A stretch of 64,000 bases of DNA from Cyanophora paradoxa CCMP329 (lineage: Eukaryota; Plantae; Glaucophyta). Each line of letters opens with the position of its first letter. Position 1 is the stretch's first letter. Positions 1 through 64,000 of this stretch are shown piece by piece. The notes beneath the pieces are model-generated. The model worked only from the letters and a program-made list of their open reading frames with translations, ran no database searches and was not told where the DNA came from. Location of the stretch: contig QPMI01000056.1 in assembly GCA_004431415.1 (NCBI GenBank), positions 248,001 through 312,000 of the forward strand. The letters run 5' to 3'. The translations under genes and the position numbers were made by a program.

Positions 1-527
1 GGCCGCGCCCGTGCCCGCACGCACCGGCAGCGGCCGCCTTGGTCCCAGTCTCGTAGCCCTCCCAGTGCGTGCGCCCGGGCTCGTTCAGGTGCACGTGGCT
101 GCGCGGCGTGAGCGAGCGCGGGGGCGCCGCAGCTTCCGGGCGGGCGGCGGCGCGCATGTCAACGAGGCCGGGGCCGATGACGAGGTCATCGAAGTCGCGC
201 ATGAGGCAGTGCTTCCAAGGCGCCAGCTCCTCGCGCTTCACCACCGCCCGGATCGTCCCGTTCGAGACCACGACTGCAGCGCGCAATCGGCCCGCCGCGG
301 GGCGCAGCGGCGGCGCGCGCGGCGCACCCGCGGCATCCTCGACGCCTCCAGGGGTCACCACGCGCGTGCTGATGTACACCACGCACGTCTGCTTGGGCGG
401 GCCGACCTGCGGGGGCGTCAGTCGCCGCGAATCAGGCTGGCGACGCCGGGCGGCTGAACCGGCGCACCCGAAAGAGCGCCGCGATAGATAAAGCGACGAG
501 GAGCGCGAGGAGCGCGCCCTTGTTCAT
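1..527 (-). CDS. ALN: Allantoinase (cyclic amidohydrolase family), 5' exons only; gene runs off the window
   Basis: Manual splicing on the minus strand from ATG 527 gives MNKGALLALLVALSIAALFR|VGPPKQTCVVYISTRVVTPGGVEDAA|VVVSNGTIRAVV...DLVIGPGLVD|HVHLNEPGRTHWEGYETGTKAAAAG. PGLVDxHVHxNEPGRxxWEG is the allantoinase metal-binding signature. The N-terminus is hydrophobic and signal-like. Confidence 0.88.
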
Positions 528-619
528 CGCCGCGGGCGCGGTCGGCGCGAGGGCGCCGCTTGGGGGGTACAGGCGCGGGTCGGTCGAAGGAGCGACAAGC
601 GACCGGCGCAGGCCCAGCG

Positions 620-3600
620 ATGCTTCTCTCCGCGGCGGCTCTTCGGCCGCCGCGCCATGTTTCGAGGGTCGCGCTCTCGCGGGTCCTCGGCGGCGCAAGG
701 ACCGTCGTCTCCGGCATTTACAAGGACAGCGAGAGGTGCGGACGCCCCTAGCGGTCCACAGAACCCCGCAGAAGCGCTGTCGGCGGCCGGCGCGCCCCGC
801 CACGTGACCCGCGCCGTTCTGGATGGCCCGTCGGTCGGATGTCATTACGGCAGCGGCTGACCGCCGGGCCCTCGAACAGGTCCAAGAGGTTCACGGAATG
901 GCAGATCCGCGAGGTGAGACGCCCCGCACGGGCCCCCGCCGCCCCGGTGTTCCGCACGCGGCCGCTGAATGTTCTGACCCGCCGCAGGTCGCCCGCGCGT
1001 ACAAGCCCCCGAGCAAGAACACGGTGAGCCGCATTAGCCGCGCACCGCCGGCGTTCGCCGCCGCCTCCGCCGCGGAATCCAATTGTCCGCCCGCCCGCCC
1101 GCCCGCCGGCAGGTCGACCTCGGCGATCCGGAGTGGGAGTACAGCGAGTTCGTGGGCGCTGCGGCGCAGAACGCGCTCGTTCTCTCCGCGTACGCCCGCC
1201 TGGTGAGCTCCCCGCCGACCCGGCCCGGCCCCGCCCGCTCCGCCCGCTCCGCCCGCCCCGCCCGCTCCACCCGCCGCTGAGCCCAGCACTCCCTCCCGCC
1301 CGCAGCACAACAAGGAGCGGTTCCCGTCGAGCTTCAGCGTCTTCCTCTCCGGCCCGCCGGGCTCCGAGCTCCTACAGGAGAGCCTCTGCGCAGGCACGGC
1401 CGCCCGCCTGGTCCGTTCGCTGCGCCGGCGCCGGCGCCCGCCCGCCCGCCCGCCCGCCCCGCACTGCCTAAACGACGTACCCAGGGCGCGGGATTCCTCC
1501 CCCTCGACCTGCGGTCCCTGCTGCACACGCCGCCCTCGGACTCGGGCGAGTCGGTCTCGACCGTCGAAGGCTCCGAGCTGCTCCAGCAGCTCATCTCCAG
1601 CGGGAAGCGGTGCGCCAAGCTAATCTAACCTAATCTTATCTTAAGCTTAAGCCTTCTGATCTCTGAGCTCCAAGCTATCTCATCTTCAAGCTTCAAACTG
1701 TCTAATTTTTAGGCTCGAAGCTAAGCTTGGCCCGTCTTTTGAGCCTCTCCGACTCCTCTCTTTGCAGGGGCGGCGGCGGCGGCGGCGGCGGCGGCGGAGA
1801 GGACCGCTCCGCCCTCGCCCAGGCCAACATGTCCCTGTTTCAGGTACCCCCCCGCTCCATCCCCCTCCCCTTCCCCGTACCCCCCGGCCGAGCCCTTTGT
1901 TCGCAGCTGTGCGGGCACGCGAAGGGGAACATCGAAGCGGGGAGCAGGTCCGTTAGGCTCCACCCCCCCCCCCCTTTCTAAGACGTAGTACCCCCCTCGC
2001 TTTCCGGGGCGGCCGGGCTAGAGGGGGCTACACGCCGCCCGCCTCCGCGCCTCTTCGCCGCCGTGCTAAACTCGCTGCCTCAGCGATGCGTGGGGACTAG
2101 ACTAGACCGATGCGCCCCCCGCCGCCCCGCTGCCTCGACTAGGCGCGCTAGACTCGCTGCCCGATGCGCCCACCGCCGCGCTAGACTCGCTGCCTCGACT
2201 AGGCGCGCCGCTGCCGCCAGGGCAGCGGCCCAGACCGGCGCTGCGCTGCGATGCGCCCCCCGCCGCCCCGCTCACCAGGCTCTGCATCACACTCTAGCCT
2301 GGCCTGGCCTAGACTAGACTCTGGCTGCCTCAGCGACACCTGGGTTCTAGATGCCGCCCCTGCCTTCCTCCCCCCGCCGGGTGACTCGTGCTGCCTCAGC
2401 CCCCTTCCTTGCGGCTCTTGCGACCCGCCCCACCCCGCCCCTTTCCCCCCCCCCCCCCCCCCCCCCCGCTCCCCGCTCACATGAGCCTCGCCCGAGCAGG
2501 CCCTGTATCGTCTTCTTGAAGAACGGGCCGGGGAGCCCCGCCGCCATGGAGAAGCTCCTGCAGGTCGGCATCCTCCTACTTTGACGAACTAACACGACGC
2601 GATTCATAGAAGAATAAAGACATGGGGGGCTCCTGCAGATCCGCCTAGCCTAGCTAATGGCTCCTAGCCTAGCGCTCGTCTACGAAGCGATGAGATCGTC
2701 CAGTATTCGAGTCTCAAGCAACACTAACAACTAACAACTAACAAGTTACATTGACAACTTAACTAAGCAACATTAACAACCAACAAGTTAGTTCTTCACT
2801 TTAAACTTCGCTCGCAGGACGTGGAGAAGTCGATGGGTTCCCTCAAGAGCCCGACCCTCGTCGTCGGCTCCCAGGTGCTCAGATCCGATCTGACCTGATT
2901 TGATCTGACCTGATCTGAATGATCCGATTTGATTTGATCTGATCCGGGTGCAGGCGATCCGGCCGCCCTCGGGCCGCTCAGGCCGCGGCATGGCGGGACT
3001 GCCCCGCCTCGTCTTCAGCGTACCCGGGGCCCGCCCGGACGCCGAGCAGGTGCCTCAGAATCCACCATAGAACCCCGCGGGACTCTCCTGTTCTCTCTCT
3101 GAAGATTCTTATCGCTCGCGATTCTCATCCTCTTCTCCTCTATAATACTCTCGATCCTCTATAATACTCTCTATAGTACTATTCTCTTAAGACTCTTATG
3201 TTCCTTCTCTTATTCATTCTTATTCTCGCAGGCGGAGGCGGACCGGGCGGCGGCGGGGCCGGCGGAGCGCCCGCTCCACGTGCACATCACGGGCCCCATG
3301 GAAGGCAGGCCCCGGCCCCGCCCCTGCCCCTGCCTCACTAGACCGAGTCCAGGACTAAGACTAAGTCCAAGACTAAGATTAAGACGAAGTCTCCCTGCCA
3401 ATATAAGACCATCATACACACACACGCCCCTGCAATGCGTTGCCGTCTGCGCGGAGGTGGCCTGAACCAGCTGACTGACTAGCTAACTCCGTCCCCCTCC
3501 CTCTTTCTCGAATACTAACCCCGCCTCCCTCTCCCTCGGCAGGCTCGGCAGCGGAGCGGTGGGGGGAGCGGCTGGAGGCGGACGGGGCGCGGCACGTCGC

Positions 3601-6600
3601 CGCGACCAACGTCGCCCTCGTCCTCCGGTGCCCCCTCTTACATCTTAGATCTTAGAGGATCTCTTGGAGATCTTAGAGGATCTTATCTTAGAGGATCTTA
3701 GAGGCATAGCTCTAAGAGAATCCTCCGTTGCGGCCTCTTAGAGAGGATCTTAGGTAGCTTTTGGAGCTTAGGTGGCTTAGATTTTAGATAACTTTAAATC
3801 GTGCTATATGGATATCCAGCTTTTAGAGAATCGCCGCGACCAACCCCCACGCCGCCCTCGTCCTCCGGTGCGGCTGGGCCCCCTTCTGGGGTCGATCTTA
3901 GACGTGACGATGACTGATCCTAGAGAGTCTCCTTATCGGATCCCCTCCCCCCCCTTCCCTTCCACCCCTTCCCCTCCCCTCCTCCCCCCTTCTCCTCCCC
4001 CCCTCCTCCTCCGCCCCCTTCCCCCCCCCCTCCTCCCCAAGTGCCGCGCTGCGCCCACTTCCCTTGCGTCTGCCTCACGCTGCGGGCGGGCCTGCAGGGA
4101 GATGTTCCTCATGGGCGTCGACGCCAGCGCCGGCGAGGCCGCCCCCGCCGCCCTCCTCCAGGTGAGCGAGAGAGAGAGAATCTGTAGAAGAAGCTTTAAA
4201 GGCTTTACGAAGATCTATCATAGAATCGATATAGGCTTTATGAGAATCTATCTTAGAGCTTGGGGGAGGGCGGCCCGCCCTCTCCTCATCTTTTCCGTCG
4301 CGCGCGCGCTCGCTCGCTGACGCACGCGGCCTTGCGCAGGGCGACGCGGAGCCGGGGCCCCTCTCCAAGCGGGTCCGCACCCGCCCCCTTCCCCCCTCCT
4401 CCCCCTCGCCCCCCTCCACTCCGCCCCCTCCCCTCCGCCCCCGCGGGGCGAGCCGCTCCGAGCCGCGCCGAGCCGAGCCGACCGCCTGCCGCCCCGGCCC
4501 GCCCCGCCCCGCTCAGATGCCGGCGAACGCCTCCTTAAAAGCCTTCATAGACTCTACCATAGATTCTCATAGACGCTTTATAGATTCTATAGATTATAGA
4601 CCGACCCTTTATAGATTCATTCTATAGATTATAGATCATAGATTATTTAGATTCCATGGACCTTTCATAGATTCTACGATAGGTACGATAGATGCGCTTC
4701 ACCTCCGCCCCCGGCGAGCCAAGCCGAGCCGAGCCGACCGCCTGCCGCCCCGCCCCGCCCCGCCCCGCGCAGATGCTGACGAACGCGGAGGCGCGCAAGA
4801 TCGCCATCTGGTGCCCCCGCCCGCCCCGCCCCGCCCCGCCCCGCCCCGCCCCGCGCGGAGCCGAGGTCGGCTAGGGGAGCCGACTATCATAGAATCTATA
4901 CCTATCATACCTATCATAGCGCCGCCCCGCCCCGCGTGGAGCCGAGGAGCAGCCGGGCCGGGCTAGTAGCCGGGCAGGGGAACAACCACGCCGGCCTCCC
5001 CCCCCCCCCCCCCCCCCCCCCCTCCCCCCGCCGACTAGCAGCCGGGCTAGCGAACGACGGACTTTTAACGAGAGCAAGCTAGTAGCTTAGAGCTAGAGAA
5101 CGACGCCGGCCTACAGGACCAGCAGCCGGACTAGAGAGCAACGACTCACCGCCTCGCTTCGCCTCGCCTCCGCCTCTGACGCCTCCGGGCAGGTCGGCGA
5201 GCCGGGAGCTCCTCTCGACGCACCTCTCGTCCCTCGCCGTCGCGCCGCCGGCCAACGGCGGCGCCCTCCTCCCCCGCGGCATCACCCTCACAGTCCGCGC
5301 CTTTCTTAGCCTCAGAAGGCTTCAGACACATACACCTCGAAGACTTAGAGAACTTGGACACATAGCCCCCCCCCCCCCCCCCTTCCCTTCTGACGCTGCG
5401 CCGTACCCCTCCCCGCAGGTCGGGGGCCAGCAAGTCACCGTCGAGCCGGCCGTCATCGCCCCCCGCGGTCCGCCCCCCCCCCACGCCCGCACCCGGTACC
5501 CCCCTACCCTCTCTCCGCCCCGCTCACGTCCGTTATTCTTCCTTAGACGCGGCGCCCAAGCTGCACGTGGGCCCTCAGGTGCCGCCCCGCCTCCGCCGCG
5601 CCCTCCGCCACGCCCTCATCTGAGCCCGCTCCGGCCCCCGCCCCCCCCCCCCCCCCCCCCCCTTCCCCCCTCCGCAGTCGATCGCGGGGGCGGTGGAGGT
5701 CTCCACGGCCACCGAGGCCCCCGCACCGCCTGAGTCGTGCGCCCCTGCGTTCCACTGCGCCCCAAGAGAATCTATTAAAGAGCACTGGCCTTGTGAGAAT
5801 CCATTATAGCACTCATGAAAGAAATCTACCATCCATATCATAGCCTAATGAGGGCCGCCCGGCCCGCCTGACTCTCTCCCCGCCCTCTCGGCAGGGACGG
5901 CGGGGCGGGCGGGGACGAGGCGGGCCCGCTGCGCGGCATGTTCGGGGACCGCAACTACGAGGCCGAGCTCCTCCAGAACGTCGTATCCCCCAAGGCGCGC
6001 CCCGAGCCCGCCCGTACCCCCCCCCCTTGGGATAACGTTTAAGGAGTCTTGAGAGTTTAAGTGATAACGTTAAAGTGATAACGTATATTGTTTATTGTTG
6101 GGCGCGTGCCCGCGCCCCCGTACCCCCCCAGAAACCCCCTTGGGAGGTCTAGACCTAGCCTTCCTTCCCCCCCTCCTTAGAGAGAGCCTTGGGAGGTCTA
6201 GGCCTAGTGACAGTCGTGTCCGACAAGGCGCGCGCGCGCCCGTACCCACCCTTTAGAGACCGCCTTCGGAGGTCTAGACCTAGTGACGGACCTAGATCCA
6301 CGCCGTGTCCCCAAGGCGCGCGCGCGCGCGCGGGCGAGCGACCGTACCCCCCTCGGAGCTACCTCGTCCAGCCCGCTCGCTCGCCCCTAGCCCACGTCGC
6401 CCCCTCTCCACCCTGACCCTTAGAGAGCTAGCTCGTCCGGCGCGCCTCCAGTCCTAGCCTTTCTTCCCCCCCCTCTCCACCCTCTCCACTCTGACCCCTT
6501 AGAGAGCTAGCCCGTCCAGCCCGCTCGCCCCCAGCCCGCGTCGTCCCCCCCCTCCACCCTGACCCCCCCCCCCCCCCCCCCCGCAGGACATCGACGTGCG

Positions 6601-9600
6601 GTTCGCGGACGTCGGCGCCCTCGAGGACTGCAAGCGCGCCCTCTACGAGTGCGCCGTACCCCCCGGTCCCCCGCCCCGGGCCCTCCGTGCACACGTCAAG
6701 GGGTCTCGAACCTAGATCTTTTAATCTACCTATCTAGCTTAGTGTCTCGTAAGGAAGCGCGCCCCCTGTAAGGGGGCGCGAACCTGCCGGTGACCTCCCC
6801 CTCCCCTTCTCCGCGCAGGCTGGTGATCCTGCCGCTGCGCTTCCCGAAGCTCTTCTCGCGGGGCAACCTCCGCAAGTCAACGAAGGGCGTCCTCCTCTTC
6901 GGGTCCGCATCTGCTGTGCAATTCTATCCTAGAATCTTAAGGAATCATAGAATCTTAAGGCTTAAGGCTATAATTCTATCTTAGAATCTCTTATGGAAGC
7001 GCGGAATCTACCATAGTAAGAAAACATCAATCATAGAATCGTCAGGGCGCGCCGCCCGCCCCGCCCCGCCCCGCCTTGACCTCTGGCTCCCCCCCCCCCC
7101 CCCCCCCCCCCCCCGCAGGCCGCCGGGGACGGGGAAGAGCATGCTGGCGAAGGCGGTCGCCTCCGAGGCCCGCGCCACCTTCATCGACGTGCGCACGCCC
7201 GCTCCCGCTCCCCGCCCGTGGGCGAGCTAGATTAGAAATCTAGATTCCCCCCTAGATTCCTGTCCACAGGGGATCTCGCACGCCTGCGAGGGGCCCGGAT
7301 CCCCTGCCGCCCCCCCGCCGCGGCCGAAGCGGGGTGGTTCTAGGAGCCCTGGACTCCTAGACTGCCCTACCCTCCTGCGGCGCTTACTGCCCTACCCCTA
7401 GACTGCCCTACCCCTAGACTGTCCTAGACTGCCCTAGACTCTTAAACACCACCTCGCACGCCTGTAAGGGGCCCCGATGGATCCCCCCGCCCTCCCGCCG
7501 CGGCCGGCTGACGCGCCGTCGGGCTGGCTCAGGTGAGCGCGTCGACGCTGACCTCCAAGTGGTTCGGCGACTCTGAGAAGCTCAGGTGAGTTGCGGCCCG
7601 AGCGCCTCCTCCCTCTCCCGCCGCGCCGGGCAGCTGCTGTTGTTCAGAGCGGCGCGCCGTTCTAGAGCCCAGACCTTAGACCCTAGGCGCTGACGGCGGG
7701 GCCCCCCCTCCCCCCCGGCAGCGCTACGCTGTTCAGCGTGGCGCGCCGTTCTAGACCCTAGACCTGGCGCCCTAGAGCCGGCCCCTGGAGCCTATCTCAC
7801 TAACTCGCTCTCGCCCTCGCACCGAGCACCGCGGCGCTGTTCAGCTTGGCGCGCCGTTCTAGGGCACTCCCTCCCTTTCCCAAGCCAGACCCTGCTCTGA
7901 AGCCAGCGAACTGACTCGCCCCGGGCAGCGCGGCGCTGTTCAGCGTGGCGCGGAAGAAGCAGCCGGCGGTCATCTTCCTCGACGAGGTCGACGCCCTCCT
8001 CGGCCACCGCGGTCCGCCCCGCCGCTGCCCCCGCCCCCTGCTGCCCTCGCCCCCCGCCCCCGCCCCACTGCTAGACGCCCCGGGGGCAGGTCTCCTCTTC
8101 CCCCGCCCCCGCCCCGGGGCTCCTCTTCTTTCTTTCTAGAAGGACGGCCGCCGCGCGACCTCTTCCCGTCCCTTGGAAACCCTAGAGACTTAGGTCCGTC
8201 CCTTCGATAGATAATAGTCGCGACTGGGCAACGTCGCCAGAGACCCTGGCCCCGCCCCGCCCCGCCCTTCCCTTTCCTGTGGCCCAGCCCTCCCCCCTCT
8301 TTCTAGCTTCCGGACCGGACCACCGATTCCTCCCCCCCGCGGTCCGCGCCCCGCCCCGGCCCGCCCCGCCCCGCCCCGCCCTGGCCCGGCCGAGCTCCTC
8401 CGGCCAAGTCGGCCACGCCCCGCCCCGCTCTTACCTTCGCGCTTCTCCTCGCTTCCCGCACCGCCACCCCTTTCCCGGCCGGCCCCTTCGCGCCCGCTCT
8501 TCCCTTCGCGCTTCCCCCCTTTCCCGGCCGGCCCCTCACGCCCCGGGCCGCAGGGATGGGCGAGCACGAGGCGACGCGCCGCCTCAAGAACGAGGCGCGC
8601 CCCCCCGCTCCCGCCCCCTTCTTCTTCTCTTCTTCGTCGTCTGACGGGAGCGCGCGCCTCCGCCGGGAGCAGTTCATGAGCAACTGGGACGGGCTGAAGA
8701 GCTCCGAGTCGGACCGCGTCATCGTCCTCGCTGCCACCAACCGGTCCGCCCAGAACCCCTTTCCCATCCTAGCAGACATGTAGATTTTTTATAAGATAAA
8801 CAAGCACAACCACCCTAGCTATGGATCCCCAGCTATATTCCCCGGCCCCCTCTGACACCCCCGGACCCCCCCGGCAGGCCGTTCGACCTGGACGAGGCGG
8901 TGCTGCGGCGCATGCCGAAGCGGCTCCTCGTCGACGTCCCCGACGCCCAGGCCCGCCTCCGCATCCTCAAGGTACGAGGGGAGGGGTACAGGTTGCCTTT
9001 GGACCCTAGGAGGGGGGCCTTAGGCCCTAGGCCAGGACCCTTAGGTCAGCAGGGTGGGGGTGGGGGCGAGCGGGGGAGGCGGCGGGCAGGCTGGGGTGGC
9101 TGGGGGAAGGGCTGCGGCTGCGATTGGGGCGCGGGCTCCTGCAAGCGGGCTCCTCGGCACTAGAGGTCGCTAGAAGCCGACGATCTCCGAGGGCTCGCCT
9201 GAGCCTCCTCGCCCCCCCCTCCCCCGCTTCTGACACCCCCCCCCCCCCCCCCCCCCCCCCCAGGTGCTGCTGGCGAACGAGGCGCTGGACGCGTCGCTCT
9301 CGCTGGAGGAGCTGGCCGCCAACACCGAGGGGTACACCGGCTCCGACCTCAAGAACCTCTGCATCCAGGCGCGCCGGGAGGAGGGGGGGCGGGGAGGAGG
9401 CGGGTACCGCTCTTTGGCGCCCGCCGGCTTTCTTCTGACGCTCGCCCCTCCCCCCCTCCCCTCTCTTTCTCGCACGCAGGCGGCGTACGCGCCGGTGCGG
9501 GAGCTCTTCGCGGCGGCCGCGCAGGCCAACGGCGCGGCGCCCGCCGCCCTCCGGGAAGACGGCACCCCGCCCAGGTTCCCCCCCCCCCCCCCCAGCCCCC

Positions 9601-9633
9601 AGCCCCCCCCAGCCCCCCAGCCCCCCCCCCCCA

Positions 9634-9664
<31 letters not shown>

Positions 9665-10988
9665 GCCTTCAGCCCCGTCCACGGGATGAGGGGAAAAGGA
9701 GAGGGAGAGGGGGCGTGGGGGACAGACACGGCCGCGTCCTAGCCTAGCTCCCCCCTCCTCCCCCTCCTCCGCCTCGCTCTCTCACTCGCGCGGGGTCGCA
9801 GGGCCCGGCGGACCACCTCGCCGGCCTCGGGCTGGAGGCCCTCGAGGCCGCCGCCGCCGCCGCCGAGGTGCCCCCTACCCCCGCCCCGCCCCCTCCCCCG
9901 CCCTATCCTCTGAGAAGGCGGGAGAGATCTATTCTAGTTTAGAGGTTGGGCCGGGTCTAGTCCTTGTGCCGAGTCCAGTCCTGCCCGCTCCGGCCGCCCC
10001 CGCCCGCCCGCCCCCGCCCTTCTTTCCGAGAAGACGGGGGATATTGTGCATGGGCCGGGTCTCGATTATATAGTTATTCCCAATTGTAGAGCTTTCTGGT
10101 CTAGTCCCGCCCGCCCGCCCGCCCGCCCGCCCGCCCCCTCTCTGGTCCGAGCTCTATCTATGACGGGGCGTGCCCCAGTCCTGCCCTTCGAATTCGGCCC
10201 CGCTCCGCCCCGACTGAGCCTGGCGCCGGGCAGGCGGACATCGACGGGCGGCAGCTGCGGTCCCTCGTCCTCGAGGACTTCATCACCGCCAAGGTCCAGG
10301 TCCGCTCGCATTGCAGTACCCCCCTGTCGCTTCTTCCCCCCTAGACTAGGGGACTAGACTAGACTAGGTCCGCTCGCATTGCAGTACCCCCGCTCAGGCT
10401 TGGCTGGGGGGCTCGATGAGGCCTGGAGACGGGGCGGGGCTGCTGGCCTAAGAGGATCCCCCTGTCGCTTCTTCCCCCCTAGACTAGGGGACTAGATAAG
10501 GGGACCAGACTACCTTCCTTTCGGGCTTTTCGGGTTCTGTAGATGTGAACTCCATCGCGATGAGGCCTGGAGATGCCGGGGGCTTCTTAGAGGATCTCCG
10601 CATAGTTCCGCCCATTTAGGCTGAGGGATATCGATGGGGCGGCCGAATGCCGGGGGCTTCCGAGCGGTGGCCCTGGCGACCGCCGCGCCCGCCCGATTAG
10701 ATTAGCTTCGCGATTTAGATTATATCAGATTATAATAAGATCTAGAGGTTCGAGGGAGTCCGGCCCTGTTGACTCCGGCCCCGCGCCCGCCCGCCCCGCG
10801 CAGGTCTGCCCGTCGGTCAGCGAGGACAGCGCGACCGTCCAGGCGCGCACGCATACCCCCCTCCGTCCCTGCCCCGCGTACCCCCCCCCTCCGTCTCACC
10901 CCCCCGGTAGGAGCTGCGGCGGTGGAACCGGGAGTACGGCGAGTCGGGTTCGCGGCGCGGCCGCCAAAAGATCGGGTTCGCGCAGTGA
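620..10988 (+). CDS. Multi-exon AAA+ ATPase, MSP1/ATAD1/spastin clade, with a degenerate N-terminal AAA-like region and a possible mitochondrial presequence
   Basis: Spliced exons give GVLLFG|PPGTGKSMLAKAVASEA (Walker A, ~6886-7170), SKWFGDSEKL, VIFLDEVDALLG (Walker B, ~7970), FMSNWDGL...VIVLAATNR|PFDLDEAVLRR (SRH), EGYTGSDLKNLC and a last exon ELRRWNREYGESGSRRGRQKIGFAQ* (10911-10988). Upstream is FLSGPPGSELLQESL, resembling plant ATAD1-like proteins. The N-terminus MLLSAAALRPPRHVSRVALSRV is Arg/Ser/Ala-rich. Middle exon boundaries are approximate. Confidence 0.9.
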
Positions 10989-11577
10989 GAAGAACCCGGG
11001 CCCGCCGCTCCGCCGCTGTAGCCAGCGCCCCATGGCCACTGCATCCGATACGTAGCGTCTGTCACATCGAATCCGAATTCGAAGTGACGTTCATGGCACG
11101 TCCTCAGGGCCGCGCGCGGCCACACTGCGCGGCAAAGGGAGACAGGATGGTATAGCGTAAGGGGGCCGAACACGAATCCATGACCACAGCCTTGAAGTAA
11201 CCGCTCGCGATCGAAGGGGGCATGACACCACCGATCGCGAGCCCGAATTCAAAAATTAAAATGAAATTTCTCAATTTCAGTGCAATATGCCAACCCTACC
11301 GGTACTGGGAGTCCCGAGACCGGTACTACTACGGTACCGGACGTAGTACGACGTACTATTTGGAGAGTCGGATCGAGTACTCGTCACGGCTTTTTTTGGT
11401 ACCACTTAAGAGTCACTGATAAAGAGAGTCGATTCGCGACGCGCGAGTCTCGCGACCGTCGCGATCGATCGAACCCCAATTCTTTTTTTAATCCTTTTTT
11501 TACGTTTTTTCTATCTGCGCCGGTAATCTGCGAATCCCGATTCCCGATTCCCGACTGCGATCTGCGCCGGTTGTCCG

Positions 11578-11829
11578 GCGTTTTTGGACCCGGACGGGCC
11601 GGACCCCCAGTACGGTTAATTATGCGCTCCCGAATTAATGCGTTTTGAAGCCTTCTGGCAGCGTGAGGGGGGTACATGCCGCAGTTTTCTTAGCGCCGGC
11701 TTAGCGCTTCGATATTAATGCGCCCCCTAATTGATGCGTTTAAAATTTTGTCAGCGAAAAACGCATTATTTCGGGACCGCATTACTTAAGTGCCCGGCAC
11801 TGCCCGCATTACTTCAGTGTTTTACGGTA
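11578..11829. mobile_element. Truncated copy of the MITE family at 61093-61340
   Basis: Colinear similarity with 61130-61340 (gcgtttttggacccggac...aattaatgcgttttgaagc...ggggggtacat...ccgcagttttcttagcg...cattacttaagt), ending in ...ttacggTA. The left TIR is missing. Confidence 0.75.
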
Positions 11830-12439
11830 GAGTCCGACGGTCAGGCTCAGCTGCAGCCTGGCAGGCTCCGAGGCTCTCAGGAGTGTCATGATCAGTACCA
11901 TCCGGCCCGGGTCCCGGACTCCCGGTCCGACTCCCGGTCCCCGGAGTCCCGGTCCTCCCGGATCGTACGTCCGACGGTTGACTGGTACTCCCGGAGTCCC
12001 GGTCCGACGGTCCGGTCCGACGGTCCCCCCGCGGCCGAGCGGCGGGCCGAGCCCGACTCCCGACTCCGATCCCGGTCGCGATCGAGAGTCTCCTAGCTTA
12101 TATAGGACTCCCAGGACTCCCCCATGGGCCAAGAGTCGACGTCTCTTTGCAGTAGTACCGTAGTACCGTATACCGTAGACTCCGTATAGCTATAGGTAGT
12201 ACCGGTACGTAGACGTATACGCACGTACGTATACCGGGGTATACCGGACCATATTACCGGTACGTCCCGGAGTCCTACGTATAATCACCCAATTTCCAAT
12301 TTGCAAGTTGCAAGAGCCAATTGCAATTGCAAGTCCCCGCGGCCGAGTCTAGATCTCGAGTCCGGCCCGGCGGGGATCGATCATCGATATATATATCGGA
12401 TGATTCGGATTCCAATCGCGATCGCGCTAGCGCTGTCAC

Positions 12440-12699
12440 TACCGTGTAATACTTAATTACCGCGCTGACATAACTACTGCGCTACCATATAGCTGCGCTC
12501 AAAAATTTTTAGAACGCAGTAGTTTGGTAGCGCAGTATTAGTACTGTATTACCCCCTTTGCTAACAAATAACATGTTTTCGAGGCCATTATTACTGGAAG
12601 TCTGGAACGCAGTAATTTGGTAGCGCAGTAAAGCGCTAACCGGCGTAGAAGTTTTAGAACGCAGTAATTTGTGGCGCAGTAAACAAGTGTTACACGGTA
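12440..12699. mobile_element. Non-autonomous MITE (Tc1/mariner-pogo-like, TA target)
   Basis: TA-ccgtgtaatactt ... aagtgttacacgg-TA terminal inverted repeats (1 mismatch). Internal gcgcagtaa/actgcgc repeats. No ORF. Confidence 0.75.
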
Positions 12700-12920
12700 G
12701 CCTGTCAGGCTGTCAGCTAGCGCTGCGCAACTTGGCAAGTTTGCAACTCCCGAGTCCCGACTCTCCGAGTACTACGGTACGCGCAGCCAAACTTGAAAAC
12801 TCTAGTCTTGAATCAGATCTAGAAGAGAGCCGGATCAATATCTAGTTTCACGGCGGCGGTACATGTACAAGTACGTATACCGTAGTACTACGGTAACGAA
12901 TTCGAATATCGGATCATCGG

Positions 12921-15477
12921 ATGGCGCGGCCGCGGTTCGCGCTCCTCCTGGCCATGGCCGTCGGGCTCGTGCTCCTCCAGCTCGCCTTGAGCACCGCTGG
13001 CCACGGCGTCGGTGCGGGATCGATCGCGGGCGCCGGTGATTCTCTGTGCCCGGTGGCCACGGGCAGCCGATCCATGTTCCTGTCGCCGGTGTGTGCCGCA
13101 GTTCGCGTGCGCGCGCGCCGGGCCGGAAGGGCGAGCTCGAGCCCGACGCGGCGCGCAAACTAACTGATATTTAGACAGCGTGCGCGAGCCCCTGTACATG
13201 TCGCCATTATAATTTAGACCGATCTGATCACAATCCGGATAATGATAGCAATATATATAATGATATGAAAATCGCTAATCGTGCGATCGCAAGTCCATCC
13301 ATTTCCCGTCCTGACGTTAGGGAAGGGACCGCAGCTGAAGGCCGAAACCCCGTGTGCCTGCGCGGCGGTTGCGGCTGCAGGTCCCATTGCCAGTACCGCC
13401 CGGACGTCGACCCGCCGCGCCGCCGGCGGCGCTGCGTACGTTTCGGCCAAGTCGGTCGAGCGCAATTTCCCCGGCGTAACCTGCACCGACGGACAATCCA
13501 TCGGTGGTTCCTGCACGGCGGACGTGTGCCCCACGCTCACGGGGGCTAACAGCCTCCAATTGTTCACGCACGTTTTTGACGGCACCACTTACTGCGTGAC
13601 AACAAACTGCACGGCCGGTGATGTCATTCCGAAGGACGCCAGCTCCATTAATTGTGCCTGCCAAGCCCCTCTCCAAGTTTCAGGCACGAGCTGCACGGCC
13701 CCGCCTACGCCCAGCCCGAGCCCGAGCCCGAGCCCCAGCCCCAGCCCTTCCCCGTCGGCCTCGCCCTCCGCAACGCCCAGCCCGAGCCCCAGCCCCAGCC
13801 CCAGCCCCACCCCGAGCCCGAGCCCGAGCCCCAGCGCCAGCCCGAGCCCGAGCCCGTCCGCGTCCGCCACGCCCTCCGCGACGCCCAGCGCCAGCCCGTC
13901 GGCAACTCCTTCGGCAACGCCCGCGGCCAGCCCGTCGGCCACACCCTCCCCGACGCCCGCGGCCGTCACCCTCGTGCGCCCCCCTTTTCTTTTATTCGAT
14001 TATAACCAATCGCTAGAGTATTCGTTTTAATAATATTCAAGGATCTAAACATTGATGACCCCTTCTAATGAGAGCCTTCGGCGCAGAATATCACGTCGAT
14101 TCTCGTCGGGGGCCGCAACATCGCTGTCGGGGGCGCCTTCGCCGAGCCCCCGCTCCAGGTCCCCCAGGCGCGCCTCCCCGCCATGCGGCTGCCGAGCCAC
14201 GTGCACGTTCATTATAAGATTATACTTAATTATCGATTCAGATAGATATCTAGATAGATAAAGTACTGTTCGGCCGCGGATCACATTAATATTGCACGCT
14301 CACGTTTGACCCGCAGGCGGGAGGAGAAATCGTCATTGCCGCCAGCCCCGGCTCGGAGTTCCCCTTCAACAAGACCGTTATCGTAAGCCTATTCAAACGC
14401 ACGATGAACTATAATCTGTTGACTCAGTGACATGTATATGTAACTAGTATTCTATTGAGCAGAACTAATTATATAATTGCCAATATGAAATAGTGTATCG
14501 CCGCAAATATGCGATATATAGTAGCCTAGTATACGTAGCTTCTTCATAAATCATAGCGACTCGCGATATCGATATCGATACATTTACAAGCGCGATAAAT
14601 TATAATGCCGACGCGTACGTCCGACGGTCGCTCATTTACTCACAATCGAGGCAGGTCGAGATCGTGTCCCCGTCGGGCGTCGCGTGTCCCGCCGAGAACG
14701 CCCGCTTCACGAGCACCACCGAGCTCCGCTTCAGTGCGCCTGCCTTCGGGAAAATTCATGATCATGACACCTTAATTAATTCCGCACATCACGGCATTGT
14801 ACATATGCATGTTTGTGTTGATCCGAGCCACTGACGTGACGCCCCGCGCGCCATGCAGCGGTCCCCTCCTTCGAGCGCTGCGGCGCCGGCAGCCGCAGCC
14901 GCGAGCGGTCTCTCCTCGTGCGCTCTTCGATTTCGGCCTCCGAGGCCAGGCTCTCTATCCTCATAATTTTAAGTCACTAATATAGTAACCGATTAACTGG
15001 GGTGCACTGCGGCAGGGGGCGGCATTCGCGTCCGGGACGGGCTACGACGTCGTGATCCGGAGCCCCACAAACGCGTTCCAGCCCTTCATTCTACTTAAGG
15101 TCCGCTGCGCGCGACGACGGCTAGGCACGGGTTTAGATATTTCTATTCGATTTCTCACGTGCACCTGTACCGCGCGTGCACGCGCGGGCACAGGCGTTCG
15201 CGTGGCGGCAGTCCTCTTCGGGCTCTTCGGGCGTGTGCGTGATTTAATTTCTGTTGCACTTCGAATTCGTCGTTATAATTACATATTAAGTTTTGCTGCT
15301 GCCGTTGCAAAATTGCGCGTTCATGGAATTTCGCTCAGCGGCTGACGCGCAAGCTTTCGCAGGCCGTACTTCAGCGGGTCGCCGGCCATCGGCGCTCCGT
15401 CCCTTTCGGCCACCGGCCTCCTCGCCGCCCTCCTCGCCGCGGCGCTCGCCCTCGCCGCCCGCTTCGACCTCCACTAA
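12921..15477 (+). CDS. Secreted, probably GPI-anchored surface glycoprotein: Cys-rich domain, (Ser-Pro)n stalk, beta-rich C-terminal domain
   Basis: Signal peptide [24 protein letters not shown]; Cys-rich exon (13381-13973) followed by PSPSPSP repeats; further small exons ([57 protein letters not shown]). Hydrophobic C-terminus [23 protein letters not shown] (TAA 15475-15477). Confidence 0.75.
13705..13960 (+). repeat. Coding (Ser-Pro)n / SATP tandem repeat (extensin/HRGP-like stalk)
   Basis: Hexamer agcccg/agcccc array translating [11 protein letters not shown]...SATPSATP. Confidence 0.9.
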
Positions 15478-15669
15478 ACAAGATGTGCCACGGCCACCGG
15501 GTGCGCGCATGCGCACATTTTGAGATTGTATGCGTACAAAATCGTGTACACTTATCGAACCCCGCAGCCGAAGAGCTGGTCATGGTCGGCCATGGACTGC
15601 TCGCGATCGATGGCCGCTGCGGGCAACAATACCGCAATAATTCAATGCTACTAACTTAGTAGTAAAACT

Positions 15670-16216
15670 TCCGAGTCTGAATCCGAGTTCTGCCCCTTTC
15701 CTCGTGTCGTTCCCAGTTCCTCAGATTAGTCTTCAGCCGTCCATTGTTTTACCAACTCTACAACCTCGATTCCGTTTAGACACTCCGCCAGCTTCGACTC
15801 TCCCCTCTAGTGGTGTCCTACGTTTCGCCTCTCCTATATAGCTACTGTTCTGCCGCCTCTGCCTCCTGCGACTACGTCTTCTAGTTCTGCTGTTAGCTCT
15901 ATCTTGTCGTCTTCGTCTAGATCTTCGTCTTCGACTGTAGTTCCCCGTGCTCGTTCTCCTTATTCGCTGCGCCCCCGTGCTCCTCGTCGTTCTAGTGTGA
16001 CTAGTACTTCTGCGTCGACGTCCTTGAGCTCTACTACTCCTTCTCCTCGTGCTCGTTCTCCTTATCTTTTGCGTTCTTCTGATCGTGTCCCTTCTCGTGA
16101 TCCCTCTTGATTCTGTATTTTGTGCTAGTTTACTGTATCTTTGATTTGTGATTGCTTTGTTGTCCTTAATATCACTACCTACGGGGGGTTCGCCCCACCG
16201 TAGTCTCTCAAAAAAA
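15670..16216 (+). mobile_element. 5'-truncated non-LTR retroelement insertion with 14-bp TSD
   Basis: A perfect direct repeat TTAGTAGTAAAACT at 15656-15669 and 16217-16230 flanks a pyrimidine-skewed 547-bp insert. The insert carries an S/P/R-rich ORF tail (PRARSPYSLRPR), a 3' hairpin gggggttcgccccacc and an A7 tail abutting the TSD. Confidence 0.75.
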
Positions 16217-16544
16217 TTAGTAGTAAAACTAAATTATATAATTAAAAATACCGGTCACCCCGGCCGCCATGGTCTGCTGGCCATGGATGGCTGCTGCAGG
16301 CAAAAATGCCGCGATCATTCGATGCTACTAGGCCAGTGAAACTAAATGAAAGATTGATCAACCAGCTGCAGTACTGCTCCACGATCGAGTACTGCTTTGT
16401 GAAGTTTGAAAGCTGACAATCGTGGGCGATCATGATCACATGATCAGAGCTTGATCATGAGTGGGAGGGAGGATACGGAGACCGAATATCGGGAGTTCGG
16501 ATCGGACCCTATGATTGCATTTGCAATCAGATCCGGCCGCGCCG

Positions 16545-18160
16545 AGTCCGCATCCTCAAGGTTCGCAGGGAGAGAGGGGCGGGGGTGGGGTAGGGGGGGC
16601 CGGGCGCAGGCTGGGGGCACCGTCCGGCCGCGGGCCGCTTGACGGCGCAGGCTGGAGGCTGGATCCGGAGACCCGCTTCCAGCCGCTAAGAAGCCGACCG
16701 TTCTAGACTCGCCAGCAGCGCCCTAGCTATATATAGAAGAGCCCGCCGCGTCATTCTAACGAGAAGCGTGTCTACACGAACTAGGCGCGCAAGGCTTAAG
16801 GCCGACGCCTAGGCCTAGGCTTAAGCCGCGATGATCCGATGATCCAGCGAGGGCGGGAGATCTAGACGCGCGCAGCGAGGATATCATCTGAGCCTCCTCT
16901 CTCCCCCTCCTTCCGCCCCCTCCCCCTCCCCCTCCCCTGCCGGGGTCCTTCCGGAAAGGGATGGACGGGCCGGAGGGTGCCTTGGAGGCTGCCTTAATTT
17001 GGCGCCCGCCGGCTTCCCTTCTCCCCCCCCCTCGCCCCCTTCCCCTCCCCCCGCCCCCCCCCCCCCCCCCCCCCGCAATATATAATTGGCGCGGCAGCGG
17101 CGCGGCGCCCGCCTCCCTCGGGGAAGACGGCACCCCGGCCCCGCCCAGGTCCCAGCCCCCGCCTCCCTCTTCCCCGGGGGCACGCTGTCTAGGAGTCTCC
17201 TGGCCGTGCTCCGCGCCCGCACACCCCTCAGCTAGCAGGGGGATATCATCTATCTCTGCCAACGGGGCGGCCGCCTACGCCCGGCCCGGCCGGCGCGCCC
17301 GGCCCCGTCCCGCCCCGCCCCGCCCCGCTTCCCCGAGCTGCCCTGTTGGGATCTCGCGATCTCCGTGCCCCCGCCCGGCGGCCCCGCGCCCTACACCCCG
17401 CGCGCGCCCTCCATGCTCGCGGTACCGGTCGCGCAGGGCCCGGCGGAGCACCTCGCTGGCCTCGGGCTGGAGCCCCTCGAGGCTGCCGCCGCCGCCGCCG
17501 AGGTCCCCGCTGCCCCCGCCCGCCCTTCCCTCTGAGAAGACGGGAGACTCTGATGCCATGATGAGAGATGGACCCGTGCCCTGCCCCAATCCGCCCCGAC
17601 TGAGCCTGGCGCCGGGCAGGCGGACATATATAGACGGGCGGCAGCGGTGGTCCCTCGTTCTCGAGGACTTCATCACCGCCAAGGTCCAGGTCCGCACAGT
17701 AACCCCTTTCAGGCTTAGATCTAGATGGGTGGCAATGATTAGACTTGGCTATGGGACGGCCGGATGCCGGGGGCTTTCGAGAGGTGGCCCTGTTGACCGC
17801 CGCGCCCGCCCGATTAGATCAGACGAGTTTGGCTAGGTTCGAGGAAGTCCGGCCCTTTAGACTCGATCCGGCCCGGCGCCCGCCCCACACAGGTCCGACG
17901 GTCTGCCCTTCGGTCAGCGAGGATAGCGCGACCGTCCAGGTGAGCACGTACCCCCCTAGGCCTCCATTCGTCCCTCGCGAACCTCCCTCCGTCTCAGCCC
18001 CCCGCAGGAGCTGCGGTGGTGAAACCGCAAGTACGGCGAGTCGTGCTCGCGGCGCGGCCGCCAAAAGATCGGGTTCGCGCAGTGAGATCCCACGCTCAAG
18101 CCCGGCGCTCCGCCGCTGTAGCTAGCGCCCACTGCATCCGACATGTAGCGCCTGCGACAT
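16545..18160 (+). pseudogene. Degenerate genomic duplicate of the 3' part of the AAA ATPase gene (approx. 8955-11060)
   Basis: Colinear exon and intron similarity (ccgcatcctcaagg; gaagacggcacc; cctcgggctggag; tcgaggacttcatcaccgccaagg; caaaagatcgggttcgcgcagtga). Indels and a TGG>TGA stop in the last exon (~18020). The Walker-motif exons are absent. Confidence 0.85.
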
Positions 18161-19169
18161 CAAATCCAAAGCACCATCCAATCCAAAGTACCGTTGACGG
18201 CACGGCACGGCCTCATGGCCGCGTGCACGGTAGTAGATAGGAGGCAAGTTATGAGTGGGCCGGAGCCCGGAGGGCCTGGGGAGCCATATGCATGCACATG
18301 TACGTACGGCAGCTTCGCAAAATTAGAAACTCAGAAAACAATGAAGCACCGCGGCACAAACTCAGAAAACAAATACCCCTGGAGTCGGCGCAGTATAAGG
18401 CCGCCAGTATATGTACCCCTGGACTCGACGCAGCTGCCGCAGTGCACGCGCACGTGCCGCACCGCCGGCCCATACCCACACTCATACTCTTGGTGCACGT
18501 GCACGTGCCGCGCCAGCCGTGCTGGCAGCACTAGTACTGGTACTCTTGATAAAGCGAGTCTGGCTTCACAAATGCACACAGATGTTCGAAAGCGAAAAAG
18601 CGAAAATACTAGACTCAGATGCAGGAGGTCTAAAACTAGAACCTCTCTGAGTCATGCAAAAAACAAAAAAAGGTGACTACTCAAACCGCACGCAAGGATC
18701 AGCTGCAGCGGCTGCTCGAGCTCTACTGGGATCTATAGCTAGATCTGCTCTAGATCTAGAAAAAGAGACGGACCGACAAATGCTGCGCGTTCTAAACTTC
18801 CAAGGCTCAAAAACCAAACTCAGATCTAGAGAAACAAGCATGCGCACTCATACTATGATCATGATATATACACGTTCAATTCAGGCGACTCATCATTCAC
18901 ACGATCAAAAACGGTGCGTATACGCAAAAGGCATTCGATTTCTGTGATTAACTACTTATTTGCTACAAACATGTATATATATGCGTGATCGCTCCCCGCA
19001 GCTATTCTATAGTCGCTCTAGATCTAACGAAATAGCTTGCAATTGGCAAAATGAGCTTGCCATTGCATGCGCATACATGGACATGCATATGCATTGCAAG
19101 CATGCTGCAGAAGAATCCAAAGCTGCGGCCTAAAGCCGCACTAGTAGATCCAGCTACCAGTATTGAAAA

Positions 19170-22100
19170 TTACACGTGAATGACAGGTGCGGACTCAGCT
19201 GGGCGCTGGGCTAGGGTCCGGTCGGATATCGATCCCACGTAAATTGGAGTGGTGGACTGCACATTCGAGCCTGGTGGCGCGATATACAGGACTGCAGGCT
19301 CAGGAGGCACATGCCGGCCGCTTTCAAGCGTGGGGCGCCTGTCCTGGTCACGCCGCCCGGATCTGAAACTCGATGTCCTGTGGCTCCTGTGGCTGGCGTC
19401 GAGCTCTTCAGACGGCGTCACGTGTCCAGATCTGCTGAACTTTCTCTTCTTCCAGACAAATACATAAACGATGACGATGGCCACGACCACAATCAAGAAG
19501 AAGCCGATCACTGTCGGAGCCGCGATTGCTGCACGCATGTCCGCAGCACTGCCAGACGACTGCTCCGGAGCGGCCGTCTGGAAAGACGCCTGGCCATCGC
19601 CCGTCGCGAGTTGTTTCACGGGGAGCGCTGGCGCCGGCGCAGGAATGCCAAGGCTGAACGCTGTGAAATGGTCGCACGTGCCCACGGCGAACCACCGGCC
19701 GGCTTCCGTGTCGTACTCCACCACGGCTGACGAGCAGTTCGCCCAGCTCTCTGTGGTCTCGTTGAAGTAGATAAGGTCGATGGGCGGCGTGGGGACGAAT
19801 CTGCAGAGATGTCGACTTGTAAGCGAACACAAAAGCTAACAGCTGAAGCGTATCTAAAACGCCAGCCAAAGAGTGCAGATCTAGACGAGCGCACCCAGCA
19901 GGGAATGGCAGACGGAACGTGACGGGCTCTGCAAGATTACGAATGGCGGGACCGCCCGGGACCGAAATCTCAGTGGCGCCGGTGGAGACGTTGTAGCCGG
20001 CCGATGTCGTGTTTTTGGCGCCATAGGGAGGTCGCCGATACTCGTACATCGTGAAAGGCACGGATTCCGAGTCCGTGATGAAGGCTTTGGCCTGGTCCAG
20101 AAGCGCTTTGGGGATAGTGATGCTGAATCTCGTCTCATTGCCGCCGGCCATAGTACCCCCGCTGAAGTTCGCCCCATCACTGTCCGAATTGCAAACTGCC
20201 CCGTGAAAGTAACGTCAATTCGCTTGAATTCAGAGTCGAAAGAAAGGTATTTTTGCGCACCTCGCGTGTATGTCATGCCGACGCGGAGTCCGTTGTTCGA
20301 CTGGCTCGCGCCGCAGACAACGCACTGCAGTGAAGCCTCCGCGAATGCATGCAGAACCTTCGCCACACGCTGGAAGAGCTGAGTCGAGGAGTCGGACGCG
20401 CTGCTTTGCCAGTTGCTCGAGCTGCACGTGCACAATTATCACAAACAGCATGTGCAACCGGAGGATGCGTTTGCACTCACCCAGCAAATTGGTCGCTCGA
20501 GGATAGAACGAATCTGCGGACCGCGATCTTTTCAGTGTACGTCAGCATAGACGGTCCAAATAAAGAACGCACTTGTTGACTTCATCAAAGTCGGAGCAGG
20601 GGTCAAGCCCGTCGAGAAGTGTCAGAAGGTGCGACGCGAGCGTTTCCTGCGCATCCGCCGGCATCGTCCGCACAGCGACGGGCGAGAGAGACGTGATAGT
20701 TGCGAAGGTCTGAATGCGCTGCTCCTTGGTGGTGTCATTGTTGCCCACGATTTCTGGACGCGCATGAGAACCCGCATTAATATACATTATCATCCAACAT
20801 CGATAAAAAAGTAATCAAAAGGAATAAACATATATAGCACTGCGTGCTCATAATCATGATTAGTAGTGAAAGCACCAGTGATGCGGTTCAAGATCGGCCC
20901 CATCATCTTCTTGATGCGGTCGTCCTCGAGCCGATCGAGAGCCTTCGTGGGTTCCTGCTTTGAGTCCCCGAGCGTCGCGTCCAGGATGCGCGTGATCATG
21001 GATGCCACGTTCTCGACCACCGCCAGGCTAGCCTCACTGTCCCCGTCCTCGCTCGTCGTATCGAGCGAGCTTGCGGCCGAGTCCAGCAGCGACATGATCG
21101 AATTCTTCGCGCTGCTCTGCAGCTTCTCCTCGCCACCTGACCCCTTGGCGGCCTCGAGTTCTCTGAGCATGGCGCTCGCAACGAACACCGTGAGTTCGTA
21201 ATCTGGGGGCATAACCCGGATCTCAGCTCGTGCGCGCTCTGTACATGTATCATGGCATTCGAATTACCGGTGGCTGCATTATATTCGTCGCTGACAGTGA
21301 TAACCACTTTCATCTCCCCATCCGGCCCGGCGCCTGGTGTAAGCATACTGCTCGCAACCCGAGTTAGCAAATTCGTGGTTCATAGAAATTGCTTCATGAG
21401 CCGCTACATTTATAAACCTCGACTATTCGCGACACGAGTGCACGCGTTTTATTTTAATAGAAAGTATTAAAATTAGCTTTCTGTGGCAGGTAACGCGGAC
21501 CTTCTGATCACGTTGGCCGAGCGGGGCTGCGAGACAGGCACCATGTCCCCATCCAGGTTGTATTTCTGCAGACGGGATGCGCGGTGAGTTGCCGCCGAGC
21601 TCGCTACGCTCGCCCGGAGGCCACAAACCCGCAGCTGGTAACGGAGTGACGATTCTGTTGAATATGAAGTCGTCCAACCGTCGCACGTGAACATGAACTG
21701 TGCGGTGCAAGCTCAATTTCGACTCTCGGGTAAAGCGCAACCGTATGCATGCCTGGGTGTGCATGGCCGACCCGTTGGTCGGGTTTACGGAGCATGAACC
21801 CGGCTTGGGCCCAGAAACAAAGCGGATTACTAGCTCCTCCGACCCTGAATGGATTCCATAGAGTCGGGAATGGATTTGGAGATGCCACATATTCGAATGC
21901 ACACCTGCAGCTTCGGGCCCGGAAGACCGAGCATAGGCCGCGCACTTAACTCGGTAGATGCGGTCGGGGACAAGGGTCGCAGCTTCTGGCCCGCCGATGA
22001 GGAGCGTGGACGAATACTCACTCGTGCGAAGTGTGAGCCTGCTAATGTTTGCCAGCGCCTCTTCTCCTCCCGGGGCGCTCCTGTTTGCCCGTGATCACGA

Positions 22101-25100
22101 GATGTAATGCATTGTGTAGAAAATTGAATATTGCGAAGTTTTACAACGCTTAAGCCATAGAAGCAGCTGCAGCGCGCACCAGTCGAAGACAACCTCGTCC
22201 GCAAAGTTCGGGTTGCTGGGCTGCTTCGCCTCGCAGCGAATGCGAATCGGGTAGCTCGAGATAAACAGAAGGTCGGCAGGGAAGGAGTCCTTGACCTGGA
22301 CGATCCGATCCGGACGTTTGCGATCGCAATCGGAAGACATACAAACGCAAGAGCAGCATGTGCATGCAGACCTTGACGGCGGGTGCGGCGCCCTTTGCGA
22401 CTGTTACCTGAGTGCTTGCTGTTGCGTTTCCGGACGCGTGATCGGTAGCTACGCCCGTGCGCGCCGCATCCACGTTAAGCTCCAGTGTATAAACCGTCCC
22501 CTCTTTAAGACCGGCTTTAAGCAGGTCGACCAAAAGCTCCGGCGAGGTCTGACGCGTGACGCTCCAGACGCGCACTCCGCGCGCTTTCTCGATGAACACC
22601 CACGAGAAGCTCAGGGTGCTGGAAAGACCAGGCGCGGTCGCTCCCTTCACGAAGTCGGGATCCACTGAGTGGGAAGCGGACGCCTCAAAGAGCTCGTAGG
22701 GAGAGACGACGCGGTTCCCGCCGGAAATAACTGCCTTGACAGGGTTCATCGCTGTGACCACAGTGACGGTCATGGACGACTTGGTGGGCGGCATCTGATT
22801 CTTGTCGGTCGCTGAACACCGCGGAGCAAGCAGTCAGTTGGTCTGAACGGCACATGGGCAACGCTGGCGGCAGCGCACCAGTCATGGTGAGCACGTACGT
22901 CTCTCCCGGAATTAAATAGCCCTTGGGAAAACTGATCGTCGGGCGGTTAAGAGCGATAGGTGCTAGAGCAGCTGCAGTCTTCTGCAGGTTTTCGGGTAAC
23001 GTCCAGGCGCAATCGATGTTGTCGCTGCGCATCCACCCGAACTGCAAATGCATACGTGTTAATTTCGCAAATTTGTGGCTTGTTAATGTTGCTGCAGCTG
23101 CTCACGTTATTCTCGCCGATGTTGATGTTAACCTGTCAATGCACGTGGAATCGCAGGCGACTGTGAGCTCGAGTTTCGAGAATGTGTATAATCTATAATC
23201 ATCTCGAGCGCGGAACTCACATTGTCGTCCTCGAGCGTGCACAGAATGCGCTGCGCGAGAACCTATCGTAGTACACAGAGTTTTAGCATCCAAAAGCGGC
23301 AGAAAGCATGGACATGCGCGCGATATGCATTCTTATACGTGTCATATGAAAGATAAACGGAACGTGCCTTGATTGTCGTAAGATCCGTAGCGTGCGTGTT
23401 GACGATTGTACCGCCATCAATGGTCAGCGATGGGGGGAGGCCGACACTCTTGTGCACGACGACCTTGTGGGGGGCCGACCGGCCACCCAAGAAGTTCTTA
23501 GCTACAACGAAAAATACGTAGTCTCTGTCCGCCGGCACTTCCGCAGAGACTGTGAGCACCGATCCATTTACGGCTGCTTTGAAAGCCTCTGCAAGCAGCG
23601 CTGGTGAATGCTGAATGGTCTCCGCGTCAGCCGAGTACTCGAACTTGACCGGGCGCCGTCCTGCGCCTGTCACGCGCGAGACTCGAAGGACAATTCTGCG
23701 GATGAGCAGTACTAGTGTTAGACGGCGAAAAACGACAGGCCCTCGACTATTGCTAAAAGGTGCGCAGGCGCACTTGCGGCATGCAGCGACGGTGGGGAGC
23801 GCATCGACGCTGAATTCCGGCACGGCAGGATCGATCGGAGGTTCAACTACAATGAAGCCATTAAACGTGCGGCCTGAGCCATCCGCCGCAGTCACTGGCT
23901 TGAGGAGTTCCAACACCATTTGAGGAATGATGGTCGCTGATTTTCGGAATTATCCGGAAGGCTGGGTCAGCGAACGCAACAGGCGACGGAAGGGGACAGC
24001 AACGAAGCACCGTCACTTGTGGTGTCGCAGACAACAATGGTACTGGCTGCCCACATGCACATTGCGCCTGTTCCTAGCGACGCAGCCGTCGCCGGCGTGA
24101 ACAGCGTTTCAGCGGCAATCTGCCCGCTCGCTCCCGCAACTTCATCGCTGAACGTGATGGAAATTTGGTACGCGTTGCGGAGGAAGCGCGCATCGCTGAC
24201 CCGCAAGCTGCCGGTAACCTGATAGCGCTTTGGACTGCCTTTCACAACTGCAGATCCAGTCGAGTCGACCGCAAGCGAGAATGGCATGTTAACCGTAGCA
24301 ACGCTTGTGTCGGTGAGCTTCTTGCCAGTGACGGTGAACGTGAAGGAGCCGTCAGATTCAGCGCTCAACGGGGTCACCGTTCCGTACTCGACCTCGGAGG
24401 GAGCCAAAAAGGGAGCTCCCAAATCGCTGGCAAGCATGACTGCGGGCGCGACAGACTCGACCACACACACAAACGAGTCTCCGACCTTCACGTCAGCTTC
24501 AGGGCACTTGAGCGCGGCGTCTGTCAAGAAAATCAACCGACATAGTTGAGAGGAAATGTACATGCCAATAAAGTAATCACCGATGATTGCTACGGACACG
24601 GACGGAGCCGGGGCAGCTGCAGCAGCCGTACCCGCGCTCCCGCCGACTGAGGGGGACCACTTTAAAGTGGCCGACGCTTGGTGTGGGATGGAAGATGAGG
24701 TGAACGAAATTCCGACAGAACCGTTCTTAACCTCGATCCACGCCGATACGCTTGGAACAAGAGCGCCGCTGGGACTGATCTCGGGCAGAACGAGATCGGT
24801 AGGGCGGAGCGAGGCGCTTCCATTCACTGGAGCCGCAATGCATCCGAGCGAAGATAAGATAGAAACTCGAGGACGAGTACAAGAGAACGTCGCGTTGATC
24901 ACGACAATGGATGTGCTGCTGACACGTTTCTGGGCGTGGTCGATGGCCCGGCTCCAGACCGCAACTACGTCCACCCCCGCTTCAGACGTGGGGACTGTCG
25001 TCTGGAGAGTAAACCTCAGACTGCCGCTCGCTTCGGCTTGGACTGCGCCCACGATGCCTGCCGTGAAGACTGGCGGGTCAATATCTGTTGTTGCCAGGTC

Positions 25101-28100
25101 CGCTCCACCGATCTGTTTGGCGATCGTGCACGTTGTCGAAGCGCCGAGACGACGGCGCTGGCTCTGGCAACTGATTGTGCCGCCTGCCCGTTTGGAATGA
25201 GAATCGATATCGAGCGCGGCCAAAACGCGCATAAAAACAACAATTTTATTACGTGCCTACTACTTGCAGGGGCGCAGGAGAGCCGCCGATGTGGCGCGTC
25301 TCGGGATCGATGGTCGAGGCATAGCGTACGGAAATGGTGGCAGCATTGCTGACACTGGCGACCGTGACCGTGAAACTGAACTGAGTCGAAGGCTGCGTCT
25401 GACTGACGTTTGACACACGCGCCGTGGTGACATTTCCAAACGCGTCCGTCGTGTTGACCTCGACGGTGGACTGTGCAATGGACACAAGCGGCGACACCGT
25501 TGCGACGCCCGCTGGTTGGACGCTCACCACTAGCTCCGATGCTGAGAAAAACAATTAAAAACCGGAAAATATGGGATTGAAAAACGCGAAAACGACGCGA
25601 GAGAGCACCTTCAAAATCAAGGGAGTTTGCGGCGCGCGAAATGAAGCAAGTGAAGGTTGTGCCGATGGGGGCGCGCGACGAGTTGCAGGAGAGAGATGCG
25701 GAGAGAACCTCAAGTGTCACAGGGTTCGAGACCAGCGAGCTCGCATTGTTCGTAGCTTGAACGCTCCATGGAACTGATATGTTAGGGTACAGGCTCTGTT
25801 CCGTGACCCGCGCCTCGAATTGCACAGACCCATCGCTAACCGCCGAGTAAGCAGTAAAGGTTGTGGTTGCAGGCTGCGCGATTGGCGATGAAAAATCCGA
25901 CGGGAGAAGAATGGGCCACGTTTCATTCGAGGCTGTAACTAGACACTGGAAGACTGCACCCAGGGCGCGGCGCCGCGGCGTGCACGCAACGCTGCCGTTA
26001 AGGGTTGCAATGGATGCGTTTCCGCTGGAGACAGTCACACTGCCATTCAGAACGCGACTTGAGTACATCACGCTGACCCAACTCTGACGGAAGGTCCCCG
26101 AAGCGGTGTAGTTGAAAGTGATTGTGCCGTCTGAGCCGTCAATGAGGTCCGTGACGGTGCCCGCCGACCAAAGGAGACCCCGGCTCCGACGCGTAGAATT
26201 CGAGTTCGAATCCGGGAGCGTTGGGTAGACAACTGGAGAGTCGAAATCGTCAATTTGGAGCGCCGGTGACTGTCCAATGCGTTCCAGGGTGCAAATGCCA
26301 GAGGACCCGAGCACACGACGCTCCGGGCAGGCAAGGCGGGCTCCGATCACATCGATGGGGAATTCCTTCATCTGACCGCCGCCAACAGAATCCGCCCACC
26401 GGACGGAAAGTTGTGCAGCGCCCTTGGGTGTGACTGCGTGTGCGGCAAATGTGATGTTGTCTTGCCCTCCAATGATTACTGGATCGACACTGAAAAAGTC
26501 GCCAACGGAGATCGCTCCCGTGAAGTCGCTATCAAAAACGGGAGGCGAGCTTGAGGCCAATGCCACTGAGCAGAGCACGGTAGCGCCTGGTGCGACGCGG
26601 ATTGGAGAGCATGACTCGATGTCAGCATGGACAACTGTGATGTCGTACGTGTTGGGAACGTCGCCGCCGCCGACCTTACCCGCCCACGCGGCGCTGACGG
26701 TTACATTTACGCCCAGAATTGATGCGTTCACGCCGATCGAAAGCTGCAGAAAGCGGATGCGTCTGATTTCAGCATCTCCCGGAATTGCATGTATATATGT
26801 ATACGAGTTTAAAGCACACCGATCCGGACTGGAGGGCAATGGGCATTGCGGGGTTGGGGAACTCGGAGATAAGTGCAGGCGTGCCAATGTCCTCAGGAAT
26901 AAGAGCAGATGACTGGGAGGCGCGCTCGATGGAGCAGCTGAGGGTGCTGTTGAGGCGGCGGCGCGTGTTGGGGCACTTCAGAGTTCCCCAGATGGCGGCA
27001 AACTGAGCATTTAGAGCCGAGGAATGGATGGGATAGAAGCCGCCGATCTCTGGAAAGCAGAAGGGACAACAGCATCATTCATATAAAACTCATTAGAAGG
27101 GCTAATTAGAAGAGAAAATAGCGCACCCGCATAATTAATGCTTACGAATCCGGTCGGGCCAGCAAGCGGAGCAGAGGGCAGCTGCAGAGATGTTATCAAA
27201 TCTCCTTCGGTCTCGTTTGAGGGCTCAAATTTCAGCTGCGAGAACTGTTTCGTTCTGTACATGTCATGCTCTGGTCAGATATTTCATATTCGTGCAGCAA
27301 TTGCAATCTATCAACATGCCGCACCCAATCCTGTAGACAGCGAAAAACATGTCCTCGACCTGAAGATCGGCCGAGTCGTTCGTCCGTTTTAGGATGCATT
27401 TGGCCGCCGAGCCCGCTAGTGTACGGGCGGCGCAGCTGAGCGAAGCGCCGATGAATCCCGGCTCGAAGAAGCCCAGAGGGCCGCCCCCGAGCTGCAAACC
27501 ATCGCGATCGTCACGGCCAGGCAAGAATGACAAGGTCAGCGACTTAAACAGCGCGAGAGATATATATAGCTCCTTGTTTTCGAAACGAACCGGGCCGCTG
27601 TAGTCAACGAGAATTACAGCGGGTCCCGGGCGCAAAACCGTCGCCTCAAAGCGCAGGCGCGACCCATCCTCCGGATCGACAGACACGGGGCCAAACTGCA
27701 AAGACTGGACGCTCCCGTTGGTCCGCGGCGGGCTCACGTCGTTCAGCTTGACGACGCTGGTCGAGACGCACGAAGCGACCATAATCTGGAAGCGTATTGG
27801 GGTAAGTACTTGCTGTTATTCATGCTCTCCCCGCAAGCGTTAGCCCACCGTGCAGCGGATTTTGTCGCTGACGGCACGCCGGCTGTAATCCGCTTCGCGG
27901 TCTTCATCGCATGTAAGGCGTGCATGAACAACATCGATGCCGACGGCTCCAACCTCGCCGCGACCGACCTTCGCTGAGTACAAAGCGACGTACCGGAACC
28001 TTGCACTAGAAATTGGTTAGCTCGCGATCGTAATATACGCATGAGCGGACTACTCATGAGCGCACTTGCAGCGGTTGTCTACGGGATAAGATTCGGTCGC

Positions 28101-31100
28101 ATAAAAGTCGAAAGCAATGCCGTCGCTCAAGACGGTAGAATTTCTGAGGCTGCACAAACGTGCATAAAGCGGCGTCAGGCAGCTGCAGGGTCAAAGTGCA
28201 CAGCGGATCCCGCATTGCAAGCGGCACCTAAGCGGCTCGGCAGTCTGGTCCACAAAGTCCGATCCCTACGCAAGACGAAAATTAATTTACGCGAAACGTA
28301 GAGTCTCGCGACGAGGTAGAGGCGCGCCTCGAGGGGTGCGGAGGCAGCGTCTTTGTAGATGGTGCAGCGCGCCATGCCGCCGATGCCCAAGCGCGTCGCG
28401 TTGCAGGCGATGGGGTTCGTCGAACGGACTTTAATGACAGAAATCTACCATATACATGAGATCAGTTTACATGAAATGAGGCTGTTTTGAATTCTGGGCG
28501 ACTCGTGCATACCGAAACGCCTTCGTCTATGTACGTGCGTGTGGCGACGAGGCCGGCATCGTAGTACGCCCGAACTACCGCCGAGCCAAGGGCTGTAGAC
28601 CGAACGGGGAAAGCGTAGCATTCCGAATCGTCCAGACTCAGACCCCGCGCGGCAACCGTCGATTCACCGAAGAAGTCAAGTACGTTTGTTCCGGACACGA
28701 GGAAGCCGCCGATGTCCTCGGGCATGGGCGTCGACCACGAGTTGTTACGGCAGACGCGGCATGTGATATCCATCGCGAGCCGCGTCCGCACCGCGGCACC
28801 AAAGGAGCCGGCAGGATCGCCGTCGCGCCGGCATTCTAGCTTGCCCGAGACATAAATGATATTCGTTGGGCTTGTCGTAGCAAGCGTGGTTGTGGACTCG
28901 TCGATGATGTCCGAGTAGGCAGCGGTGATTGTAGCGTCTTCGGAAATACAAATTGGCGAGTTCAGACTTGAAGAGCAAATAATTGAAATTATTACGCAGC
29001 TGAGCAAGCGTACCAGACAATGATTGCGAGACAGGAGGTGGGCTAAACTTGAAGCGGAGCACACGCACACCGCCAACGATTTCCTCAGTCGGTTCCGTAA
29101 CCTCACCAAGCGCACCGAAGTCGATGGTGAAGTCGCTTGAATTAAGCGCAGCGGAGCTACTCGAAGGCGTAAAGTCGCAGGTGAGATTCGTTCCTGGAAC
29201 GCGACGCCCGGGGTTCGTGCAGCTGAGAGATGCGTCGATGATGCTGACTTGCATGGTAGATACTGTGACATTGCGAATGCCATTGTCTGACGCAGAGACC
29301 GAGGTTCCAGACCAAACGATCTGCATGACATGGTTGGGTCGAAGAAAGAAGAGAGATTCATTCAGATCTAGAGACACAAAGCAAATATTCTAACCGCACC
29401 TGGAGCGAGTACTGACCGGCCTGTACCGCAGAGTGATCAATGTAAATAGTGGGCCAGTCGACCGACTTTATGTAGGCCGCGGACGGGGCGAGGAGCGCAA
29501 AATCATCCATTTGCAGAGGGCTGGAGGCTTCATCGGGATGAACAGCCTGGACGGTGCACGCTACTGGAGCGGATCGCGAGCGGCGGAGGGAATCGCATGT
29601 TGCGTTATGCTCGTCAATGATGTCGAAAGCGACGGATAGCGCCGAGTTTGCGGAGGCCGAAACGGCAGGGCCGTACAAGACGAGCAGCTCACATGGTGCA
29701 GCTCCGATGAGCCCTTGTGCGGTGAACTCAAACGTGAGCGTACCCGCCTCGGTGCCCGCAGAGAATCCGGAAACATTTGCGTCCGCAGACTCCGGCGACG
29801 CGCCGCAGGTCGTGCGATTAAAGCGGAGATCGGTTACAACAAGAGGTGCCGACCAGGCAGCCGGAAGAACAGAGCAGGTGACGGTCGTGCCCAACACCAC
29901 GCGACGGTTGCAAGTAATGCTGGATGTTTCCACAATTTCCACGAAAGCTGGCGACGACGAGCCTCCACCAAGGAGAGATGCCGTGATAGTCGTATTGCGT
30001 GAGCCTTTCGAGACGTAAACGATGCTCACGAGCGTTCCGTCGGCGCGCGACTCCCACGGCCCGAATTCAAGGGCTTCAGGCGTGCTTGTTGTGATGCCAA
30101 GGGCGACAACGGCGGGCAGCGGCACGCTCGAGCTGAGCACGCAGGTCATATTATTGCCGACGGCTATGCGCTTATCGCAGTTGAGGTTTGCGGCCATTTT
30201 GACGACGCTGACGTCAAATGGCACGACATGACCGCCGTCGGCCCAAGCGACCGAGATGCGCGACGGCTCTGCCAGCTCCAGAACGATGCAGCGACACGAA
30301 AAGCGGAAAAGGCCCGCCGACGCGTACTCCAGAGCGCCACAGTCTTGCGATACACCGTCCAGAACGAACGGTGCGCCAAAGACTGAGGTCGATGTCAGAG
30401 AAGCGCCGTGAGTCTGCTTCAATTCGCAGTTTGTCGTCTGATCGAATCCGACGGTGCTCAACGAGCAGGTGATGCTGAAGTCCACCGGTGCACTGCCCGT
30501 GTACACGGCTGTGTAGAGATCCTCACGACCCGCAATGGTCGACGAGTACAGGCCCTTGACCGAGAAGGCAGCTCCGTTTGCGCCTTGGAAGCCCGAAAGT
30601 GTGAAGTTGAACTGAGCAGGAATCAAATCAAGAGCTCGAGCGATCTCGATTCGTTTACGAGATTCAACAGTCCTATAGCTACATATGCCGTGCAAATGCG
30701 AGATAGAAACGCAAATACGAATGCGAACCTTGCCTGTGTCCGTCCATGCGGCGAACGATTCGGCAACAAGGCCCGCATTTGAAACGATGGGAGTCGTGGC
30801 GGAGAAGTCCGAGAGATCCAGATTGGAGGCGCCGGGTACAAGATGGCAGCGGGTCTGGCGCCGGCAGCGTTTGCACGTAAGTCCAACGAAAGCGGCTGAA
30901 TGTTTTAATTAGAATGCAAGGAAGCCGATTGAGCACCTCGCCAAACTTGTAGACCACGGGCGAGCACGTGACGGTAGCAGAGACGAGAGTAAGGTTGGTG
31001 CCCGGGCTCCGCACGTCGGCGGTGCCTGCAAGCTCCGCGCTCCACTTGGCCTGCACCGCCAATTCCGTGGGCAGCGAGGCCGACCCAACAGTGGCATTGA

Positions 31101-34100
31101 AGCCGAGTCCGTTACTAATCGTGGAAGACACGCTGATGGACGAGAACGAAATCCCCGATACGGCAATTGGCGTGACATCGGTTGCGCGGAGCTCCAGTGA
31201 CTCGCCAGCGGTTGCGAGTGTGCATCGCACGACCGAGCCAGAGGCAGCTCGGCTCCGGTCGCAGTTTGGCGCATCCAGAACCAAATGCACAACGTCCATA
31301 GAAAAGGCAGCGACTGGCTCATCGTCAGTAACCGTGTGCGTCGCCGCCCAACTGCGTGATAGAAATTGGTGTCCTATACCTCGCACGCTACACTTAAATG
31401 AAAGGATGGAGTACGCACTGCCCGGTTATAGCGTTCAATAGGTACTGACTCGATTCAGCGACCTTAGAGTCGAGCTGGATAGTCATCTGGCCGTTTGAAA
31501 CGGCTGGATTGGTTCCTGCTGAGTCCTTTGCAATTCTGTCCAACGGTATCTCATGCATGTGAGGCCCAAAAGAGGATGAAGAGTTTGCGCTTCGCACCGC
31601 TCGGTGTTTCCCCACACAAGACCCGCCGGAGCATCTTCAATATTCATATCGGCAATCGCCCCAGAGGGCCCCCACTGCGCTCGCCATGGCCAAGTTAGAT
31701 TCGAGAAATGCGCTTTTCGCTGATTAGAAATCAAGGGAATATTGTACTGTACTACATCGTCAAATGTAATCTCATATGCACACCTTGACCGTCAGAGCGA
31801 CAGAGCCGCCAGCTCCCTGCACGGATTTTGAATCGAGCCGATCAACCGCGCGTTCAGTTTAGTGGGATATTGCAACGTTTCATAATTGGGAATCGCTCAC
31901 CGCAGCAACTCTGCAAGCACCGCCGCTCGTCATTGAGGGGCACGTGTTCTCTGTAACTCGTTGAATAGTCGTAAGTGGTTGATTAGGATTAATCGCCGGT
32001 AACGCTGTGCACAGCTGTCAAGAACAAATTTCTGGTGATGGCGAACGAGACAAACGGCGCTCACTTCGGTCCAGTTTATACTGAACAAGAAGCTGAATTT
32101 GCTGCGACGCGTCGGAACCTATCCTCAGTTTCATGAGGACTCTTCCTGTCTCCGTTGCGTCTTCAGCGGACGTCGGTTCCATGTATGGATTAAGGATGAG
32201 CGAGTATGGGGCATCCGAAGGGATGACAAAGTCTCGGGCGCGGATCCAGGTTCCAGCCACCTACGTAGTTGGCCATTGAGTGGCCAGCCATTTAATGATA
32301 ACGAGCACCGCCTGTGCTTCACGCACCGGAGAGATGGCGATTATGACTGAACCGCCGACGACAAATTTGCCGTCGGCAGTGGGGTTCGGGTCCACAATTG
32401 CAATTGTTGCAGATGCCTCAAAGACGCGGAACGCGAAGCCACCAATGAGCGTCTGAGAACGCGGAACGAATATTTAATGCCATGCAACGATGGCGCTAGC
32501 CATATGTAGCATGCGCAGCAGGCCACGGGCAAGGCGCTGACCGTGTGTCGTGACTCGCGGGCATACCAATTCCGGCCCCGGTTGTAATCTTCATTGAGGC
32601 GGCTGTCATAATATGTATCATCGGCGCCTTCGGCAGTGATCGCGGCCGGCAAAACCCCCGTGTACTCAGTAAGACCGATGGAGTCGTCTGTATACAGGGC
32701 CGGATCGTAGAAGAGCCCCTGGAGGAAGGCGTTCAAGGCTTATCGATGATAAAACCTTTGTTCAACTTGACAGACTCACCCCAGACTTTTCATGTGACCA
32801 GCCAACCTTCACGAGCTCGTAGGGCCATGGCGTGTTCTCGGCATTGCAGCCGTAATACCTTTCGTCCGTGCACTTCGGCGTGTCTGAAGGAGTGGCTCGG
32901 AGGCCAGTAATGGAGAGTGTGGCACACGAGCCGCCGGGGACAGCCTCAGAGGTGAGACTCCAGTCAAGAGCCTTGCCCGAGCCGCCTCCCACAATGACGT
33001 CAAGATAGGTGTCGGGGATAATGGTGGCGCTGTTGTCCTTGGCGCAAATCCTGCCAGCGCGTCAACATTAACGTTAACGGTCTCAATGCGACTGAAATGC
33101 ATTGAGACTCTAGAACTCGATACTTTATAAATATAAGTAGTCGGGTCGCGCACTTGACTGGGATTGTAGAACCTTTAGGAATAGCAATCGTTCTCGTCTG
33201 ATCCCTACCGTCATTTCGATGTGTATTTGGCCAACCGTAGACGAGAGTTCTGAAAACATAGGTTTCCGTGCTTGTTCCATACGCATTCAGGTAGCTGTCT
33301 GGAATGCGAACATCGGCATCCACAACCTCAATGCTGAGAGTCTTGATAAACTGCTGATCCGTCGGGAAATTGATAAACCTACGACCAACCATTAATATTA
33401 GTATACGCATATATATCAGCTCAGCACTGCGCCGTGTCTCCAAAAAAATACCCGCGAAAAAATCAAAAACAAATCAGAAAACAAACCATTCCCAGTAACC
33501 CAATCTTGAATATCAGTAAATCTCAGTAAGCCTCAGTAAGAAACATTGAATTAATCGAAGTTATATCATAATCTCGATTAATTATATCTTATCGAAGTTA
33601 TATCTTTTTTATGCGCCGTGTCTCCAAAACAATTCCCAAGAAAAACAAACCATTCACAGTAACCCAATTCCAAATCTCACTAAATCTCAGTAAGCCTCAG
33701 TAACAAAAATCGAATTAATCGAAGTTATATCTTAAATCTTATTTATCGAAGTTATATCATAATCTCGATTAATTATATTTAATCGAAGTTATATCCTTTT
33801 CATCCGCCGTGTCTCCCATGAATAACTAAGTAAGTTTAGTTAAAACCTCGAAAGAAAACCTCTCATTTTTTACTGTATTTTTTGAACGATTTTTTACTGT
33901 ATTTGTTACACTAGAAACAACAATAGAAACGACAATAAAAACAATAGAATTTTAATTGTTTCTGAATCGTATATACGTCAATATATCACTGTAATATATA
34001 TCATATATATCATAGGAAATCGATTTATAGTCAAACCTATAACATATCAATTTGTGTATATGTGATATATATTCATATATGACGTCATGATGATGATGTA

Positions 34101-37100
34101 TATGTATCTGATATATATGACACACCGGCTTATTCGGGAGATCATGACGATCACGGCGATGTGTATATTGTCATGATGTATATGTATATATGTGTGACGC
34201 AATCTGATTGGTGTGCTATTTGTTTTGTTGTATCCCCCTTCAACTTCTCCCCAGGTTTATATCACAGATAACATCTCAGATAATACCTCAGATAATACCT
34301 CAGATAATACCTCAGATTATATCTCAGATAATACCTCAGATTATATCTCAGATAATACCTCATATATTAATTTTAAATTTGCTGGCTTCTGATTGGTTCA
34401 TGTCACAGAGTAGGGACTTTTCATCAAATGCGCCATAAAATGCGCCATAAAATGCGCCATAAAATGCGCCATTAAATGCGCCATTAAATGCGCCATTAAA
34501 TGCGCCATGAAAACCCGGGGAATAAACCATAGTAGGGTATATGATCTCACGGTTCAAGTTTCGCTCACGTTTCACCGAAGTTTCGGTAAATCGATTATCG
34601 GCATCTTCAAACGCTTGTATCTCATCACCAGATTATGATCTCGCAACGTTCTGCATATCGGTTTGAAGCGCTGTTTAAGCTCTACGCAACTGTGCAATCC
34701 CCACAGTATTTCAAGCTACCTTATTATACAACATTTCTCAAAAATCGACCTTTTACACACTGATTGTGGTCATTTCTCGCTGAATCCGAGCCATCTGACT
34801 CCTTTTAATTGCTTTTCTCTTCACAAACTTCTTAAAGCCCTTTATATCATCATCAGTGAGTACTGCTCTATCAGTATAGGTCTTGATATCATAACCTTGC
34901 AGGCTAGCTATGACAGTTTGGTAATTATAACCCCATAGTCTATGCAATTCCTTGTAGGTCTTCTTATCCAAACCACCATTGTACTCATCAAAGGCGCAAT
35001 TGAACTCTTTCTCGTTCCCAAGAATATTGAAAAATACAACGAACTCCACATTGCGACGAATGGTAGTAGAAATAGAACACAAACGCTGAACATTAAAGAT
35101 TACCGAGATTGAATAATGTCTTCCACTCGTTACTAATTTAGATAACACAGCCGAATTATGCATATCCAAATTTGAACCTATCATGTCATCGAGTATGATA
35201 ACTAGGTTATTTCGCTTTTCGTTATTCTCAATTCGTTTCTTTTGCATACTGATCAATCTCAAAACAATGTTATCATCCCACTCTTCATAGATGTTATCGG
35301 GATGGGTGATGTCATTGAATTGTCCAGTAAAAGCTGTTGAACTAAATATAACGATTTGATCGATCTTGTCACGAAGCTCGTAAAGTAAGTATTTTGTGAA
35401 CATTGTCTTACCTGTATTGGAGCGACCAACATTCAAAATTCTTGTCGGGATTCGAACCGTCTTACTCGGATCGAACTCCGGAATATCATCAAGATTTACT
35501 GTGTTATCCATTACAGTAATAAGATAAAAACAAAATAAAGTACACACCTACAAATAATTGCGCTTCCTACACTAACAAAAGAAAAGAACTTTAGAAGTTC
35601 GAGACTTTCAGGGTAGAGATGTTGTAGCCATTAAGTACCATAACATTGTGTCGGAGGGCATAGATATCAACCTGAACAGGAGCGGCATCAGTGCATCCGG
35701 AAACAGTGAGATCCATGTAACTCGAGCTGCTGTTGAAGAAATCCTGGTAACCCATAACCGAGTTCCGAAGCGAATCTTTTCCAGACTTGGAAAGAACAAT
35801 TCCGTAAACATTTCCAGACTCGAATCCGTACGTGGTATTGCCCACAGTAACACCCTTGTAGTGAGAAGGAATGTGATTGACAGCAGAGAGGAAACCGGAA
35901 ATGGGTTTGTTAGATATATCCAGGGAGCGATTGTTGTGGAAGATCTGGAACTGATCAATCTTAACAGCAGATTCATGACCGCAGAAATCCGAGTGAGTGT
36001 AGGTGTTAAGTTTGTTCACCTCTCGAACAGTCATCAGAATCGAGTGAACCAGACCAGAAACATTAGCGAGTGTAACCTCAACAGATTCACCAGCATCAGC
36101 GGTTTTGAGCGCTCGGGTCTTCTTGTGAATGACCTCTGTGATCGGGATGCGAATGCCACCTTGTTCGTTCGCCATTTTAAGGAGTGTCTCAGCCTCAGCC
36201 GAAGCAATGTTTACGAATTGGCAGATCAGAGAGCAATCCGCAAAGGTTACAGATCCACCAGCCGGAACTTGGACAATCGCAGCATCACGGAAATCAACCT
36301 CGATTGTTGGCATATCGGCTAGCGTACATAATGGGAAATAAGCTTCTTCCAGAAAGCAGCGGGGATTCTAACGATGTATTCCATTGCTTCATCTGTGCTT
36401 TCACGATCTGTCTCTTTGAAGTAACCGAGAGAAGCATACATGCTGCTCATGGTAGCGTGATCATTATCGACCAGGGCGTTTACAGTGATCCAATCACCAG
36501 GGATAATATACTTGAAACCACCATGAACGAAACGGACCTCATTAATAAAAGAAGAACCACCATTGGGAGGGTGCAGGCTACACCACCACCAGTGGCAATC
36601 TTGAAATAGAGCGAAACACCAGCAAGGAGTTGCTTGCGAGGTAGATCAAAGTAAGCGGTATTCTTGAAGCCAAAAGTGTTGCCCGGGGACGAACTTGCTC
36701 GAGGAATGGTTTGTATTTGGGGTTGGTTCCGATTTGGAGACCAGGGGAAAGATAAATTTGATCGGAACCGGGAGTTACGAGGAGTTCCTTCAGGGTAGTT
36801 CCAGTGAGTGCCATCTCTTATGTTTAAAATACCAAAAGAAATTTTAAAATGCTTTATTAAACAGAATGACGCGTTACTATCTCAATATTGATTCCAGGAC
36901 CGATCGGATGGAACCCCAACTAATTTCACATACAGACTCCCTTATGCGATCCAAAAGGTCAGAGCCTGTCGAGTAACGAACTTTGAGATGTTTCACAATC
37001 TTTACAACCTCTCTGAAGTAGGAACCCTCACCACACAAACACTCGATAATGCTGGGAACCCAAAGAATAGAAACAACGAAGTCCTCCGAGGTGCATATAC

Positions 37101-40100
37101 ACCGGATTCACTGGTGAATTATCTGATCGCTCGCATTGGATCCCAGCCCTATAATCAAGCGGGTGGCGGAACTTACACTCGCCATTTCTATGTAACCTAT
37201 GATCCCACAACATTGCTTCTAAGGTTCATGTGTGAGGTTCCATTCTCAATCACTATGAACACTCAACTCTTAGCCAATTTCTGTGGTTTTGAAAATGCTA
37301 ACACACTGTACCAATCGAGTCCTCTATCATCTAATGTCACAGTTGGAGCCTTTACTTATGCTCACTACATTGATAGTGAAATGCCATTAGATCTACTATT
37401 TAATTCCTATTTGCTTCTTCATGTTGATCCACTGAAAGGAAGATATGTGAGCAATAACAAACGAGATAACAATGCTATCGCGAAAATTGAGATTGACCAA
37501 ACGGTTGGCAGTCTATTAAAATATGATTCATCGAATAATTCCATGATCGTTCACGAGCAGAATGGCTTGGTTGAGGTTGAGACTCTAGATGTGAGACTTT
37601 CTTACTGGAATGGAGCCACAGCAGACATTACTACCGACTGGTCGATGACTCTTGAACTGATTACTGAAGATGATAAAGATCTGACGAAAAAAGCATTGAA
37701 GAATGTCATAAAAGAGTTGGAGGGACTCTACCTGCCGTTCTCACGGTCATAGGAAATACTGTAGAATAAATTTGTTTCAATATTACAAATGGCTCGCAAG
37801 ACTCAACCCAAGAATTTCTTAGCCAAACCAGCCGCTGAAGCGGATGTTGGCAATGGTGAGAATGGAAGGAACTGGTATAAGAAATCGAAAGGACTCGCTG
37901 CATACGGAACTGGTGACCTCGAAAAGGAAGTCCATAAAGAACGAAACCAATTCACCCAAGCCACTACGAAAAACAGTAATGATGATAATGCCCTTGTTGA
38001 CCAAGTCCCACTGAACCGCATGCCCGGAGCCAAACGAGGAATCAAGAAAGGACAGTTCAAATCATCCACAAAGGACAAGGTTGCCTCATCATCGACACTG
38101 CTGAAACTGCTTGATGGTGGTGAGCGACTCTACTCAACCTATTCCGAGAAAGACCATCGCAACCGCTACTTTATTCGTTCAACCACTGGTGGACTGAAAT
38201 CTGTAACATATCAGTATGCTAAGAGTCTTGTTGATGGTATTGCAGCAGAGACCAAAAACGAAAACAAGATCAAGGAACAGCCAATCACAAAGGAAAAGGT
38301 TGAGAAGAAACCAGAAGTAACCCATGAAGTTATTCCCGAACCTGTTCATGTGGCAAAAGACTCACCTACAGAATTGATTGCAAAGACCATTGAGTATCAA
38401 GACTCCAACAAAACGGATTTGCCGGTTCTCAATAAGTCGATCCTTCGGGTTGCCACTTCGCAGGCTGATCCAGTCAACTCGATTCCAAATGCTGCCCCAA
38501 TGGTCTCTGGATTCGCCAAGCTTGGTATAAGACCCGGTTATCGCCGTTAAGGATCAATCTGAATAATATAATTTCTCAAACATTGTTAGCGCTACGTAAC
38601 CAATCCTATCCCGTAGGCTCAAAACTTCTTCATTTTTATGGAGGCGTTGTAGAGCGAAGTGAAATATCCATAGGTAAATCACTTTAATCACCTGTTCTAC
38701 CGGGTTCAGTGGTAGAAACTTGCAGCCGACAAGTGAACCTTCTGGGTATCGGTGGCTTTATCATTTTTCCAGCATCTTCTTTCGTACTGGATGCTCTGCA
38801 ATCGGGACCAAAATTTGACAGGAGTTTATTCGCTATATACAGACAGAAAAACTACTTAAAGATTTCTTAACATATATTAAGAGAGTAGAAAAGGACAACA
38901 TGCCAATCAGTGAGGCTCAGAAGCGTGCTACTTATCGTTATCGTAAAACTGAAAAAGGTCAGGAATATTTGAAAAAGTACAATGCCAGATTTGCAAAGCA
39001 AATGCGTGACTTATACCATACTGATGAGTGTTACAGAGCCATGAAGATCGTTGAGAGTTCCCAGCGTCTCTATGCTTCCAATGCAGTCTGCTTTGTGAAG
39101 TATCTCTATGGTGTCCCGTATTCTAACCGTGGTCGCAAATCGAAATATCTCTGTTAATCGTTTTTCTCAGCGCGATCTGCTCTGAGAAACCCGTGGGAAA
39201 CGCGCTGGAACCACAAATATAATCATTCTGTTATTTTTAGAGTTCGATGATCGAGCCAACCCTTTGTTATTTTTATGAATGCCCTCGACTAAATTTATTT
39301 TGTTGGAGACTTTTGGTTTTGTCGGTAAAATTTGACGCGAGTATAAAAGTATTTAAAGAAAACTTTTGTAGGTTTTTTTTGCAAAAGCCCAACCGGGCAA
39401 TGTTCGTATTAAGGACAACAACCGCCGCCCCGTCGGTGACGTCGACCGGGGGGGCGCCTAGGCTAGCGCAAATGCTCTGCGGCATAGAAGGAAGACGTCC
39501 TGCTATCTTATCCTAGCTGTGAGCTATCGATCTACAGCTTTAGGAGGGCCTGATGCGTTGGTGTCCTTGGCCCTGTGGAAGAGAGGGGGGAGGGGGAGGC
39601 GAGGCGCACGGGGTGCTGGGGGTCGGCGGGGGCGAGGCGTAGGGAGGGGAGAAGGGCAGGGAGTGGGGTACACGGAGCGCTGGAGGGTGGCGGGGTGAGG
39701 CGCTGGGGTCGGGGAGCTGGGGGCGGGCGGGCGGGGCGGGCGGGGAGGGTGACGGGCCGGGAGCGGGGCGGGGCGCCGAGGGTCGGGGCAGGGCGCTAGA
39801 GGGCGGCGGGGGCGGGGCGCTGGGGGCGGCGGGGGCGGGGCGCTGGGGGGCCGGGGCAAAGGGCGGGGGCTAAGGGGTGGAGGAGCACTGGGGGCGGGGC
39901 CCTGGGGAAGCGGCGGCGGAAGGGCGCTGGGGGCGGAGGGGCGCCGGGGGCGACGGGGGAAGGGCACGGGGAGCAGCGGGGCACTAGGGCGGCGGGGCGC
40001 TGAGAGGGGTGACGTGGGAAGGGCACTGGGGGGCGGCGGGGCGCTGGGGCGACGGGGAAGGGCGCGAGGGAGCGGCGGGGCGCTAGGGCGGCGGGGCACT

Positions 40101-43100
40101 TAGAGGGTGGCGGGGGCGGGGCGCTGGAGCCGGAGGGCGGGGGCGGGCGCTGGAGCTGGGGGCGGGGCGGGCGCTGGAGCCGGAGGGCGGGGCGGGCGCT
40201 GGAGCTGGGGGCGGGGCGGGCGCTGGAGCTGGGGGCGGGGCGGGGCGCTGGAGCCGGAGGCGGGGGCGGGGCGCTGGAGCTGGGGGCGGGGCGGGGCGCT
40301 GGAGCTGGGGGCGGGGCGGGGCGCTGGAGCCGGAGGGCGGGGGCGGGGCGCTGGAGCCGGAGGGCGGGGGCGGGCGCTGGAGCTGGGGGCGGGGCGGGGC
40401 GCTGGAGCTGGGGGCGGGGGCGGGCGCTGGAGCCGGAGGCGGGGGCGGGGCGCTGGAGCCGGAGGCGGGGGCGGGGCGCTGGAGCCGGAGGCGGGGCGGG
40501 GCGCTGGAGCCGGAGGCGGGGCGGGGCGCTGGAGCCGGAGGGCGGGGGCGGGGCGCTGGAGCTGGGGGCGGGGGCGGGGCGCTGGAGCTGGGGGGCGGGG
40601 CGGGGCGCTGGAGCCGGAGGGCGGGGCGGGCGCTGGAGCTGGGGGGCGGGGGCGGGCGCTGGGTGGGGGCGGGGCGGGCGCTGGAGCTGGGGGCGGGGGC
40701 GGGGCGCTGGAGCTGGGGGGCGGGGGCGGGGCGCTGGAGCCGGAGGGCGGGGGCGGGGCGCTGGAGCCGGAGGGCGGGGGCGGGGCGCTGGAGCCGGAGG
40801 GCGGGGGCGGGGCGCTGAAGCGGGAGGGCAGGGGCCGGCTTGAAGGCCGGGTCCGGGCGGGCCTCGTCTGGCTCGGACTGCGGACGGGGGGGCAGGGGGT
40901 CCGAGCGTACACGCTTCTGTACCGGCCTCGGGGGGGGAGGAGTCCAGGTGGGCGCCCTTTGGGCCCAGTCCGGGGGAAAGGGGGCGGGGGCGTGGGCCCG
41001 CGGGGCCTGGGCGCCGGCGAGCGTCGCGCAAGCACGGTCTACGTCGTTCGCCGGGCATGGCGGCGACATCCGGTGTGTCGTCCGTGGATGATCGGCTCAT
41101 GTCTGCGGTGTGACAGGCAGTGAGTGAGTGTCAGCATCGGGGCGCAATGCGCGGGGACTGGGCGGCAGTTCAGTTGCTTAAGAGCTCTTATCGTCTATCG
41201 GGAGAGGCAGGGCGATTGCTTTGCGCTCCGCGCAGGGCGCAGGTGGGGTCCGGGGGTCCGTGGAATTCAAAAAAGATGACGCGGCGAGGTTGGCGGGGCT
41301 GCCTGGCGCTCCGGGGCGGGCTACCGACTTCGGCGGTTGCGATTGGTGATGATGTGCTCGTGTCGGCTGTCCGTGCACGCCCGGCTGGTCTATCTAGCGC
41401 GTTCTGGCTACGGGGGTCGGGTGGAGCTGGCGCGCGACTTTCCGAGCAGCTTGACACGCAGCGTTATCAGGAACCCACGGGTGGGAAACCTGGCCCGCTG
41501 CGCCGCCGTAATCGTCGCGCTACCGTAAATTTTCCGTACCCCCCCTTCCAAAACTTTTGTAGGTATATATTAATAGAGTGAACAAAGAAATGCCTCGACC
41601 AAGTAATCGAATTTCGAAAAATTTGCAGGATGAGATTCTTGGCTACTACATGCAAGCAAAAGTAGAAGACAAATTGACCCGAGAGCAGGATATCTATTTC
41701 TTGAGAGAATTTACTTTCAAAGCAATTAGAATTCCAAAGTTGATTGATATCAGAGATACACTGAGAGGTATCGTAGAGCCTCGTTTGTATCGCAAGCAGG
41801 AGAAGAAGGAGAAGAGGGCTGAGAGAGCCGCTAAGAATGTTGAGAAGCAAAACAAGAAAGCGGAGCAAGCGAGAGAGCGGAAGCGCTTGACTCCTTTCCA
41901 GCAGATGATTGCTAACCTCCGTGAGTTTGTTGAAAACTCACCTGGAAACATGGTCACCCTGAATGTGAGACTCTTCCGTGAGTTGCAAGAGGGAGAACAA
42001 GCCCCTGCAAATGCAAACAGGGTCACTGAGAATGGTGTGACCTACATTGAATCGAAGAGGCTTCGGAACAATCGCCCCTTTGGTATCCAGTGTACCAAGG
42101 CAGCTTTTCTGAATGCTCTCGGTCTGGTTCAATCCACCTTCAATACGTTCCCATGTGTTGAGGGGACTGTCATTGCTGAATTTATTGCAGCAGTTATTGA
42201 GTTTAACTCGACCAATCAAGATTTCCGCTACCTAAAACTAATTGAGCAAGATACCTACCCCGATATTATGACAATTGAAAGAGTCATCACGACAGATAAT
42301 GAAGAATACATCCCAAGAAATGAACAAGTCCTCAGAGACAATACAAACGCTCCAATGATTATTTCGAATTTCATTAAAAACGAAGGGAACCCCCAAGCCA
42401 CCACATTCAAGGAAATGTTCTTGAAAGGTGATTCATTCAAGGTTGGAAGTGTGTTTTCGATGTCCTCATCAAATGGTTTGGAGGAGCGTTTGAGAAGGCT
42501 AAGACCAAAGGGAAATACAAGCGAATCGATTGGTCTTACAACGGACTCTTTAAGATGGTGAATGGGCGAGACCCTGTTGAAGGAGATGATTGGGGCATTT
42601 CTTTCAAGTCCATTTCGGAGAAGGTTCTTGACCCACTGCGCCTAGGCATGGTTACAATTGGAAAGGACGACAGAACCCCTGTCCCTGAACTGACTTTCCT
42701 GCCCAAGACCAGGAACACACACTTGACCCCTTCTGTTGCATATGTGAAGATTGAGAATGGTCACATGTATTTGTTAAATCACAATATTAAGGCTCTCACA
42801 CAGTCCTTCAATGGCTCCAAGCCAAAAGATACCAATGTTCCACTCAGTTCTCGTTACAAGATTATAAAGCAAAGAAGGTTCAAGGAGTTTGCCACAAATC
42901 CCGATGACATTCTGAGAATTGTCAGGTCTGACAATTCAAAGAACCAATCGAGCATTCGAATCTGCTATGGTGGTTCACTGGATGAACTACTCAGAGAGTT
43001 CATTGTGGTGCATAATTATCAGGTCCAACCTGGGTTCTCCCAAATCGGAAAGGCAACCCATATTCGTTTCACTATTGACGATAAGGATGTTGTCGTGACC

Positions 43101-46100
43101 CCACCTGGTAACGATACAGATGTGGAAACAGCTTTCGAGATTAGCTTCAAGAATGCTGAGTACAGAGATAAATTCGAGAAACTAAATCTGGATATGTATA
43201 GGTCTCTAATCAACACTTCCAACAAGAGTACTTACAATGAGCAAACCATAAATGCATTCAAGAATGGAGTGCAGACTGCCCTTCGTGGTCTCTTTGATGT
43301 GGATGAGGAGACCTTTGATGAAATTCGCTATAACACAGATATTTACGAGTTCGATATGTGCAAAGCATACCCTTACATTGTAGCCTTGATGATCAAATTC
43401 GTTCCTGTTCTCAGCAAGTTCGATGTCTTCAAGAGTGTGACAATCACAGATGCAGAGCAAATCGAGGAATACAGCTTCTATTACGTGAAACTGGACGACA
43501 AATACTTTTTCAAAGCCAAAGACAAGAACGGAAAGGAGTACGAAGCAAACACCTACAACAGATACAAGAGGATGATCATTGATTCCAAGTACAATGTCGT
43601 TCCTGGTTTGGTTCTCAAAAAGCATTTCGAGGATTTCAAGGATGACATCTCCATCAAAGCGGTTCTGCGACCTTACAAACTCATTCCCAACCTTGCAGGC
43701 AACACAGTTGCTCGAATCTTAGATAGCGACCTCGATCCTGTTGATAAGAAGCAGATCTTGGTGAGTGCAATTGGGCAAACTGGAAAGCAACGAAATAGCA
43801 GAGTGAAAACCACCATTTTCCACAACAGAGACGATGCGATCGAGTTCCAGAAACAGAACGGAGGGGAGGTTAAAATTTACCTCTTTGGTGAGACTCTTGC
43901 CACTTATGAGGAGACAGAGTTCGTTCTGTGTGAGGAAGAGATGACCGAACCCCATATCTACTATGTCAATCAGGTAGCAGAAAAGCAGCTCATTGATGGC
44001 TTCATGCCATTGTACACTACCCTCTTGTCAATTATGAGGATGTGTATGTATGAGAAGTGTGTCGAACTCGCTAAACAGCAGATCCGACCACTCGCTTTGA
44101 ACACCGATTGTGTTTATGGGATCGCTTATGAACCCATTGCCCCAGTGTCATTCGATCGCAATGCCTTTGAGAATATTGGAAAATTCAGTGTGAAATGCTG
44201 CCCCAATTTTTCTAAAAAGTTTTCAGGTGAGAAGAAAGACCTCGAGGCAAAACGAATTCGTTACGGAAAGTTTGAGAGAGCGACTGACTTTGTGAAAATC
44301 GAGAACTACAGTTATACCAAACACTCTGTGGTTGATGAGTATGACACAACCGCGATTTGTGATTTGCTGGCTACACAAAAACGATGGGTTCTTCTCGGAT
44401 CAGTTCCAGGAGTTGGAAAGACTCACATGACAGTTGAATATGGGAAGCGTTTCAAAAATCCCCTCTATATTGTTCCGACCAACAAGCGAGTGAAGGAAAT
44501 GAAAGAGCAAGGATTGAAAAATGTGAAGACAATCTATGATGCCCTTCATCTCAAAATCGATGAGTCGAACATGGATGAAATCGTAGGAGGGAATGCATCT
44601 GGTTTGGTAGAATTTGATTGCATTGTTATTGATGAGATCTGTCAGTTTAAGATTGGAGAACTGGCAGCCCTGGACCACATCATGAATGAGCAGTTCCCAG
44701 ATAAGGTATACATTGCCACAGGTGACCCGTATCAGAACCCACCCATTCAGGATATGAGTGTTGATCAAGATGAGTATTACCTTGATATCCTCCATCGCCT
44801 GTTCCCCAACGAATTGTTACTCCAAGTGAACAAGCGCCATGAGACTGAGGAAGATCGCAGAAAGGTTGAGCAAATTCGAATTGATTTATTCGAGAAAGGT
44901 TTGAGTGTAAGTGAGGTCCTAGCAAAGTACGGTTCAAGGTTGTGGACGAATTGGCAAAGACAGATAAAGGCATTGTGTATACAAACCGCAAGGGTGCAGA
45001 GGTGAACCTAGCCCTTCACAAAATGAACTACGGGGATAATGTTTCCATTTATGCTGGCGGGATCAAAGTTGTTGCAAAGACTCGTATTGCAAAGGGTGGG
45101 AAGATAGTTCATAATGGATTTGTCTACAAGATTGTCAAGCTCTCAAAGGACAGTTTCATTATTGCTGACATTGCCAACAAGAAGGATGAGATTGTTCTCA
45201 GCAGGGATGCAGTCAAACATTTCGCCCTGGCTTACGCAAACACCTGCCATGTTGTTCAAGGTGATACGATTCGCTGCAAAGGGAACAGGGTAGTCGTGTT
45301 CGAAACTGGGGCGCCATTTGTTTCAAAGAAGTGGCTATATGTTGCTCTCACTCGAACCACAAGGCTGGATGATGTTGTTATTTACCATGATAATTTCGAA
45401 ATGGCTCACTGGAAAGTGTGGAAAAGAGAGAATAACGAGAAGATTTCGACTTACAAGGATCAGGACCGAGCAGCAAACAGACAATTCGATGAGCATGATT
45501 ACATCACATGGGATTGGATCAAGCAGCGATATGGGAAGCAGTATGGGCATTGCCTGCGATGCTACAATGCCATGGACTTTGAAGATATTTCGGTAGATCG
45601 AATTAATAATGCTGTGGCTCACATTACCAAAAATTGTTTCCTCTCTCATATTAAGTGTAACTGTGCCGCCCAATAATGGATAGTGTATTATCATTCAAAA
45701 AGTATAGGCAGAAACTGATTAATGAAAAAGTGAGTTTTGATGAAAAAGAGTTGAAAAAGAAGTTCAAAAACTCAGAACTCCAGCAAATTTACAAGAAACC
45801 AAGGAAACCCAAATCGTTTCTTCGCATAGTGGCAAAGCCTAGATCGTTTCAAATCGATATAACATATTTCAGAGGGTTTCAGACTGCCAACAATGGCATT
45901 TTCAAAATGCTTAGTTTCGTAGACATACTTAGTCGCAAAGGATTTGTTTATCCTTTTAAAAACAGCAGTGAGATCCGAGCATTTTAAATAGGTTCAAGCA
46001 AGAAGCAGGCAAAGTTAATGCTCTCTCTGGGGATAATGAGTTTTCCCAGGCAGTATACCGAAATTGGTGCAGTGAACATGGTGTAATGCTATACACAGAT

Positions 46101-49100
46101 GTGGCAAAGGATGACCACATCACAGTAGGAGATAAACTGGGGATAATTGATAGGTTCACTAGGACTTTCAAACAGTATCTCAGAAAATCGATGACAGCAA
46201 AGGGAACCACGAAATGGATCGATCTACTTAGTGATGTAATTGACTTGTATAATAGCAGTCCCCATTCTGCATTGAAAAATGACTCTCCAAATGCAGTGTA
46301 TACAAATGAAGATAAACAGTTATTTATTTACATGAGGGATACTGTTCACAACAATCGTGTAAAGGAGGCTGATACTAATCAAGTGAAACCAGGAGACACA
46401 GTTCGAGTTTTGCAACCAAAGGGATTGTTTGAAAAAGAAGGTGCGCAATTCAGTCAGAAGGTCTACACTGTTGCAAAGGCTGATAGGAATCGTTTCAAAG
46501 TGCTTGAAGATAATGATGGTGAGGAAACAAAAGAAGTGAAGAGGAGATTTAAGAAACAAGAATTGCAAAAGGTGAATAAAGATGATATCATTAAGATACC
46601 ATCACAAAAACGGATTCAGCAGGTTAATAAAACGAATAAAGTGAATCGATTGGTAGCAAAAGAAGGCATAAAACCCAATCGGAGTAATGTAATTCGGAGG
46701 AGATACAATTTGAGAAGTGGTTTAACGAAACGCTAAATCATGGAGACACGGCGGATGAAAAGGATATAACTTCGATTAAATATAATTAATCGAGATTATG
46801 ATATAACTTCGATAAATAAGATTTAAGATATAACTTCGATTAATTCGATTTTTGTTACTGAGGCTTACTGAGATTTAGTGAGATTTGGAATTGGGTTACT
46901 GTGAATGGTTTGTTTTTCTTGGGAATTGTTTTGGAGACACGGCGCATAAAAAAGATATAACTTCGATAAGATATAATTAATCGAGATTATGATATAACTT
47001 CGATTAATTCAATGTTTCTTACTGAGGCTTACTGAGATTTACTGATATTCAAGATTGGGTTACTGGGAATGGTTTGTTTTCTGATTTGTTTTTGATTTTT
47101 TCGCGGGTATTTTTTTGGAGACACGGCGCAGTGATCAATATTCACAGCATCCAGATTAAATAATATATATAGATCACAAACCGGAGGCTAAAGTTGAAGA
47201 CAGGAGACATAGGATCGTTCCCTACAGAAAGCATTGCAGTTTGCTATCAAGCGCATGCGCGCGCTCAGTCAACAGGACATATGCACATGTACAAATTCGC
47301 GCTCGAGCGCGCGTAGCGCACCCTGGTACGTGCCGCGCGCCCTTGGATCCACTGGCAGGAAAACCAGTCAGCATACGCAGAGAAGAGCTGAAAGACATGA
47401 CCAAAGCTGGGCGTGGCAGGAACCTCGATATTGAGCCCTCGTCCCTCCCCCGACAGGTCGTCTCCAAGGGAAGAAACGACGTCAACGTTTCTGAGCTTGG
47501 TTTGGTCGAGTTTTCGCTGAACTTCGCAGCGATCTTCCTCTCCCTCCCCGAAAACCATGCGTTTGCAGTTGACGTAGCTGTCTTCATAGTAGATCTCTCG
47601 AAGGTCTGTCCGTCGCGATATTCAAAGAAGGTTCTTTCTAAATTTGTAATATGCGTCAGCGGATTCGAACCTGTGGCATAAATTCCCTCGCTTGTTTCCG
47701 TCATGTATAGGTCGCAGCGGGCCTTGTACGACCCGGCAGCAAGAACGCGCGGCGTGCAGGTAATTTTCGAAGTGTCATCCAGCGTCAAAAAGCTGAACTG
47801 GAAGGGCGTCTGCCCTGTCTTCTGCGTGCCGACACGCGCGTATCCTGAGACCTCCGTCGGTTTGCCGACGTCATAGTTAATTTTGATGCCCATGTCGGTG
47901 CGTGTGCTGGTCGGGTTGCTCGGCGCAGTATAGCTGCGCGTGGGAGAATGTAAATATCGGCAGATATCTGCGGAGACCTAGATATATCTGGCATGCGCAC
48001 GTAAAGGCATAGGTGTCATAGCATCCAGTGGAGCATATTTCAGTGCCGTCGGTTCTGGCTTGGAATGGCTCAGGATATCCGTCCGGTACCAGAGGCGAAA
48101 GAGTTCCAAGCGCGGGCGGCTCAATCAAGAAGTTGCTCTCCGCCAGGCGCGGACTCCGCGAGTGGCGAGTCAGCGTGCAACGAACCAGTGCACCCGCTGC
48201 ACAATGCGGCAGATGCCTTAAATTAGCGATCGCCTGGAGAGCGAATGCATCTAAAAGAACTCGAGAAAGCGCACGACGAGTGCGGTATACGCCGTCAGCG
48301 CCTTGGGACGGGTTATAGATGTACGGAAAGTCGCCTGATCGTAGCCACATTAATCAGGTGCGAACAAAGATATGATAAGCAAACAGTGGTACTGCAGCCG
48401 GCTCACAGTTCACATTGTAGTCAAGGAACGATTGGAAGGTAGCGTTCCAGAGTGTGCGCACAATGTTCTCCCGCTTCTCGTCGCGGAAGCCAATTGGGAC
48501 CGCAAGTATTGGGACAAGTAGTCTTTAAGCTGCTTAAGCTTTGCTCGTTTCAGCCAAGTCATGCTCATGATACATATTCCCACTAGACGTCGACGGCCAC
48601 GTACACAGATGATTATAAAATTTCATAAGAGACTGCAGCCGCGCGCACCCGAACGTTATAGGAGCTGTCGTGACCGTCGGTCGCAACCTGCAAATGCACT
48701 TTAGACCATTTAGACATGCAGGCAGATCTTCAAATTGCTTTCTAATACATCATCAAAACCGTAACAGAGAACTGGCCATCCAATAAGAAGCTGTGTTCGT
48801 GCTCGTGTCCCTTCGAGCTCTGTTCCCGATGTACATCTTTGCGCTGCCCTCGGAGCCATGGCCAGTATCTTCGAGCTCTGTAATGTTGAAGGGCTCGGCT
48901 GCCGCGATAGCATCAGTCATGATTAATTCTCTATATATAACTAAGACAACAAAGTTCCGCGGCTAGTCCACGTTATCTTGGGAAACGCACTGATTGCAAC
49001 GAAGTCCATCTCATAGTCGTTGAATTCCACGTAATCAGATTCGGCAGCAGGTTCTACAAATACATTAGAACTCAAATAAATGTTAAACTGCTGCTGCCGA

Positions 49101-52100
49101 TCAATCAACTGCGTAAATGCCACGATGCGTACCGATGCGGCAGGTTACTGCAGAGCCCACAACGAGCGCCTTCCAGACAGCCGGGCAGGAAGAAAGACTG
49201 ACGGGAAGTGCGTCCACTGAATACATATGCATGTGCGGTATTTGCGTAAGGAGGCGCTATGTTAGTACTCGTGCCATGGCAGCCGTATGTGCCGAATCAC
49301 AATGCGCGCACCGACGCGAAACTCAGACGTGCGGGGCGCCACGCTTGAGTTTGCCCAAGGAATGCCAATGGTAAAGCCATTTGAAACAGGAGACAGTGTC
49401 GAAGCTGTCAAAGTGACCTGGATTGGACATGCTTCTCGTAAGAACGCATGCACATTCCTTTGAACCTTGAAAGGTATTGGAATCGCAGATCGGGCGTACC
49501 TGTACGCGTCCCGTTTCTTTTTGCCATTGCTTACACTCGTTTGGAAGGCATTCGCAACGGTAATCGCCCAAGAGAGAACATTCGATGATGCAGTTGTAGT
49601 CGTACTCGTCGCCACTTTCCTCGTAGGATCTCTGCTTGGGCAGGCACGCGCAGGTCGGTGGCTCGGGGAGCTGTGCGGAGACAGGCGCCGTGGAGAAGAA
49701 GGCCTGGCACTCCTGACATGCCGCTGACTCGTTGAAGAAGCCCGTTGAATCAACAAATTGCTCCGCGAACTCGTACCCCGCTTCGCGGAGCATTCCCGAG
49801 GTCAAGGTTCCAGTGCGGAGCACTGCTGGCGAAAATTCTGGGATCGAGGGGCATTTGCCGAAATTATATGCGTATGTTTCCAAGTCATAGTTATACGGAA
49901 TGTCCAAAGACATCCGCTCAGCCAGGCCCTGTGTCGGGAAGATGTAATTGCAGGCCGCCTGCATATACACGTATTGTTCCGTCGTCGCCGTTTCCCCCTC
50001 CAGCAGTACTCGGCCACGTGTTTGCTGGTGCTCATCGTGATGCAGGCCTCCGGCTGTGTGGGTACTCAACAAAGACCGGCTCCGCCGCTTGTAGCCTCCA
50101 AAGCAGGCCTCCCAGCAACCTTCGGTAAAATAGCAACCCCAGAAATCGTCGCAGTTGAAAGCTGGTCGAAGATCCGCTGTGTATTCTTCGATCTGATCTT
50201 TCCACTCATCAACTGCATCTTTGCAGCTTATCGCACACTCGGTTACGGACGTTACAGCGTTGGCCAGCTCGGGGCACGTCGCCATGGAGAGCGACCAGTA
50301 TCCCCAATAGCGATTTGTGATGAAACTGCTGTGACTTATGGCATCGTAGCGAGTCTCTACCTCGTTCTTCTCGCTTCCGATGGCCACGATGCTTGGCACG
50401 GAGGCGCCTGTCGTTGGGATCCGATGATCAGCGGTCAGCCCAAAAACAATTATCAGTGCGATCACGAATATAAGATTTGTTTTTGCGTTTAGGCAGTGGC
50501 AATTCGTTCAATCCCTCCAGAGTGTTGCGCACCGTATTCCTGATCATAAGAATTGTCCCGTTGGGAACACGAAGTTCAGCTGAAAGTATGCGCTGCACAT
50601 GCCAACATAAACATAATGAGCAGCTCACCCAAGCAAAGTCAGTCACTTGCAGAGTACTGATGGACTCGTAAACTGCACCGGGATGTTATAATCGATCGCG
50701 ATCATGATCGATCGCTCCACGGGTTCTAACAAAGGACAGCAGAAAAAGCACAAGAGTGCCACACCATCACCCTGTCCTGAGAAAGGCCCTTGCGTGGAGC
50801 AGCTGTAGTAGTAGACGCGCTCTCTATTGTGTGAAGATTGATGTACCGAACACGTTAATAGTCAATTTCGCGTTTTGAGGGTCTTGCAAACGGCTCACGA
50901 TTTTAGCTGGCTTGGATAACTCCACCCGGTCGGATTCACGAAGCACTGAAAGCCAAAAAATTAAAGCGGCTCAGCACTTCGATTTTCATAATTGCATTAT
51001 TAATAGCGGTTCCATTCACTCATACTCGTACTTCAATGTTCATGATTCTCAAAAACTCGAAGCGGCTCATAATCAATAGTATTATGCACCGTGCTGTTGT
51101 AAGGCGCCCCAAGCCACGTGCGCCGCAGCTGTGGAGAGCAAGAAATTCCTTCGGCTACACATGTGGCAAAGAGAGATCACGAGTCAGACATTTTTTATAT
51201 AGCAAGCTTAAGATTCGACCCGCCACAGGGAGAACGCACTGTCTATCAGCGTGACGCTGAAAGAAAGGAATCCTGATATTCCGACTTGGGAAGCCCACCA
51301 GATTTTCAGCGAGGGCTCGCTGGGCGCAATGCGTATTCAGAGCTTGAACTTGGTGGTTCTATTCGATTGCGGATAACGATTGGCGCACCTGTATCGCCAT
51401 GGGTCTCCGAAACGGATGGTCACGTGCGCGCTCTCATTTCCTCCGCTCGCGGGAAATGTGAACTGCGGAGTCCGGCCTCCAGAGACTACTTTTCCGCCAT
51501 CTGAAATGCAAGCAATGTCGCAAGCGCGCGCTTGTGATAGCGAGCACCTATACACGAATGCAAGCGCACGCACCGTATCTGCTGTTGTAATTCCTTGCGG
51601 TACAAACAGCCCCAGAGCAGCTCGAACATCCATTGTCCTGTAATTATTTCAGGCTTTCGTAACCTGTCACAAAATCACAACAACAAAAACGGACCGCGTT
51701 CGTCCAGGTGCTGTATGTCGCGCCCCGGGGGCCGCTTAGGATGAAGTAAGACGTGAAGAGTGGGGGTGAGCCGGGTCTTGCTTGGATCCAGCAGGTCGTG
51801 CTGTCTCTAGCCTGCGAGCGCAGCTTTCAAGTCTCTGCAGGAGCGATCTACACAAGCGAACCCTGCTCACCACAAAGCGGGAGCCCTTTTCCCGATCGCA
51901 GAAGATGTCCGCACCGACAATTGTCATGTTCAGCGAGTCTAAAGGCTCTCCCGCACCGATGGAGACGGGAAGCACGGCTCCAGAGAGTGTGTATTTGAAC
52001 TGTATATTGACGGTCCCCATCGTGGAGCCGCGCAGTTTGTAGCTCATGAAAGGTTTAGAGACGGTTTCAGTGATAGGGATCTGGAGCCGAGCTTCAGGCC

Positions 52101-55100
52101 GAGAACGATCATTATTCGATAGTATGAATTTAAATGATTACCAGTCCCCCACTGACATCGCTTGTGTCAAGAATTCCCAGCTGCTCGGGGCTTTCTGGCA
52201 CCGCAGACTGCACAATTGTCACATCCGTTTCATCAAATCTAGGATTGCTTGCTTCTCCCGTCAGCTTGCATTCCAATGACGCGCCGTCCATCTGCAAAAA
52301 GGATGATATTCGAATTCAGCTTTCACGCCACTTTAGCGATAGCTCTGGATGAAGCAGATATGGCTTGAAGACTCAAGTAACTCACGGCTATCATTGTTCT
52401 CTCGCACTGGACAGAAGCGACGACTGCATTAAAGAGACCGTCTCAGACGGCGGGTGCGTGCACGTGCACAAGAAAGCAAAGAAAGATCGATCGTAAGATT
52501 TCAAAAGCGCGAACCGAAGAGACCGATGGTGGCACTGCGCTCGAAGTCGGAGCAAGGGGCACCGGGCACCTTCGATCCCTCAGCAGCCAGATTCACAACA
52601 AGCTTGCCTTCTACATCTGTAGCCCCAAGGTCCGGAGCGGCGAAAATGACCGGAAGTGATGTCCCAGTGGCGTTCCCCATGTCAAGGGTTACTGCATCTT
52701 TGTCTTTGAGCGTCCAGGTTGCGGTGAAATACGTGCTACGTAAGGGCGAAGACGACTCGATGGTGCATCGAGCGTTGTAGCCGTACGGCGCCCGTCTCAT
52801 GCAGCTCAGACTGAAATCAATAACATCCACTGAGGCATGGTACACAACACCGCCGAACCCGACGTTCAAAGTAAGGCCATTGGCGACGGAGGAGGCGCCG
52901 GGAGTGATGTTGAATGTCCCAGAGGCAGCATCCACGAGAACAGGAGGGAAACTGATGGTCTGGTTTGTGCGAGGATTTGTTGCGGTGATTGCAAAGTCGC
53001 CAAAGTCATTTGCGACGAATGTGGTCGAGTTATCGTCCTTCAGAACTGCGAGCGATCTCAAGTCAGAGATACATCGAGCCGCAGGCGAACTGCAGCTGGC
53101 CATGGCGCACGGGTGCAGGTGAACACAGTGCCTCGGACCATGCGCTCGGGGCATGAAACTCTACTCGCGGAGTACTGCAGCAAGCGTCTTATGTAAGCAA
53201 CCATAAAGTTGATGAAGGGAACATTTCAGATTTGAAACTATTTGAATTCAGAAAACACCAGAGCTTACCACAAGCACGTTTGTAGCCGCCGCAACGAAGG
53301 AGTTGTCAAACGACTTCACTTCGATTCGCGAACCGCTGTCGCCGCCACCGATGCCGCCGACGTACTCAAAGTCAAGCCCACCGGATGCACTTTGGGAGGG
53401 GCGGATTGTGCTCGCGTTCACAAAGCCCGCGGACGCAACGATGGAAATAGCGACATCTCCGGGCGCAAGGGTGGCGGAGGCGGCCGCCTTGGAGATCGTG
53501 CAAGTCTTTGTGCAGCCCTTGCACAGACGACCGCCACAATTAACACTCTGGATCGCAACAACGCTGACTGTGGTGCTTGCTTGTACGGCACCAGATGCAA
53601 AGGTCACTACAACAGTATAGGTTCCGTTCTTGGTCACATTGAATGTAAAACTGAGAGAGGATGAAGAGAGCCACGCGGAGGCCGCGGTGTTCGCTCCAGA
53701 AACCGACACTGTGTAACCCTCGGTGCGATTAAGCTCGTCCGTACCGGGTGTTTTAACAAGCGTGCAGATGATCTGCTTCAATTCGCCGGCTTGGAGGAAT
53801 GTGCGAGGAGTGTCGCAGGCGACAGAAGCACGGATATAGATCAGAGAGGTCTCAGCAGCGACAGCGGTGGCTCCCTCGAAGGTCGCAAGGTACGACTCGG
53901 CAAAGGGGATGCGGACTCTGGCGGTGGTGGTCTTCTGTTTGTTGTGGAACGTGAAGTTGACGGACAGCCGATCGGCGCGGTCCTCGACGGTGTAGCCCGA
54001 AACAACGCCGATGGGCTGAGTGGGATCTGTGGAATACGCCACGGCCTCCTTTATCATGCTCGGATTCCAGGGCGCTGATCCCGCGGATGCGAGAGAAATG
54101 TGACAAGCCACGATCGATCCGACGGGGTGCCCGGCGGAGCCTTGCAGAATAGGGCACTCAACCGCCAAGATAACGAACTGGAATCAAGAGTCAATATAAT
54201 TTAAGCAGACATTCAGAATTGCAGCAAAGACGCACAGTCGTGCTGTATTCGTAAACAACGGGGGAGATGGCTGCAGAGGCGATGGAGGCAGATGAGATGC
54301 CGTATTCGTTTTCGTCAATATGCCCACGGGCTGAGGTCCATTGGAGTCTGACCGAGGGAAACCTTTCAGCTTCAGGAAACAGAAAAGAACCGGCATTTTT
54401 GAAGAAAACGCGCACGCAGCAGAAATAGGAGAGCTTGCGCAGATCTGCAAAATAAAATCACATGGAAGCATACAAATCTGGTATGCACTTCAATTGAACG
54501 GACCCTCTTCCGAGCGACTACATGCGTTGAAATAGAGCTCCCAGAATAGTCCGGAAATACAGTTTCGGGGCCCGAAAGACTATCCGAATCGAATTCGCAG
54601 GTCGCGCCGACGGGCGACAGAGGGGACCGCACCTGGGAGTAAATTATAATTAGATCCGGATCCTTGATGAAAATCAAAGCCGCACGCACGCAGCCGGGGT
54701 TGGTGTAGTAGAGGAGGTCGAGACAGCTCGACTTGGGATACAGGCCCTCCGAATCTGCATCGTACGAGAAGCGCGAGACGAGATCCTGCTCGCATTTCAT
54801 ATTATTATTCAAAATGGTTTATTAAAAATCTCAATCGATTAACAACTGGCAAATAATCACCCGCTCGTACGGGCTTGACGTTCCGTAGATTTGGTACCCC
54901 GTGCCGCGGAGACCCACGACTACACCCCAGCCTAGTGGCGGGAAGGGCAGATTCCAGCCTGGGGGAGCCGCGTGGTTTCGAAGGGCCCGGCGCATCGGTT
55001 CCGCCGGAGGCGCAGAGGGAGTGAAGGGACGCCCGAAGCCAAACCACGAGAGGTCGGCTCCGATGTCGCCCCCGCCAAACACAGAAGCCCATCGAAGTGC

Positions 55101-58100
55101 GACGATTGGTGATGCAGTCGACACGATCTGCGCACATGGCGAAGCACTCAGCTACTGGATTCATGCACACATGCAGCCACGCGTACCGTGGTAGACGTTT
55201 TTGCGACGAGCGAGATTCTGTTGGATAGACAGTCCTCCGGGTAGTTCCGGCAGTATTCATTAATTACAATGTCTCCCTCGAAGTCCGTAGGAGTGATGGG
55301 AGTGGAGGAATCCAGACTAACAACATTGCACGATACGGAATGGTCCTTGGCTACGCGAAGCGTCGGGTATAGAAAACCGAGACCGGCGTCTGAGTACTGC
55401 AGTTGGATCGCTGGATTGCAGCACAGCGTCGCTCCCACAGCCTGGACCTAAAAGCGAAAAATGCTTTCTTGTGAGTACAGGGAATGAAATCGACCGATCA
55501 TGAATACTCGATGTATATATCACCTGAAACAGGCCACGCTCCCTTGCATCTTCGATAGCGCGATTAGATCCAGGGTACTGCCCGTAATTGTAATCGTCAA
55601 ACACAAAGTCGAAAACGGAGTTGTTCCACGAAGGGAAGACGTCGAAGACTCCCGGCGCCTTGCTGGAGAATGTGGTAGTCCACTGCTGGTTTCCTGTAAG
55701 CACAAGGGGCGAGAAGGCAGCCCAGCGGTAACAGCGCGGCTCGGTGCAGCACTCAGGTCCGATGCATGTGCACACACTCGCCGAGCAGTCGCAGTCTGCA
55801 CAATTCGAATGGGAAGATAAATGAAGGAGTTTGCGTTGACGGACACACGTGGATATCAGTCATCTAATAATTGATATATTTGCGAACGCACCGGGACCCT
55901 CGCAGCGCGCGGAAGATGAACAATCCGCGCCAGGCGGGCAGCTGCAAACCAGGGCGGGCCGGTTGCCTGTATCCCCCGCAGCGCACTCTCCGTCGGTCGG
56001 ACATGCCGACCCTTCGCAGTCGGGTCCTTGACAGCAGTCGGGTCCGGTGCAGAAGCAGACGTTGTTTTTGTCGCAGGTGCAGTCGGCGCCGTTGCACTGA
56101 GGCGCGATCGCGTGCAGCTGCCGACCAGCCGCCCACTCCTTCCACGATCCCGAGCTGTGCTCATCATGATGCTGATCCTGGCTCACATGTGCATGCGAAG
56201 CCGTAGACTCTTCTACTTCGTTGAGAGAACGCCGCTTGAGCATCGGGAATTCGCACACGCATCCGGGGCCGGTGCAGGGAAGCGAGTCGCCGTAGCAGGC
56301 TCTGAAGAGGTCTTCAGCGGGACAGAACTTTCCAACGCAGCCAGGCCCTTGGCACGGCAGCGTATTGAGGCGACGCCGCTGGGTGCTGGAGGCGGAGGCA
56401 TGATGACCATACGACTTTGCACGTCCGGGCGAATGCGACGTCGACTCGAAGAAAGTCGACGCATTAGAATTCTGCTGCACCGCTCGATCTCCGAAATTGA
56501 AGCCTTCATTCCCGCAGATAGAACCATGGAGCATCCTCTGCGTTCCAGGGGGACACGAAGGTCCGAAGCAGGGCGGCTGGACTCGACCATTGTTGCAGAA
56601 ACGCCCCTCTGCGCAGAAGGCGAAGCCCGTGCTGCGGAAGTCCTGAGCATGCGAGGAGAGCAGAGGAGGCTGGCCTAGGCCACGAACCTGTTGAAGTCGC
56701 TCGACAGGAGATCAGGAGCATCGGGGTGGTTCCCCTTTCGAATAATGCAGGTGGTCTTCGACATTATGAGCACACTGTAGAGCACACGGATATATATAGG
56801 TTTACCTGGACTCCATTCTGCATGCCTTGGTCTCCTGGGGGTCCAGTCATAGGTGCGGAGGCGCTGTTGTTGCCGGAGTACAGGCCGGCCACGATGCGGT
56901 TTGTCATGCACGATGCGACAGCCTGCAATACGGTGTAGTGACAGTCGCCAACGACGAACTGGCTGGCACGCGGGTCGACTGTCTTCGAAAGGCGCGTAAT
57001 GACTCTGATTTGCCGCGCTGGGACCTATCGATATCGTTCGAGTCGGTGTCAGCTGCGGGTTTACATGCTAGTCCCAGCAAAGCTAGTTTTGATGTTCACG
57101 TAAATGAGCGCAAGTGCGTACGGCGGTCTGATAGAAGATGACAGTGCTTGGAGCGCCCTGCGGAGCAGGACTATTCAGGTGCCGCCTGCCTTCTCCACCG
57201 TTGCTGTTCGTCTCTGGCGAGAGCACGACGACCTCCGGAAGGCAGCGCTCTGAGCTGCTGCATCCCACAACAGCGGGGTTGCTCACAGTCACTGCGAAGT
57301 GCATCATCGTCGTTAGCATGCGATCCGGATGCGTACAAGTTGCCTTTCGCGGTTGACGCTCATGATCACCTTCAATATCGCTGCTCTCTAGTGGAGATGA
57401 CGGTGTGCCATCTTCGAAGGGCGATGGAAGAGCGGGGACGAGCAGATATGCCATGCGTCCCAGAACAACGCGCACTGAAGGTCCGCACTTGAGACCGCGG
57501 GCGTCAATCCCCTTCACAAGTACGTGAGGGCTGTTGGAGGTTTTGTTAAATCGCCGAATCGCGAAGATGAATTTAACGACAATATATACCTGTACTTCCA
57601 AATCGACTCTGTCGCGGTGACAAAGTCGACGACAATTGCGACGAGTCCGAACTGCGTATACGTAAAACGATCATTTAGATTGTTCAATTAAGCAGTGACC
57701 TCCGAAAAGACGAATTTTGCAGTCCAGTAAGGATATAAAAGCGAACCCCATTGGCGCTGGGAAAGGTAAATTCGTAGGTAGCGATTCCGCGGTTGTGCGC
57801 CCACAATGATGAACCATCCGGGCCTGGGATAGGCAATCTTCCAGAAGGACCCGACTCCGACAACTCCCACCAGACCTGTGCACGAGCCCCGAGACGTGCC
57901 CATTAACAAGTGAATCTACTATTCTTGAATCTTTGCAATGTTTGCACGGACGAACCCGGAAAACAGGGGTCATAGCATTGACCGTAAAGCTGGCAGAGAA
58001 GAGACGTCGACGGTACGCGCAGTTAACACACAAAGAAATAAACATATCGTTTACGTAATTGCAAGTGGCGAAACTCAAACGCACTTGTAAACGACATGGT

Positions 58101-60366
58101 CCGCGACGACGGTCTGGAAATCTCGCAAAGTCGGGAAGGTGACTTCCGGATCGCCGAAATTCGTGACTATGATTGTCTGATCGTGACCAGCGTCGCTCAA
58201 AATCAGTTGCGATTGAGCCGCATCAGTCACGATTCTCGTGCGCACGTAGGAGAATGTGCTCAGGAGAGCGCCTCTTGACTCAACGACGACCTCATAGTCA
58301 CCAACGGCCTCAGCAATCTCGTTGAGATCCCATCCGGCGTCGCTGATGCCCTTCGAAAAGTGGGAGCTGCGCGTAGTCCAACGGGCGAGCACGGGCAAGT
58401 GAGCGATAGCGGGCAAGCAGAACAACAGAACTCAATATCCAAAGAAGAATACGTCACCTGAAACGCGGGTCATCATTTCTCCAGTACGTGAACGGCAGGC
58501 CCCGGGGGGTTGTTGGGCGGTACTTCACACGGTACTCGGCCAGGTTGTCTTCGCTGCGGACGCGGAGAGCGCACTCTGCCCAGCGAGAGCCTTCTTCATT
58601 TGCTGTGCATGAATTGCTTTGTTATTTAATTGAATGTATATATAATAACATTGCTCGCACCGAATGATGCGAAGAATGCGTTGTAGGGACCCGAGAAGTT
58701 TGAACGAAAAGCAGGCTTCGGATCCCACCCGCTGCGCTCCTGCATTTTATTGGCGCGCGGTCAGTTTTCATGTGTATATATATATGTATAAACAATTTCT
58801 GAACGGGTTATTTTCTGTAGTCGGCAAGTACCTGGGGCGTCTCAGGCAGGATCGTGAGCACGGAAACGGGAGAGCCCTCGAAGGTGATGTTCTGAAGGTG
58901 CGGGTCTAGGCCTCGCGCTGCAGATTTGACGCGCGAGTCTGAGGTATTATAGATTGACGTGATTCAAAGACAGCGCACGACTGAACCAGAGTTGTTTTTC
59001 CAGACGACGGCTTCCCTCAGACCCTTCAATGCTCACACTGCGTAGCGTCTGATTGTCGTACTCTTCCCCGGAGCGAGTGTCCCTCCACCTGCAAGAGACC
59101 AGCAAGAATTAAGTTAAAGCGATTTTTGCGAGCCATGTTTTATAAAGTTACTAAATGCGCACATGGCCAGAATAGTGCGCTGAACGGGATTCGTTGGCAC
59201 CGCAACAATGCGGCACTCTTCAAAAGTTTCGCATTCCGAAGTGCAAGCCGCCTCAGTTCCATTGTTCAATCCAAGGCACGTTTGACACGACCCCTCGTCG
59301 AGGTATATATCCGAGCACTCCTCCAGAGGGGGATTGAGTTTCTGCGACAGGCCCCCCGCGGATGTCAGTGCATGCGCATCCGCATGGATACAAATGAAGA
59401 CTCGTCGTTCGAAATTCAAGTAGAGTTGCGCACAACTTCCTGGCCGACGCGGAAAGAGAACTTAGCGACGGTAAAGCCCGGGTAGTGCGGGTCGTCCGTC
59501 ACAATCGCTCTATCCGTGACCCACGTTCCGACTTCCGTCGAGCTGCCCGGCGGCGCTGTGCACGTGGGGCGGTAAAAGTGTGAACGTGCACGTGGCTTGG
59601 AAAACGGCAGCGGTTCTTGCGAATAGAAGCGACAAAGCCAAACATCGTTACGCACATGGAACAAAGCTAGGGTCTCGGGAAAGGCAGTCGCATTCACTGT
59701 CGTAAATAGCAACCTCCATAGACCCTGCCAGCGACCGTCGAACATCCGCGTTAACCGCTGCATTATTCACCGTGCATCTACAAGCACGCATACTCACCAC
59801 ATGAGTCCGGCGTCTCGCAGAGCCACCATATGGTGCATGTGGCCGGGGGCTGTTCTGAAAATTTACGGTGGCCATGATCAGCTTTAGAAACGCGTCCAGA
59901 CGCGAGCAGCAGCCATATGTACAATGACGAAGCTACTCACTGAAAAACACTGGCTTGTTCTGTTTGTATCCAGTGTCTGCGCATGCGCAAGACATTTCAT
60001 TCCTTAACAGTCGCACGTCGATGTCGATGAACGCGGATGCATACGCATATGCATAACGACGAACCACATACAACGCCCTGATACGCTGAAGGCGTGTTGT
60101 CGTCGGGGCTGATGACCACGCCCAGAGGCAAGATTTCCGTTGACATGGATAGGTCGACATCGCACTGCGAGCATGCCAGAGCGCTTGCGAGTGACAGCAG
60201 CACAAATGCCACCACACTCGAGCTCTGCACATATGCATGTGCCTGCGCGACGTTTCAGGATTAGCATCACATAATGGAGCGAGCACCTCGAGTTGGCGCA
60301 AATAGAAGATGATACATGATCATGAATGAAATCGTGTCAAACCTGCACACGCGTGCGGATGGACAT
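19170..60366 (-). CDS. Giant multi-exon single-pass surface protein (polycystin-1/REJ-like ectodomain: Ig-like beta repeats, REJ, GAIN/GPS, 1 TM); one intron holds the virus
   Basis: Likely start MSIRTRVQ|SSSVVAFVLLSLASALA (ATG 60366, signal peptide). Many ~100-aa repeats of form xLSCxxxRxxxGxxxxCx...D...FxFx. REJ-like segments AVISGGNRVVS...ASHSVDPD and GSCSVNPTNG...FTCDGW (21300-23900). GPS-like W..C...GTCDHFTAFSL (~19650-19750). TM IAAPTVIGFFLIVVVAIVIVYVFVW-KKRK; stop at 19170. Short (50-100 nt) introns throughout. A single transcript is inferred, not proven. Confidence 0.78.
33425..33821. repeat. Left terminal inverted repeat, built from two ~185-190-bp tandem units
   Basis: Reverse complement of 46738-47133; the only difference noticed is one homopolymer C. 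cgccgtgtctcc occurs at 33430, 33614 and 33805; atcgaagttatatc occurs five times. Confidence 0.95.
34262..34362. repeat. 12-bp tandem array (YCTCAGATWATA, ~8 units)
   Basis: Direct reading of sequence; non-coding subterminal region of the virus. Confidence 0.9.
34426..34509. repeat. 12-bp tandem array (AAATGCGCCAT+A/T/G, 7 units)
   Basis: Direct reading of sequence: 3 units end in A, 3 in T, 1 in G. Confidence 0.92.
34753..35511 (-). CDS. A32-like (FtsK/HerA superfamily) genome-packaging ATPase
   Basis: Walker A NVGRSNTGKT, Walker B LVIILDDM, arginine-finger segment LVTSGRHYSISVIFNVQ, and IRRN. ATG at 35511 (MDNTV...). ORF intact. Confidence 0.93.
   Translation of the reverse strand: MDNTVNLDDIPEFDPSKTVRIPTRILNVGRSNTGKTMFTKYLLYELRDKIDQIVIFSSTAFTGQFNDITHPDNIYEEWDDNIVLRLISMQKKRIENNEKRNNLVIILDDMIGSNLDMHNSAVLSKLVTSGRHYSISVIFNVQRLCSISTTIRRNVEFVVFFNILGNEKEFNCAFDEYNGGLDKKTYKELHRLWGYNYQTVIASLQGYDIKTYTDRAVLTDDDIKGFKKFVKRKAIKRSQMARIQREMTTISV
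35591..36814 (-). CDS. Double jelly-roll major capsid protein (~408 aa after correcting three single-base frameshifts)
   Basis: Frame-corrected reading: MALTG...PGNTFGFKNTAYFDLPRKQLLAGVSLYFKI...GSSFINEVRFVHGGFKYIIPGDWI...YFPLCTLADMPTIEVDFR...VQVDIYALRHNVMVL. These match the strand pattern of PLV/NCLDV MCPs. Shifts at ~36685, ~36567 and ~36342. Confidence 0.87.
36815..36865. promoter_or_regulatory. Candidate bidirectional promoter between MCP and penton
   Basis: Only 51 bp of very AT-rich DNA separates the divergent ATGs (36814 minus, 36866 plus). Confidence 0.5.
36866..37752 (+). CDS. Minor capsid protein (penton, single jelly roll), one frameshift near 36900
   Basis: Corrected N-terminus MTRYYLNIDSRTRSDGTPTNFTYRLPYAIQKVRACRVTNFEMFHNLYN and C-terminus VETLDVRLSYWNGATADITTDWSMTLEL match the IDSR...F...LP and ...DWSxTLE penton pattern. 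Confidence 0.82.
37789..38550 (+). CDS. Viral ORFan, Lys-rich 253 aa (possible core/DNA-binding protein)
   Basis: Intact ATG-initiated ORF directly after the penton, with viral base composition. No recognisable domain. Confidence 0.7.
   Translation: MARKTQPKNFLAKPAAEADVGNGENGRNWYKKSKGLAAYGTGDLEKEVHKERNQFTQATTKNSNDDNALVDQVPLNRMPGAKRGIKKGQFKSSTKDKVASSSTLLKLLDGGERLYSTYSEKDHRNRYFIRSTTGGLKSVTYQYAKSLVDGIAAETKNENKIKEQPITKEKVEKKPEVTHEVIPEPVHVAKDSPTELIAKTIEYQDSNKTDLPVLNKSILRVATSQADPVNSIPNAAPMVSGFAKLGIRPGYRR
38900..39157 (+). CDS. Small basic viral ORFan (85 aa)
   Basis: MPISEAQKRATYRYRKTEKGQEYLKKYN is a basic helical N-terminus. Preceded by an ACTTAAAG...ATATATTAA promoter-like motif. Confidence 0.7.
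   Translation: MPISEAQKRATYRYRKTEKGQEYLKKYNARFAKQMRDLYHTDECYRAMKIVESSQRLYASNAVCFVKYLYGVPYSNRGRKSKYLC
39163..39189 (+). terminator. Stem-loop directly after the 85-aa ORF
   Basis: tttctcagcgc-gatct-gctctgagaaa, 10 of 11 bp paired, 5 bp after the stop codon. Confidence 0.35.
39374..41549 (-). mobile_element. GC-rich non-coding VNTR-bearing insertion nested in the virus (putative non-autonomous retroposon)
   Basis: Perfect 15-bp direct repeat AAAACTTTTGTAGGT at 39359-39373 and 41550-41564. A T-run lies immediately inside the left copy (A-tail on the minus strand). Composition is far more GC-rich than the virus. Confidence 0.65.
40110..40820. repeat. G-rich minisatellite, ~22-24-bp units GGGCGGGGCGCTGGAGC(CGGAG/TGGGG)
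   Basis: About 30 variant units read directly. More degenerate G-rich repeats extend left to ~39580. Confidence 0.92.
41590..45676 (+). CDS. ~1360-aa replicase: N-terminal domain, putative OTU-like protease, degenerate family B polymerase, SF1 (RecD/Pif1-like) helicase, HNH-like domain; two single-base frameshifts
   Basis: Three ORFs join by adding one base at ~42447 and ~44933. PolB motifs EFDMCKAYP (~43350), KQILVSAIGQTGK and ALNTDCVY (~44100). SF1 motifs GSVPGVGKT, IVIDE, ATGDPYQNPP, VNKRH, AYANTCHVVQGDT and LYVALTR. C-terminal CLRC...SVDRINNAVAHITKNCFLSHIKCN. Confidence 0.85.
45676..46736 (+). CDS. Retroviral-like (rve) integrase, one frameshift near 45975
   Basis: FQIDI...LSFVDILSRKGFVYP...LSGDNEF...GIIDRFTRTFK...YNSSPHSALK..SP, followed by SH3-like VKPGDTVRV. 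ATG overlaps the replicase stop (TAATG). The stop abuts the right TIR. Confidence 0.92.
46738..47133. repeat. Right terminal inverted repeat
   Basis: Reverse complement of 33425-33821. Confidence 0.95.
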
Positions 60367-60924
60367 GACGCCGGCACGCGCTTGTGCGTTATGCTGTGGC
60401 GCCGTCCTGATTATGATCATGGATGTCGACGTCCGCTGCTGCCAATGATTTCGGAAGTCAATGAGGCGCAAACACCCGACAGCATGTGCCTAGAAAGATC
60501 TAGCGCGTAGTATTCGCTCTCAAGCTTAAGCGCACCGGCGCCGGGGTCTTGCCGAGGCCTAGGGGCCGGAGCGCTTGTGCTCGTATACTTGCTTTGAAAA
60601 CGCTACTAGTACTAGACTATGTTAGCTGCAGCTGCGCATGCGGAAACGCCCCGATGATCGGATGGCGCCCGGCGGCCAGGCTTGGGGGTGGTTTCAAAGT
60701 TTTGCGCGCGCAGACTCTGAGAACTGCGGCAGCTGCTGAGGGTCCGGCCGAGCCGTTGGAAACAGCGGCGGCTGCGGCGCGTGGGAAGGGACCCAAGGGG
60801 GCGCAACCCTCTTCAGCTTCCTGCCTAGCCGAACCTATCCGAGCAAAAAACCTTTTTACTGCGGCAGCTGCAGAACACTAGTACTAGTACTCTAACCTAA
60901 TGGATCCTAGTACCTACTAGGCTG

Positions 60925-61010
60925 CGGGGGGCTCGCCCCACCGACGGGCCAGTGGCCACCGTCGCGTCGTCTCCCAAAAATTTAACCCGTCGCGTCGTCT
61001 CTCAAAAACA
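60925..61010 (+). repeat. Remnant resembling the 3' end of the 15670-16216 retroelement
   Basis: cggggggctcgccccaccg...gtctctcaaaaa versus cggggggttcgccccaccgtagtctctcaaaaaaa at 16182-16216. Confidence 0.45.
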
Positions 61011-61092
61011 AATATTAAATAGTGGAGCTGTGAGCCTGCAGGCTGCAGCTGTGAGCCTGTGACTGCAGCCTGCAGGTGCACAACGGTTGACA

Positions 61093-61340
61093 TACCGTGT
61101 AACACTTAATTAATGCGCCAGAAATTAATGCGTTTTTGGACCCGGACCCCTAGTGTGGATATAAATGCGGCACCAAATTAATGCGTTTTGAAGCTTTCTG
61201 TCTGCGTTAGGGGGGTACATCATGGCATACCGCAGTTTTCTTAGCGTTTCGATCGCGATATTAATGTGGTCCCGAATTAATGCGTTTTGCCAGCGAAAAC
61301 GCATTAATTACGGGGCGCATTACTTAAGTTTTACACGGTA
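61093..61340. mobile_element. MITE with 25-bp TIRs and TA target duplication
   Basis: TA-ccgtgtaacacttaattaatgcgcc ... ggcgcattacttaagttttacacgg-TA (2 mismatches). Internal aattaatgcg repeats. Confidence 0.85.
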
Positions 61341-62540
61341 CTACTAGTAGTACACTGCCGCAGCTAGCCTAGTAGCCTACTAGGCTAGTAGCTATAGCGC
61401 TGCAGACTGCACTGTCACAGTGTCACTGCAGTGCTTCCAAGTTCCGAAGTTCCAGCCAGTGCCAGCACTGCCAGGATGCACGCTCAGCGGCTACACTACT
61501 ACTGCAGTACAAGTTACTGTAGGACGGCTTTTTTAGCCGTAGTTTTAAATTGCCGTAAAGTTTGGGTTCGCCCGACTTCGTCGTAGCTAGTAGAGATCCA
61601 TCCCATGATTATCATCAATGATTCATCATAGCATGATCATGACTCATGATTCATGACATGTACTATATTAGCTAGCCCCATGATGATGGCATGCCATGAT
61701 GATGACAGTCACAGACTCTGAGATAGCGCGGCTTAGCGCTAGCGGCTGTCAGTGCCTGTCACTAGCCTGTCACTGCTGTCAGTGCCCCATCAATGGGGCC
61801 ATCATGGCATGCTACTACTACGTATATACTGTAGCCTGTAGGTGTAGTTATTTAGCCGTTGCGTTTGCGAGTTGGCGATTCCCCACTGGGCCAGCAGCAT
61901 CGGCCAATCAAGGAGTAAAGCTTTTTGAGAGTGATTCGAATTCGGGTAATATTCAAGACCCCAAAATAATTAGTAATCCTGGGGCTCGGCCTGTTTAGTT
62001 ACCTTTAGTAGCCTAGTAGCCTAGTAATAAAACTTTAGTACCTCGGGTTTAGTAATAAGTAGCCTAGTAGCCTACCTCGGGTTTAGTATACGATAAAACT
62101 TTAGTAATCGGGCCTCCGATCCAGATCTAGAACGTAGAACTATAAAAATCCAGTATACAAAATATTTCCCGACTTACAGTAGGCTACTGCAGCAGTACTA
62201 GTACTAGTACAGTAGTAGTACTGCCGAATCATGGCCGATTCGATCCCAGAGCCCCGTTGCTGCAAGCCTAGGCTGCCTAGCAACTTGGCAACTTGCTGGC
62301 AAACGTTTTTTTTAACTTGCCAAGTTGCTGCCCAACTTCAGCACTGCGGCAGCCGAGTCGACGTCTGCGGAGCTAGGCCTGCGGACCCAGGCTGCGGTGC
62401 CCCAGGGGCCAGACTGGCAGACTAGTGGCAGTCACCCGGTGACCAGTGCCACGCTGGCACGGTGAGTCACCAATGACTCACCAGTGAGTCACCACTGACT
62501 CGCCACTGATCATGAGTCACCAGCCTGACACCAGGCCTAC

Positions 62541-62812
62541 TACCGTGTGGCACTAAAATACCGCGGCATAAATTACCGCGTTAGAAACTCCGGCCCGAGG
62601 GTGGCCAAAATACCGCGGTACCAAATTACCGCGTTTTAAAAAACTGGAGGCTTGTATGGGGCGGTAATATTAATTAGGGGGGGTACTGTATAAAGCGACT
62701 TGCCTGCAGCTTAATACCGCGGTACCAAATTACCGCGTTTTAATAAATTCTCGGCGCGGTAATTTGGTACCGCGGTAATTAAGTGGGCGCGGTATTATAG
62801 TGCCACACGGTA
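62541..62812. mobile_element. MITE with 23-bp TIRs and TA target duplication
   Basis: TA-ccgtgtggcactaaaataccgcg ... cgcggtattatagtgccacacgg-TA (1 mismatch). Internal aaattaccgcg repeats. Confidence 0.85.
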
Positions 62813-64000
62813 CTACTACTACGGTAGTGCACGTGCGGAGAATTCGAAACTGTCACATGCGGCAGCGCAACCGATTCGGTCCGCAGCATTCATTAGTCAT
62901 TAGATCGGTATTAATATGCTATTAGTATTATGGTATATTTCAAAAAACGTTTGTGACGTACGCGCACCGTGGCGCATGCGCACGTGCACGTCCGCAGCGC
63001 TACTAGGCTAGCGCGACCACGACGTGCACGTGCTCGTTGACGTCAACGTCGGCTAATCGATACTGCAGACTGCAGTCTGCAGTAACGCAGCTAGCGAATC
63101 AGAAAAAAGCTGCGAAATAACTTTTGGGGGTGCCCCAAAAAAAGGCTTGCTGAGATTCTTGTATTAATGTGTTTGTCGCATCTTTTCGAGTTCGCGATTG
63201 GCCGGCAGCTTCGACGAATCAAGGAGCAAAGCTTTTAGCTTTTAAGTTAATTATATATATAACGTTTGCAATTGAAATTTGTCTCTTATATTTTTGCACC
63301 CAATGATAAATATTTAATTTAATTCAAAATATTGGGACCAATATTGTTTTTCTGCAAAGGGCCCCATAAGTTTTTTTCGGTTTTCGTTTTCATTTTCTAG
63401 AAACCATGGCCAAGGAGTCTATAATATATAGTCTATATCATAGTATAGTGAGTTCCAGTGTTCCAGTCTTCCAGATGGGACCCCAATCATTGAATGTCAC
63501 CCCATGGCCCATGGGGCCCGCATGATGGGCCCAGCTCAGATGGGGGTTTACCCCCATGCCTACCCCAAGCTAGAACTTCGGCTCGAGCCGGCTCTATAGA
63601 TCTGCTCGAGCCGAGCCGGCTTTCCCCGGCCGGCGCCCGCTGTACGTATACCGTAGTACATCATTTGCTTTTAAATAATCTCGGCTCCAGGGCCATGCGC
63701 TCTCTACTTGAGTCTTGAGCTTTCGTTTCTGTATATACGTACGATCTTCAGCACTCTATAGCTGCAGATGATAATCTTTCTGCAGCTGCCTCTCTTGTTT
63801 AATTTTCTGGAAGAGTCGGGCAGCTGCAGAGCTAGCTATAGCTATATATAGCTATCCCATTCACTGATCACGTGCACCTTACTAAAGTTTTAAGGTCAGT
63901 GATCATGACGCTTCAGACCTAGATACAGGCTAGAGGCTAGAGCTAGCTATAGTTCTCTGTTTGCTGAATAGTATATGCATTTTGCACTGCGGCAGCCGCC

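What the first reader, a model, noticed from the sequence alone, without database searches (positions are those of the whole stretch)
33425..47133. Complete, apparently young endogenous Polinton-like virus with an atypical gene set
Seen: near-identical 397-bp TIRs; ATPase, MCP, penton, rve integrase and PolB-helicase fusion; no standalone adenain-like maturation protease ORF. Established: canonical Polintons and virophages encode that protease, whereas PLVs generally lack it. Inference: a compact seven-gene PLV lineage with an rve integrase, possibly still able to reactivate.
Basis: partly seen in the sequence, partly recalled or inferred. Interest (0 to 1): 0.85.

Follow-up and report, generated by a model that had tools for sequence, protein, structure and literature searches.

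The report
Compact algal endogenous Polinton-like virus
A 13.7-kb integrated DNA virus with seven genes and near-perfect inverted ends sits in a host gene of what is likely a glaucophyte alga; it is likely one of about 20 near-identical young copies, its gene set matches the known Tlr1 type, and its capsid family is already listed, though unnamed, in a published survey.

Summary
The element is real. Its inverted repeats are 397/396 nt and differ by one base. It has seven genes: A32 ATPase, double jelly-roll capsid, likely penton, two unknown ORFs, a PolB-palm/SF1-helicase fusion and an rve-type integrase. No gap could hold an adenain protease. Seven frameshifts are likely long-read errors, because short-read contigs carry one extra base at each. 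Depth suggests roughly 13-21 near-identical copies. The gene set is not atypical: Tlr1 elements have the same core. A capsid about 98% identical is in the supplement of Bellas et al. 2023, from Cyanophora paradoxa, where 366 capsid genes fall in two unnamed clusters. What stays open is a deeply divergent capsid lineage with no close relatives in the databases searched, which I found described nowhere. One run, only guessed to be RNA, holds very deep contigs of a sister subfamily's capsid and ATPase. Verdict: new member of a known kind.

The parts
33425..33821 (.). Left terminal inverted repeat, 397 nt, with internal 94-nt and 27-nt sub-repeats. The true end probably lies 6-7 nt further out, at 33418 or 33419 (inferred).
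   Evidence: contig boundaries
33822..34752 (.). Non-coding AT-rich spacer with two 12-nt tandem arrays (34265-34366, 34422-34512), variable between copies; possibly an origin or regulatory region (inferred)
   Evidence: joints; longest stop-free stretch 90 aa; no Rfam match near a gathering score
34753..35511 (-). A32-like genome-packaging ATPase, 252 aa, intact
   Evidence: Pfam PF04665 E 1.1e-15; single homologue at 31% identity
35591..36814 (-). [quoted passage not shown]
   Evidence: a named copy in PMC10120064 Table S2 reads through all three breaks; table 4
36866..37752 (+). Likely minor capsid (penton) protein, about 295 aa, one break near 36896, divergent from the MCP
   Evidence: Atlas 0.97, weak by its own recognition mark; position; table 4
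37789..38550 (+). 253-aa basic ORF with no cysteine and no family; likely a virion core or DNA-binding protein (guess)
38900..39157 (+). 85-aa basic ORF, no family; likely a small DNA-binding regulator (guess). It shares an upstream AT-rich motif with the replicase gene.
39374..41549 (-). Nested insert, 77% GC, with a 25-nt tandem array, bounded by a 15-bp direct repeat (39359-39373 / 41550-41564) and a T run; likely a non-autonomous non-LTR retroelement. Not part of the virus.
   Evidence: contigs that run across the empty site appear as loose ends at 39373 and 41550; no Pfam match for its two Pro-rich frames
41590..45676 (+). Replicase, about 1,360 aa in three pieces (breaks near 42444, 44930): N-terminal domain, likely vOTU (Cys near 42450, His near 42762), PolB palm motifs A, B, C (about 43350, 43750, 44100), SF1 helicase, C-terminal HNH-like Cys/His finger
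   Evidence: architecture as in PMC5499653 and 10.1101/2024.03.18.585575; table 4
45676..46736 (+). rve-type (DDE) integrase, about 353 aa, one break near 45974
   Evidence: rve_3 E 0.002-0.004, below cut-off; motifs; table 4
46738..47133 (.). Right terminal inverted repeat, 396 nt; probably lacks the outermost 6-7 nt (inferred)
19170..33424 (-). Host flank: downstream part of a very large intron-rich gene with a REJ domain and a membrane segment; the element likely sits in one of its AT-rich introns
   Evidence: PF02010 REJ E 4e-6; acceptor near 33379 with 126 aa open after it, donor uncertain, 68% AT

Best explanation
This is an integrated Polinton-like DNA virus with a Tlr1-type gene set, likely one of about 20 recently spread near-identical copies in a host that is likely the glaucophyte alga Cyanophora, and its family is predicted to replicate by protein priming, integrate through its rve integrase and package into double jelly-roll capsids. 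Shown: the TIRs, the AT-rich gene block, the ATPase and helicase families, both host junctions, and the multi-copy depth. Inferred, by analogy with Tlr1-type replicases: the replicase primes at the genome ends with an N-terminal terminal-protein domain, frees it with its own vOTU protease, and copies the linear genome with the palm domain and fused SF1 helicase, without a proofreading exonuclease. The integrase inserts the linear DNA into AT-rich host sites, here likely an intron. The A32 ATPase fills a capsid of MCP and penton that needs no maturation protease. The seven frameshifts are likely long-read errors, so the family is likely coding-intact. This particular copy is likely handicapped in cis, by a clipped right terminus and a retroelement-like insert 25 nt upstream of the replicase start. 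Most likely lifestyle, untested: a latent provirus woken by a co-infecting giant virus (about 45%), against spread as a transposon only (30%) or helper-free nuclear infection (25%).
For: TIRs and GC drop. Unique host contigs bridge the left junction in 3 of 3 DNA-like runs laid (32600-33446, 0 differences) and the right junction in 2 of 2 (47104-47900). Replicase and integrase contigs have word depth 426-446 against a flank of 21.3 in X1, and 885-1124 against 66-75 in X3. One 2,666-nt contig differs from the window by only 2-3 substitutions and one 1,761-nt contig by none. Each of the 7 coding breaks has a 1-base insertion in short-read contigs. Of 11 such insertions that I picked, 10 lengthen a run of two or more identical bases, where chance per event is 0.18. 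A published copy, 292 of 299 residues identical by eye, reads through the three MCP breaks and has an HHpred match to an ascovirus MCP at 97%. The AlphaFold model of homologue P0001 matches PBCV-1 and iridovirus MCPs (Foldseek E 6e-15; VIA-align Z 17.4, rmsd 4.6, 296 aligned). The replicase length, motif order and motif C lacking its first Asp match Tlr1-type proteins, which are predicted to be active polymerases.
Against: The window's own MCP was not modelled; only a homologue was, at mean pLDDT 50.5. The PolB region folded alone failed (pLDDT 31.7) and has no profile match, so palm, vOTU and HNH rest on motifs read by eye. The integrase match is below Pfam's cut-off. Contigs drop rare variants, so breaks private to this one copy cannot be excluded. 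The insertion at the 36683 break is shown in X2 and part of X3 but not in X1. Summed word depth is not a copy number. No 5-6-bp target-site duplication exists, only a 4-bp match if the left end is moved 6 nt out. The host species is inferred from one published homologue. No virion, free genome or helper virus is shown.
Confidence: 0.85

Rival explanations
1. The family spreads inside the genome as a self-copying transposon (replicase plus integrase); the capsid genes are passengers and no virions are made.
For: About 13-21 near-identical replicase and integrase copies fit a burst of intragenomic copying. No close relative was found in 8 of 8 IMG/VR scans or 2 of 2 metagenome scans. PMC10120064 leaves replication by transposition open.
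Against: The MCP, penton and ATPase frames are open in the short-read majority. That paper counts 366 MCP genes in the likely host. Run X20 holds deep contigs of a sister subfamily's ATPase and MCP.
Confidence: 0.3
2. This copy is a decaying pseudo-provirus: the seven frameshifts are real mutations and the element is dead.
For: Seven breaks in four genes, a nested insert and an apparently clipped right end. The published sister MCP is itself out of frame after residue 299. The host flanks show no such indels.
Against: All breaks are one-base losses, almost all in runs of identical bases, with nearly no substitutions beside them and TIRs otherwise identical. Real decay would add substitutions. 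Clean flanks with errors inside a multi-copy repeat is the failure of polishing described in PMC10120064 section 7.
Confidence: 0.15
3. Much of the excess depth comes from free linear viral genomes in the cultures, so the family is replicating without induction.
For: A 159-nt contig of depth 1,428 in X3 ends exactly at the TIR terminus. The copies collapse into long, near-identical contigs.
Against: A contig also stops there if many different flanks follow. Hundreds of integrated MCP genes are published for the likely host. The depth ratio is similar in X1 and X3, sequenced five years apart.
Confidence: 0.1

Closest known systems
Tlr1 elements of Tetrahymena thermophila and other PLVs with pPolB-SF1 helicase ('Tlr1-like') replicases
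   Same: MCP, mCP, packaging ATPase, RVE integrase, N-terminal pDNAP palm fused to a C-terminal SF1 helicase in a 1,000-1,400-aa protein, no maturation protease, TIRs, tens of copies per genome (PMC5499653; PMC4028283; 10.1101/2024.03.18.585575).
   Different: The C-terminal finger looks HNH-like, as in the other PLVs, not GIY-YIG as in Tlr1. Only about 11.5 kb and seven genes. Different host group. In PMC10120064 Table S4 the likely host's MCPs fall in two unnamed 'new' clusters (21 and 29 by my column count), not the cluster labelled Tlr. I built no tree.
Cyanophora paradoxa endogenous MCP clusters in Bellas et al. 2023 (PMC10120064 supplement)
   Same: One listed MCP is 292 of 299 residues identical by eye to the window's four pieces. 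Others resemble homologue P0001. 366 MCPs in two clusters of 272 and 94.
   Different: The main text has 0 occurrences of 'Cyanophora' or 'glaucophyt', and in the parts I read the clusters carry no name, gene map or description. Dataset S1 and the cut part of the table file were not seen and may hold maps.
NCLDV-like PLV groups (Zoravirus VC102, VC218, Zephyrvirus) of Bellas and Sommaruga 2026 (10.64898/2026.06.19.733378)
   Same: NCLDV-like capsid; RVE is common in Zora and VC218; PolB-SF1 fusions occur in Zephyr members.
   Different: Those genomes are mostly 20-30 kb (VC40 15-20 kb) and often carry Mriya48 or HUH, for which there is no room here unless the 253-aa ORF is one. Their HMMs could not be run. 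NCLDV-like folds are also the norm for most PLV capsids, so the resemblance does not place the element.
Canonical Polintons/Mavericks (Polintoviricetes) and mavirus-like virophages (EMALEs)
   Same: TIRs, rve integrase, PolB-family replicase. GC-rich retroelements nested in AT-rich proviruses are known from EMALEs and cryptophyte PLVs.
   Different: No adenain protease, no clean 5-6-bp duplication, and a helicase fused to the palm. The homologue's model is closer to NCLDV capsids (Z 17.4) than to Sputnik or mavirus (Z 10.7, 10.5). The nested insert has a 15-bp duplication and T run and no reverse transcriptase, unlike Ngaro.

Membership tests
Polinton-like viruses (operational group) | [quoted passage not shown] | tested here: met
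   Homologue P0001 (E 2e-8 to the window piece) models as a DJR; Atlas 0.97 to Capsid_NCLDV clusters (recognition low); published HHpred on a 98% identical copy. The window's own protein was not folded.
Polinton-like viruses (operational group) | A32-like packaging ATPase | tested here: met
   PF04665 E 1.1e-15, 58.2 bits against cut-off 22.8
Polinton-like viruses (operational group) | [quoted passage not shown] | tested here: inconclusive
   Atlas 0.97 with viral clusters, including one V18/19 cluster, recognition under the tool's mark; no Pfam or PHROG match; not folded
Polinton-like viruses (operational group) | Linear genome with long TIRs and no maturation protease | tested here: met
Tlr1-type PLVs | N-terminal pPolB palm fused to a C-terminal SF1 helicase, 1,000-1,400 aa | tested here: inconclusive
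   Helicase met by profile; length about 1,360 aa and motifs A, B, C in order; the palm was not confirmed by profile or fold
Tlr1-type PLVs | RVE integrase and no protease | tested here: met
   rve_3 E 0.002-0.004, sub-threshold, plus motifs; no protease
Tlr1-type PLVs | MCP and ATPase in the Tlr clade | not tested
   No Tlr sequence was held and no tree was built. The published clustering puts the likely host's MCPs outside the Tlr cluster.
Polintoviricetes (canonical Polintons, Gosseviruses) | Adenain-like cysteine protease gene | tested here: not met
   No unassigned stop-free stretch above 90 aa; the 253-aa ORF lacks Cys
Polintoviricetes (canonical Polintons, Gosseviruses) | 5-6-bp target-site duplication | tested here: not met
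   None at the TIR ends; only 4-bp matches with shifted ends. This may reflect damage to this copy.
Virophaviricetes (virophages) | Virophage-type MCP plus cysteine protease | tested here: not met
   No protease; the homologue's model ranks NCLDV capsids above Sputnik and mavirus
NCLDV-like PLVs (Zora, VC218, Zephyr) | Match to the group's MCP HMMs and ATPase clade; Mriya48 or HUH | not testable with these tools
Active (virion-forming) PLV | Particles or free genomes on induction | not testable with these tools
   Needs bench work; the X20 contigs are a lead only

The most novel reading that the evidence does not exclude
The element represents an unnamed, glaucophyte-associated lineage of minimal (about 11.5 kb, seven-gene) DNA viruses that join a Tlr1-type replicase and integrase to a deeply branching NCLDV-like capsid. 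The family is still active: a sister subfamily is strongly expressed or amplified in at least one culture (run X20). That would make a standard laboratory alga a ready source of glaucophyte virions and a pointer to an unknown helper giant virus.
Probability: 0.3. Interest if true: 0.72.

Novelty: new member of a known kind. Interest (0 to 1): 0.4.

Why it matters
Endogenous PLVs are common in protists and this gene set is known, so the element changes no principle. Its value is practical. It is among the smallest PLV-type genomes (about 11.5 kb, against the 14-40 kb quoted in PMC12220804). It is recently amplified and likely coding-intact, in a cultured alga for which five literature searches returned no description of such a virus. 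That makes two open questions testable in one system: whether Tlr1-type PolB-helicase fusions are working polymerases, which is predicted but unproven in the papers read, and whether such proviruses need a giant-virus helper. The capsid and ATPase have almost no detectable relatives, so they would add a deep branch to trees that link PLVs and giant viruses.

Tried and rejected
No whole genome is held for this window, so other copies could not be read directly.

Homologue searches. The MCP piece found none among 404 candidates. The ATPase found 1 among 250. The four-sequence MCP profile returned only two of its own members among 7,997 candidates. All 8 viral-contig scans and both metagenome scans gave no locus; these patterns reach close relatives only. 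PDB sequence searches gave nothing meaningful. tblastn against phages gave one weak helicase match.

Folds and profiles. The single-sequence fold of the PolB region failed and was not searched. BLASTP of two N-terminal MCP pieces against P0001 was weak (E 0.43 and 0.002). Pfam found nothing for the vOTU, palm or HNH candidates. P0003 was dropped as a plant lectin repeat. The weak Pfam hits named Tox-REase-9 and scorpion toxin on the integrase piece, and the Rfam mir-81 hit on a tandem array, are far below cut-off and were treated as chance.

Expression. No RNA holder is listed on record. X20 and X22 are only guessed to be RNA. X20 has no cover in the 3 left and 3 right host-flank bins and none over much of the replicase and penton. 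X22 has cover in 10 of 30 bins of the right half. Such holes prove nothing.

Ideas rejected. An early idea that the element sits inside a larger endogenous giant virus was dropped: the flanks are a host REJ-domain gene. The host intron model is not settled; the script flagged two possible donors. Three look-ups of earlier scan findings were empty.
Full report
Observation. The element spans 33425-47133 (13,709 bp). Its arms are 392 nt and fully complementary without gaps, and 397/396 nt with one 1-base gap. GC is 0.40-0.41 in the viral parts and 0.53-0.56 in the flanks. Unique host contigs run across the left junction with no difference in X1, X2 and X3 and across the right junction in X1 and X3, the two DNA-like runs laid there. 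The insertion is therefore real and not an assembly chimera. It lies in a very large host gene on the minus strand that has a REJ domain, likely in an AT-rich intron (acceptor near 33379, donor uncertain).

Genes. There are seven. The ATPase (34753-35511) is an intact Pox_A32 member. The MCP (35591-36814) is in four frame pieces. Its longest piece has 4 hits among 1.84 billion representatives, of which three are credible (E 2e-8, 4e-8, 6e-4) and one is a plant lectin repeat. I folded homologue P0001 with a four-row alignment that included the window piece (mean pLDDT 50.5). The model matches PBCV-1, iridovirus and faustovirus capsids best (Foldseek E 6e-15; VIA-align Z 17.4, rmsd 4.6, 296 aligned), then PRD1, Sputnik and mavirus (Z 10.5-11.2). 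The penton call rests on Atlas features and position. The replicase (41590-45676, about 1,360 aa) has an SF1 helicase by profile. By motif reading only, it has a Cys and a His about 105 residues apart upstream, PolB motifs A, B and C with the first Asp of motif C replaced, and a C-terminal HNH-like finger (the motif labels are from my own knowledge and). A single-sequence fold of the palm region failed. The integrase has a sub-threshold rve_3 match. Two basic ORFs (253 and 85 aa) have no family. No gap can hold an adenain protease.

Breaks. Four genes carry seven frameshifts. Short-read contigs have one extra base at each; at 36683 this is shown for X2 and part of X3 but not X1. I picked 11 single-base insertions: 6 of the 12 rows shown, where 17 more were hidden, and 5 of 7 rows. 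The rows left out were TIR variants, a compensating pair, a 3-base insertion and an alternative at the same site. Ten of the 11 lengthen a run of two or more identical bases, against a chance of 0.18 per event. Substitutions are nearly absent: 2-3 in a 2,666-nt contig and none in a 1,761-nt contig. This is the pattern of long-read deletions left unpolished in a multi-copy repeat, a failure described in PMC10120064 section 7. It is an inference, since contigs drop rare variants.

Copy number and age. Replicase and integrase contigs have word depth about 20-21 times the flank in X1 and 13-17 times in X3. The structural half is deeper and more varied. The tool warns that depth is not a copy number, so 'about 20 near-identical copies plus more distant relatives' is rough. 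Identical TIRs and long collapsed contigs support recent spread.

First, 39374-41549 is a 77% GC insert bounded by a 15-bp direct repeat with a T run at one end. Contigs that run across the empty site exist (loose ends at 39373 and 41550). It is likely a non-autonomous non-LTR retroelement. It lies 25 nt upstream of the replicase start, but an AT-rich motif shared with the 85-aa gene stays next to that start. Without it the virus is about 11.5 kb. Nested GC-rich retroelements are known from EMALEs and cryptophyte PLVs. Second, there is no target-site duplication at the TIR ends. The unique left contig ends at 33446, which for 31-letter words means 33417-33424 is shared with another locus. An X20 contig with a different flank matches from 33418. 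The unique right contig starts at 47104, so no other end shares even one flanking base. The simplest reading is that the true terminus has 6-7 more bases and this copy's right end has lost them; moving the left end to 33419 gives a 4-bp duplication. This is inferred from contig boundaries only.

How it likely works. By analogy with 10.1101/2024.03.18.585575 section 9, the replicase would prime at the termini with a terminal-protein domain, release it with vOTU, and copy the genome with palm plus helicase. The integrase would insert the linear DNA; the ATPase would package it into MCP/penton capsids without proteolytic maturation. None of these steps is shown here. Several cultured PLVs depend on giant viruses, which makes helper-dependent reactivation the leading guess (about 45%), ahead of transposon-only spread and helper-free infection. 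Run X20, only guessed to be RNA and holding 0.06 of the sampled words, has contigs of a more distant relative over the ATPase and MCP at summed word depth of about 10,000 (13,073 and 9,752 in two bins), and cover on the integrase and helicase end. Only 9 of its 63 laid contigs are 99% alike or better. The tool cannot rank genes or prove transcription, so this is a lead for expression or amplification of a sister subfamily, not of this copy.

Comparison with what is known. Tlr1 elements have MCP, mCP, ATPase, RVE integrase, a pDNAP-SF1 fusion and no protease, at about 30 copies per genome (PMC5499653; PMC4028283). The gene set is therefore a known one. The supplement of PMC10120064 lists a Cyanophora paradoxa MCP that I count by eye as 292 of 299 residues identical to the four window pieces. 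It reads through all three breaks and was matched by HHpred to an ascovirus MCP. Table S4 gives that species 366 MCPs in two clusters labelled 'new' and unnamed. I infer the host species from this alone. PMC8502044 notes adintovirus-like PolB and integrase variants in the same species. The NCLDV-like fold does not place the element, because most PLV capsids model closer to NCLDV capsids. The NCLDV-like groups of 10.64898/2026.06.19.733378 share some traits but their profiles could not be run. Replicase and capsid modules reassort freely in this virus group (10.64898/2026.10.13.758929). The Oxyrrhis fusion has the opposite domain order (PMC12721341).

What I saw of each paper. PMC10120064: passages, section 7, part 3 of 7 of the text, search hits and parts 1 and 28 of supplementary file 2, which is cut; Dataset S1 not seen. 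10.64898/2026.06.19.733378: parts 1-3 of 5. 10.64898/2026.10.13.758929: parts 1-4 of 5. PMC5499653: parts 1-3 of 5. 10.1101/2024.03.18.585575: passages and section 9. PMC8502044: passages and section 10. PMC12220804, PMC12721341, PMC8547959, PMC4028283: passages. Supplements of the bioRxiv papers are closed and may already classify this family. 'Not described' rests on searches.

Verdict. A real, young, compact endogenous PLV. It is a new member of a known kind, already counted in a published survey but apparently never described. Interest 0.40, carried by its small size, its isolated capsid lineage and the testable hint of activity.

Noticed in passing
window 39374-41549: GC-rich nested insert with a 15-bp duplication, T run and 25-nt tandem array. 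Its far end is multi-copy and is covered in run X22 (depth 95-215). Likely an undescribed non-autonomous retroelement family of the host.
   Followed up: partly
window 33417-33424 and 47134-47140: Seven to eight bases outside the left TIR are shared with other loci while the right end shares none, suggesting a longer true terminus and a clipped right end.
   Followed up: partly
window 34930-37026, run X20: Contigs of a divergent family member at summed word depth near 10,000 over the ATPase and MCP in a run guessed to be RNA.
   Followed up: partly
window 11578-12700 and 61093-62815: Two related AT-richer elements with sub-terminal repeated motifs and inverted arms (72% over 222 nt; 88% over 42 nt inverted); likely non-autonomous DNA transposons of the host.
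   Followed up: no
window 19170-33424 and 47134-58200, minus strand: Very large intron-rich host gene with many repeated beta-rich modules, a REJ domain, a GPS-like motif (label recalled) and one membrane segment; polycystin-like. The virus likely interrupts one of its introns.
   Followed up: partly
window 38870-38899 and 41560-41589: A shared AT-rich motif lies 10-30 nt upstream of the 85-aa gene and the replicase gene; possibly an early promoter. Two instances only, no statistics.
   Followed up: no
window 7000-10000, plus strand: Host AAA ATPase gene with C-rich introns (AAA_lid_3 E 5e-9); a 90-nt piece is repeated at 17432-17521.
   Followed up: no
window 13269-14030, plus strand: Host ORF with a Cys-rich part followed by Ser-Pro repeats, like an algal wall glycoprotein (label recalled).
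   Followed up: no
P0001, P0002, P0004: Three singleton MCP homologues from unnamed assemblies. P0001 resembles other MCPs listed for the same alga in the published table; P0004 lies on a 15.5-kb contig that may be a whole related virus but could not be fetched.
   Followed up: partly

Follow-up and report, generated by a model that had tools for sequence, protein, structure and literature searches.

Replicases that join the palm of a protein-primed family B polymerase (pPolB) to an SF1 helicase and a C-terminal HNH domain were described in Polinton-like viruses in 2016 (PMC5499653). In 2024 the arrangement was given as TP-vOTU-PALM-S1H, ending in either an HNH or a GIY-YIG domain (PMC11161782). 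The later paper also describes a lost exonuclease and a motif C lacking its first Asp, and the two papers are at odds over palm activity: such palms are read as inactive in PMC5499653, whereas PMC11161782 lists active polymerases without that Asp. PMC11161782 further proposes self-processing by the vOTU (noting that viral OTUs do both jobs, deubiquitinase and self-processing) and two independent losses of proofreading, and calls the step that frees DNA ends of terminal protein ahead of integration unexplained. Among complete pMVREs, RVE and MCP domains are common (PMC13215967). Our literature search turned up no pPolB-S1H protein that had been assayed biochemically, and what the family-defining papers offer is prediction.

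Here we analysed 64,000 nucleotides of a Cyanophora paradoxa CCMP329 contig (QPMI01000056.1, positions 248,001 to 312,000; the window), in which an earlier note had proposed a five-part replicase of possibly novel architecture. The replicase belongs to the known pPolB-S1H family and its architecture is not new, the design having been published in both 2016 and 2024. Of the five proposed parts, the OTU fold, protein-primed PolB palm, SF1B helicase and HNH domain are supported, and the terminal protein is plausible.

The host element

The replicase gene sits in a viral gene context between terminal inverted repeats (TIRs), with the following features.

33425..33816, no strand: left arm of the terminal inverted repeats, 392 bp, 100% complementary to its right counterpart
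34753..35511, minus strand: A32-like genome packaging ATPase (Pfam Pox_A32, E 1.3e-15)
35591..36881, minus strand: putative capsid protein gene with frame breaks (ESM Atlas features; 5′ end approximate)
36988..37752, plus strand: unannotated ORF, possibly a minor capsid protein (a guess from position)
39374..41549, no strand: nested GC-rich (77%) insertion, 2.2 kb, 25 bases upstream of the replicase ATG
41590..45676, plus strand: pPolB-S1H ('Tlr1-like helicase') gene, 1362 codons, with two single-base shortfalls in the assembly, behind 42444 and behind 44930
45676..46736, plus strand: rve-like integrase, one single-base break behind 45974
46742..47133, no strand: right terminal inverted repeat, 392 bp, pairing with the left arm

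The linear form, TIRs, A32 ATPase and double jelly-roll capsid of a Polinton-like virus are all found, the capsid by Atlas feature similarity only: a 240-aa C-terminal piece gave ESM Atlas feature matches of 0.96–0.97 to Capsid_NCLDV clusters, with low recognition value. A Pfam search of the ORF at 36988–37752 gave no match, and this ORF lengthens at its 5′ end to ~300 aa with an X at 36896. The integrase matches Pfam rve_3 at E 0.004, short of the curated threshold, and is open for 353 codons with an X at its break, where the extra base is found in four of four runs. No direct repeat of 4–12 bases abuts the TIRs (offsets of up to 3 bases), so the canonical Polinton target-site duplication is absent. 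The nested insertion carries a 15-bp target-site duplication (39359–39373 and 41550–41564); position 39358 is joined to 41550 in contigs of all three DNA runs at a depth near that of the gene, and the insertion is missing from most element copies. We read the element as an integrated, likely multi-copy Polinton-like virus.

Gene structure

As it stands in the window, the replicase region comprises three overlapping plus-strand ORFs (41590–42561, 42432–45005 and 44915–45676). With an X placed at both single-base breaks it is open for 1362 residues with no internal stops, bearing out the earlier proposal of one gene after frame repair, and short-read contigs of four out of four runs carry an extra base at both breaks. 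At 42444 three runs have this base at full depth and the fourth has it at 1868 of 2234; at 44929–44930 it has full depth in all four, after addition of two variant contigs of run X1. Homopolymer runs of 2–5 bases adjoin each of the nine breaks checked across the element. The repaired protein is collinear with homologues of ~1200–1400 aa and, with its C-terminal SF1B helicase, lies within the 1000–1400 aa of single pPolB-S1H proteins. The gene is under purifying selection.

Three separate genes, a truly broken gene or programmed frameshifts would fit the three ORFs visible in the window itself, and the short-read contigs are collapsed and so are no proof of what this single copy carries. We nevertheless hold this to be very improbable, since the extra base is present at both sites in every run, one break interrupts the OTU domain and the other the helicase domain, similar one-base shortfalls beside homopolymers are seen in further genes of the element, and the homologues are single proteins. 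Where the earlier note had allowed that reads might show three genes, the short-read contigs instead restore the frame at both breaks.

Domain organisation

Counts refer to 109 full-length homologues (103 for the N-terminal loop), to any of which the replicase is at most 22% identical. The homologue survey for the same domain order that had been suggested finds the motif set in 95 of the 109. The query used for the search spanned the OTU, palm and N-terminal helicase regions, so that the invariance of residues there is partly built in; the C-terminal nuclease region lay outside the query. The structural model is of residues 1–860 of homologue P0061, ~22% identical, and not of the window protein, whose own piece folded alone gave a pLDDT of 31. 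The domains, all on the plus strand and encoded in this order with conserved catalytic residues, are listed below.

41590..41934, plus strand: basic N-terminal extension, helical by prediction, aa 1–115, poorly conserved
41935..42294, plus strand: putative terminal protein, α/β domain, aa 116–235 (family profile, homologue model)
42355..42788, plus strand: vOTU cysteine protease domain, aa ~256–400, Cys288 (42450) and His392 (42762), spanning the first break
42867..43208, plus strand: exonuclease-fold remnant, no conserved catalytic carboxylates, aa ~427–540 (homologue model versus phi29)
43209..44255, plus strand: protein-primed family B polymerase palm, aa ~541–890, motifs A, B and C
44361..45397, plus strand: SF1B (Pif1/RecD/Dda-like) helicase, aa ~925–1270 (Pfam, PDB profile), spanning the second break
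45428..45673, plus strand: C-terminal zinc-binding HNH (beta-beta-alpha-metal) nuclease domain, DR...H...N...N type, aa 1281–1362

Residues 1–115 score 6.6 bits against the family N-terminal profile, inside the shuffle range (maximum 12.5), and pLDDT is mainly below 50 for this part in the homologue model. Residues 116–285 score 49.1 bits on a profile made without the query (best shuffle 11.1), and the model predicts with confidence an α/β domain, with strands and helices across 125–220. The candidate linking residue, Tyr223 (42256), precedes the last strand beside Pro224. The loop before that strand, chosen after model inspection, holds a Ser or Tyr in 93 of 103 homologues, and windows over the conserved Tyr at homologue residues 252–254 score nearly as high (87–89 of 103). 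A structural search with the 860-residue model gave no match identifying the N-terminal domain as a terminal protein; such a role is plausible from its position, predicted secondary structure and the conserved Ser/Tyr loop. The ~285-aa N-terminal region described previously is present, but it takes in the first ~30 residues of the OTU fold, which starts near residue 256.

The vOTU adjoins the polymerase part, and its catalytic Cys (GKCVFDVL) and His lie exactly where the earlier note had placed them. The homologue model has a predicted OTU fold, followed by a phi29-like fold in which residues 428–841 align with phi29 polymerase residues 5–500 over 350–361 residues, phi29 ranking above RNA-primed enzymes. 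In this model the stretch of ~110 residues that separates palm from OTU overlays the phi29 exonuclease region, and no invariant D/E column was found between His392 and Asp589 in the homologue alignment. The label 'exonuclease-less' is therefore right for the catalytic motifs but not for the fold, of which a remnant persists.

Upstream of the helicase, the altered PolB motifs reported before are all present (DMCKAYP, 43353; KQILVSAIG, 43749; NTDC, 44100). The palm residues are Asp589 in motif A, Lys721 and Gly729 in motif B, with Val725 replacing Asn, and Asp840 in the xTD of motif C. The first Asp of motif C occurs in 0 of 109 homologues and, judged from the alignment, its absence and that of the motif-B Tyr are family traits; the motif-B Asn is kept in 98 of 109. 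In the homologue model, folded insertions sit both between motifs A and B and beyond motif B, and the space before the helicase is too small for a thumb.

The full SF1 motif set claimed for the helicase is there: GVGKT (44409), PTNK, DEI, GDPYQ, KR, TCHVVQG and ALTR. Pfam matches are AAA_19, AAA_30, Viral_helicase1 and UvrD_C_2, and the best PDB matches by family profile (E 3e-16 to 3e-5) include RecD, Dda, TraI and Pif1. The C-terminal CxxC-DRxxN-H-N-HxxCN domain is likewise present. It aligns weakly with PacI (E 2.3), and PHROG endonuclease VII is matched by 16 of 17 aligned members, not by the window's own piece.

Proposed mechanism and alternatives

We consider it likely that this is the single replication gene of the integrated, likely multi-copy virus and that it copies the excised linear genome, protein-primed from the TIRs. 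The enzymatic steps, terminal-protein role and helicase polarity that we infer are as follows. The N-terminal α/β domain would act as terminal protein, a hydroxyl residue (candidate Tyr223) accepting the first nucleotide, and the phi29-type palm would carry synthesis on from there with no proofreading. The fused SF1B helicase, probably 5′–3′, would unwind the duplex and compensate for the missing thumb, the Cys288/His392 pair would cut the terminal protein off the remainder, and the C-terminal nuclease would probably nick branched intermediates or trim ends. Against this stand a palm without the first motif-C Asp, motif-B Tyr and, here, motif-B Asn, and the fact that the family-defining papers give predictions only (PMC5499653; PMC11161782).

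The palm may instead be catalytically dead and serve the helicase as a DNA-binding scaffold or as an aid to processivity, with a host or giant-virus polymerase copying the genome. This is argued by the missing Asp in 109 of 109 homologues, the missing Tyr, Val for Asn here and in seven homologues, a phi29 match that stops at phi29 residue 500 with the helicase directly after, and PMC5499653. We judge it unlikely, as Asp589, Lys721 and Asp840 are invariant at 20–30% overall identity, active polymerases without the same Asp exist (PMC11161782), and a terminal-protein-like domain and intact protease make most sense beside an active polymerase. It also seems rather unlikely, if slightly less so, that the vOTU acts mainly as a deubiquitinase countering host defences and leaves its own polyprotein uncut: deubiquitinases dominate the structural matches and viral OTUs can do both, yet in all homologues the vOTU follows immediately on the putative terminal protein, and adenovirids, whose terminal protein has a gene to itself, carry an inactivated vOTU (PMC11161782).

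For the nuclease, the chance that it is a selfish homing endonuclease, attached to the gene and taking no part in replication, falls a little short of even. PMC5499653 and PMC11161782 both read it so, and the domain is exchangeable, with His or Tyr absent at the His1345 column in 12 of 109 homologues and GIY-YIG in place of HNH in one (P0092). However, 95 of 109 divergent homologues retain His1345 and Asn1349 in a region outside the search query, and the best PHROG family, endonuclease VII, is of resolvase type. Homing endonucleases, moreover, usually decay once fixed. A doubtful extension is that the nuclease is a working replisome part, a PacI/endonuclease VII-type enzyme whose invariant His takes the place of a PacI tyrosine, and that it resolves branched intermediates or frees DNA ends of terminal protein ahead of integration; and, further, that pPolB-S1H proteins retain a dead exonuclease remnant as mavirus pPolB does. 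If true, this common remnant would point to one shared loss of proofreading, against the two of the 2024 proposal.

The compact, apparently multi-copy element, a gene under purifying selection and the many public DNA runs of its host make this protein a usable candidate for testing protein priming, self-cleavage and the nuclease role; its candidate linking residue and its exonuclease remnant offer specific points to check.

Comparison with known systems

A canonical Polinton has a full pPolB with Exo I–III motifs, whereas conserved Exo carboxylates are absent here. Mavirus pPolB (TP-vOTU-PALM) is similarly truncated with an exonuclease remnant (PMC11161782), and Foldseek aligned the homologue model with it at E 9.5e-9 over 642 columns; the mavirus helicase, by contrast, is a separate one of SF3 type, and neither an SF1 helicase nor an HNH is fused to the polymerase. 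In Oxyrrhis marina, the SF1H-pPolB of the endogenous OmPLV (PMC12721341) likewise unites helicase and pPolB in a single protein of ~1500 aa, but with the helicase first, a complete exonuclease and TP or vOTU unassigned. By description, groups 2 and 3 of the pMVREs (PMC13215967) are likewise endogenous and TIR-bounded, many with a truncated pPolB-SF1 helicase fusion. The Tetrahymena Tlr1 element similarly carries pPolB-S1H alongside an rve integrase and capsid genes, although its protein, compared by description, ends in GIY-YIG where the present replicase has HNH, and the domain at its TP position is reported to be unique (PMC11161782).

The closest likeness is to the pPolB-S1H fusions (PMC5499653; PMC11161782). 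The replicase differs from most homologues in the motif-B Val and in one HNH zinc ligand that is His (common to only 1 of 109). The homologue model shows an exonuclease-fold remnant, whereas the text of both papers describes this domain as lacking. It shares with them the size of 1000–1400 aa, the order of TP-like domain, vOTU, palm, SF1 helicase and C-terminal HNH, the intact vOTU Cys and His, the lack of Exo motifs and of the first motif-C Asp, the Pif1-related helicase, and a linear, TIR-bounded element that carries a morphogenetic module.

The element carrying the replicase

The replicase lies in an integrated Polinton-like virus of 13.7 kb and ~40% GC, set in flanks of 53–56% GC and bounded by perfect inverted repeats of 392 bp each. 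The host appears to be a eukaryote. The features of the element are:

33425–33816 and 46742–47133, terminal inverted repeats (TIRs)
39374–41549, insertion of 2.2 kb
41590–45676, forward strand, replicase (pPolB-S1H)
within the element, A32 ATPase (Pfam E 1.3e-15)
within the element, rve-like integrase (weak Pfam match, E 0.004, below cut-off)
within the element, probable gene for a double jelly-roll capsid protein (feature score of 0.96–0.97 to Capsid_NCLDV clusters in the Atlas, low recognition value)

Both TIR/flank junctions agree with the short-read contigs, with no differences. The TIR ends read CACTG...CAGTG, and no target-site duplication was found at them (33425, 47133) despite the rve-like integrase encoded in the element. 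Each TIR contains an internal 94-bp direct repeat (33478–33735, 46823–47080; 164-bp spacing, 88% identical), possibly a binding array for replication initiation. Two 12-bp tandem arrays also lie within the element (34265–34366, 8.5 copies; 34422–34512, 7.6 copies), and as some contigs skip this region, it appears to vary between element copies.

Long contigs over the replicase had mean depths of 2070, 915 and 39 in three runs, and flank contigs from the same runs had 115–136, 40–43 and 3.4–3.7. This excess suggests roughly 10–20 copies of the element, contig depth being no strict copy number. The insertion (77% GC) is flanked by a target-site duplication of 15 bp; it carries a short run of T on the left and, inside, a tandem array of 28 copies of 25 bp. 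The ATG of the replicase follows 25 bases downstream. Dominant contigs of all three DNA runs skip the insertion, and most copies are without it; it is probably a mobile repeat of the host, standing between the replicase of this copy and the DNA upstream.

Elsewhere in the window, related palindrome-rich repeats at 11600–12700 and 61090–62750, partly mutually inverted and ~49 kb apart, roughly bracket a region of ~55% GC, unlike the very GC-rich left end; a mobile element of larger size is one possible explanation, non-autonomous repeats another. A series of long minus-strand ORFs at 19000–33400, including one that has a REJ domain (E 7e-6) and another that matches TIG weakly, looks like one large surface-protein gene in pieces beside the viral insertion.

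Reading frame of the replicase

The gene is divided among three overlapping forward-strand ORFs (41590–42561, 42432–45005 and 44915–45676). Short-read contigs from all four public runs carry one extra base behind 42444 and behind 44929–44930, and three DNA runs show similar one-base differences affecting the capsid and integrase genes and their neighbours. Homopolymer runs of 2–5 bases adjoin all nine break sites checked; one-base errors beside homopolymers are the usual long-read error. The contigs collapse the copies of the element, so the sequence of this individual copy is not proven by them. With an X set at each break, the replicase reads as 1362 residues uninterrupted by a stop, and every motif described in the earlier note, including Cys288 (42450) and His392 (42762), lies where it had been placed. 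The anatomy proposed there was right, and the gene is real.

Among 40 of 86 variant rows, four upstream of the ATG and two at a break were dropped; of the 34 kept, 31 fall at the third codon position and 30 leave the amino acid unchanged, a pattern that indicates selection on the encoded protein, N-terminus included.

Homologues and residue conservation

A full HMMER search with residues 287–1138 of the window protein (cut-off E ≤ 0.001) returned 491 proteins, the best 150 of which were listed. Many of those listed are ~1200–1400 aa and match in one stretch from their residues 250–330. We aligned the 109 homologues of 1150–1500 aa among the best 150 of 491; whole-length identity of the window protein to any of these 109 is at best 22%.

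Cys288, His392, Asp589, Lys721, Gly729, Asp840, the Walker GK, Glu1016 and Gln1049 are each present in 109/109 of these listed matches, a conservation that is partly selected for because the query covered the OTU, palm and N-terminal helicase regions. Both ends of the protein lie outside the query; in the C-terminal one, the HNH His and Asn are kept in 95/109. The first Asp of motif C is present in none of the 109, and the motif-B Asn, lacking in the window protein, in 98. At motif B (43749–43775) Val replaces Asn in the window protein and seven of the listed homologues, with Leu, Cys or Glu in four more.

Putative terminal protein and likely exonuclease remnant

On a profile built from 103 homologue N-termini, with the window protein left out, residues 116–285 score 49.1 bits (maximum 11.1 over 199 reported shuffles), and residues 1–115 score within the shuffle range. 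Residues 121–220 of the model, the predicted structure of homologue P0061, form a confident alpha/beta domain; no fold match naming this domain was found. PRD1-like terminal proteins carry the linking Ser/Tyr close to Gly/Pro, in the loop that joins helix 2 to the last strand (PMC11161782). The matching three-residue window, picked after the model was seen, holds Ser/Tyr in 93 of 103 homologues, the top of 160 windows (median 25); at homologue residues 252–254, windows that include a conserved Tyr reach 87–89. The window protein here reads Thr222-Tyr223-Pro224. Given that late choice and the missing fold match, we infer a putative terminal protein with Tyr223 as candidate linking residue.

The phi29 alignment starts at model residue 428 (phi29 residue 5), and several RNA-primed polymerases likewise align from model residues 422–431; in both cases these chain positions are those of exonuclease domains. 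Since model residues 535–841 comprise only 307 residues, at least 43–54 aligned residues fall upstream. This segment is kept in 109/109 of the listed homologues, with no invariant Asp or Glu in its columns; the replicase thus lacks the proofreading motifs and likely keeps part of the exonuclease fold, as judged from the model.

Helicase and C-terminal nuclease

In the PDB, the top matches of the family profile fall in the helicase region; those with names are RecD, Dda, TraI and Pif1, which points to an SF1B helicase by sequence. SF1B polarity is described as 5'-3' (PMC5499653).

The C-terminal domain matched PHROG endonuclease VII in 16 of 17 aligned members (best E 2.5e-12); the window protein's own C-terminal piece gave no such match at E ≤ 0.01. 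Weak PDB matches (E 0.26–2.3) were to two Cas9 HNH domains and PacI. In the weak alignment to PacI, the DR pair is shared and Tyr100, the presumed general base, stands opposite the invariant His. The general base of PacI is a tyrosine (PMC4081073). Homologue P0092 carries a GIY-YIG end (residues 1323–1403) in place of HNH, like the Tlr1 protein, and several others end directly after the helicase.

Proposed mechanism and comparison with known systems

The domain parts are shown, the terminal protein as a putative one, and each enzymatic activity is predicted. Most likely, the N-terminal domain would prime synthesis at the TIR ends, the palm would extend the primer while the helicase opens the duplex, vOTU cleavage would free the terminal protein, and the nuclease would act on branched or end structures.

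A catalytically dead palm would be consistent with the absent motif C Asp and the altered motif B, and the palm is still called inactive in bioRxiv 10.1101/2025.10.09.676808; the invariant Asp589, Lys721 and Asp840 argue for an active one, as does PMC11161782, which adds the terminal protein and vOTU, names pPolB-S1H, and predicts both activity and self-processing. A vOTU acting only on ubiquitin is a further rival, of lower probability than cleavage of the replicase itself. The HNH domain may well be selfish; its His and Asn, widely kept despite lying outside the query, argue for the replicative role of the proposed mechanism.

The earlier note had left the novelty of the five-part architecture to a search; the design is already published (PMC5499653, PMC11161782), and the window replicase is a divergent new member of it. 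Minor additions that deserve a check are the remnant of an exonuclease fold, Tyr223 as candidate linking residue, the kind of nuclease at the C-terminus and the Val in motif B; on the remnant, the text of PMC11161782 mentions mavirus alone, and its figures may show more. PMC5499653 describes Tlr1-like helicases of Polinton-like viruses as proteins of 1000–1400 aa in which a pDNAP palm occurs without an exonuclease and HNH domains lie at the C-terminus. A pPolB-S1H-type fusion is reported in many endogenous elements (PMC13215967), and a fusion in the reverse order has been described (PMC12721341).
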